IMG/VR virus record: IMGVR_UViG_3300040734_000110
Span: 1 to 37,241 of that record
Reading direction: 5' to 3' (one strand)
Length of the DNA stretch: 37,241 bases
From: a virus
Lineage: Duplodnaviria > Caudoviricetes
In this document: positions 1 to 37,241 of the stretch, piece after piece
Numbering within the stretch: the stretch's first letter is position 1
Layout of the letters: each line of letters opens with the position of its first letter
Notes under the pieces: generated by a model
The model's database searches: none
What the model saw: only the letters and a program-made list of their open reading frames with translations
What the model was told of the DNA's origin: nothing
Translations under genes and position numbers: made by a program

Positions 1-22
1 TCAATTCTCGCCTGGGGCACTA
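1..22 (+). tRNA. 3' fragment of a tRNA (probably Leu) and candidate attL
   Basis: TCAATT (T-loop remainder) CTCGC (T-stem 3' strand) CTGGGGC (acceptor 3' strand) A (discriminator), then CTA in place of CCA. The rest lies outside the window. Confidence 0.6.
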
Positions 23-1548
23 TGCGTAGGTACAATTTTTGAACCTGTAGGGAGCGGTTCAAAAAACTCGATCACGCCGTGGATCTCGTTTTCAACACGA
101 TCCACGGCGATATTTTTTATTAATCCCTGAAGTATTCGTCTTCTTTCAGAGGCATCTCCTTCCCTCATAGTGATGGAAGTGGCTTCACAAAGGTTTCTGA
201 TCTGATCCATTGATAGCTCAGGGCTTCTTCGCGCAGCTTCGTACTCAATCCCGGCCAGCTGGGTGGATAATTCGGCCTTGGTCGTTTCCTGGGTCTTTAA
301 TTCATTTAGCAAAGCTGTTGAGTGGCCAGAGATTGTGATTGCTCGGATAAGGTTATTAATTTGAGTATCGACTTTCCGGATCTTCCGCTTCAGTTGATTA
401 ATCTGCGGACCGAGGGTACGCTTTTGCTCTTTTTCCGATTGGTATCCTTCCTCCAGCATGACGGCCATAACTTCTGGCTGCAGCACGTATTTTTCCAGTT
501 GGTCAATGACTGCATTTTCAAGCGGATTACACGGAATTTGCCGGAGGTCACAGGTTCTTCTATTCTTTGAATCAATGCAAATATAAGACCGGTAAGCCTT
601 CCCGTCGACTTGGCTTGTATGACCAGCCAGTTGAGCGCCACAGCGCATGCATGAGACAATCCCACTGAGGATGTAGTCACCGGCGATACGACGAGGATGA
701 TGCGCTCGCAGATGGATATTTCGTCTAATCGAAAAATCCGACTGAACTTTCTGTACCCCTGCCCAGGTGGCTTGATCGATCATCGGAGTGCAATAATCCT
801 CGATCACCAAATCCCCATATTCGAGAATACCAATATATAACTTATTTTTAAACAACCCGTTGTAACAATTGATCGTATTGAAAAGGTGCGTTTCTATATG
901 GATTTGACCATAAGAAGCTCCGACTAGTCTCATTTGGAACGCTTTTTGTACTATGGGGATCATGTTCGGATCCGGGATCCAGCGGTGACCCGTGCGAACG
1001 GTACCGTCTCTGTGATGACCAGTCACGATCGGATCCGACCTCATGAACCCTTTTGGCGGATATCCAGGTAGACAGCCGTGGATGGCCACCAGGTCTCTCA
1101 AGCCGGTTACCACATTATCGGAAAGATCATCGAGATATTTTTGATGGGCAAAATCGTATGCCGCCTCTATGATGATCGCCTCTGGACCCGTAGGGACCGG
1201 CTCGGTGATCGAATACAGGATCTTTCCGTGCTGTTTTAATTCCGATCGGTAATATTGAGCTTCGAGGGCATTCCGGGCAAAGCGGGAGTACGACCACACC
1301 ACCACACCCGCCTCAGGTACAGAAGGCTGCCGGAAGTACGTCATCATAGCCTGGAACTCCACCCGCTTTGAAGCTGTCTTTCCGGATTTTGTGTCGGTGA
1401 AAATGCGGGTTAAGGTATAGCCATATTGAGCGCACCATTCCCGGATGGTGCGCTCTTGGTGTAAAGCTGAGAGTTCCTGATCTTCGTGGCCGCTATCACG
1501 AATACAGGCGGCCACACTGGAGCCAGGGGGAAAAGGATGTTGGTTCAA
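1..1548 (-). CDS. Large serine recombinase (phage integrase)
   Basis: Resolvase domain (IRDS catalytic Ser, SG...R, SRFARN), recombinase domain (PPKGF, NKLYIG), Zn ribbon (CMRC...YIC...C) and coiled coil; TTG start. Confidence 0.95.
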   Translation of the reverse strand: MNQHPFPPGSSVAACIRDSGHEDQELSALHQERTIREWCAQYGYTLTRIFTDTKSGKTASKRVEFQAMMTYFRQPSVPEAGVVVWSYSRFARNALEAQYYRSELKQHGKILYSITEPVPTGPEAIIIEAAYDFAHQKYLDDLSDNVVTGLRDLVAIHGCLPGYPPKGFMRSDPIVTGHHRDGTVRTGHRWIPDPNMIPIVQKAFQMRLVGASYGQIHIETHLFNTINCYNGLFKNKLYIGILEYGDLVIEDYCTPMIDQATWAGVQKVQSDFSIRRNIHLRAHHPRRIAGDYILSGIVSCMRCGAQLAGHTSQVDGKAYRSYICIDSKNRRTCDLRQIPCNPLENAVIDQLEKYVLQPEVMAVMLEEGYQSEKEQKRTLGPQINQLKRKIRKVDTQINNLIRAITISGHSTALLNELKTQETTKAELSTQLAGIEYEAARRSPELSMDQIRNLCEATSITMREGDASERRRILQGLIKNIAVDRVENEIHGVIEFFEPLPTGSKIVPTHSAPGEN

Positions 1549-1633
1549 ATTAGAGGGGGCAATAATAATATTTCTTGATCATAAGAAAGAACTTTTTAGG
1601 GTTTTCTAATCTCATGTGTTGTTATTTGAAAGG

Positions 1634-1918
1634 TTAATCTAAATCAGTCCATCCATGAGAATGATACATTTTTATGTATTTATCAAATTCATCTTTTCTA
1701 GTAAATTTCTCTATCCAATTAACACCTATTGAGTAGGAATTTTCCTTAGGAGTCATTATTACACTTGCAATTATTTTTGGCTCTTTCCATGCGCTATCCT
1801 CGATCTCCATACCAACAATTGGGATGAGTGAAGTATTACTGATTGTCTTCCTCACAATTGCGTTCTCAAATTCATCACCGTTTTCATAATGGAATAATAC
1901 TGAAATTCGTAGATCCAT
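1634..1918 (-). CDS. Hypothetical protein (AT-rich accessory gene)
   Basis: 94 aa ORF with an upstream AAGGGA SD-like sequence, in the leftward lysogeny operon. Confidence 0.65.
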   Translation of the reverse strand: MDLRISVLFHYENGDEFENAIVRKTISNTSLIPIVGMEIEDSAWKEPKIIASVIMTPKENSYSIGVNWIEKFTRKDEFDKYIKMYHSHGWTDLD

Positions 1919-2043
1919 ATTTACATCCCTTCATCTGAAATTTTGCTTTAATGCGTTATCAATGGTTGTTATTATTCATGATCTAAAATCAATAATTCAC
2001 TCTTTTCCTCAGCATAAAAAAACCTACTCTCCTTTTATCTTTA

Positions 2044-2751
2044 TTAATTATCCATAAACGCATCGATGATCGCAGGCTGGCATACCGTGCCTCCGAAAGC
2101 ATTTGTGCCACAGATGCTTCCCGCAACAATTCCATACACAGTGATCGACTGGTTCTCGTAAATCCCGCTGAACGGTTCACGGAAGGAAACGATTACTGCA
2201 TCATAGGTGCCCGCAAAGAAGCCCTGAAGCTCTGTATTGGAATTGATGTTGAACACCCGGATATTTATCCTAACCAATTCTCCGATGTGGTTGTCGGCAT
2301 AATTGGTCAGTTCTTGGTAATAAATGTCTTGATATTGAGCCAGCTCAGTTGCGTGAGCATAAGCTGCATCTTGAGTGGCGTTGTAAGATTGCCTGGTGGC
2401 CGTGACGTTAGCAGCCGCTTGGGTCTGGGTTGCCTGGTAGTTCAGCGCTGCCTGGGTTTGGGTTTGACCAATGGCAATGGCGGTCAAGGTCGCCGGTGGC
2501 TCAAGTGTGGCGGTGTTGGTAGGCATTGGTGAAATAGTCAGCGTGGGTGTAATAGAAGGCTCAACGGTATCTGAAGGTTTAGCGGTTTGATCTTCAGTCG
2601 CTGCGCCCGGGGTCGTTTGGGCGCTGTTCCTGATCGCATTTGTAAGCGAGCAGCATAGGCACAGCATAACTAATACAATGGCAACGATGACAAGCTTGGC
2701 TTTCTTTCCGGATTTCCAATAGTTTCCCACTTTATTGATTTGTGCTTTCAT
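2044..2751 (-). CDS. Membrane-anchored protein with Thr/Pro/Ala-rich linker and C-terminal OB-fold-like domain; possible superinfection exclusion protein
   Basis: Basic N-terminus, hydrophobic helix ending LCLCC, TPT/ATQT-rich linker, globular C-terminus; lies between repressor and integrase. Confidence 0.6.
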   Translation of the reverse strand: MKAQINKVGNYWKSGKKAKLVIVAIVLVMLCLCCSLTNAIRNSAQTTPGAATEDQTAKPSDTVEPSITPTLTISPMPTNTATLEPPATLTAIAIGQTQTQAALNYQATQTQAAANVTATRQSYNATQDAAYAHATELAQYQDIYYQELTNYADNHIGELVRINIRVFNINSNTELQGFFAGTYDAVIVSFREPFSGIYENQSITVYGIVAGSICGTNAFGGTVCQPAIIDAFMDN

Positions 2752-2772
2752 GATCGATCTCCCCAGAACAAA

Positions 2773-3132
2773 TTAGATTTTTGATACTCCCTGGCCGGTT
2801 TGGAATAATGATGGGATCAATGCAACCGCAACGATACAAAAACACCCTATTAAAAGAATTTTCAAAGCGAGATCTGCCGGCAGAAAAGCGGCCGTGATCA
2901 GCAAAAGGATCTGAAGACCGGCTGCCGGTAGAACCATATCAACGGGACGTAACTTTTGTATTTTATTTCTCATACTTCCCCGCACAATCTTGATTGAGAT
3001 CACATATCTTTGGGATTTGGTTAATAACGGCCAGACATAGGTCAAAAAATCAGGCCGCGCTGTGCGTTTCATTTTTAGATGAGACGCCTTTATTCTCCGT
3101 AAGGAACCGTTCGACTTTTTCTCTGATCTCAT
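2773..3132 (-). CDS. Small membrane protein (true start probably downstream of 3132)
   Basis: Two C-terminal hydrophobic helices; overlaps the repressor 3' end. Confidence 0.5.
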   Translation of the reverse strand: MRSEKKSNGSLRRIKASHLKMKRTARPDFLTYVWPLLTKSQRYVISIKIVRGSMRNKIQKLRPVDMVLPAAGLQILLLITAAFLPADLALKILLIGCFCIVAVALIPSLFQTGQGVSKI

Positions 3133-3415
3133 TTTGTTGTTCCAGCGTCAGCTCTCCCCATTCTTGTTGCACATAGTTCAGCAGTGGATCTGGCTTCAGC
3201 AGATCAGCTACTTCATAAAATCTGACATCACCGGTTTTATTGGCTAAGTGAACCAGCATTTTTGTCGTTGCTTGTTTGCGACCATTAATTAGTAAGTTTA
3301 AAGTGACTTCGTGAATTTCTAAAAATTCAGCAAAATCCTTCAACTTTCGTACTTGACCTTGTTGCTTTTGCCATTCAAGGTAATTTTCAGTTAATAGTTC
3401 AGCACAGGTTGTCAT
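3050..3415 (-). CDS. XRE-family HTH repressor (CI-like)
   Basis: LKDFAEFLEIHEVTLNLLINGRK HTH; divergent from the cro-like gene. Confidence 0.8.
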   Translation of the reverse strand: MTTCAELLTENYLEWQKQQGQVRKLKDFAEFLEIHEVTLNLLINGRKQATTKMLVHLANKTGDVRFYEVADLLKPDPLLNYVQQEWGELTLEQQNEIREKVERFLTENKGVSSKNETHSAA

Positions 3416-3423
3416 TGATTAGT

Positions 3424-3452
3424 AGGATAGCAAATTATATTTGTCTTGTAAA
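3424..3452 (-). promoter_or_regulatory. Leftward repressor promoter, near-leaderless
   Basis: On the minus strand TTTACA-17 bp-TATCCT with TG extension; the -10 box ends 8 nt before the repressor ATG. Confidence 0.6.
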
Positions 3453-3458
3453 GACACC

Positions 3459-3497
3459 TTGACAAACTATTATATTTTATGTATATTAGGTTTGTCA
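3459..3497 (+). promoter_or_regulatory. Rightward early promoter flanked by an operator-like inverted repeat
   Basis: TTGACA(3459)-17 bp-TATATT(3482); TGACAAAC (3460-3467) and GTTTGTCA (3490-3497) are inverted. Confidence 0.7.
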
Positions 3498-3539
3498 TTA
3501 GATTAACTCGGTTTATTAACTCTCTTTTCCAGGTGACAA

Positions 3540-3836
3540 ATGATCAATATTCAAATTTCCTTGTGTTCAGTGGTTAAAGAATATCGAAAACGACTTTCAA
3601 TGACCTACCGGGATTTTGCCGAGGCAATTAACGAACATCTGGTCGGTACAGGCATTTCTCACCAGACGATCTCGAACTGGGAGAAATCGATCACCGACCC
3701 AACGACTGATTTTTTGTTAACGTGCCTGGTGGTACATGATGATTGGCGTCGGCAGTTCGCCATCGACTGCCTGTGTGCCAAACTCCCCGAAGTGTTCATC
3801 CGTAATGACAACAGTATTGCCTTGCTGGTTAGATAG
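3540..3836 (+). CDS. Cro-like XRE HTH regulator
   Basis: MTYRDFAEAI...ISHQTISNWEK HTH; first gene of the early operon. Confidence 0.8.
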   Translation: MINIQISLCSVVKEYRKRLSMTYRDFAEAINEHLVGTGISHQTISNWEKSITDPTTDFLLTCLVVHDDWRRQFAIDCLCAKLPEVFIRNDNSIALLVR

Positions 3837-3902
3837 TAACACGCTCTCGTCCGGAATAGTGATTTTTGGTCTCATTCATTTTTTTGGAGAAAGGACAAGG
3901 AC

Positions 3903-4262
3903 ATGTTCAGTTATTACGACTTAGTCAGACCTGAAACGCTGGTGGAGATCAAAAAGAAATCTCCCAACGTAACCCAGGTGCCGGTAGATGCGGCTCGAAT
4001 GGTCGTATCTGGAATGCAGCAGATCAGCTCCTCCAACCCAAGCCATGAAGACACCAACGGAATGCAGTACTGGACCGCATCGCTCAAAGAGGTGTGGCTA
4101 GCCGCCAGGTTCCCCGAAGACAGCAATGTGAATACGGTCGGCCGGGCGTGCAGGAGCATGGGTCTGGTGAGCTGGCGTGAAGGCAACGGTTATCACGTCG
4201 CCTGGAGCAAGGATCAATTATCGATCCTCGCAGAGTATTTTAAGAAAGTTGAGGGGAAATGA
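3903..4262 (+). CDS. Small winged-helix-like protein resembling the replicase C-terminal domain
   Basis: TVGRACRSMGLVSWREGNGYHV aligns with TVGNICRDAFRLPTYRTGNGWVV in ORF 10617..11168. Confidence 0.6.
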   Translation: MFSYYDLVRPETLVEIKKKSPNVTQVPVDAARMVVSGMQQISSSNPSHEDTNGMQYWTASLKEVWLAARFPEDSNVNTVGRACRSMGLVSWREGNGYHVAWSKDQLSILAEYFKKVEGK

Positions 4263-4576
4263 CTATAACCTATATCGGCAACGTATGTTCATTTTGCAAT
4301 AAAGTGACTTGCGCCGGCTGTGACGAGATCAAGGGGCAACCCGCTCCGACAGGCGTAACCGCCTTGTTCTCTATGCTGGCCAGGGGTGAAAGCGATAAAC
4401 CTCGCTGTGCTTGTTACCTGTACGAAGGCGACAATCCGGAGTGCGCCATTCACTCAAAAGAACGATGCACATTCTGCGGCGGCACCGGCGACGGATCAGG
4501 AATGGTGGAAGTCAACGGGTACCATGTTCCCGCTTCCCATACAACCTGCATAACTGAGATCAGGTGGGATGAATGA
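4259..4576 (+). CDS. Cys-rich Zn-finger-like protein
   Basis: Several CxxC motifs; ATGA overlaps on both sides. Confidence 0.6.
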   Translation: MTITYIGNVCSFCNKVTCAGCDEIKGQPAPTGVTALFSMLARGESDKPRCACYLYEGDNPECAIHSKERCTFCGGTGDGSGMVEVNGYHVPASHTTCITEIRWDE

Positions 4577-5535
4577 TCACAACAGCCACCCAGTTCCGGG
4601 TTGCGCCGGTGATCACGACCTGGTCACAGGCTTTTGAAGCCTGGCTGCGCCTCGACGGGCGCAAGAGCAGTCTCAAACCCCTGCGAGAGAAATCGATCCA
4701 GGCTTGTTTACAGGATATCCGTCATTTTTCTAAATATTTCGAACAAGCCGCCAAGGTCGATTTCACGCCCGATCAGCTCACCCAAAACGCCCTGCTTTCA
4801 TACTTTTCCAGCCAATCCGCAGCGCCTGCCAGCACGAACCGGCGTTTGGCATCCCTGCGAACACTCACACGCTGGTCGATCAGTGTCGGTTTACTCCATG
4901 AGGATCCCACCGTTCGTATCCCCCGCATCGAGATCTCTTCACTGCCCCCACGCGCAAAGGATGATCTGGAATGCCAGCGCCTGGCCAAGGTTGCCAAGAG
5001 AGCTGCTCACATCACAAAGCGCACACCTCAGCATGATCTGCTGGGGTTGCGCGACCAGGTCATTTGGGAGCTGATGTACGATGCCGGGCTCCGTATCGGG
5101 TCCGTAGCCGCCCTGGATATCGAAGGCCTGCATTTGGATGAGGGTTGGATTGCCGTCGAGGTCAAGGGCGGGAAGATCGGCGAGATCAGTATCCCCCAGC
5201 GCTTATGTCGGTTGATCAGAGCCTGGCTCCGCATCCGTCCGGGCATCCAACACGGTGCCGTGATCACTGATGGAAATGGCAAGCGCATCACCACCGGCCA
5301 GATCCGCCGCCGGTTATATGCCATCGGATCAGCCGCCGGTGTGGACGTGAAACCTCACGACCTGCGTCACACCTATATTTACCGCCTGGTGGATAAAGCC
5401 CTGGAAGGGAATAGGCCGCTGCCGGCAGCTCTTGATATTGCCCGCCAGCAAGCCTGTCATAGTGATGTACGCACCACCCAGGGCTACATCAGAGCCCGCA
5501 GAAGCGATATTCAAAAGATAGTGGAGGGGATATGA
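4573..5535 (+). CDS. Tyrosine recombinase (XerC/D-like)
   Basis: APASTNRRLASLR core-binding domain, GLRIGS (Arg), VKGGK, HDLRH, CHSDVRTTQGY (catalytic Tyr). Confidence 0.93.
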   Translation: MITTATQFRVAPVITTWSQAFEAWLRLDGRKSSLKPLREKSIQACLQDIRHFSKYFEQAAKVDFTPDQLTQNALLSYFSSQSAAPASTNRRLASLRTLTRWSISVGLLHEDPTVRIPRIEISSLPPRAKDDLECQRLAKVAKRAAHITKRTPQHDLLGLRDQVIWELMYDAGLRIGSVAALDIEGLHLDEGWIAVEVKGGKIGEISIPQRLCRLIRAWLRIRPGIQHGAVITDGNGKRITTGQIRRRLYAIGSAAGVDVKPHDLRHTYIYRLVDKALEGNRPLPAALDIARQQACHSDVRTTQGYIRARRSDIQKIVEGI

Positions 5536-6437
5536 AAGAAAAATTCATTGATCGTAATTTTTCTGCCAGCAGTATGGCCATCATTGAAAAAGTGAATGCC
5601 ATTTTAACTGAATACACCGGCCAGGGTTTCAGGCTGAGTTTGCGCCAGCTTTATTATCAGCTTGTGGCAAGGGGGTACATCGAGAACACGCTGAGGAGTT
5701 ATAAGCGCACAGGTGACCTGGTCAGTAATGCTCGTTTGGCGGGTCTCATCGATTGGCAAATGATCGAGGACCGTAATCGAGATGTGATCTATTCCAACCC
5801 CTGGAATGATCCCGGGGAAATCGTCCAAGCAGCTGCGAGCCAATTTCACCTTGATCATTGGGAAGGACAACCTTGCTATGTAGAGGTCATGGTCGAAAAG
5901 GATGCCCTGAGCGGGATCCTCGAACCTGTGTGTGAATCTTTGAACATCAGATTTATGGCCAATAAAGGGTATTCCAGCAGCTCAGCCATGTATGAAGCTG
6001 CAAGAAGGATCTACCGCATGGCGGTTACACATCGAAAAGAGGTTCATATTTTCTACTTGGGTGATCATGACCCCAGTGGGATCGATATGACAAGGGATAT
6101 TCAAGAACGGTTGGAGATTTTTACAAAAGGGGATGTGGGTATTGAATTATCCCGCCTGGCATTGAACTGGGGGCAGATAGAAGAATGGAAACCACCTAAA
6201 AACCCAGCCAAGGAAACCGACAGCCGCTTCCAGGCTTATGTAGATCAATTTGGCGAGTCATCCTGGGAGTTGGATGCCGTTGAACCGCGTGAGCTTTCCC
6301 GCCTGGTCAATGCCGCCGTAACACGCCTTATTGATCAGGAAGCCTGGGACAAGGTGCTTACGAAGGAAGAGCGAATGAAGGCAGATCTCCTCAAGATGGC
6401 TGAGGGGTATGAATATTCAGACGATGATCAGGGGTAA
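5532..6437 (+). CDS. Top6A/Spo11-like Toprim protein (Mini-A/DUF2399-like)
   Basis: SLRQLYY (Spo11-type catalytic Tyr motif), VEKDA, KGYS, GDHDPSG (DxDPxG). Confidence 0.8.
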   Translation: MKEKFIDRNFSASSMAIIEKVNAILTEYTGQGFRLSLRQLYYQLVARGYIENTLRSYKRTGDLVSNARLAGLIDWQMIEDRNRDVIYSNPWNDPGEIVQAAASQFHLDHWEGQPCYVEVMVEKDALSGILEPVCESLNIRFMANKGYSSSSAMYEAARRIYRMAVTHRKEVHIFYLGDHDPSGIDMTRDIQERLEIFTKGDVGIELSRLALNWGQIEEWKPPKNPAKETDSRFQAYVDQFGESSWELDAVEPRELSRLVNAAVTRLIDQEAWDKVLTKEERMKADLLKMAEGYEYSDDDQG

Positions 6438-6594
6438 ATTTTACCCTTTGCGATGGGTTAAGCAAGTAAGGGATTAGCAATGCCACGCCAAATGATAGTA
6501 ACGATGGAAGTTGGGTTTTCTAAATTACCACAAGACCAAGAGGTGGTTTGGCGTGGCTCACTGCTACTATTGTTCAATTTTTTGAAAGGAAAAT

Positions 6595-6822
6595 ATGCCG
6601 ACCCAACCCGACCCACAAATAATTTACTGCAGTGCGTGCCACCAGAGACCAGCATCGATCTTCATCCACGGGACGATAGAAGTAATCCGTGGGCAACGAA
6701 CACGGATCAAGTGGCTGGAAATGGCACTTTGTGATTCGTGTGGTGCTAAAGCAGATGAGGCTACGAACACCGGTAGCCAGATGGCCTTAGCCCTGACAGG
6801 AGGTAACCCGTGGATATTGTAA
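6595..6822 (+). CDS. Small Zn-finger protein
   Basis: CSAC...CDSC; AAAGGA SD upstream. Confidence 0.55.
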   Translation: MPTQPDPQIIYCSACHQRPASIFIHGTIEVIRGQRTRIKWLEMALCDSCGAKADEATNTGSQMALALTGGNPWIL

Positions 6823-7151
6823 TTCTGATTATTTTTGTCGTCATTGTCGAGGCGCTGCTCCATTATTTCCCTTGGCGGTTATTGCTTCGCGGTAAGGAGC
6901 TTCCCCGCCTGGTGGCATACATCCTCGGTGTCATTGGTTTGATGGTCCCATTTTCAGTGTGGGTAGTTGTTGTATTGACCGATTGGAGACTCGTTGCTGT
7001 TCTTTGGGGCACCATCGTGGCCGGTGGAATCACAGTAATGATCCTTTACGGCTTAGATCATGTAGTCGACCTGGAATGGCGCAAGCGGGAATGTGATCAA
7101 CGGGAGAAGGAACTGCGTAACACAATTTCTGATCAGGAGGCGCATCAATGA
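6810..7151 (+). CDS. Three-helix membrane protein
   Basis: Three hydrophobic segments and a charged tail; AGGAGG SD with GTG start. Confidence 0.7.
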   Translation: MDIVILIIFVVIVEALLHYFPWRLLLRGKELPRLVAYILGVIGLMVPFSVWVVVVLTDWRLVAVLWGTIVAGGITVMILYGLDHVVDLEWRKRECDQREKELRNTISDQEAHQ

Positions 7152-7426
7152 TGGTCGGAATGATGTGGTTCGATAATGAGCCGGTTACGGTTGAGGAGAA
7201 GATCCGCAGAGCCGCTGCCCATTATCAAAAGAAATATGGGTCATGGCCGACTCGTGCGCTTGTTGACCCAGGTATGGTCGCTGAGGATAAAACGATCAGC
7301 GGCGTGTTTGTTTCCCCAAGCGGCAGCATCCTCAAGAACACAATCTGGATCGGTCATGAGGACGCCAAATCAACTACTGATATTGCCGCCAAGGCCATGG
7401 GGGTGTCAAATGCCCAGGGACAATAA
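7148..7426 (+). CDS. Small hypothetical phage protein (MMWFD...EKIRRAAAHYQKKYG type)
   Basis: AGGAGG SD; ATGA overlap with the upstream gene. Confidence 0.7.
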   Translation: MMVGMMWFDNEPVTVEEKIRRAAAHYQKKYGSWPTRALVDPGMVAEDKTISGVFVSPSGSILKNTIWIGHEDAKSTTDIAAKAMGVSNAQGQ

Positions 7427-7721
7427 ATCAGTCACTGATATCCGTGAGGCTCTTGAAGGAGCGGTTGGCCTGATGGTGCGGGTTGATCATTTTCAGAGCT
7501 TTGTACGCACCAGGGTTATTCAGGCGCAACAACGCACAGGCCTTGATGCCCTCTTGGGACCGGCACTTGATGACCTGACAGATATCAGTCAGTCAGCAAA
7601 AGCCGCTCAACGCCAGGTCAATGATGCCATCTCAACCATGCTGGTCACGTCACCTGCACCGTTATCTGTTGAGAAGTCAGACAAGGCCAGTTGGCTAGAC
7701 AATGGAGCAAAGAATGCTTGA
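7410..7721 (+). CDS. Hypothetical helical protein
   Basis: In-frame ATG at 7410 within ORF 7176..7721 with GGGGG upstream; overlaps its neighbours. Confidence 0.55.
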   Translation: MPRDNKSVTDIREALEGAVGLMVRVDHFQSFVRTRVIQAQQRTGLDALLGPALDDLTDISQSAKAAQRQVNDAISTMLVTSPAPLSVEKSDKASWLDNGAKNA

Positions 7722-7998
7722 TATAGATCCCACCCTAAAGCCAATCGCGGATGCAATTCAGAAGGTTCAAAGCGATGGCTGTAGTTCTGCCTTGATCGTC
7801 TATTGTTATCCGGGAGCATTAGATCGTTTCTTTTTACCCAGAACCAACGGAGCGGACAGTCAAAAAGCTACAACATTCTATTCGATCAATGGCGTCCCGC
7901 TCAGGGAAAGATTATGGATGCCAAAGGACTCTTACATGATCGTTCAGGAAAGCCTGCGTGAAAGCAAGGTTGTAAGCATGGGCAGGGTATCTGCATGA
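7714..7998 (+). CDS. Small hypothetical protein, weakly similar to the HK97 capsid A-domain
   Basis: GGAG SD before ATG 7714; DAIQK...YP...LPRT...INGVPL...MPKD. Confidence 0.55.
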   Translation: MLDIDPTLKPIADAIQKVQSDGCSSALIVYCYPGALDRFFLPRTNGADSQKATTFYSINGVPLRERLWMPKDSYMIVQESLRESKVVSMGRVSA

Positions 7999-8091
7999 GC
8001 CAGTGCCAGTGCCAGCCAGCAGCCAGGTTATTAATAGCAGTAGAAAGAAGACGCCCAAACTTCTTCTTATCAGGGGATGGTCGGCATGGTG

Positions 8092-8116
8092 AAAAAAAAG
8101 GCGGCGGCCGCCGCCT
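8092..8116 (-). terminator. Minus-strand intrinsic terminator / perfect 18-bp palindrome
   Basis: AGGCGGCGGCCGCCGCCT (8099-8116) preceded by an A run, which reads as a U tract on the minus strand. Confidence 0.55.
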
Positions 8117-8120
8117 AAGC

Positions 8121-8149
8121 ATGCAACATAACATGGGGTTATGTTGCAT
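8121..8149. other. dif/Xer-like tyrosine recombinase core site
   Basis: ATGCAACATAA-CATGGGG-TTATGTTGCAT: perfect 11-bp inverted arms, asymmetric 7-bp spacer, inner CATAA/TTATG as in dif. Confidence 0.6.
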
Positions 8150-8252
8150 CAACGTGGATGGGGAGGGGGCGGGTCGGTTACTTCTTATCGAAACAGACCA
8201 GGGGGCAGTATATGCCCCAAAAATTCTTACCAATATCTAGGAAACGGGTCGA

Positions 8253-10595
8253 ATGGAAAACACTATTATCGATCAGATCAAAGAACAGGTAGACCTCGTT
8301 AAATTGATCGGGGAAACGCCAGGTGTAAACCTGAGACGTTCCGGGAAAAATTACATGGGTTTCTGCCCATTCCATGTCAATACCCACTCCCCTGCCCTGT
8401 CGGTATTTCCGGATACCCGGACGTGGTACTGCTTCTCCTGCAATGAGGGCGGGAGCGTGATCGACTGGGTACTGAAGAAAAACCCAGGGTGGGACATTAA
8501 GGAGGCCATCAAAGACTTGGCCAGACGGGCTGGTCTGCCGCTGCCTGAGTATGATCACCAGGACGTGAAAGCACGGTTGACCATGCATGCCCATGAGAAC
8601 GCGCTTCAGGTGGCCTCCAAGTTATTCCAAAAGTGGCTATACGAAGATACAGAAGCCCTGGAATATGTTCACAGTCGTGGATGGACAGACAAAGTAATCC
8701 AATCAGAACAGGTCGGTTTCTCTGGGCGGGCTACTGCTGCTCAGGTGAAAGAGATGATCGATGCATTTGGTTTGAATGGAATCTTCGCGAATAGCCCGGA
8801 TGCCGTGATGGTACTGGGTTACAAAGGGGATATTCCTGCCTGGTGCAATAAACACAACATCGATCCAAAATCAGTGGGGCAGGATAAGATCAGTGGCTTG
8901 ATATCAGTACCCGGGCTGATCTACTCACACCGGATCAATGGCCGAATCCAGTATATGGCCAGACGACAATTACCCGGTCATGACTTCTTTGTAGATCAAG
9001 GTGAAAAAATACCCTGGAAATCGTTTAATCCTTGTTCTGCTTTAGCGGGGGATAGAAAGGCTTATTTCAACCAATACCACCTCAGGAATGAACGCCTGGT
9101 GATCGTTGAAGGACAGGGAGATGCAATTACCCTGGCGCACTGGGGGATCCCGGCCATGGCACTGGCAGGATCAGAGTGGAAGAACCAAACCGAGCTGATC
9201 AAATCACTTCAAGACAAGTATGAGGTAATTTACTTTGCCACCGACTCCGATGAAGCCGGTCAACAAGTGATCACAGGCAAAAAAGGCGCGTTCCCCCTGG
9301 CAGAGATGTTTGGACCCATGCTGTGGGTAGTGAATTGGCCACAGGAGAAATGGACTGTAGCTGGTGGATCTGAAAAGCAAGTAAAGGACGTGAATGATCT
9401 ACGGAACTACTATCTTTCTAAAGATTTCAACGATCAACGCCAGGCAAATGCCATAAATAAAATCCTCGATGATGCAAACCCGATCGTTCAGCTTGCCGTG
9501 CAACATGCCGGATCAAAGAAAGGTGCTGAGCGCCAAAAAGCCTTGGATGTGGTAGTGCCGATGTTGAAACGAATGCCGGAAATGACCCTCAAGGATATGC
9601 GGACAATCCTGGCAAAGGCACTCTTCCCGGATATTCCTAACCCGATCAGGGAATTCAGTAATTTATTAAAGACAAAGGGGGAAGAGACAGAGGACAGTAA
9701 ACCAGCCGAGATCGTTGAAACTATGGGTGGCTGGTATCCGACGAACGCCGATGGGAATGAGGGGTATTTGCTGGAAGAGACATACGACAAGGCAACGGAT
9801 AAAGCCATATTTGCGTATGCCCATATTTTTCTGGATGGATCCCAACCCAGAGAGATCAGCACTGCTCATTACATGGATATCAATGGGAAACGGTATGTTC
9901 CAAAGTTGGACGATAACGTCCGGTTTGGTACGGTTCTCTTACCAAGCGAACTGGGACCGGAGCAATCCACTCGGGAGATCCTGGCTGCGGTCGAGATCTT
10001 CCTAAGACGATACTTTCTACTGGACAATCCATTTCATTACAAATTCGGGGCATTGTATGGGATGTTCACCTGGGTTTATGACGCCTTCGATCAACTCCCC
10101 TACCTGCGAGCCCGGGGTGGTCCCGGATCAGGGAAGTCCGAATTCATGCTTCGGCTTGGCCTAGTGTGCTATCGGATGATGATCACGGCAGGTGTATCCA
10201 GCTTGGCAGGTTTCAAAGGTCTAGCACATGTATATAAAGGAACTCTGATGATCGATGAGGTGGATAACCTGCTGAAGGAAGACAAAGGGGAAATGCGAGC
10301 TCTTCTTAATGTACGGGCAATGAAAAAACAAGCCCGGGTGGTGACCATGATGGAAGTATTGAAGGCGGATGGCACACACGGTTTTGCGCCTGCCACGACT
10401 TTTGTTTACGGCCCCACCCTGATGACCATGTACGGGGCTTTCAAGGACCCAGGAACCGAAAGCCGATGCATGACATTCGATATGCCAGATAAGGAAAGCA
10501 TCGAGCTGGACAAGGCGGGTATTGAGCCGGGGTATACACCTCCGGAAATGGAAATCGAAGGTCAGGTCATCCGGAACATCCTGCTGCGCTGGTGA
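8253..10595 (+). CDS. Primase-helicase, N-terminal part (CHC2 Zn finger, Toprim, P-loop ATPase)
   Basis: CPFH...CFSC, IVEGQGDA, DSDEAG, Walker A GGPGSGKS, Walker B LMIDE. Confidence 0.9.
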   Translation: MENTIIDQIKEQVDLVKLIGETPGVNLRRSGKNYMGFCPFHVNTHSPALSVFPDTRTWYCFSCNEGGSVIDWVLKKNPGWDIKEAIKDLARRAGLPLPEYDHQDVKARLTMHAHENALQVASKLFQKWLYEDTEALEYVHSRGWTDKVIQSEQVGFSGRATAAQVKEMIDAFGLNGIFANSPDAVMVLGYKGDIPAWCNKHNIDPKSVGQDKISGLISVPGLIYSHRINGRIQYMARRQLPGHDFFVDQGEKIPWKSFNPCSALAGDRKAYFNQYHLRNERLVIVEGQGDAITLAHWGIPAMALAGSEWKNQTELIKSLQDKYEVIYFATDSDEAGQQVITGKKGAFPLAEMFGPMLWVVNWPQEKWTVAGGSEKQVKDVNDLRNYYLSKDFNDQRQANAINKILDDANPIVQLAVQHAGSKKGAERQKALDVVVPMLKRMPEMTLKDMRTILAKALFPDIPNPIREFSNLLKTKGEETEDSKPAEIVETMGGWYPTNADGNEGYLLEETYDKATDKAIFAYAHIFLDGSQPREISTAHYMDINGKRYVPKLDDNVRFGTVLLPSELGPEQSTREILAAVEIFLRRYFLLDNPFHYKFGALYGMFTWVYDAFDQLPYLRARGGPGSGKSEFMLRLGLVCYRMMITAGVSSLAGFKGLAHVYKGTLMIDEVDNLLKEDKGEMRALLNVRAMKKQARVVTMMEVLKADGTHGFAPATTFVYGPTLMTMYGAFKDPGTESRCMTFDMPDKESIELDKAGIEPGYTPPEMEIEGQVIRNILLRW

Positions 10596-10616
10596 CTTAA
10601 GGTCTGGAGGCCGTCG

Positions 10617-11168
10617 ATGGACCTTACTCCGGAGGACCGCAAACGCTATAAACTCATGGATCCCCTGGTCAGTCCGCGCGTGAACCAGATCATGCGGCCG
10701 CTTAAAGTGTTGGCAATCCTGGAAAAAGACCAAGACCTATTGAAGGATCTCTTCCTGCTTGGTCAGGCCAATTATAAAGATGAACTCAACCGGCGTGCCG
10801 GTTCCTTCGAAGCCATCATGTTCCGGGCCGTGGTGGCGGTGGATGAGGAAGATAAGTATGACAAGTATATCCACACCGGCGGACTAGGTACTTATGGGGT
10901 CGTTCGTTACATCACATATAAAGACCTGGCTATAGTTGCCAATGAAAAGATCGATGAGGAAAACCTCAACGAAGGCGACGAGAAGAAAAAAGACGATTCC
11001 GTTAAGCCGAAGACAGTTGGCAATATATGCCGAGATGCCTTCCGATTACCAACTTACCGCACTGGCAACGGATGGGTCGTCATCCTGGACAAGATCAAGA
11101 TCGATGTGGGTAAGATCCGCTTTGGCATGAAGGAATATAAACCAGAAGGCGGTGAACAAGCGAGATGA
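10617..11168 (+). CDS. Primase-helicase C-terminal part (ATPase lid plus winged helix), in frame after a single TGA
   Basis: Same frame as 8253..10595 with 7 sense codons between the TGA and this ATG; GGAGG at 10606-10610. Confidence 0.8.
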   Translation: MDLTPEDRKRYKLMDPLVSPRVNQIMRPLKVLAILEKDQDLLKDLFLLGQANYKDELNRRAGSFEAIMFRAVVAVDEEDKYDKYIHTGGLGTYGVVRYITYKDLAIVANEKIDEENLNEGDEKKKDDSVKPKTVGNICRDAFRLPTYRTGNGWVVILDKIKIDVGKIRFGMKEYKPEGGEQAR

Positions 11169-11474
11169 ACATGATGAACATGCTACTGCTCCAGGAGGGG
11201 TATGGCGATAAATTTGTTTTGTGGGTCGAATCCTCTATACAAAACATTTTTATAACCATCAAAATCCGGGTTTTACGTTCATTTTGCTTCATAACGTTCA
11301 TCCTCAGTGGGAAAAAAGCAATTTCTGCCCTGGGATACGGCCGATTAATGAACGTTATGAATGTTAATGAACTAAGGATATTTAAGAGGTTTTATTTGTT
11401 ATGTAGTTAAAAGAAGAGTACGACAAACCTCGGTTAATGAACTTCAAAACATGCTGTCCTTCATGCATGTTCAT
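11151..11474. repeat. Iteron cluster, candidate replication origin
   Basis: About 12 (A/G)TGAA(C) units in direct and inverted groups with AT-rich spacers, directly after the replicase gene. Confidence 0.75.
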
Positions 11475-11485
11475 GGGAGAGGAAA

Positions 11486-12301
11486 ATGGATCAACGAAAC
11501 GGAACGATAGAACGAGCAGTAACCGCCTTGACTGGTTGGAAGCAACTTACTAATGCAATGGAACGCACGCTGGTGGACAACCTGGCAGCCACAGCCCCAT
11601 GGTTGGCACCCTTGGCTCCCGCCTATATGGCCTATCAAGCCATGATCAATGTGCTGGGGTTCCCGATCTGGATTGCCTTCGCCATCGGTGGAACGATCGA
11701 GCTGCTCGGGATCTCCACGATCAATACAGCCCTGACTTTTTGGTCATGGAATAAGCAAAAGAACAAGAGTGATCCAGCAGCTCCAATGTGGCTGGCAACG
11801 GCCATGGCGGGTTTTTATGCGGTGATCGTCTTAGTTGTGAATGTATTATTGGATCACTCGACCGTGATCGAACAAATCGCCAAGGCGCTGCTTTCCTCGC
11901 TATCTATTCTGGCAGCCATTACCCTGGCGCTACGATCACAGCACAGCCAACGGGTAGAAACAACCAAGCACTTAAAAGAAGAAAGAAAAGAGGTAAGGCG
12001 GCTATCGAAGGTTCAGAATGCAAAGAATGTAAAAACTGAAGTTTCAATGAAACTTTCGCGCAAGTTACACGAAAACCCAGATCAACCTGAAACATTCGGA
12101 AAGTGGCAGCGCTGGCCAGATCTACCGGGCGAAGAGCGGCTGGCCATCACCCGGATGAATGTACAACAAGTCATGGAACGCTACGGCATCATTGAACGGA
12201 CCGCCTACAACTGGATCCAAAATGCCAGGAAGGACCCGGGGGTTATAGGTGAACTGGCTCGTTTCCAGGAAGACCAAGAGAAATCCCAGGAGGTTGAATG
12301 A
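11486..12301 (+). CDS. Membrane protein with coiled coil and C-terminal HTH (DUF2637-like architecture)
   Basis: About four TM helices, charged linker, NVQQVMERYGIIERTAYNWIQ HTH. Confidence 0.65.
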   Translation: MDQRNGTIERAVTALTGWKQLTNAMERTLVDNLAATAPWLAPLAPAYMAYQAMINVLGFPIWIAFAIGGTIELLGISTINTALTFWSWNKQKNKSDPAAPMWLATAMAGFYAVIVLVVNVLLDHSTVIEQIAKALLSSLSILAAITLALRSQHSQRVETTKHLKEERKEVRRLSKVQNAKNVKTEVSMKLSRKLHENPDQPETFGKWQRWPDLPGEERLAITRMNVQQVMERYGIIERTAYNWIQNARKDPGVIGELARFQEDQEKSQEVE

Positions 12302-12603
12302 TCACCAACCAATCTGAATCGATCAAGCCATGGAAATGCGAGCATGGCCATGTATTAGGGGCAGTCGAACGGGTGAAGATCACCACAGCCAACGGATCAA
12401 CTGCTCACGTCAGCCGGTTAATGCTTTACCGCCAGGCGGTCGATCCGGAGGCTGATCAACCGGTGGATGTGGACGTGATCGCGGCCGTGGAAGGAACAAC
12501 GCTTAACATCCGCTGCTCGATCTGCGGGGCAGTGCGGCCATGGTTCATCGGCGAGGATGCCATCGAGAGATTGTTGGAGCGGTTCCAACGAGGGAAAAAA
12601 TGA
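12298..12603 (+). CDS. Zn-ribbon protein, Com-like
   Basis: WKCEHGHVLG...IRCSICG; ATGA overlaps. Confidence 0.6.
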   Translation: MITNQSESIKPWKCEHGHVLGAVERVKITTANGSTAHVSRLMLYRQAVDPEADQPVDVDVIAAVEGTTLNIRCSICGAVRPWFIGEDAIERLLERFQRGKK

Positions 12604-13136
12604 CGGGTATTGTCGTGGAAAACAGTCTGGATGGTCAAGGCATCCGGAGCTTTCATGTGATGTCGGGAGATAGACAAGATCTTGAGACCTGGAAAACCAT
12701 CATTCCAACCACCGTGATCGAAGCGGGGTTGATCATCGAACAAAAAGAATACCAGGACAGGATGCGGATCCATCATTTCACTGCTAGGTGGCGGGCGCGG
12801 GAGTTCGTGACCTATATCATGCCGATGAACTGCACGATAAAAATCGAGCACCCTGATTACTGTAAAACGAGCTGCCCTCTTCATCGAACTAATTGTGAAT
12901 GGCGGAGGACCGTGTTTCTCTGGGCACTAGTGCCGAATAAAAACCTGCGGGATCAGATTGATGAAGCAACAGTGACGTTCGCAATTCAGTCTGATATGGA
13001 ACCAGATACCGGTTGGATCCGGAATATGCTTAAGGGGATTGAGCCAGGTATAGAGGTTGGAAAATTGATGGTTGTTGAAGCTTACTGGGTACCAGAGATG
13101 TTTATAGCTCTTTTGGACGATCGATTTAGTGATTGA
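12600..13136 (+). CDS. Hypothetical protein
   Basis: ATG at 12600 overlaps the upstream stop; C-terminal half resembles 7148..7426. Confidence 0.6.
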   Translation: MTGIVVENSLDGQGIRSFHVMSGDRQDLETWKTIIPTTVIEAGLIIEQKEYQDRMRIHHFTARWRAREFVTYIMPMNCTIKIEHPDYCKTSCPLHRTNCEWRRTVFLWALVPNKNLRDQIDEATVTFAIQSDMEPDTGWIRNMLKGIEPGIEVGKLMVVEAYWVPEMFIALLDDRFSD

Positions 13137-13172
13137 AATAAAGTAATATAATTCCATCAATGGAGGAAAACT

Positions 13173-13691
13173 ATGAAACTCACTAAAAAAGAAAGAGCTA
13201 TGTTTATTAACCAATTTGAAATATTGGAATTACTCGATCCTGAAAATCTTGAGGAATATAAAGGGAAAATAAAAATTCTTTCCTGTGGCTATGAACGGTA
13301 TTATGAAGACGCTTTATATGATGTGCTTTGGGATAAAATACCGGGGAAAATAACTTCTTTTGTTGTAAAGGTATTGGATTTTTACCGCTCATTAGAAAGT
13401 TATAAAAATAGACATGTTAATGAAAATATTTTAGAGGGGCATGAGTTTGGGCATTTCATTGGTTTTGATGGGAATGAAGAACCAGAATATTATCGTTTTG
13501 CTAATTATCTGATTTTTGAAAAGAAATATTATATAGAGCAGAAAAAATATTCTGAAATAACCGGGGAATTTAATTCACATCATTCTACTATTGATACATA
13601 TAAAAAATTACTCCTCACCTGGAAATTATTAGGTAAACCGAGCTTGGATGATAGAGAAATAATCGAAGAGATTTTCAAATCTATTGCTTAA
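13173..13691 (+). CDS. yfbU: YfbU family protein (AT-rich moron)
   Basis: MKLTKKER..INQFEILELLDP, GFDGNEE, FNSH motifs. Confidence 0.85.
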   Translation: MKLTKKERAMFINQFEILELLDPENLEEYKGKIKILSCGYERYYEDALYDVLWDKIPGKITSFVVKVLDFYRSLESYKNRHVNENILEGHEFGHFIGFDGNEEPEYYRFANYLIFEKKYYIEQKKYSEITGEFNSHHSTIDTYKKLLLTWKLLGKPSLDDREIIEEIFKSIA

Positions 13692-13697
13692 TAAAGT

Positions 13698-13739
13698 AAC
13701 GAGCCGGTTGGATGAGGGGGGCATCCAAACGCGCTCGTT
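13698..13739. terminator. Hairpin after yfbU; possible leftward small RNA
   Basis: AACGAGC..TTGGATG-AGGGGGG-CATCCAA..GCTCGTT. Confidence 0.5.
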
Positions 13740-13745
13740 GAAGAT

Positions 13746-13786
13746 ATTATACCACCATTTACTTAATAGTACAAGAGTTCTATAAT
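13746..13786. promoter_or_regulatory. Overlapping divergent sigma70 promoters
   Basis: Plus strand TTTACT(13758)-17-TATAAT(13781); minus strand TTGTAC-17-TATAAT with TG extension (13774 to 13746). Confidence 0.65.
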
Positions 13787-13789
13787 ATT

Positions 13790-13869
13790 GGGTGCAAGCC
13801 CGGCGTTTTGGCGGGGCTGTATCCGGAGAATGAGCCACCCGGCATGATGATCATGCCGGGTTTTTATTT
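13790..13869 (+). ncRNA. Structured leader/attenuator 1 ending in an intrinsic terminator
   Basis: AGCCC/GGGCT hairpin, then ATCC..AGAA..TGAGCC, then ACCCGGCATGA-TGA-TCATGCCGGGT and TTTTATTT. Confidence 0.65.
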
Positions 13870-13887
13870 AACGAACTGGAGGTGTAA

Positions 13888-14499
13888 ATGCCATTACCAA
13901 AGATCACATACCAATTACCACTTGAGTTGGATCTTCCTCCTGATCCAGATAATCAGGATAATCCAGAAGATGTCTTGATCGCCAGTGAAGCTGCACGTAG
14001 CGCTTTGGAAGGAATGTTTGGCAAGATCGGTAGCCCACGCTGGATAGATGAGTACATGGAGCTGCGTAAGGGTGGCTGGCAGTGGCGGGTAGCTGCCTAT
14101 ATCGCCTGGGCATCCAGTCCCAAGGCCGGGCGGGAGCCAAAGACCCAGGAAGACCTGGCGAAGCTGCATCTGGGTCTGACAAGCGATCGGGTGATCAGCA
14201 CATGGCGTAAACGCAACCCGGCCATCGATGAGATGGTCAGGGTGATGCAAGCAGCTCCCCTATTCAAGCACCGGGCAGAGATCTTCACTGCTCTGGTGGC
14301 AGTGGCGGTAAGGCCAGAGTATAAGAGCCACCAGGACCGTAAACTTGCACTCGAGTTAATGGGAGATTACATGCCTGCCCGGAAAGTATTAGCGGCATTA
14401 TCCGGAAGAGATAAAAACGACTTGAGTGAATTAAGTGATGAGGAGCTGCAGGAATTATCGGCTGCCCTGGAGGATGATCATGATGACACTGAAGCCTGA
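13888..14499 (+). CDS. Terminase small subunit-like HTH protein, paralog 1
   Basis: KTQEDLAKLHLGLTSDRVISTWRKRNP and YKSHQDRKL shared with 19942..20577. Confidence 0.7.
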   Translation: MPLPKITYQLPLELDLPPDPDNQDNPEDVLIASEAARSALEGMFGKIGSPRWIDEYMELRKGGWQWRVAAYIAWASSPKAGREPKTQEDLAKLHLGLTSDRVISTWRKRNPAIDEMVRVMQAAPLFKHRAEIFTALVAVAVRPEYKSHQDRKLALELMGDYMPARKVLAALSGRDKNDLSELSDEELQELSAALEDDHDDTEA

Positions 14500-15838
14500 T
14501 CAACATAATGCCAACCGCGGAACGAAACGCGGCAAGGATCTACTTAAGCGATCCTTACAGGAATTGGGAGCCGGTCGGTCTATCCTGGTGGATAAAGACG
14601 GTCAGGTTATCGCCGGTAACAAAACCCTTGAACAAGCTCAAGCACTTGGCATGAAAATCCGGGTGGTTGAAGCCGGGCGGGATGAACTAGTGGCGGTACA
14701 GCGCCCCGACCTTGACCTGAACGATGGATCCGGTGAGGCTAGGCGGTTGGCATATCTGGATAACCGGGTTGGTGAGCTTGACCTGGATTGGGATCAAGAA
14801 CAACTAAAAAGCGATATCGAAGCAGGGTTGGATTTCGACCAACTCGGATTCCTGGAGGGTGAATTAAACGGACTGATCGATGAAGACCTCAAATCCGCCC
14901 GGATGGAAAAGGATCCTGGTCCGCAGGATGAAAAGAATGATGAAATCCTAAAGAAATGGGCGGTCAAGGCCGGTCAAATCTGGCAGATTGGTGTACACCG
15001 GTTGATCTGCGGGGATATCACGGATCCGGAAGTGCTGTGCAGTCTATTGGAAAACGACCAGGCTGTTCTGGCTTTCACCAGTCCACCCTATTGGGTGGGA
15101 AAGAGCTATGAGACCCAAAAGAGTGAAATCGAGATCGATGAGTTCATCCACCAGACCGCTATATCCCTTGATTGCTGTGTCAGAAAGGATGAGAGCCGGA
15201 TCGTGATCAACACCGGCACCGGCTTTACCACAGCTTTTGATAAGAAAGCCAAACGGCATGTTTTACTGCTGGTGGATAAATGGACAGATGCTCTGCGAGG
15301 ATTGGGATGGAACCTTCGGCACGTACGGCATTGGATCAAAGAGGGGCAACTCATGGCCACCTCCCCCAAGACAGACATCATCGACCAGCATAATGAATTC
15401 ATTGCCACCTTTGAACACCAGGATGGGAAACCACGCCAATTCGAGGATCTCTTCATTGGTGAAGATATAAATTTACTGATGACATTTTACCGGCGCGAAG
15501 GCAAACAACGAGGGCAGGAATGGACCGGCGAGAAATGGGCGCTACGTTCCTATTGGGATGATATCAAAGGGACTGCGCGAGAATGCGGCCATGAAGCTGC
15601 TTTCCCGGTGGAGTTACCTCTGCGGCATCTCATGCTGTATACAAAGGCGGGGGAAATCGTCTTCGAGCCATTTTGCGGATCCGGGACAACGATCATCGCG
15701 TGCGAAGTCATGAAACGCAAATGCCTGGCAGCTGAGATCTCGCCTGCCTATGTCGCCGCAACTCTCGAACGGTGGATGAAAATGACCGGTGTAGAACCAA
15801 AAATCTTAAGGGATAGCCATGACAACCTTGAAGCCTGA
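14480..15838 (+). CDS. ParB-like domain fused to a beta-class N4C/N6A DNA methyltransferase (SPPY)
   Basis: GGAGG SD before ATG 14480; IAGN..L ParB-like motif; TSPPY, HEAAFP, EPFCGSGT. Confidence 0.9.
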   Translation: MMTLKPDQHNANRGTKRGKDLLKRSLQELGAGRSILVDKDGQVIAGNKTLEQAQALGMKIRVVEAGRDELVAVQRPDLDLNDGSGEARRLAYLDNRVGELDLDWDQEQLKSDIEAGLDFDQLGFLEGELNGLIDEDLKSARMEKDPGPQDEKNDEILKKWAVKAGQIWQIGVHRLICGDITDPEVLCSLLENDQAVLAFTSPPYWVGKSYETQKSEIEIDEFIHQTAISLDCCVRKDESRIVINTGTGFTTAFDKKAKRHVLLLVDKWTDALRGLGWNLRHVRHWIKEGQLMATSPKTDIIDQHNEFIATFEHQDGKPRQFEDLFIGEDINLLMTFYRREGKQRGQEWTGEKWALRSYWDDIKGTARECGHEAAFPVELPLRHLMLYTKAGEIVFEPFCGSGTTIIACEVMKRKCLAAEISPAYVAATLERWMKMTGVEPKILRDSHDNLEA

Positions 15839-16133
15839 TAAACATAATGCCAACCGCGGAACCAAAAGGGGGAAGGATCTGTTGAAGCAATCTTTACAGG
15901 AACTGGGTGCCGGTCGGTCAATCCTGGTGGATAAAGACGGCCAAGTCATCGCCGGCAATAAAACCTTGGAACAAGCCCAGGCTTTGGGGATGAAAATCCG
16001 GGTAGTAGAGGCTGGACGAGATGAGCTGGTGGCAGTGCAGCGTCCCGACCTTGACCTTAGCGATGGGTCCGGTGAAGCAAGACGGCTGGCGTATTTAGAT
16101 AACCGGGTAAGCGAACTGGATCTGGATTGGGAT
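14480..16133 (+). repeat. Diverged direct repeat of about 315 bp (14480-14794 and 15819-16133)
   Basis: Both copies encode a near-identical 105-aa domain with many third-position differences. Confidence 0.9.
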
Positions 16134-17045
16134 CCGGATGTGATCAACGCCGATCTTCAGAGTGGAATCGGTTTGGATAGTTTGGGTTTCATGGAGAAGG
16201 AGCTCCAGGAGCTTACCCAGACCATCGAGAAATCCATGACCGATATTCCGGATGCTCCAATCGAGCAAGCCGCTGAGTTACGGATCAAATGGGGAGTAGA
16301 GAAAGGCCAGATCTGGCAATTAGGTGATCACCGGTTGTGCTGCGGTGATTGTTGTGATCAAAAAACAATGGCAGCTTTGATGCACGGTAAAAAAGCGCAG
16401 GTATGTTTCACAGACCCACCTTGGAATGTGAACTATGGGGGAAATGTAGAAAAAGGAAACGCCCAAGGTTATAGAGTAAGAAAAATCGAAAATGATAATT
16501 TGGGTGAAAAGTTCCCTGCATTTGTTGATTCATTTGTGAAGATGATTTGGGATGTCATTCTCCCCGGAGGTATTTTGTACCTTGTCATGGGTGCTCAAGA
16601 ATGGCCTTTGGTTGATAAATCCCTTCGTGACAAAGGCTTTCACTGGTCAAGCACAGTAGTCTGGGTGAAAGATTCGATGGTTCTATCCAGAAAAGACTAT
16701 CACACCCAGTATGAACCAATCTGGTACGGCTGGCGGGGAGATGCACCACGGATTAGGGAGGTGGTTGACAGGACCCAATCGGATGTTTGGATGATCGACC
16801 GGCCAAAGAAAAGTGAAGAATTTCCGATCATGAAACCGATCGAATTGGTGACCAGAGCGTTGACCAACTCGAGTATGGTAAGGGATATCATTCTTGATCC
16901 ATTTGTGGGAAGCGGGACAACTATTTTAGCATGTGAACAGCTTGGAAGGAAATGCCTGGCCATGGATATCGATCCAGAGGCAGTGGCGGTGACGTTGGAG
17001 AGGTGGTATTCGGCGACTAAAAAAAAGCCATGTGTGATATGTTGA
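15819..17045 (+). CDS. ParB-like domain fused to a beta-class N6A DNA methyltransferase (DPPW)
   Basis: Same N-terminal domain; TDPPW, MKPIEL, DPFVGSGT. Confidence 0.9.
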   Translation: MTTLKPDKHNANRGTKRGKDLLKQSLQELGAGRSILVDKDGQVIAGNKTLEQAQALGMKIRVVEAGRDELVAVQRPDLDLSDGSGEARRLAYLDNRVSELDLDWDPDVINADLQSGIGLDSLGFMEKELQELTQTIEKSMTDIPDAPIEQAAELRIKWGVEKGQIWQLGDHRLCCGDCCDQKTMAALMHGKKAQVCFTDPPWNVNYGGNVEKGNAQGYRVRKIENDNLGEKFPAFVDSFVKMIWDVILPGGILYLVMGAQEWPLVDKSLRDKGFHWSSTVVWVKDSMVLSRKDYHTQYEPIWYGWRGDAPRIREVVDRTQSDVWMIDRPKKSEEFPIMKPIELVTRALTNSSMVRDIILDPFVGSGTTILACEQLGRKCLAMDIDPEAVAVTLERWYSATKKKPCVIC

Positions 17046-17121
17046 CGAAAGAAATATTGTTCTTAAAAGCGTAAAAAACTTACAATTCGATGACAGTACT
17101 GGGTTTGGAGGATAAATATCA

Positions 17122-17150
17122 TTGAATTAGTCGAGGGATTCGTATACAAT
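17122..17150 (+). promoter_or_regulatory. Candidate promoter of TA pair 1
   Basis: TTGAAT-17-TACAAT; TAACA-N6-TGTTA palindrome just downstream. Confidence 0.45.
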
Positions 17151-17238
17151 CCTGATAGAGTTAACAATTTACTGTTATTTGCTCATGGGATAATAGAGTT
17201 CAATAAGGGATAAGCAAATAGCGGATTCGCAAAATGCA

Positions 17239-17820
17239 ATGAATATATATCGCGAAAAGCTGATTAATACAGTCTTGTATTTTTCACAAGAGACAAAACA
17301 TCTGAATATGACAAAGTTGATGAAACTCCTTAATTTCTTCGACTTTGATCATTTCATGCAAACAGGATATCCTTCAATAGGATTAGATTACTTTACCTTT
17401 GAACAAGGTCCTGTCCCTAAGCAATTCTGGCTTGAGATCAAAGATGGAATTCCACCTGATGATTTAAAAGGTAAAGTAATTCTTACCCCAATAATTGAAA
17501 AAGACCGGAAAGAAATTAGGTTTACGCCAAAAGCGGATGCCAAAGTGGATTTTTCGATTTTTTCGAATCGAGAGGTTAAGATACTTAAAAGACTTGCTTT
17601 TATATTTCAAGACGCAACCGCCAAGGAGATGTCTGCGGTTTCACATGAAGAGAATAAACCTTGGGAAATCACTATGAGGGAAAAGGGCAAAAACGCAAAG
17701 ATAGATTATATGTTAGCTCTTAATGAAAAATCTCCGATAAATCCTGGAGAAGCAAAAGAAAATTTACAAGATCATTTCGCCATAATTAAAGCATTTGATA
17801 TCGAGCCGTCAAAAAAATAA
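17239..17820 (+). CDS. Panacea (DUF4065/SocA-like) antitoxin
   Basis: TKLMKLLNFFDF...QGPVP...SHEENKPW. Confidence 0.85.
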   Translation: MNIYREKLINTVLYFSQETKHLNMTKLMKLLNFFDFDHFMQTGYPSIGLDYFTFEQGPVPKQFWLEIKDGIPPDDLKGKVILTPIIEKDRKEIRFTPKADAKVDFSIFSNREVKILKRLAFIFQDATAKEMSAVSHEENKPWEITMREKGKNAKIDYMLALNEKSPINPGEAKENLQDHFAIIKAFDIEPSKK

Positions 17821-17821
17821 A

Positions 17822-18241
17822 ATGCCACAACCAGGGGATATTTTCATTTTTAAGGATTTTACCTTTGAGGATGGAAGTCAAAGGGATAAATGGTTTGTTG
17901 TTCTGAATGCTTCTGATCTTGAGAAACCATGCATTGCATTAAAAACAACTTCAGTACCTGATAGATATATTGGATGTACACAGGGATGTAATAGGGATCG
18001 AAGATGTTTTTATGCCCCTGTCACATGGCAACCTTGTTTTCTGAAAGATACATACATTCAACTTCCACAAATATTTGAGTTTTCTGCTTCAGAGTTATTT
18101 TCAAACCGCCTTAGGGGGAAAATTGAATTCAGACCAGCATTATCTAGAATTTGTTTTGAACAGTTAAAAAGTTGTATTGCTGGATTCAAGGATGATATAG
18201 GCACAAAACATTGGGATCTGATTTATAAAGTAGCCAAATAA
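17822..18241 (+). CDS. Putative toxin, PemK/MazF-like fold
   Basis: PGDIFIF...RDKWFVVLN...IALKTTS; starts 1 nt after the Panacea stop. Confidence 0.6.
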   Translation: MPQPGDIFIFKDFTFEDGSQRDKWFVVLNASDLEKPCIALKTTSVPDRYIGCTQGCNRDRRCFYAPVTWQPCFLKDTYIQLPQIFEFSASELFSNRLRGKIEFRPALSRICFEQLKSCIAGFKDDIGTKHWDLIYKVAK

Positions 18242-18301
18242 CCAAATCAGTAAAAATGCTACTTACCAAAAAAGGTGGCGATATTATTTTCTATTTGACT
18301 C

Positions 18302-18346
18302 TTGACGCGCATTTTAATAAATGCTAAGATTTATTTACAAATAAAT
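18302..18346 (+). promoter_or_regulatory. Late promoter with operator-like palindromes
   Basis: TTGACG-17-TAAGAT with TG extension; GCATTT-N4-AAATGC in the spacer and ATTTATTT-AC-AAATAAAT over the start site. Confidence 0.65.
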
Positions 18347-18349
18347 ATT

Positions 18350-18430
18350 TGGCAGCCCCTGTAAGCGGAGGGGCATCCCAAGAACGGTCTGAGCCCCCGT
18401 CGTGCATTTGCACGGCGGGGTTTTTTGTTT
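18350..18430 (+). ncRNA. Structured leader/attenuator 2 ending in an intrinsic terminator
   Basis: GCCCCT/AGGGGC hairpin, then ATCC..AGAA..TGAGCC, then CCCCGTCGTGCA/TGCACGGCGGGG and TTTTTTGTTT. Confidence 0.65.
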
Positions 18431-18452
18431 CCGCTACCAAAGGAGGTAAACC

Positions 18453-18866
18453 ATGGAAACATTTGTGAGTATTTTGAAGAAAGTCAATTGGAAAGGTCTT
18501 TTAGCTGCATTGGCTGCCCTGGGCGTGATCTCAACGGCCGACTGGAAGGTTGCCCTGATCGGCCTTGCGGTCACTGTGTTGGTATGGATGCTCAACCTTT
18601 GGGTCAAGCGATCCGGGAAGAAGATCGGCCGGGCTTGGTTGACCGTGATCGTGTACCTGGTGGCAATGATCATCACCATAATCGTGCAGCCGGTGATCAT
18701 GCCAGCTTTACCGGCGTGGAATGGAGACGCAGCTTTATTTACCAACGCCTGGATCGGCTTCTTAGCCGCAGTGGCACCAATAGCTGCCACAGTAACTGGC
18801 GAAGCAACTCTTGTGTATAACAGCATTCTTAAGCAGGTGGCAGACCAGGTAGAAGTAACCAAATAG
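18453..18866 (+). CDS. Putative holin
   Basis: Multiple TM helices, AAGGAGG SD, upstream of the endolysin. Confidence 0.6.
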   Translation: METFVSILKKVNWKGLLAALAALGVISTADWKVALIGLAVTVLVWMLNLWVKRSGKKIGRAWLTVIVYLVAMIITIIVQPVIMPALPAWNGDAALFTNAWIGFLAAVAPIAATVTGEATLVYNSILKQVADQVEVTK

Positions 18867-18873
18867 GGGGTAT

Positions 18874-19176
18874 GTGATGAGCGAGAGCGTGATCAACCTG
18901 TTCATGCAGGCACCACTGGCCGGGGTAGTCGTCATCGTGGTGGTTGTATTCCTGCAATTTATCAAAGGCTACAACCAATCCATGATGACCTTCTTAACCA
19001 ACCAACAGGAAACCAATCACCAATTCCTACGGGAACAACGTGAGCAATCCAACGAAGCGATCTCCAGGCTGGCAGAAGAGATCAAGGCAGTTGGGCAGGA
19101 GGTTGCCCAGGTAAAAGGAGTGGTGATCGCTCTTGATGCTGCATCCAAGGTTCGGGATGAAAGAGGTCGAAAATGA
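18874..19176 (+). CDS. Single-TM coiled-coil lysis protein (holin-like)
   Basis: N-terminal TM helix plus coiled coil, coupled to the endolysin. Confidence 0.55.
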   Translation: MMSESVINLFMQAPLAGVVVIVVVVFLQFIKGYNQSMMTFLTNQQETNHQFLREQREQSNEAISRLAEEIKAVGQEVAQVKGVVIALDAASKVRDERGRK

Positions 19177-19940
19177 AGAGTTATTCGATCGTGCTGGATG
19201 TCTGGGAAGGTCAGTTGGAGATCGATGAAGCAGCTCTCTTCGCTGGTGGTGTGGTCGGGCTGGTGATCAGGTTGAATGATATGAACGGCGGCCACCACAT
19301 GGATGAGGGATTTGAAAAGCAATGGGCTGAAGCTGCGTCTTTCCTTCGTTGGCCATACTTTGTATACAACCCCTGGGTAAGCGGGGCGGAGAATTATGAC
19401 TGGTTAGCCAGGCATATGCCATCAGATTGTCCCGCTGTGGCTCTGGATATCGAAGTAAGAAAAACCGGGCTGGCACCGAAAGAATATGGCAAACAGATCG
19501 GGATCTTCAAAAATCTCGTCAATCAAGAGTGGAATACTCATAATTACACAGGGGAATGGTTCCTGGATGTGCTTTCACCCTGGCCGATCGATGATTACTG
19601 GTGGGCTCAATATCCGTTCTTGATGTACCCTGCTTCTGTCCAACGGATCAGTTATGAGGTGCTTAAAGCCAAACTAGACATGCTAGTCTGGCCGCCCATG
19701 AACTCGGCAAAGTCATCCGGAAAGATCCGGATGTGGCAGTGCTCAGGCGACAGGTTGATCCTGCCAGGTACAACCAGAGCGGTTGATGTGAATGTTTTCA
19801 ACGGTAACGTTGACGAGTTGCGAACGTGGTTAGGTTACAGCCCTTCTGGCACACCGATCAACCCACCCGAACCATTAACCATAGAGCAGCGATTGACCAA
19901 TATCGAGCGCGTCGCCCGAGAACATGGTTGGAGTGTGTAG
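19173..19940 (+). CDS. Endolysin, GH25 muramidase
   Basis: LDVWEGQ, ALDIE, WWAQY, MWQCS, VDVNVFNG. Confidence 0.85.
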   Translation: MKSYSIVLDVWEGQLEIDEAALFAGGVVGLVIRLNDMNGGHHMDEGFEKQWAEAASFLRWPYFVYNPWVSGAENYDWLARHMPSDCPAVALDIEVRKTGLAPKEYGKQIGIFKNLVNQEWNTHNYTGEWFLDVLSPWPIDDYWWAQYPFLMYPASVQRISYEVLKAKLDMLVWPPMNSAKSSGKIRMWQCSGDRLILPGTTRAVDVNVFNGNVDELRTWLGYSPSGTPINPPEPLTIEQRLTNIERVAREHGWSV

Positions 19941-19941
19941 T

Positions 19942-20577
19942 ATGTCACCGCTTGACCGGCCAGTTTACCAATTAATGCTGCCGTTAGAAGATATCGAGCA
20001 AGCCATCATTGAGAATGAAGGGCTTACCAAAGAAGAGATAACAGCCAGGTCGGAAGCGGCCTTGGCGGCTATTAATGCCATCCGTGTAAAAGATCCGGAA
20101 ACAAATGTTATGAGATCTCCGGAATGGATGGATTTATTCAAACGGCTGCAGGACGGTGGGTGGTATTGGCGTGTGGCTCTCTACATCGCTTGGGCAGCTC
20201 AGCCCAAAAAGTATCGCATCCCTGAAACACAGGAAGAACTGGCCACAAAGTTCCTTGGTTTAGCCAGCGACCGGGTGATCAGCACCTGGCGAAAACGCAA
20301 CCCGACCATCGACAGCACGATCGCCATGATGCAAGGATCCATGATCTATGATGCCCTGCCGGATGCCTATGCAGCCATGATCAAGGTGGCTACCAGAGAT
20401 GATTACAAGAGCCATCAGGACCGTAAATTAATGTTTGAGATGGGCGGGGTTTACACCCCGAGGATCACAGCGGAACTAAAACGGCGCGGGTTGACCGCTA
20501 AAGATGTTGAAGAAATGACCGACGAAGAGCTGGAAGAGATCATTACAGCTGCCAAGGGAAGGGAAGCTGAACAATGA
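19942..20577 (+). CDS. Terminase small subunit (HTH), paralog 2
   Basis: Overlaps the terL start (ATGA); HTH ETQEELATKFLGLASDRVISTWRK. Confidence 0.75.
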   Translation: MSPLDRPVYQLMLPLEDIEQAIIENEGLTKEEITARSEAALAAINAIRVKDPETNVMRSPEWMDLFKRLQDGGWYWRVALYIAWAAQPKKYRIPETQEELATKFLGLASDRVISTWRKRNPTIDSTIAMMQGSMIYDALPDAYAAMIKVATRDDYKSHQDRKLMFEMGGVYTPRITAELKRRGLTAKDVEEMTDEELEEIITAAKGREAEQ

Positions 20578-22109
20578 GTACAGGGATAACCCCAACTGCA
20601 GCTCGCAGCGAGCAAGCCCGTAGAACTCTCTCCAGGCGTAATTTTCTCCGCTTTGCACAATACGTCGACCCGAAATACCGGACCCCAGCTCATATACAGT
20701 ATGTCGGCAACAAGCTTCAACAGGTGGCGCTTTTCCTTGAGACGAAAGGGAAAGAGGGAGTGGGTCGGTTGATGATCGAGATGCCACCCCAAAATGGGAA
20801 ATCGGAAATGGCCAGCCGAAAATTCCCAGCGTTCGTACTGGGTCGGAAACCAGATCTGCGTGTGATCATCTCCTCCTATGGCGCAGATTTGGCCAGTAAA
20901 CACAGCCGGGCTGTGCGTGACTTGATCGTTTCGACCCAGTACCAGGCCTTATTCGGTGATCTGTCTTCCCAAAATGAACCGGTTGAATTAAGTGCCGACA
21001 GCCGGTCGGTATCCACTTGGGACTTGGCAGCTCCCCACCGGGGCGGGATGGTGGCAGCCGGTGTGGGTGGAGGTATCACTGGCCTCCCTTGCGATCTGCT
21101 CATTTGCGATGACCTGGTTAAAAACCGAGAAGAAGGCGAATCTGAAGCCAGGCGTGAGTATGTTGACGACTGGTACAAGTCGAGCGCGCTGACCAGGTTG
21201 TCACCGTATGCGGCCATCATCCTTTTCTTTACACGCTGGCATCCGGATGATCAAGCGGGACGGTTGATAAAACGAATGATCGAAGTGCCAGGCGCTGATC
21301 AATGGGAAATCATCTATTTACCGGCGGTCGCCATCAACGATTATCCCAAGACCGTCGATGAACAACGTCAAAAAATGCGCGAAGGTGTTTATCTTCCACT
21401 TGCCGACCAACTCGGACGGAAGCCCGGGGAAGCCCTGTGGCCAGAGCAATTCACAACTGAATGGCTGCTCTCCAAAAAAGCGAATACCTCGGCATATGAG
21501 TTTGAAGCCTTGTATCAGCAAATGCCGTATCTGCGGGAAGGTGGAATGTTCAAACGGGAATGGTTCACCAAGGTAACCAAAGGACCCGACAAGGTCATTG
21601 CCCGCGTGCGGTATTGGGATAAAGCTGCCACGCAAGGTGGTGGTGCCCGAACAAGTGGGACTTTGATGAGCCTTGGGGAGGATGGTTTTTTCTATGTCGA
21701 GCATGTTGCCAAGGGACAATGGTCAACATTTCAACGCGAGTCCGAGATGATCAAGATTGCGGAACGCGATTATGAGAGATGTGGTCCCTTCCCGATTTGG
21801 CATCCACAGGACCCGGGAAGCGCCGGGTTGGACAGCGCCAGGGCAACCAATGCCGCCATGGCCATAAAAGGGATCACAGCGCATTTTGAACCTGTCACGG
21901 GTGATAAAGAAACAAGGGCAGAACCTTTTTCAACCGCAGCGGAAGGCGGACTGGTCAGGCTGGTGGAAGGCGGATGGATAGAGGGCCTTTTAGATGAGTT
22001 GGTTGCTTTTCCAAAAGGAAATTTTAAAGACCAGGTCGACTCCAGTTCGTCAGCTTATACCAAGCTGCTCGAGATGAAAAAGAATAAACGGGAGAGCCGA
22101 ATCCTATGA
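20574..22109 (+). CDS. terL: Terminase large subunit
   Basis: MPPQNGKSE Walker A, LLICDD Walker B, TRWHPDD, YWDKA and DQVDS nuclease motifs. Confidence 0.95.
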   Translation: MSTGITPTAARSEQARRTLSRRNFLRFAQYVDPKYRTPAHIQYVGNKLQQVALFLETKGKEGVGRLMIEMPPQNGKSEMASRKFPAFVLGRKPDLRVIISSYGADLASKHSRAVRDLIVSTQYQALFGDLSSQNEPVELSADSRSVSTWDLAAPHRGGMVAAGVGGGITGLPCDLLICDDLVKNREEGESEARREYVDDWYKSSALTRLSPYAAIILFFTRWHPDDQAGRLIKRMIEVPGADQWEIIYLPAVAINDYPKTVDEQRQKMREGVYLPLADQLGRKPGEALWPEQFTTEWLLSKKANTSAYEFEALYQQMPYLREGGMFKREWFTKVTKGPDKVIARVRYWDKAATQGGGARTSGTLMSLGEDGFFYVEHVAKGQWSTFQRESEMIKIAERDYERCGPFPIWHPQDPGSAGLDSARATNAAMAIKGITAHFEPVTGDKETRAEPFSTAAEGGLVRLVEGGWIEGLLDELVAFPKGNFKDQVDSSSSAYTKLLEMKKNKRESRIL

Positions 22110-24118
22110 ACTTATTTCAGCAGTTATTCGTAAAGGCAGCAAGCAAAACAAATGGCTTCAGGTTCATCCCTGAATGGGTCAAGGCCGCTTTTCTACCAGT
22201 GTCTCTCCGCCGTTTATTGGATGGGTATCGGAAAAATAGCGCTGTTTCAGCCTGTGTGACAGCCCTGGCTTTTTCATTTCCAGAAGCCCCTCTCTTGATC
22301 GGATATGAGACTCCTGACGGCCGGTTTATGGCTGATTACAGCCACCCAGCCCTGAGCCTGATCAGGCAGCCAAACCCAGATATGGGAGAGGTGGAGCTGA
22401 TGCAGTTCGCCATCACCTATGCCTCAGTTGGAGGCTCGCTTTACCTGTGGAAACAGCGGGGAATGAATAATCGAGTAATTCGTTTATGGCCATTCTCCGA
22501 AGTGAATATGACCCCTTTGCCAGGACATGATACAGAAGAGGGATTCGTTCGAGGGTATGAATTTGACCCCGGAAATGGACAAGCCATAACCCTTCCCAAA
22601 GAGGATGTGATCCATTGGAAATGGATGGTGGATCCGGAACAACCCTGGAGAGGAATTGGCGCCCTCGAATTTGCCCTACGAGATGCGGATCGAGACACTG
22701 AAGCGAATGCTTATATCTATGCCTTGCTGAAAAACAACGCCGTTCCTCCAGTAGTTGTCACCCTTACCGAAGGGGAGGAACTCACTGAAGCTAAGGCAAA
22801 ACGACTACGGAACGAGTGGAAAACAAAACTTGGAGGGGATAACCGAGGTGACCTTGCGTTCCTGGAATCAGGCATGAAGGCTGAGAAGCTCGGGTTTGAC
22901 CTGCAACAACTCGCCGGCGAGGCCTTGAATGCTGTTCCTGAAGCACGCATTGCCGCAGCGTTTCGAGTACCACCGGTAGTGGCCGGTCTTAGTGTGGGTC
23001 TAAAACGATCGGATTATGGCGACCAGGCCGCAAGGAGAGCGTTCACGGAATTGACCTTGTCCGCTTTATGGCGCTCGTTGGCATCTGAGATCTGGAACGG
23101 ACTGAAAGGTGAATTCCCTGGGACACCACCGAATTACACCGCACGATTTGATCTTCGCCAGGTGCGCGCTCTACAGGAAGAAGAAAGCAAATTGTGGGAG
23201 CGGATCACTAATGCCTTCAACCGGTCACTGCTCACACGAGCTCAGGCGAAACAAGTCCTCGGGATTGAACCCGAAACCGGGGATGATGTGTATTTCGTTT
23301 CTTTGGCATCCGAATTTGTACCCGCTGATCAGGAGGTTGTACGGGCATCCTCAACTGACAAATCGATCGAATTCAAAGGTTCCAATGCCATAAAGCCAGC
23401 TGCAACTCTACGAAAGATCAGGATTAGAGAGATCGGAAAGATGACCGAAGAGGTCAAACAGTATTTCGCGCAGTTAGCCAAACGAGCCGTCGAACGAGCA
23501 CGCGGGAAGAGTAAAGACCTTAAGAGCTTACCTGCCGCAGAAGAACTGATACAACCCAGTGATAAATCAGACTTGGTAAAGATCGTCCAGAGGTTTTATG
23601 TGGAGATCTGTACTTTATCCTGGGAAACCTGGAATATCGCCTGTGGAGCGGATCTGTTGTTTGATCTGACCGACCCGATCGTAACAAACCTGCTCGGCAT
23701 GGTCGGTCGGCGGGTAAGCGATATCCAGGAAGAAACCTTGAGCGCCTTACGCCAGGTTCTTCAGTATGGATCCGCCAACGGTTGGAGCATCGAGGACTTG
23801 GTCGCCGGAGATCCAGCTACAGGTGTGCGTGGGATCATGGACGTGATCATTGAGACATACCAAGGCCGGGCACGTACCATTGCGCGTACCGAACTGGGAG
23901 AAGCCCAAAACCGAGGGACCGTAAGCCGATACCAATCCGCCGGAGTAAATCTAGTCGAGATCCTTGATAACGGCAATGATGACGATGATGATGCCTGTAA
24001 AATCGCCAACGGTCAAATCTGGGCACTGGAATATTTTTCAAGTCATTCACTGGAGCATCCCAACTGCACGCGGGCAGCTGCTCCATACTTTGGCGACCAA
24101 AAGCCTGATAGGAGTTGA
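22106..24118 (+). CDS. Portal protein fused to a MuF/minor head domain
   Basis: HK97-like portal (QPNP, NNAVP, IAAAFRVPP) followed by RARTIARTE...C...HPNC. Confidence 0.85.
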   Translation: MNLFQQLFVKAASKTNGFRFIPEWVKAAFLPVSLRRLLDGYRKNSAVSACVTALAFSFPEAPLLIGYETPDGRFMADYSHPALSLIRQPNPDMGEVELMQFAITYASVGGSLYLWKQRGMNNRVIRLWPFSEVNMTPLPGHDTEEGFVRGYEFDPGNGQAITLPKEDVIHWKWMVDPEQPWRGIGALEFALRDADRDTEANAYIYALLKNNAVPPVVVTLTEGEELTEAKAKRLRNEWKTKLGGDNRGDLAFLESGMKAEKLGFDLQQLAGEALNAVPEARIAAAFRVPPVVAGLSVGLKRSDYGDQAARRAFTELTLSALWRSLASEIWNGLKGEFPGTPPNYTARFDLRQVRALQEEESKLWERITNAFNRSLLTRAQAKQVLGIEPETGDDVYFVSLASEFVPADQEVVRASSTDKSIEFKGSNAIKPAATLRKIRIREIGKMTEEVKQYFAQLAKRAVERARGKSKDLKSLPAAEELIQPSDKSDLVKIVQRFYVEICTLSWETWNIACGADLLFDLTDPIVTNLLGMVGRRVSDIQEETLSALRQVLQYGSANGWSIEDLVAGDPATGVRGIMDVIIETYQGRARTIARTELGEAQNRGTVSRYQSAGVNLVEILDNGNDDDDDACKIANGQIWALEYFSSHSLEHPNCTRAAAPYFGDQKPDRS

Positions 24119-24121
24119 AAG

Positions 24122-24889
24122 ATGGAAATCAAGACCCTGCCTTTATTTGTTAAGGAAATCAATGTAGCCGAACGGACCGTGACCGGTATTTTTGCCGTAC
24201 ATGGAAATATTGACAGCTACGGTGATATGTCAGTCAATGGATCGTTTGCCAAACGCCTAACCGATGGCAATCGAAAGCGAGTCCGGTTTCTGTGGATGCA
24301 TAACTACGATAACCCACCCATCGCCAGCATTGTTGATATCCAGGAAGTCGAGAAAGCCGATCTTCCTGAAGCTGTTCTGAAGTGGGCTCCGGAAGCCACC
24401 GGCGGGGCAGCTGTAACCCGAAAATATTACACGGATATCCCACTGGCAGAGTGGGTCTTCAAAGGGATCCAAGCCAAGGATATCGATGAAATGTCATATG
24501 CATACGATCCGATCGTCTGGGAGCATGTGGAAGATAAAGAGAGGCCTCAATTACGCCGGATTCTCAAGGAAATCGAGCTTTACGACATTTCAGATGTGAA
24601 CTGGGGTGCGAACCCCGCTACATCAGGCGTCAAAGGCATGCCGGTGACCAGCATGACCTTTTCACAGCACTCTGCGATGGTGGAGGCCACCCTCGAAGAG
24701 TTTTTATCCCGGGTAAAAGAGCGGAAATCACACCGGGAAATTGAAGGGAGAACCTTGTCAGAGGTGAATCGGGAACGGTTAGCAAAGATGGCAACGGAGA
24801 TCGGAACCATTTTAAGCGAAACAGAACCGATGGCCGATCAAGAAGAGGTTCTCAACCAACTCTCAACTTTTTACGCACACCAGTCCTGA
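24122..24889 (+). CDS. HK97-family prohead protease
   Basis: DSYGD, FLWMH, EMSYAY, LYDISDVNWGANP. Confidence 0.9.
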   Translation: MEIKTLPLFVKEINVAERTVTGIFAVHGNIDSYGDMSVNGSFAKRLTDGNRKRVRFLWMHNYDNPPIASIVDIQEVEKADLPEAVLKWAPEATGGAAVTRKYYTDIPLAEWVFKGIQAKDIDEMSYAYDPIVWEHVEDKERPQLRRILKEIELYDISDVNWGANPATSGVKGMPVTSMTFSQHSAMVEATLEEFLSRVKERKSHREIEGRTLSEVNRERLAKMATEIGTILSETEPMADQEEVLNQLSTFYAHQS

Positions 24890-24899
24890 GGAGGACATC

Positions 24900-26138
24900 A
24901 TGAACCTGAAAGAATTGATTGAAAAGCTGAACGCGAAACGGGCAGAACTTGCCGACATCTTCGCGAAAGCCAAAACAACGGTTGACGGTGAGGACCGCTA
25001 CAACCTGACCCCAGCGCAGCTTGATGATGTAAAAGCGCGCAACAAAGAAATCGACGACCTGGCGAAACAGGTCGAAGATGCCAAATCGGCAGATGAAATC
25101 TACCAGAAGAATGCCAAAGCCATCCGCGACGGCAACCAACCTGCCACCCAGTTACCGCTTGCACAAGGCGGGAAGGAAGGAAAACCGCCTGTCCAGAGGA
25201 AATCACTAGGTGAGTTGTTCACCGAAAGTGAAGCTTATCTGGGACGGCAGCCCAAGAAAGAGATCATCGCCAGTTTCTCTGAATTTGACTTTGCCTCACA
25301 TCGGAAGACCCTGATGGAAACCGGGGCTGGTTTCGCTCCAGAAACCATCCGATCCGGACGGATCGTTGAGTATGCTCATCGGCGTCCTGTGGTGTCCGAT
25401 CTGATCCCGCAAACCACCACCGACCAGGCAGCGATCCCCTACATGGAAGAAACAACCTTCACCAATGCAGCAGCTGCCCGAGCTGAAGGCGGCGAAGCTG
25501 GAGAAAGTGCACTGGCATACACCGAACGAACGGTCAATATCCGTGAAATTGCCACCTGGTTGCCAATCACTGAAATCCAGCTCGAAGATGTCTCAGTCGC
25601 TCGATCTCTGGTGGATAATCGGCTCATGGCCATGTTGGATCTCACTGAAGAGGTTCAATTGATGACCGGCGACGGTAATTCACCCAACATCGAAGGATTT
25701 TTGGTTAAAAGCGGTGTGCAGAGCCAGGCCAAGGGAAGCGACCCGGTTCCCGATGCAATCTATAAGGGTATGACCTTAGTCCGTCACACCGGTTTTGCCG
25801 AACCATCTGCCGCCATCCTGCACCCGAATGATTGGGAAGGGGTACGGCTCTTACGCACCACAGACGGGATCTATATCTGGGGTTCTCCCGCCGAAGCCGG
25901 ACCGGAACGGATCTGGGGACTCCCATTAGTGATCACCACCGCCATCACTGAAAACACCGGCCTGCTGGGTGATTACCAGTTGTATTCTGAGATCTTCCTG
26001 CGCCGCGGCGCAAATGTGAAGGTTTCAGACAGCCACTATGACTATTTCATCAAGGGCAAATTGGCCATCCGTGCTGACAAACGGCTAGGATTGGCCATCT
26101 ACCGGGCTGCCGCATTCTGCAAGGTCACCGGCATTTAA
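24900..26138 (+). CDS. HK97-family major capsid protein
   Basis: Coiled-coil delta domain, AEGG, GDG, LHPNDW, IWGLPLV. Confidence 0.95.
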   Translation: MNLKELIEKLNAKRAELADIFAKAKTTVDGEDRYNLTPAQLDDVKARNKEIDDLAKQVEDAKSADEIYQKNAKAIRDGNQPATQLPLAQGGKEGKPPVQRKSLGELFTESEAYLGRQPKKEIIASFSEFDFASHRKTLMETGAGFAPETIRSGRIVEYAHRRPVVSDLIPQTTTDQAAIPYMEETTFTNAAAARAEGGEAGESALAYTERTVNIREIATWLPITEIQLEDVSVARSLVDNRLMAMLDLTEEVQLMTGDGNSPNIEGFLVKSGVQSQAKGSDPVPDAIYKGMTLVRHTGFAEPSAAILHPNDWEGVRLLRTTDGIYIWGSPAEAGPERIWGLPLVITTAITENTGLLGDYQLYSEIFLRRGANVKVSDSHYDYFIKGKLAIRADKRLGLAIYRAAAFCKVTGI

Positions 26139-26163
26139 GGCAGCGGCCAGTAATGAGATCAAA

Positions 26164-26189
26164 TCCCCCGCTCAGAGATGGGCGGGGGA
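26164..26189 (+). other. GNRA-capped hairpin without U tract after the capsid gene
   Basis: TCCCCCGCTCA-GAGA-TGGGCGGGGGA. Confidence 0.55.
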
Positions 26190-26205
26190 GATAAGGAGAA
26201 ATGTA

Positions 26206-27009
26206 ATGGGAAAAATCGAAGGGTCACTCGGCCCGTTATCCAACGCCGGTACTCCTGGAAATGGAACCAATGAGGTTCAGACCCTGACCATTGGCGGAAC
26301 CCCCAACGGCGGAACCTTCAAACTCACCTTTGATGGTTATACCACAGCTGCCATCACCTGGAGCGCCACCAACAACACCCTGGTAGCGAACATTCAAACC
26401 GCGCTGAGGGCATTAGCCAATATCGGAGCGACCGGGGTAACAGTGGCTGCCGGCAGTTTATCGAGTGGGATCGGTACGATCACCATCACATTCGGTGGAA
26501 ATCTGGCAAAGATGGTGGTCCCAACAATCACCGTTGCCCTGAACAGTCTGACTGGGTCATCCCCGACTTTGGCAGTGGCAGAAACCACACCAGGTGTCAA
26601 TGCGACTGAACGGGGAGCTGCCAAGGGTGCGCTTCTGATCGACACAACCAATGCCGTTCTATACATTAACACCGGCACCGCTCTCGAACCAACCTGGACC
26701 GAGGTAGGTGTGATCACATCCGCGGAAGTGGTAGCGGCCATGATCGGAACAGATGCCGTTACCGGTCCCAAACTGGCCAGCACTGCACTTACTCAGCTTG
26801 TTTGTTCAGGCAATAACGGCGCAGGGGCCTGCACTCTGACCGGCGCGAAGGTGGGTGATAAAGTGATCGGCGTGATCAACCTTACCGATGCGGCTGATGT
26901 AAAAGCATCATACGAAAGCACCATCACAGTAGCCGATCAAATCCAGCAAACAAGTGCCACCGATCTGTCTCTGAAGAAGATGGCGGTCACTTTGGTCGTC
27001 AAGAGTTAA
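26206..27009 (+). CDS. Putative capsid decoration/fibre protein
   Basis: Thr/Gly/Ala-rich beta protein (NEVQTLTI..GGTFKLTF) directly after the capsid gene. Confidence 0.6.
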   Translation: MGKIEGSLGPLSNAGTPGNGTNEVQTLTIGGTPNGGTFKLTFDGYTTAAITWSATNNTLVANIQTALRALANIGATGVTVAAGSLSSGIGTITITFGGNLAKMVVPTITVALNSLTGSSPTLAVAETTPGVNATERGAAKGALLIDTTNAVLYINTGTALEPTWTEVGVITSAEVVAAMIGTDAVTGPKLASTALTQLVCSGNNGAGACTLTGAKVGDKVIGVINLTDAADVKASYESTITVADQIQQTSATDLSLKKMAVTLVVKS

Positions 27010-27015
27010 CCATTC

Positions 27016-27040
27016 GGTGAGCGGCTGATCACCGCTCACC
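27016..27040 (+). other. Intergenic hairpin
   Basis: GGTGAGCGG-CTGATCA-CCGCTCACC. Confidence 0.5.
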
Positions 27041-27057
27041 CGATATTGAGGTGATGT

Positions 27058-27291
27058 ATGAGACAGAACAGATTACCTATGAAAGTGGATAAAACCAACC
27101 TGGTTAAGATCAGGGTTTTACCTGGTCATGGAATTGGCGGGGTTGGATATCAGAACCAAGAAGTATCACTTAATCCAACTGAAGCAGCTCATTGGGTGAA
27201 TGAAGGTTATGCCGTTTATGTCGATCCGGAAGAAACGGCTGTTGTTGAACCGACTACCCAAGAGCCGGAAAATCCTGAAAGCGAGGACTAA
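27058..27291 (+). CDS. Small head-associated hypothetical protein
   Basis: GAGGTG SD; position in the head module. Confidence 0.55.
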   Translation: MRQNRLPMKVDKTNLVKIRVLPGHGIGGVGYQNQEVSLNPTEAAHWVNEGYAVYVDPEETAVVEPTTQEPENPESED

Positions 27292-27800
27292 TGACCAGCC
27301 TGGTATCCCCAGATCAAGTCCGCTTGACCGTAAAAACCGACCTCACAGATGATCAGCTCCAAATGGTCATAGACCAGGTTGAAAGTGAAATCACCAGCCG
27401 GATTGGTGCGCCACAGGATGATCAAGGCTCGGTGCAAATTGTGATCACAAAATACGGCGAGGGAAACCTGATGTTCTTTACAACCGAGATTGCTTCAGTG
27501 ATCAGCATCGTTGAAGACGATAGGACTTTATCTGTGGATGAATACAGGGTCTGGCCTGGTGGTCAGATCCAGCGCCTTCCGGAGGATTGGAACTGGGGAA
27601 CCGAGGTTGTGACTACCTATTGTCCGGCAGACGATCGGCCGAAGCGTACACAAGTCATCATCGACCTGGTACGGATCTACATCGACCGGACTGCCCTTCA
27701 GCATGAAAGTATCGCCGGCGAGTACGCTTACGACGCGCCTCAAAGCTGGGAAGAGGAAATCCGGAAGATCATGCGTCGATTAACTTTCGTAACAGTATAA
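27291..27800 (+). CDS. Head-tail adaptor
   Basis: Position, size, ESIAGEYAY motif. Confidence 0.7.
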   Translation: MTSLVSPDQVRLTVKTDLTDDQLQMVIDQVESEITSRIGAPQDDQGSVQIVITKYGEGNLMFFTTEIASVISIVEDDRTLSVDEYRVWPGGQIQRLPEDWNWGTEVVTTYCPADDRPKRTQVIIDLVRIYIDRTALQHESIAGEYAYDAPQSWEEEIRKIMRRLTFVTV

Positions 27801-27810
27801 GGAGGTTCAT

Positions 27811-28143
27811 ATGGCACGCAGTGCATTAACAGCGCAAACCATTTCCCGAGCGGGAGTAAAGCCGAGTTATACGGCTGTGAACTCAGACGGTAATTATTTT
27901 GCCAATAATGGCCGTGAGTTTTTACACGTTAAAAACGGTTCCGGGTCGTCGATCAACGCGACCGTGCAAACACCTGGCACAGTAGATGGTCTGGGTATAT
28001 CCGACTTGATCGTGGCAGTTCCGGCTGGAGAAGAACGCATGATCGGGCCGTTCCCTTCGGGCGTCTATAACCAGACCGACGGCACAACCTATGTCGATTG
28101 GTCAGCCGCTACCAGCGTCACTGCAGCGGTTCTGTTGTTATGA
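27811..28143 (+). CDS. Small virion structural protein
   Basis: AAGGAGG SD; beta-rich sequence in the neck module. Confidence 0.65.
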   Translation: MARSALTAQTISRAGVKPSYTAVNSDGNYFANNGREFLHVKNGSGSSINATVQTPGTVDGLGISDLIVAVPAGEERMIGPFPSGVYNQTDGTTYVDWSAATSVTAAVLLL

Positions 28144-28496
28144 GCTTCGGCAGCTTTCTGATCCACACCTGCAGAATCGAGCGGTCTTACCAGACCACTA
28201 CAAACGCGCATGGACTGGGAGACAAGCGGGGAAATGTGGTCAGCGAGGATCAACGATGCCGCCTGGTAGTGAAGTCAGAGCGGATCAACCGCTCTGAGCT
28301 AGCTGAGGGAATGACCATTACAACCTATTCACTTCTCCTACCTTCAAGTGTGGATATCCAGGATAAAGACAGGATCACGAGAATTGTGCTGGAAGACGGT
28401 ACAGAAAACCCTGGATCATTCGTTGTCGAAGCCATCCTTCCCCGGCGAGGTAAAACTGTCAGGCATATATCAGTTGAGCTGAAGAGGATCAAATGA
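28140..28496 (+). CDS. Head closure (stopper) protein
   Basis: ATG 28140 overlaps the upstream stop; DIQDKDRI motif; position. Confidence 0.65.
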   Translation: MSFGSFLIHTCRIERSYQTTTNAHGLGDKRGNVVSEDQRCRLVVKSERINRSELAEGMTITTYSLLLPSSVDIQDKDRITRIVLEDGTENPGSFVVEAILPRRGKTVRHISVELKRIK

Positions 28497-28915
28497 GCCG
28501 AACTACCTTTAGGTTGAATTGGAGAGGCGACCAGGTTGTAGAAGCCGTGAAGAACAATGTAAGCCAGGCATTGGTCGTGTTCGGGTTAACAGCTGAAGGA
28601 TATGCCAAAAAAGAATTGCAGAAAGGACATGGCGTGGTAACCGGAACCGCCCGAAGATCGATCCACCTGGCAGAACCCGGATACAACTGGCGCGGCGACG
28701 ATGTTGTCCCATCGAAGTCATCACCCAACCGCGGTGGTCAGATGGTCAGCATTTCCGGATTACGGCTGCAGATCGGCAGTGGTTTGTGCTATGCATTGGC
28801 TCTACATCAAGGGCATGGCGGTTTCCCTGGATATCACTTTCTGACGATCGGTGTGAGACATGCAAAACCTCAAATGCCGCAGATCTTATTGCGGTATCAA
28901 TTACGGAGGCGGTGA
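28493..28915 (+). CDS. HK97 gp10-like tail completion protein
   Basis: VVTGTARRSI motif. Confidence 0.7.
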   Translation: MSRTTFRLNWRGDQVVEAVKNNVSQALVVFGLTAEGYAKKELQKGHGVVTGTARRSIHLAEPGYNWRGDDVVPSKSSPNRGGQMVSISGLRLQIGSGLCYALALHQGHGGFPGYHFLTIGVRHAKPQMPQILLRYQLRRR

Positions 28916-29331
28916 TGGTCGATCCTCTCGAAGTTGTGATTGCCTACGTAAAAACCAAACTATCCTCATCTGTCGGAGACCGGGTAGCATCCAAACAGCG
29001 TTTCAACGAAGCATGGGAAGTCGATCAGTCGGCTCTCCGGATCCGGCAGGACGGCGGAAACCCCGACCTTTATTCACAGGTGAGCAATATTCGGGTAGAG
29101 GTTAGTATGTATGGAAAAGATACACCCACGATCAGCCGGTTATGGGGTGAGCTGGTAGCACTGACCAGGCAGGATACGCGTGACCCGGTGGTGATCACCG
29201 ACGGATCCACGGCATTATTGTTATCGTTCAACCAGGATTCTGGTCTGTCGTTTCTATTTGATGAGGATCTCTCATCAGACTATGGGATGGCCTTCTTTTC
29301 GGCCATCGTTGCAGAAGAAGAGGTTTTATGA
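28915..29331 (+). CDS. Tail terminator-like protein
   Basis: GGAGG SD before ATG 28915; position before the tail tube gene. Confidence 0.6.
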   Translation: MVDPLEVVIAYVKTKLSSSVGDRVASKQRFNEAWEVDQSALRIRQDGGNPDLYSQVSNIRVEVSMYGKDTPTISRLWGELVALTRQDTRDPVVITDGSTALLLSFNQDSGLSFLFDEDLSSDYGMAFFSAIVAEEEVL

Positions 29332-29528
29332 AGAATCCACCTGAAAATAAGAATGAAATCCCTCAAGAGGCCGAGAATGCATTCGCCGATATCGGCACAG
29401 TAAAAATCCGGATGAAGCCAGGCTTCGCGCTTGAAGGACAGGCAAAGCCCGGAGAAGTCGTTGAAGTGACTGCCAGACTGGCAGATTACCTTATCAAAAT
29501 TGGTTATGCAACCAAGGAGGAAGAATGA
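29328..29528 (+). CDS. Small hypothetical protein
   Basis: PGEVVEV...ADYLIKIGYA; ATGA overlaps. Confidence 0.6.
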   Translation: MKNPPENKNEIPQEAENAFADIGTVKIRMKPGFALEGQAKPGEVVEVTARLADYLIKIGYATKEEE

Positions 29529-30109
29529 CAAACAACACCCCTTATGAACTGCTAGTTGGCGTAGGAACCCTGTATATTGCCGCTGCCGGTGTGGCAATGC
29601 CAGCGGTCAATGAGACACCCAACGCTGCCTATTGGTCAACCCCAGGTAACACCGAAGGCGGCGTCAAAGTAAACCTGACAAAAAGCCTCGAATATTTCCG
29701 GGATGATCAGAGCAAGGGACCCCGCAAGGCAGTGATCACCGAGGTGGGTTTGGAAATCGAGACCGGTTTAGTCTCCAATACATTGGAGAACATTGGCAAG
29801 CTGCTGGGTCTTACCGTGACCGATACTCCACCCGCATCCGGAACGATCGGGACCCGGAAAGTGGGATTGCACCCGGGTGAAGTAACCGAGTATGCGTTCT
29901 TATTCCGAGGCACATCTGCTTATGGCGATTTCCCGGCGCAGTACTACGTCCCTCGTGGGGTTTTCGATGACGACCTCGAAATCGAACACACAAAAGATGA
30001 CAAGTCAGTATTACCTCTCAAGCTTGTTGCATTGGAAAACCCCCTGGCGGCCAGTGATGATGAAAAGTTCGGGATCTATACCATGCAAGACGCGGCAGCG
30101 TTACCGTAG
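29525..30109 (+). CDS. Major tail tube protein
   Basis: GVGTLYIA...GNTEGGV; size and position. Confidence 0.8.
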   Translation: MTNNTPYELLVGVGTLYIAAAGVAMPAVNETPNAAYWSTPGNTEGGVKVNLTKSLEYFRDDQSKGPRKAVITEVGLEIETGLVSNTLENIGKLLGLTVTDTPPASGTIGTRKVGLHPGEVTEYAFLFRGTSAYGDFPAQYYVPRGVFDDDLEIEHTKDDKSVLPLKLVALENPLAASDDEKFGIYTMQDAAALP

Positions 30110-30119
30110 GAGGTGATGG

Positions 30120-30527
30120 ATGGCAACGAAAAACACCAGTAATCCCAAACCATCAAACGTGCTTGACCTGGATGAATTATTCGGTCAAGCCAGGTCGATC
30201 ACCATCAAATGGCAAGGCGAGGAATATCAGTTACAGCGGATGGAAGGATGCAGCCCAAAAGAAGCTGTGAAGTTTATGCAGCTCCAAAAGAAGGCGAATA
30301 AGCTGAAGAATCTCTCCCCCGAATCTGTAACCGATGTCCAGGCCGATCAAATGACACAAGTGATCGACGACATGCTGCTTTTGGTCTGCCCGAACTTTCC
30401 AACCGCCAGTATGTCATTCCCGATAAAAATGCGGGCGATCAATTTCTACCTGGAGCAAACCCAAGGAAAAAAATTCGTGGAGGCGACGCTTCAAAAACGG
30501 ATTGGGGCGAAGCCTTCAGCAGGGTAA
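30120..30527 (+). CDS. Tail assembly chaperone (gpG-like)
   Basis: Between tail tube and tape measure genes; contains slippery GGA AAA AAA. Confidence 0.85.
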   Translation: MATKNTSNPKPSNVLDLDELFGQARSITIKWQGEEYQLQRMEGCSPKEAVKFMQLQKKANKLKNLSPESVTDVQADQMTQVIDDMLLLVCPNFPTASMSFPIKMRAINFYLEQTQGKKFVEATLQKRIGAKPSAG

Positions 30528-30793
30528 GTTTTTGGTACAACCTCGGCTTCATTGATATAGCGAATATGCCAATCAGCGCTTTACAGGCGTATGAACGCCA
30601 GCTCCCGAAACGGATCGCCGAGTTTAAGCTGAACCTGGCCGAGATTGTATCCCTGACAAATATGAGGAAGAGTGACCGGCAATCTACCCTGCGACGATGG
30701 CAGAGGGATTGCGGCCAGGAAGAAACCGCAATAAAAGCGCCATTGGGAATGTTGGCAAAGCTCGGTATTGGAGTGAGACATGGGAACAAGTGA
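30120..30793 (+). CDS. Tail assembly chaperone gpGT-like fusion via -1 frameshift at 30467-30473
   Basis: The -1 frame is open from the A7 run (IRGGDASKTDWGEAFSRVSFWY...) into ORF 30566..30793. Confidence 0.85.
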
Positions 30794-32936
30794 CAGCAGC
30801 CTGGGTGAGGCTGTACTAGAACTAGGAGCTGATGACAGCCAATTGAACAGTGACTTAGAGGGTGCCAGGGCAAGAGTGGTGGGCACCCTCTCAATGTTAT
30901 CTTCAATCGGAGGAGCAATATTAACGGGATTGCTCACCATGATCGCATCAGTATCCGTTGCGATCGGGTTGGCAATATTTAATGCCGGAACAACACTCGA
31001 TGCTGCTTATGACAACATAGCTGTCAGAACCGGATCCACCGGCGAGCAACTCAACTCTCTCCAAGATGATTTCAATGCTGTTTTTTCAAGCGTACCAACT
31101 GATGCAACAACGGCCTCTAATGTTGTCAGTCTATTAAATTCCCGTCTGGGTGTCACAGGTGAATCCCTTCAAGGAATCGCTATTCCTTTGCTTGAGGTTA
31201 GCCGTATCACTGGCGGAGATGCAACCACTAATACCGAACTATTTACCTGGGTAATGGGTGACTGGAGCGTCTCGAATGAAGATGCTACCGGTACTCTAGA
31301 TATGTTGTTTACCGCATCCCAGGAAACCGGTGTCGGGATGGATCAATTAATGACCCAGATCGTGCAATATGGCGCTCCCATGCGCGAGTTTGGGTTCAGT
31401 ATTGAAGACTCAGTCGCCTTATTTGCCAGGTGGGAACAACAGGGTGTCAACACAGAAACCGTCATGAGCGGCATGCGCATTGCCGCCAGCAATTTCGCTT
31501 CTGCCAATGTTCCATTACGGGAAGGGCTATTAAGTACATTTGAAGCCATCCAAAATGCGGCAAGTGAACAAGAAGCTCTAAACCTTGGAATGGAAACCTT
31601 CGGTGCCAGGGCGGGACCTGACATGGTGGCTGCCATCCGTGAAGGTCGATTTGAGATTGATGACCTCGTGGATGCTTTGGCGGATTCTCAAAATGCGATC
31701 ATGGACACCAGTGCTGCCACCATGGATTGGGGCGAGCAATGGACGATCTTCCAAAACCGAATGACCGTAGCCTTGGGACCTGCAGGCCAATCTGTCATGT
31801 CGGCAGCCAGTTCCATTATGGATGCTATAGCCTCGGCTTTCGAGCGTCCGGATGTTCAAGCGGCGATTTCTTCAGTGTCAGAATGGATCGGTAATCTGGC
31901 AAGCCGGATAGCTGAAGCCATGCCAGGCATCATTGATAATATCTTTGGCTTTTTTGATTGGCTGCGAAACAACCGCGGAGTGGTTGTGGCTGTATTAGCT
32001 GCCATGGGTGTTGCGATCGGTGCTTTTCTGTATTCATCGGCCGCAGCTGCCATCACGGCAGCCGGCGGTTTTGGTGTGCTATGGGCTGCTGTATGGCCAG
32101 TATTAGCCGTGATGGCTGCTGTGGCAGCTATCGCTTACCTGGTTTATGAAGCCTGGACAAACAATTGGGGCGGGATTCGGGATACATTGACATCATGGTG
32201 GGCAGCCGCCCAGGTCATTTTCACAAACATCATCACCTGGTTCCAGGTCAATATTCCGTTAGCCATTCAAACTGTCACCGGTTGGTGGAATTCGCTTATA
32301 TCAGCCATGCAAGCTGTGCAGTTGTTTATTCAAACTTACATCGTTCCTGTTTTTACAGCCTTAGGTCTTTTGCTGAGCGGTGATATTGGTGGTGCCATAG
32401 CGGTCTTGGCCGGTTATTGGAACGACATATTGCTCCCAGCCATTCAAGCTGTGATAGCGGCCATCTCTGAAAGATTGCAGCCCATCTTCCAGGCTATTGC
32501 CGATTTTATCGACCAATATGTATCACCGATATTCCGCACTTTTGGAGGATGGATTTCTGATCACCTTGTACCCGCCTTCCAGGCTGTAGCGAACGTGATC
32601 CAGGACATCATCGATTGGCTGGACAGGATCGGGGAGGCGATTGCAAATATTGATTGGGGCATCCTAGAACCAGGTTCTCCCACACCATTTGAGTGGGGTT
32701 TGCGCGGGATCCGGAAACAATTAGTTCGTTTGAATAAAATGGATCTGCCCTCATTGGCCACCAATCTATCGCTGGTCCCTGATCAAACCACACTCGGTGC
32801 GATTGCCGGATCAGGTTCTTCACAAGCCTCCAACAGCCGGTCGTGGCAATTTACGAATTACGTTACAAACGCAGGTGTAGATGCTGACGAGTTGGCCCGC
32901 ATCAACCGGCGTGAGGAGCTGCTCTATGGAATATAG
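30780..32936 (+). CDS. Tape measure protein
   Basis: 718 aa, Ala/Gly-rich helical, Trp/Phe-periodic repeats, PGSP motif near the C-terminus. Confidence 0.92.
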   Translation: MGTSDSSLGEAVLELGADDSQLNSDLEGARARVVGTLSMLSSIGGAILTGLLTMIASVSVAIGLAIFNAGTTLDAAYDNIAVRTGSTGEQLNSLQDDFNAVFSSVPTDATTASNVVSLLNSRLGVTGESLQGIAIPLLEVSRITGGDATTNTELFTWVMGDWSVSNEDATGTLDMLFTASQETGVGMDQLMTQIVQYGAPMREFGFSIEDSVALFARWEQQGVNTETVMSGMRIAASNFASANVPLREGLLSTFEAIQNAASEQEALNLGMETFGARAGPDMVAAIREGRFEIDDLVDALADSQNAIMDTSAATMDWGEQWTIFQNRMTVALGPAGQSVMSAASSIMDAIASAFERPDVQAAISSVSEWIGNLASRIAEAMPGIIDNIFGFFDWLRNNRGVVVAVLAAMGVAIGAFLYSSAAAAITAAGGFGVLWAAVWPVLAVMAAVAAIAYLVYEAWTNNWGGIRDTLTSWWAAAQVIFTNIITWFQVNIPLAIQTVTGWWNSLISAMQAVQLFIQTYIVPVFTALGLLLSGDIGGAIAVLAGYWNDILLPAIQAVIAAISERLQPIFQAIADFIDQYVSPIFRTFGGWISDHLVPAFQAVANVIQDIIDWLDRIGEAIANIDWGILEPGSPTPFEWGLRGIRKQLVRLNKMDLPSLATNLSLVPDQTTLGAIAGSGSSQASNSRSWQFTNYVTNAGVDADELARINRREELLYGI

Positions 32937-33777
32937 GTACACTGTCGGGAGCCAGACTGTGTGTCTCAACGATTATGGGATCCCCCTGCCAGGCAGGACT
33001 GGTGAGCTGGCCCCTTTAATTACCCTCGAAACCCAACGGCTAGGATCAACCCTCGTGTCATCCATGTATCGCTTAGAAAAAAGAGCGTTGGATGTGCCAT
33101 TTTTATTCGAAGGCGATGACCCGAATTTATCAGGCGCTTCATCGGTGGACTTAAGCTCGAAAGTAAAAACCATGCTGGATGTCTTGGTGTTAGGTAATGG
33201 AATTCTCTCCATAAAACGCGCAGATGGAGTAACCCGAAATCTGCAGCGATGTTATTTTTCGGGTGGTATGGGTGAGCAAAACTATCCGGACAGGCATATG
33301 AAGACCGTTTTGTCTTTTGTAGCCCTGGATCCATTTTTCTATGATCAGGATCCACAGGAGGTCACATTTACTTCCGGATCAGTTCCGACACGCCTGTTCT
33401 TTCCAGTTCCCCCGTTGATCCTGGCACCCAGTGCCGTATTTTCAGAACAAACCATCACCAATCCAGGAGTGCAGACCTGGCCAGTATGGACAATCACAGG
33501 GCCCGGAGATTCAATTTCGCTGATCAACAACACATCAGACCGGCGTTTCATGTGGTCTGGAACATTATTGGAGGATGATGTCCTTGTGATCGATACCATA
33601 CCGCTTTATAAGACTGTGCGCCTCAATGGGAGCAATTCCTGGGATCAGGTGCCGGTTGGATATGAGGATCTCTGGCCTCTGGATGCCGGGGCAAACAATG
33701 TCATGGTGACCATCGCAAACTCAACTGCAGCCACGACAGCCACCTGCGAATATTACCCGAGGTATAACAGTCTATGA
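32926..33777 (+). CDS. Distal tail protein (Dit)
   Basis: FVALDPFFY, NPG..TWP..TITGP, L..GAN; GAGGAG SD before ATG 32926. Confidence 0.85.
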   Translation: MEYRYTVGSQTVCLNDYGIPLPGRTGELAPLITLETQRLGSTLVSSMYRLEKRALDVPFLFEGDDPNLSGASSVDLSSKVKTMLDVLVLGNGILSIKRADGVTRNLQRCYFSGGMGEQNYPDRHMKTVLSFVALDPFFYDQDPQEVTFTSGSVPTRLFFPVPPLILAPSAVFSEQTITNPGVQTWPVWTITGPGDSISLINNTSDRRFMWSGTLLEDDVLVIDTIPLYKTVRLNGSNSWDQVPVGYEDLWPLDAGANNVMVTIANSTAATTATCEYYPRYNSL

Positions 33778-34877
33778 ATCCGACATATTTTGCTCTTGAC
33801 AATGATCACAAAAGTTTGGGGGTGTTTGATGCTTTTTCCAAGGTCGAGTTTGTGCCCGCTTATAATGTGGCGCGCGGATGGTTGGCAGAGATGGATCTCG
33901 ATTCTGATCAGGCGGAGATGATGTTGAATGCATTTTATCTAAAAGCCATATCGGAAAGCGGGGTTGATTTATGGACAGGTACGATCGACAAGGGTCATAT
34001 CGTTGGCAATACGAACACCCTTCAACTATCCGGGGTTGATGAAACGGGAAGACTTAATTCCCGGCAGATCCTTCCTGTGCCATCGGGACCGCCATATACA
34101 GCCGAGGAATACTATTCCTTAACAGATACAGCAGAGAATGTCATCAAAACATTAGTGGATGTTAATGCAGGCCCCTCTGCAAAAGCTGACAGGATCCTCC
34201 CGGGATTGTCGATCGAAGCCAATTATGGACGGGGCGGATCATATTCAGCGAAAGCCCGGTTTGACAAATTGGGGGATTTTATTTTTGACATCGGCTTAGC
34301 CAAGGGGTTGTGGGTAAGGGTGGTAAACGGCATATTACGCATCGATTTGCCATCAGATAAGAGCAATCTTGTCCGAATATCTGATCAGACAGACACACTG
34401 GGTGATTATGAGTTTGAATTTGGCCGGCCCTCAGCCAATTACGTTTATGGAGCTGGAACCGGTACTGGCACAAGCCAGGCGATCTATGAACGCGGCGATG
34501 GCGACAGCATCACCCAATACGGACGGTATGAGTCCCTCCTGAATATCGGACGGACTGCGGTTGAAGGCGAAATTGCCGATGCCATCGACGCTGAGCTTGA
34601 AAAGAAAAAGGCAGTGGCTTGGTTTTCATTTACGGTCAATGATCTGCCTGACAGGATTTTAGGTAAAGATTATTGGGTAGGTGATGTGGTGGCTGTCATG
34701 GTCCGCAACCGATATTTCACCACACGCGTTTCGGAGGTAGCCGTAACAAGCACACCGGATGGAACAGCGATGAAACCTGTATTTGTCAATTCAGGAAGTT
34801 ATGCCATTTCACGGTCATCTTATTACGACCGGGTGAAATCAGTAGAATCTCGATTAGAACGGTTGGAGGCAAAATGA
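33774..34877 (+). CDS. Siphovirus baseplate hub (Gp37-like/Tal)
   Basis: YGRYE, DYWVGDVV; follows Dit. Confidence 0.75.
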   Translation: MNPTYFALDNDHKSLGVFDAFSKVEFVPAYNVARGWLAEMDLDSDQAEMMLNAFYLKAISESGVDLWTGTIDKGHIVGNTNTLQLSGVDETGRLNSRQILPVPSGPPYTAEEYYSLTDTAENVIKTLVDVNAGPSAKADRILPGLSIEANYGRGGSYSAKARFDKLGDFIFDIGLAKGLWVRVVNGILRIDLPSDKSNLVRISDQTDTLGDYEFEFGRPSANYVYGAGTGTGTSQAIYERGDGDSITQYGRYESLLNIGRTAVEGEIADAIDAELEKKKAVAWFSFTVNDLPDRILGKDYWVGDVVAVMVRNRYFTTRVSEVAVTSTPDGTAMKPVFVNSGSYAISRSSYYDRVKSVESRLERLEAK

Positions 34878-35710
34878 CAACAGTATTAACCAGTTTCCCT
34901 TGGGACACTAATCCGATCACAGACACTGCCACCTGGCGAAAGTACATCCGCCAGGCGATTGGATCAGGCGTGGTCAAAGAATATCCTACCGATCCGGATA
35001 AACTCAACGAATTTGAAGTATATGCGGATTCGACCGGTATGCAGGTGAAAGTAAAAAGTGGAATTGCAGTGATCAGAGGGATTTATGCGCCAAATTCAGC
35101 CGTTGTGACCGAGGCTATTCAAGCAGCTCACGCCACATATGACCGCATAGATATTGTTGCGCTCATGCTGAGCACTGTATCCGGAGAGGTATCGATCACA
35201 GTCGTGACTGGCACTCCAGCCTCCAGCCCAGTGGCTCCGACCTTGACCAATACCAGCAGCGTTTGGTACATCAAATTGGCGCAAGTAGCTATTGGCCATG
35301 GTGTTACAACCATCACAGCTGGGAATGTGACTGATAAGCGAGAATGGAGAACAGACAATCTTTTTGGAATTCCGTTGTTAATTGGAAATGGACTTAGCAC
35401 GATCACCACAGGATCTAAAGGTTATATTCCTGTGACAGTCGACTGCACCATGATCGGGTGGAGTGTGTTTGGGAATGCCAGTGGATCGATTGTTGTAGAT
35501 GTCAAACGGGCAACTTATGATGGTTTTCCCACCACTGCATCCATCTGCGGTTCAGGTGAAAAACCGACCTTATCAAGTGCTCAAAAAGCCAGGAACTTGG
35601 CATTGACCACTCAACCCGAATTGCTGTTGGGAGATGTGTTGGAGCCATATGTCGATTCGGTGGCAACTGTGATGCAGGTAACAGTGACTCTTTTGTGCGT
35701 TAAGAAGTGA
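34874..35710 (+). CDS. Minor tail/baseplate protein
   Basis: GMQVKVKSG, RIDIV, VTDKR motifs. Confidence 0.7.
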   Translation: MTTVLTSFPWDTNPITDTATWRKYIRQAIGSGVVKEYPTDPDKLNEFEVYADSTGMQVKVKSGIAVIRGIYAPNSAVVTEAIQAAHATYDRIDIVALMLSTVSGEVSITVVTGTPASSPVAPTLTNTSSVWYIKLAQVAIGHGVTTITAGNVTDKREWRTDNLFGIPLLIGNGLSTITTGSKGYIPVTVDCTMIGWSVFGNASGSIVVDVKRATYDGFPTTASICGSGEKPTLSSAQKARNLALTTQPELLLGDVLEPYVDSVATVMQVTVTLLCVKK

Positions 35711-35716
35711 GAAAAA

Positions 35717-36364
35717 ATGGGTGTAGCGTCATTAGGAGCCACGAAAAATTATCAAGCGGGTAGCGCAACCAACTCTATGTCGGTTACTAAACTAACCAAC
35801 GCGAACTGCTATGTAATACACGCAACCAATGAAAGTTCCTCTGGCATTTATGCAACATCAGTAAAGATAGGTGCACTAGATGCAATAAAACTTCTTGGAT
35901 TAACAACCCCTACCAATGCAGGTCGAAATGAGGTTTGGATCTATCTTGGAAGTATTCCTGATGGGGACAGTTTGGCTACCGTCAACTGGTCGGGGTCATG
36001 CACATCAGTATTAGCAGTTTCACAATTTTCTGGAGTTAACAGCTATAGCACAGGAACATCAAATACTGGATCAAGCGGAACCGAATCTGTTTCACTTACC
36101 GGACTGCTTATCAATGATGGCCTAATCTTCGATGCTCATCACAATTACAATCCTTATGGAGTAACGCCAGGATCCGGACAAACCGAACTTTATGAGCATT
36201 ATCAAACCTATCAGACCTGCCAAGGATCAATTAAAACAAAATCTGGCTCCAGTGAGACAATGTCAAATACAATGACCTCATCCAATTGGAGCAGTATTGG
36301 TTTTGCTCTTTATGATGTACCACCGGGCAGGACCCTGCAGGTACCAGCTTATATGGGGCTTTAA
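35717..36364 (+). CDS. Putative receptor-binding/tail tip protein
   Basis: Ser/Thr/Gly-rich beta protein, last tail gene. Confidence 0.55.
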   Translation: MGVASLGATKNYQAGSATNSMSVTKLTNANCYVIHATNESSSGIYATSVKIGALDAIKLLGLTTPTNAGRNEVWIYLGSIPDGDSLATVNWSGSCTSVLAVSQFSGVNSYSTGTSNTGSSGTESVSLTGLLINDGLIFDAHHNYNPYGVTPGSGQTELYEHYQTYQTCQGSIKTKSGSSETMSNTMTSSNWSSIGFALYDVPPGRTLQVPAYMGL

Positions 36365-36397
36365 TTTCAAAGTGTTACAAGAGGTTTTCGATATTAA

Positions 36398-36811
36398 TTA
36401 ATCGCCATGATCATACAATTTGAATTTTGAATCTATCCAAATGATATAAAATGTTCTATCAATTCGATGTCCAACCATAGGTTTCATCCCTTGAAAACGG
36501 AATGCTAAGACTTTTTGAACATCATCCGTAATAATTTTTGGCAGTTTGCCGTTTATTTGGCCTTTTGGTATGGTCTCGGTTCCATGTTTATGCCGTGCTG
36601 TCGTTATTAATTCCGCCCAAGGGGTTGTCCCTAAAATTCTAAGTTTATCCAGCAAACAAGATCTTTCATCTTTGTTGCATCCACTCAATCCATATTGATC
36701 ATCCAAATATTCAAAAGAGAAATGAGGTGGTACATTATCATAAGACACCGGGGGTATTTCCGGTGTCTTAATTTTTTTTGACTTGTATGGTTTTGCCTTA
36801 ATTTTAACCAT
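36398..36811 (-). CDS. Putative toxin (RelE-like fold) paired with Panacea
   Basis: Overlaps the Panacea gene end; AFRF...MVGHR...FYIIWID...LYDHG. Confidence 0.6.
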   Translation of the reverse strand: MVKIKAKPYKSKKIKTPEIPPVSYDNVPPHFSFEYLDDQYGLSGCNKDERSCLLDKLRILGTTPWAELITTARHKHGTETIPKGQINGKLPKIITDDVQKVLAFRFQGMKPMVGHRIDRTFYIIWIDSKFKLYDHGD

Positions 36812-37241
36812 CGTGCTCGATTCTTGTTTCGAAATAGCTTTTCATAAGTTCTAGATCGATTTCATTGCCAATTGGAGTCTGATCCCAAGGAGGTTCCTCG
36901 TGAGACATATTCCGAAGTGCAAAAGCTGAAAATTGTCCAAAGACTTTATAAACCTCATCAAGTAAACCTAAAGTATCTTGATCAAAAACGCTTTTATCAA
37001 AAGTCTTCAAACCGGGGATTGGTTCAGCTCCTGATTGTTTAAAACTGCGATAAACATCAGGAACAACGGGGCCATGAGTCCAAGCCTCAATGGGATTGGA
37101 AAATAATGGCTTTTTAAAGAATGCTAAATAAAACCCTTGTGCATAATATAAGAGTTTTTGGAGTTTTAAATTAGTAATTGCTTCTTCTTCTTGGTAAGCC
37201 CGATACAAATAGTAGTAAGCCACTAGTATTGCTTCGTACAT
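36804..37241 (-). CDS. Panacea (DUF4065/GepA-like) antitoxin
   Basis: ITNLKLQKLLYYAQG, EAWTHGPV, SHEEPPW. Confidence 0.9.
   Translation of the reverse strand: MYEAILVAYYYLYRAYQEEEAITNLKLQKLLYYAQGFYLAFFKKPLFSNPIEAWTHGPVVPDVYRSFKQSGAEPIPGLKTFDKSVFDQDTLGLLDEVYKVFGQFSAFALRNMSHEEPPWDQTPIGNEIDLELMKSYFETRIEHDG

What the first reader, a model, noticed from the sequence alone, without database searches (positions are those of the whole stretch)
13781..18430. Two copies of an unrecognised switch-like leader RNA gate both late operons
Seen at 13790-13869 and 18350-18430: sigma70 promoter, then GCA(A)GCCC stem with a loop ending GCG(G), GGGC, ATCC, AGAA, TGAGCC, and immediately a strong terminator hairpin with U tract before the first gene. 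The terminator stems differ in sequence but both pair. In both, the GGGGC arm could instead pair with (A)GCC(A)CC at the terminator base, an alternative antiterminator. I cannot match it to a riboswitch class I know. Inference: a new phage attenuator/antitermination element controlling methylation, lysis and morphogenesis genes.
Basis: partly seen in the sequence, partly recalled or inferred. Interest (0 to 1): 0.8.

Follow-up and report, generated by a model that had tools for sequence, protein, structure and literature searches.

The report
Zinc-ribbon-gated phage late-gene terminator switch
Two operons of this phage begin with the same short leader, conserved in dozens of phages, in which a small hairpin and a predicted transcription-stop hairpin exclude each other, and a small phage zinc-ribbon protein whose lineages track the hairpin's loop sequence likely binds it so that transcription runs on into the packaging, predicted lysis and DNA-methylase genes.

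Summary
Both leaders (13794-13869, 18352-18430) belong to a family that Rfam does not hold: 75 copies collected from related, likely Anaerolineae, phage loci, and more from an independent pattern scan. Layout: sigma70 promoter, GC(A), hairpin P1, linker, NRAGC, terminator.

ATCC (2/74) and AGAA (8/74) are not conserved, and the GGGGC/GCCC antiterminator is no better than swapped partners. The real competitor is a 4-6 bp hairpin P2 (linker against the terminator's 5' arm, NRAGC in the loop): 64/68 cognate against 34% swapped.

The likely trigger is ORF 12298-12603, a zinc ribbon. A relative lies upstream in 28/33 P2 loci and 0/9 chance matches. Loop variants need the minimum 3 changes on its tree, against 7 on trees of nearer genes. 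It resembles Mu Com only through shorter relatives and fails Pfam PF10122.

Best model: protein-dependent attenuation of late operons; binding and read-through are untested. Copy 1 is an unusual recruit at a LexA-type promoter. I found no description in 9 paper searches. This scan has noted Com-linked terminator leaders before, on other DNA.

The parts
12298..12603 (+). 101-aa zinc-ribbon protein (W-x-C-x2-GH-x-LG ... I-x-C-x2-C ... W), candidate RNA-binding antiterminator
   Evidence: Family found in 76 ORF rows of the related loci. C14, G21, C73, C76 invariant in 58 sequences. AF2 model pLDDT 89, beta-rich with a C-terminal helix. Co-occurrence and tree tests. No Pfam or PHROG family at E<=0.001; weak zinc-ribbon hits only.
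13758..13786 (+). Promoter of copy 1 (TTTACT-17-TATAAT)
13768..13781 (.). LexA-type operator-like box between -35 and -10, one mismatch to AGAAC-N4-GTTCT (assignment to LexA is recalled, not shown)
   Evidence: Box at 19 of 24 orthologous TerS-like/methylase promoters. Within 140 nt of 13 of 72 leaders vs 11 of 1000 random places. In one host genome 1 of 10 exact sites precedes a RadA-like gene and 1 is the prophage promoter; the nearest ORFs at the others are not SOS genes: inconclusive.
13794..13818 (+). Copy 1: 5' GCA and hairpin P1 (13797-13801 with 13814-13818)
13823..13842 (+). Copy 1: competing hairpin P2 (13823-13826 with 13839-13842; TGAGC at 13831-13835 in a 12-nt loop)
13837..13869 (+). 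Copy 1: intrinsic terminator (11-bp stem, U tract); ribosome-binding site GGAGG at 13878-13882 lies outside it
13888..17045 (+). Operon behind copy 1: TerS-like paralog (45% identical to ORF 19924-20577) and two N6/N4 DNA methyltransferases
   Evidence: 'TerS-like' is inferred from the paralog's position before terminase large subunit
18302..18330 (+). Promoter of copy 2 (TTGACG-17-TAAGAT)
18352..18374 (+). Copy 2: 5' GCA and hairpin P1 (18355-18360 with 18369-18374)
18384..18400 (+). Copy 2: competing hairpin P2 (18384-18387 with 18397-18400; TGAGC at 18390-18394 in a 9-nt loop)
18395..18430 (+). Copy 2: intrinsic terminator (11-bp stem, U tract); ribosome-binding site GGAGG at 18442-18446 lies outside it
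18453..36364 (+). Operon behind copy 2: two small membrane proteins (holin-like, inferred), a 255-aa protein (endolysin by position only), TerS-like, terminase large subunit, portal, protease, capsid, connector and tail genes
   Evidence: no family or PDB hit for 19173-19940 beyond an unknown PHROG; no long-stem + strand terminator listed before 36741

Best explanation
The two leaders are copies of a conserved phage RNA element in which hairpin P2 and the terminator share the same strand, and the element likely works as a protein-triggered attenuator: without the phage zinc-ribbon protein (ORF 12298-12603) transcription would stop after about 75-90 nt, and with it bound to the NRAGC loop of P2 the terminator would not form and late genes would be read. 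Shown: the conserved layout, covariation of P2, its overlap with the terminator, co-occurrence with the zinc-ribbon gene, and loop variants that follow the protein's tree. Predicted by folding: P2 forms first and is then displaced by a terminator 10-15 kcal/mol more stable, so a ligand is needed to hold it. Inferred: that the protein binds the RNA, that it is made from the delayed-early/replication operon and so times late expression, and that P1 with its 5' GC is a second contact or scaffold. Control is transcriptional, because the ribosome-binding sites lie outside the hairpins. In this phage the switch has also been placed behind a LexA-type promoter, so the methylases likely need both SOS induction and the late activator.
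For: P2 of at least 4 bp in 64 of 68 distinct cognate arm pairs vs 34% of swapped pairs; 0 of 10000 permutations as high. It holds on 35 less-related representatives (4.7 vs 2.7 bp). On an ungapped alignment not fitted to the structure, 73.8% of cells pair vs 51.4% in shuffles and 30-49% with slid partners, with 96 double-sided changes (56 distinct rows). An independent pattern scan of viral contigs, with no choice by eye, gave at least 3 further P2 pairs in 78 of 98 distinct matches vs 12% swapped. Prefix folding gives P2 first, then the terminator; forcing P2 costs 14.8 and 10.1 kcal/mol. A U-rich tail follows the stem in 61 of the 68 copies (of 75) where the strict stem finder worked. The first gene is a small membrane protein in 70 of 73. 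A zinc-ribbon gene lies upstream in 28 of 33 P2-bearing pattern loci with at least 5 kb upstream, vs 0 of 9 matches without P2. In many distant phages it ends 25-200 nt before the leader. In L312 it sits just before the promoter, and the genes behind the leader look like head genes by sequence and position (my reading, no family scan). The four loop states need 3 changes on the zinc-ribbon tree (the minimum) vs 7 on the downstream TerS-like tree (51 loci) and 7 on terminase (49 loci); shuffled labels give 12.6. AU tests reject a TAAGC clade on TerS (p 4e-5) and terminase (p 2e-4). Genes lying between the zinc-ribbon gene and the leader also do worse: 4 and 5 changes vs 2 (18 loci). Mu Com is a phage zinc finger that binds GAG-NN-CC in hairpin loops (PMC6483171, passages and section 14); 50 of 74 leaders carry GAG-NN-CC at the anchor.
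Against: No binding, transcription or expression data. The protein is not a PF10122 member, and its profile does not match Mu Com directly (4-5%). The link runs through shorter relatives: long vs short 78%, short vs Com 63%, unrelated zinc ribbons 3-24%. Five of 33 P2 loci show no zinc-ribbon gene within 5-10 kb. The HMMs used in that count were partly built from those same loci. A blind two-knuckle ORF test is weaker and noisy (20 of 55 vs 2 of 12). The 75-member set was chosen by eye. The zinc-ribbon tree rests on 97 columns. AGAGC on the methylase tree (p 0.14) and CGAGC on TerS (p 0.37) are not rejected as clades; two terminase AU tests did not finish. Copy 1 lacks GAG-NN-CC and has an atypical 12-nt loop. 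Virus Rctr41k encodes a relative, but a loose search found no leader in the 13 kb of its 41-kb record that I read.
Confidence: 0.7

Rival explanations
1. Processive antitermination: the zinc-ribbon protein uses P1/P2 as a loading site and modifies RNA polymerase, as lambda N/boxB or conAn do, so that the whole 18-kb operon is protected.
For: P1 and its invariant 5' GC are conserved but do not overlap the terminator. The leader starts at a fixed distance from -10 (6 or about 22 nt in many members). Long operon.
Against: P2 shares its 3' strand with the terminator, which suffices for a local switch. No long-stem internal + strand terminator is listed between 18500 and 36741.
Confidence: 0.12
2. 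The switch is real but is flipped by something else (a host RNA-binding protein, another phage product or an antisense RNA); the zinc-ribbon gene is a linked passenger or acts on DNA at the promoter.
For: Five of 33 loci lack a detectable zinc-ribbon gene. No direct binding evidence. A conserved small hairpin RNA gene lies just upstream of the leader promoter in many relatives.
Against: The loop sequence follows the zinc-ribbon tree better than genes that are physically closer or lie in between. The gene abuts the leader in unrelated phages.
Confidence: 0.1
3. Small-molecule riboswitch.
For: Two-hairpin 5' domain, invariant nucleotides, and an expression platform with a terminator.
Against: No Rfam match in the window or in 17 homolog loci above gathering score. 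The exact pattern is in 3 of 401 genomes of the host class: three matches in phage regions and one without the hairpin. Few invariant positions, and the loop varies with a protein lineage.
Confidence: 0.04
4. No switch: a plain insulating terminator or small RNA, with the apparent P2 arising from local duplication of the terminator's 3' arm.
For: The P2 5' arm necessarily resembles the terminator 3' arm. P2 is short and much weaker than the terminator.
Against: The register is kept across very different arm sequences. A promoter-terminator pair directly before essential packaging genes needs a way through; only chance-level promoter matches lie inside the operon.
Confidence: 0.04

Closest known systems
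Phage Mu Com / mom mRNA (Pfam PF10122; PMC6483171, abstract, passages and section 14 read)
   Same: Small phage zinc-knuckle protein; target is a short hairpin with GAG in the loop next to an inhibitory hairpin; controls a DNA-modification gene, as copy 1 does here.
   Different: Com frees a translation start; here the competing structure is an intrinsic terminator and the ribosome-binding site is outside it. The window protein has a ~45-residue insert between the knuckles, C-x2-G-H in the first knuckle, and fails PF10122. The RNA has an extra hairpin P1.
BglG/LicT-RAT, ANTAR and HutP protein-dependent attenuators (recalled, no call)
   Same: A protein stabilises a weak hairpin that overlaps the 5' arm of an intrinsic terminator.
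   Different: Those are host metabolic regulators with other domains; none of those domains was found among 52 window ORFs. This one is phage-encoded and times late genes.
Lambda Q / PR'-tR' late control (recalled) and AlpA (PMC9371919, search listing and start of abstract)
   Same: Strong promoter, short leader and terminator before lysis/late genes, opened by a phage protein.
   Different: AlpA recognises a DNA element in the promoter and binds RNA polymerase. Here the conserved, covarying signal is RNA structure downstream of the start, and no Q or AlpA family was found.
HK022 put (PMC9378689, search listing) and pLS20 conAn (PMC8191782, abstract and outline)
   Same: Structured leader RNA that overcomes termination in a mobile element.
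   Different: Those act on RNA polymerase and read through many terminators; conAn uses a large RNA element. This element is about 50 nt and overlaps its one terminator.

Membership tests
Com family (PF10122) | Pfam profile score above the curated cut-off (22.9 bits) | tested here: not met
   Window protein: no hit at E<=10; best relative 12.1 bits. None of 15 other relatives hit. Mu Com itself scores 36.8.
Com family (PF10122) | Two zinc knuckles in a small protein, with I/W-x-C first and I-x-C second | tested here: met
   C14-x2-G-H17 and C73-x2-C76; C14, C73, C76 invariant. Zinc binding itself is untested.
Com family (PF10122) | Detectable profile homology to Mu Com | tested here: inconclusive
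   Direct 4-5%; through non-overlapping short relatives 78% and 63%, controls 3-24%.
Com/mom switch | GAG-NN-CC core in a hairpin loop region | tested here: inconclusive
   50 of 74 members; copy 2 yes, copy 1 no; motif from PMC6483171 section 14.
Com/mom switch | Inhibitory hairpin holds the translation start | tested here: not met
   GGAGG and ATG lie 9-30 nt beyond the U tracts.
Com/mom switch | Protein binds the RNA | not testable with these tools
   Needs EMSA or footprinting.
Protein-dependent transcription attenuator | Antiterminator helix mutually exclusive with an intrinsic terminator, supported by covariation | tested here: met
Protein-dependent transcription attenuator | Read-through depends on the protein | not testable with these tools
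   Only co-occurrence and tree concordance.
Any Rfam 15 family (including riboswitches) | Covariance-model match at gathering score | tested here: not met
   Window: 2 weak matches elsewhere. 17 homolog loci: 8 weak matches, all far below gathering.
Processive antiterminators (put, conAn, N/boxB, Q) | Read-through of distant heterologous terminators | not testable with these tools
   No long-stem internal terminator listed in the operon.
LexA operator | Box enriched before host SOS genes | tested here: inconclusive
   One of 10 exact sites in G004 precedes a RadA-like gene. The motif-to-LexA link is recalled; one search listed no paper that I read on it.

The most novel reading that the evidence does not exclude
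A distinct, widespread class of phage late-gene control: minimal zinc-ribbon proteins distantly related to Mu Com act as RNA-binding antiterminators on a two-hairpin leader, with a simple co-evolving recognition code (TGAGC, TAAGC, AGAGC or CGAGC loop per protein lineage). That would give mutually orthogonal protein-RNA switch pairs and suggest that Com's translational role is a derived case.
Probability: 0.55. Interest if true: 0.85.

Novelty: new variant of a known kind. Interest (0 to 1): 0.74.

Why it matters
Known phage late activators act on DNA or on RNA polymerase. This points to late control by a ~10-kDa protein acting on nascent RNA, names both partners and the switch helix, and offers natural loop/protein variants that make specificity directly testable by swaps. 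It would give a function to a common unannotated phage protein family and could yield compact orthogonal transcription switches. It also gives a first handle on gene control in phages of Anaerolineae.

Tried and rejected
The P1 test in the same call is partly circular, since arms were chosen by pairing. In one search the forced copy-2 pairing was one base off the intended register. (3) Rfam. (4) Covariance-model search of 151 genomes of the host class: only G001; just 39 candidates per genome were scored, so it is weak. (5) Fold searches: one unnamed viral match (A0A1P8DJL1, E 3e-5); no PDB chain at Z>=5, which does not show a new fold. ESM Atlas gave only hypothetical clusters. (6) No RNA holder listed, and no sequencing run listed at all. 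(7) A query with the second TerS-like paralog alone found no loci. (8) Two over-loose leader finders were discarded. (9) Pairing of the 5' GC(N) with the P2 loop: third-base states do not separate cleanly; left as a lead. (10) Literature: 9 searches (listings only, except the three papers opened) showed no description of this element. The supplement of the 224-motif paper PMC5737381 could not be read, and subscription journals are not covered.
Full report
Setting. The window is a 37-kb temperate tailed-phage record: serine integrase, HTH regulators, primase, two methylases, terminase, portal, capsid and tail genes. Relatives of ORF 13888 lie in MAGs named Chloroflexota, Anaerolineales and Anaerolineaceae, so the host is likely Anaerolineae.

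Observation. Both leaders are present as described, and neither matches Rfam. I therefore gathered syntenic loci through the TerS-like protein (5, 78, 18 and 79 loci, overlapping) and read the region before their lysis genes.

The family. I kept 75 copies by eye, on an NRAGC anchor running into a terminator. The layout is: sigma70 promoter (61 of 72, vs 9 of 300 random), GC(A), P1 of 4-9 bp with a loop of 4 to over 60 nt, linker, a consensus GAGATGAGCGCC, terminator and U-rich tail (61 of 68 scored). The first gene is a small membrane protein in 70 of 73. Only G1, C2 and the AGC of the anchor are invariant in the 60-row alignment. ATCC and AGAA are not conserved (2 and 8 of 74).

The switch. 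A different helix is strongly supported. The 4-6 nt before the GAGA pair with the terminator's 5' arm, with the anchor in the loop: 64 of 68 cognate pairs reach 4 bp, against 34% swapped. The result holds on 35 less-related representatives, and on an unfitted alignment against shuffles and slid registers. An independent scan for GAGATRAGCGCC-N12-42-GGCGYTTT returned 119 loci. I read 118, and among 98 distinct matches, chance ones included, 78 extend P2 by at least 3 pairs, against 12% swapped. In the window, P2 is 13823-13826 with 13839-13842, and 18384-18387 with 18397-18400. It is the predicted fold of the nascent RNA until the terminator's 3' arm appears, and it is 10-15 kcal/mol weaker. 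The default is therefore likely termination, and something must hold P2.

The likely trigger. ORF 12298-12603 is a two-knuckle zinc ribbon conserved across these phages (model pLDDT 89). Among pattern loci with at least 5 kb upstream, 28 of 33 with P2 carry a relative, against 0 of 9 without P2; the HMMs were partly trained on these loci. In more distant phages a short, Com-sized version often ends 25-200 nt before the leader. In L312 it abuts the promoter of what look like head genes. The loop's four states need 3 changes on the zinc-ribbon tree but 7 on the TerS-like tree and 7 on the terminase tree (51 and 49 loci; shuffled labels 12.6). For that test I dropped rows with partial proteins or no downstream TerS-like gene (71 pairs down to 51 loci). 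Genes between the zinc-ribbon gene and the leader also fit worse (4 and 5 changes vs 2; 18 loci). AU tests reject a TAAGC clade on TerS, terminase and methylase, and an AGAGC clade on both TerS-like paralogs (p 0.037 and 0.002). They do not reject AGAGC on methylase or CGAGC on TerS, and TAAGC is one clade on the in-between TerS-like gene. Simple linkage is therefore a poor explanation, although the protein tree is short and binding is not shown.

Mechanism. Shown: layout, covariation, exclusivity, co-occurrence and tree concordance. Inferred: the protein, made at the end of the replication operon, binds the NRAGC loop (perhaps with P1), holds P2, blocks the terminator and lets RNA polymerase enter the late operons. 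Ribosome-binding sites lie beyond the U tracts, so control is not translational. Copy 2 is the canonical member. Copy 1 is unusual: orthologous promoters share its LexA-type box (19 of 24), but 17 carry another hairpin. The methylases here would thus need both SOS relief and the late activator. The LexA assignment is recalled, and my host check was inconclusive.

Distribution. The exact pattern was in 3 of 401 genomes of the host class: two prophages in G001, one phage region in G191, and one match without the hairpin. This argues against a host riboswitch, within those searched.

Comparison with what is known. It works like a BglG/LicT-type attenuator (recalled) built from Com-like parts. Mu Com binds GAG-NN-CC in hairpin loops and activates translation of mom (PMC6483171: abstract, passages and section 14); 50 of 74 leaders carry that core. 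Membership in the Com family is not met by Pfam, and homology is only transitive. Q/AlpA, put and conAn differ in acting through DNA elements or on RNA polymerase (PMC9371919 and PMC9378689 from listings; PMC8191782 abstract and outline). Nine paper searches showed no description of this element. In PMC5737381 I read passages only, and its supplement was unavailable, so a listing there cannot be excluded except through Rfam.

Earlier notes of this scan. Six AI notes describe Com-linked or zinc-ribbon-linked promoter-leader-terminator units in other phages. I had noted the Com-like candidate before that look-up. I could not test their loci, and look-ups by sequence and place found nothing for this DNA. 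They are not independent support, but the theme is not new to the scan.

Verdict. A real, covarying RNA switch of a family that neither Rfam nor my paper searches describe, with a named and well-supported candidate protein partner: a new variant of protein-dependent attenuation used for phage late control. Interest 0.74; best mechanism 0.7.

Noticed in passing
window 13698-13739 (- strand), promoter-like TTGTAC-17-TATAAT at 13774-13746: A long hairpin with loop TGCCCCCCTCA, transcribed divergently from the copy-1 promoter. The same loop occurs in 30 distinct contexts among the loci held, nearly all as long hairpins, mostly just upstream of the leader promoter, in several behind its own promoter. 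It looks like a conserved ~45-nt phage small RNA with an anti-Shine-Dalgarno-like loop.
   Followed up: partly
L001:9880-10000 and orthologous TerS-like/methylase promoters: A second conserved leader: LexA-type promoter, then a long hairpin with a central GCGGGCCCGC palindrome, ending in a weak ATTTAA tail; 17 of 24 loci. The window has the zinc-ribbon switch there instead.
   Followed up: partly
window 13888-14499 and 19924-20577: Two TerS-like paralogs (45% identical), one before the methylases and one before terminase. Two copies are seen in 4 of the 5 first relatives mapped. No family annotation.
   Followed up: partly
window 17239-18241 and 13173-13691: AT-rich inserted genes just before each leader promoter: a SocA/Panacea antitoxin-domain gene with a partner ORF, and a YfbU-domain gene. 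These positions are accessory-gene hot spots in relatives.
   Followed up: no
window 18337-18348: An A/U-rich 5' element (ACAA-Y-T-N-AATA-like) between the start site and GCA in 19 of 73 family members; possibly a promoter-proximal pause signal.
   Followed up: no
L034, L080, L204: Other phages with two copies of the leader; L080's first copy also has the LexA-type box in its promoter.
   Followed up: partly
window 1-1548 and 4573-5535: The phage carries both a large serine recombinase and a tyrosine-recombinase gene in the early operon.
   Followed up: no
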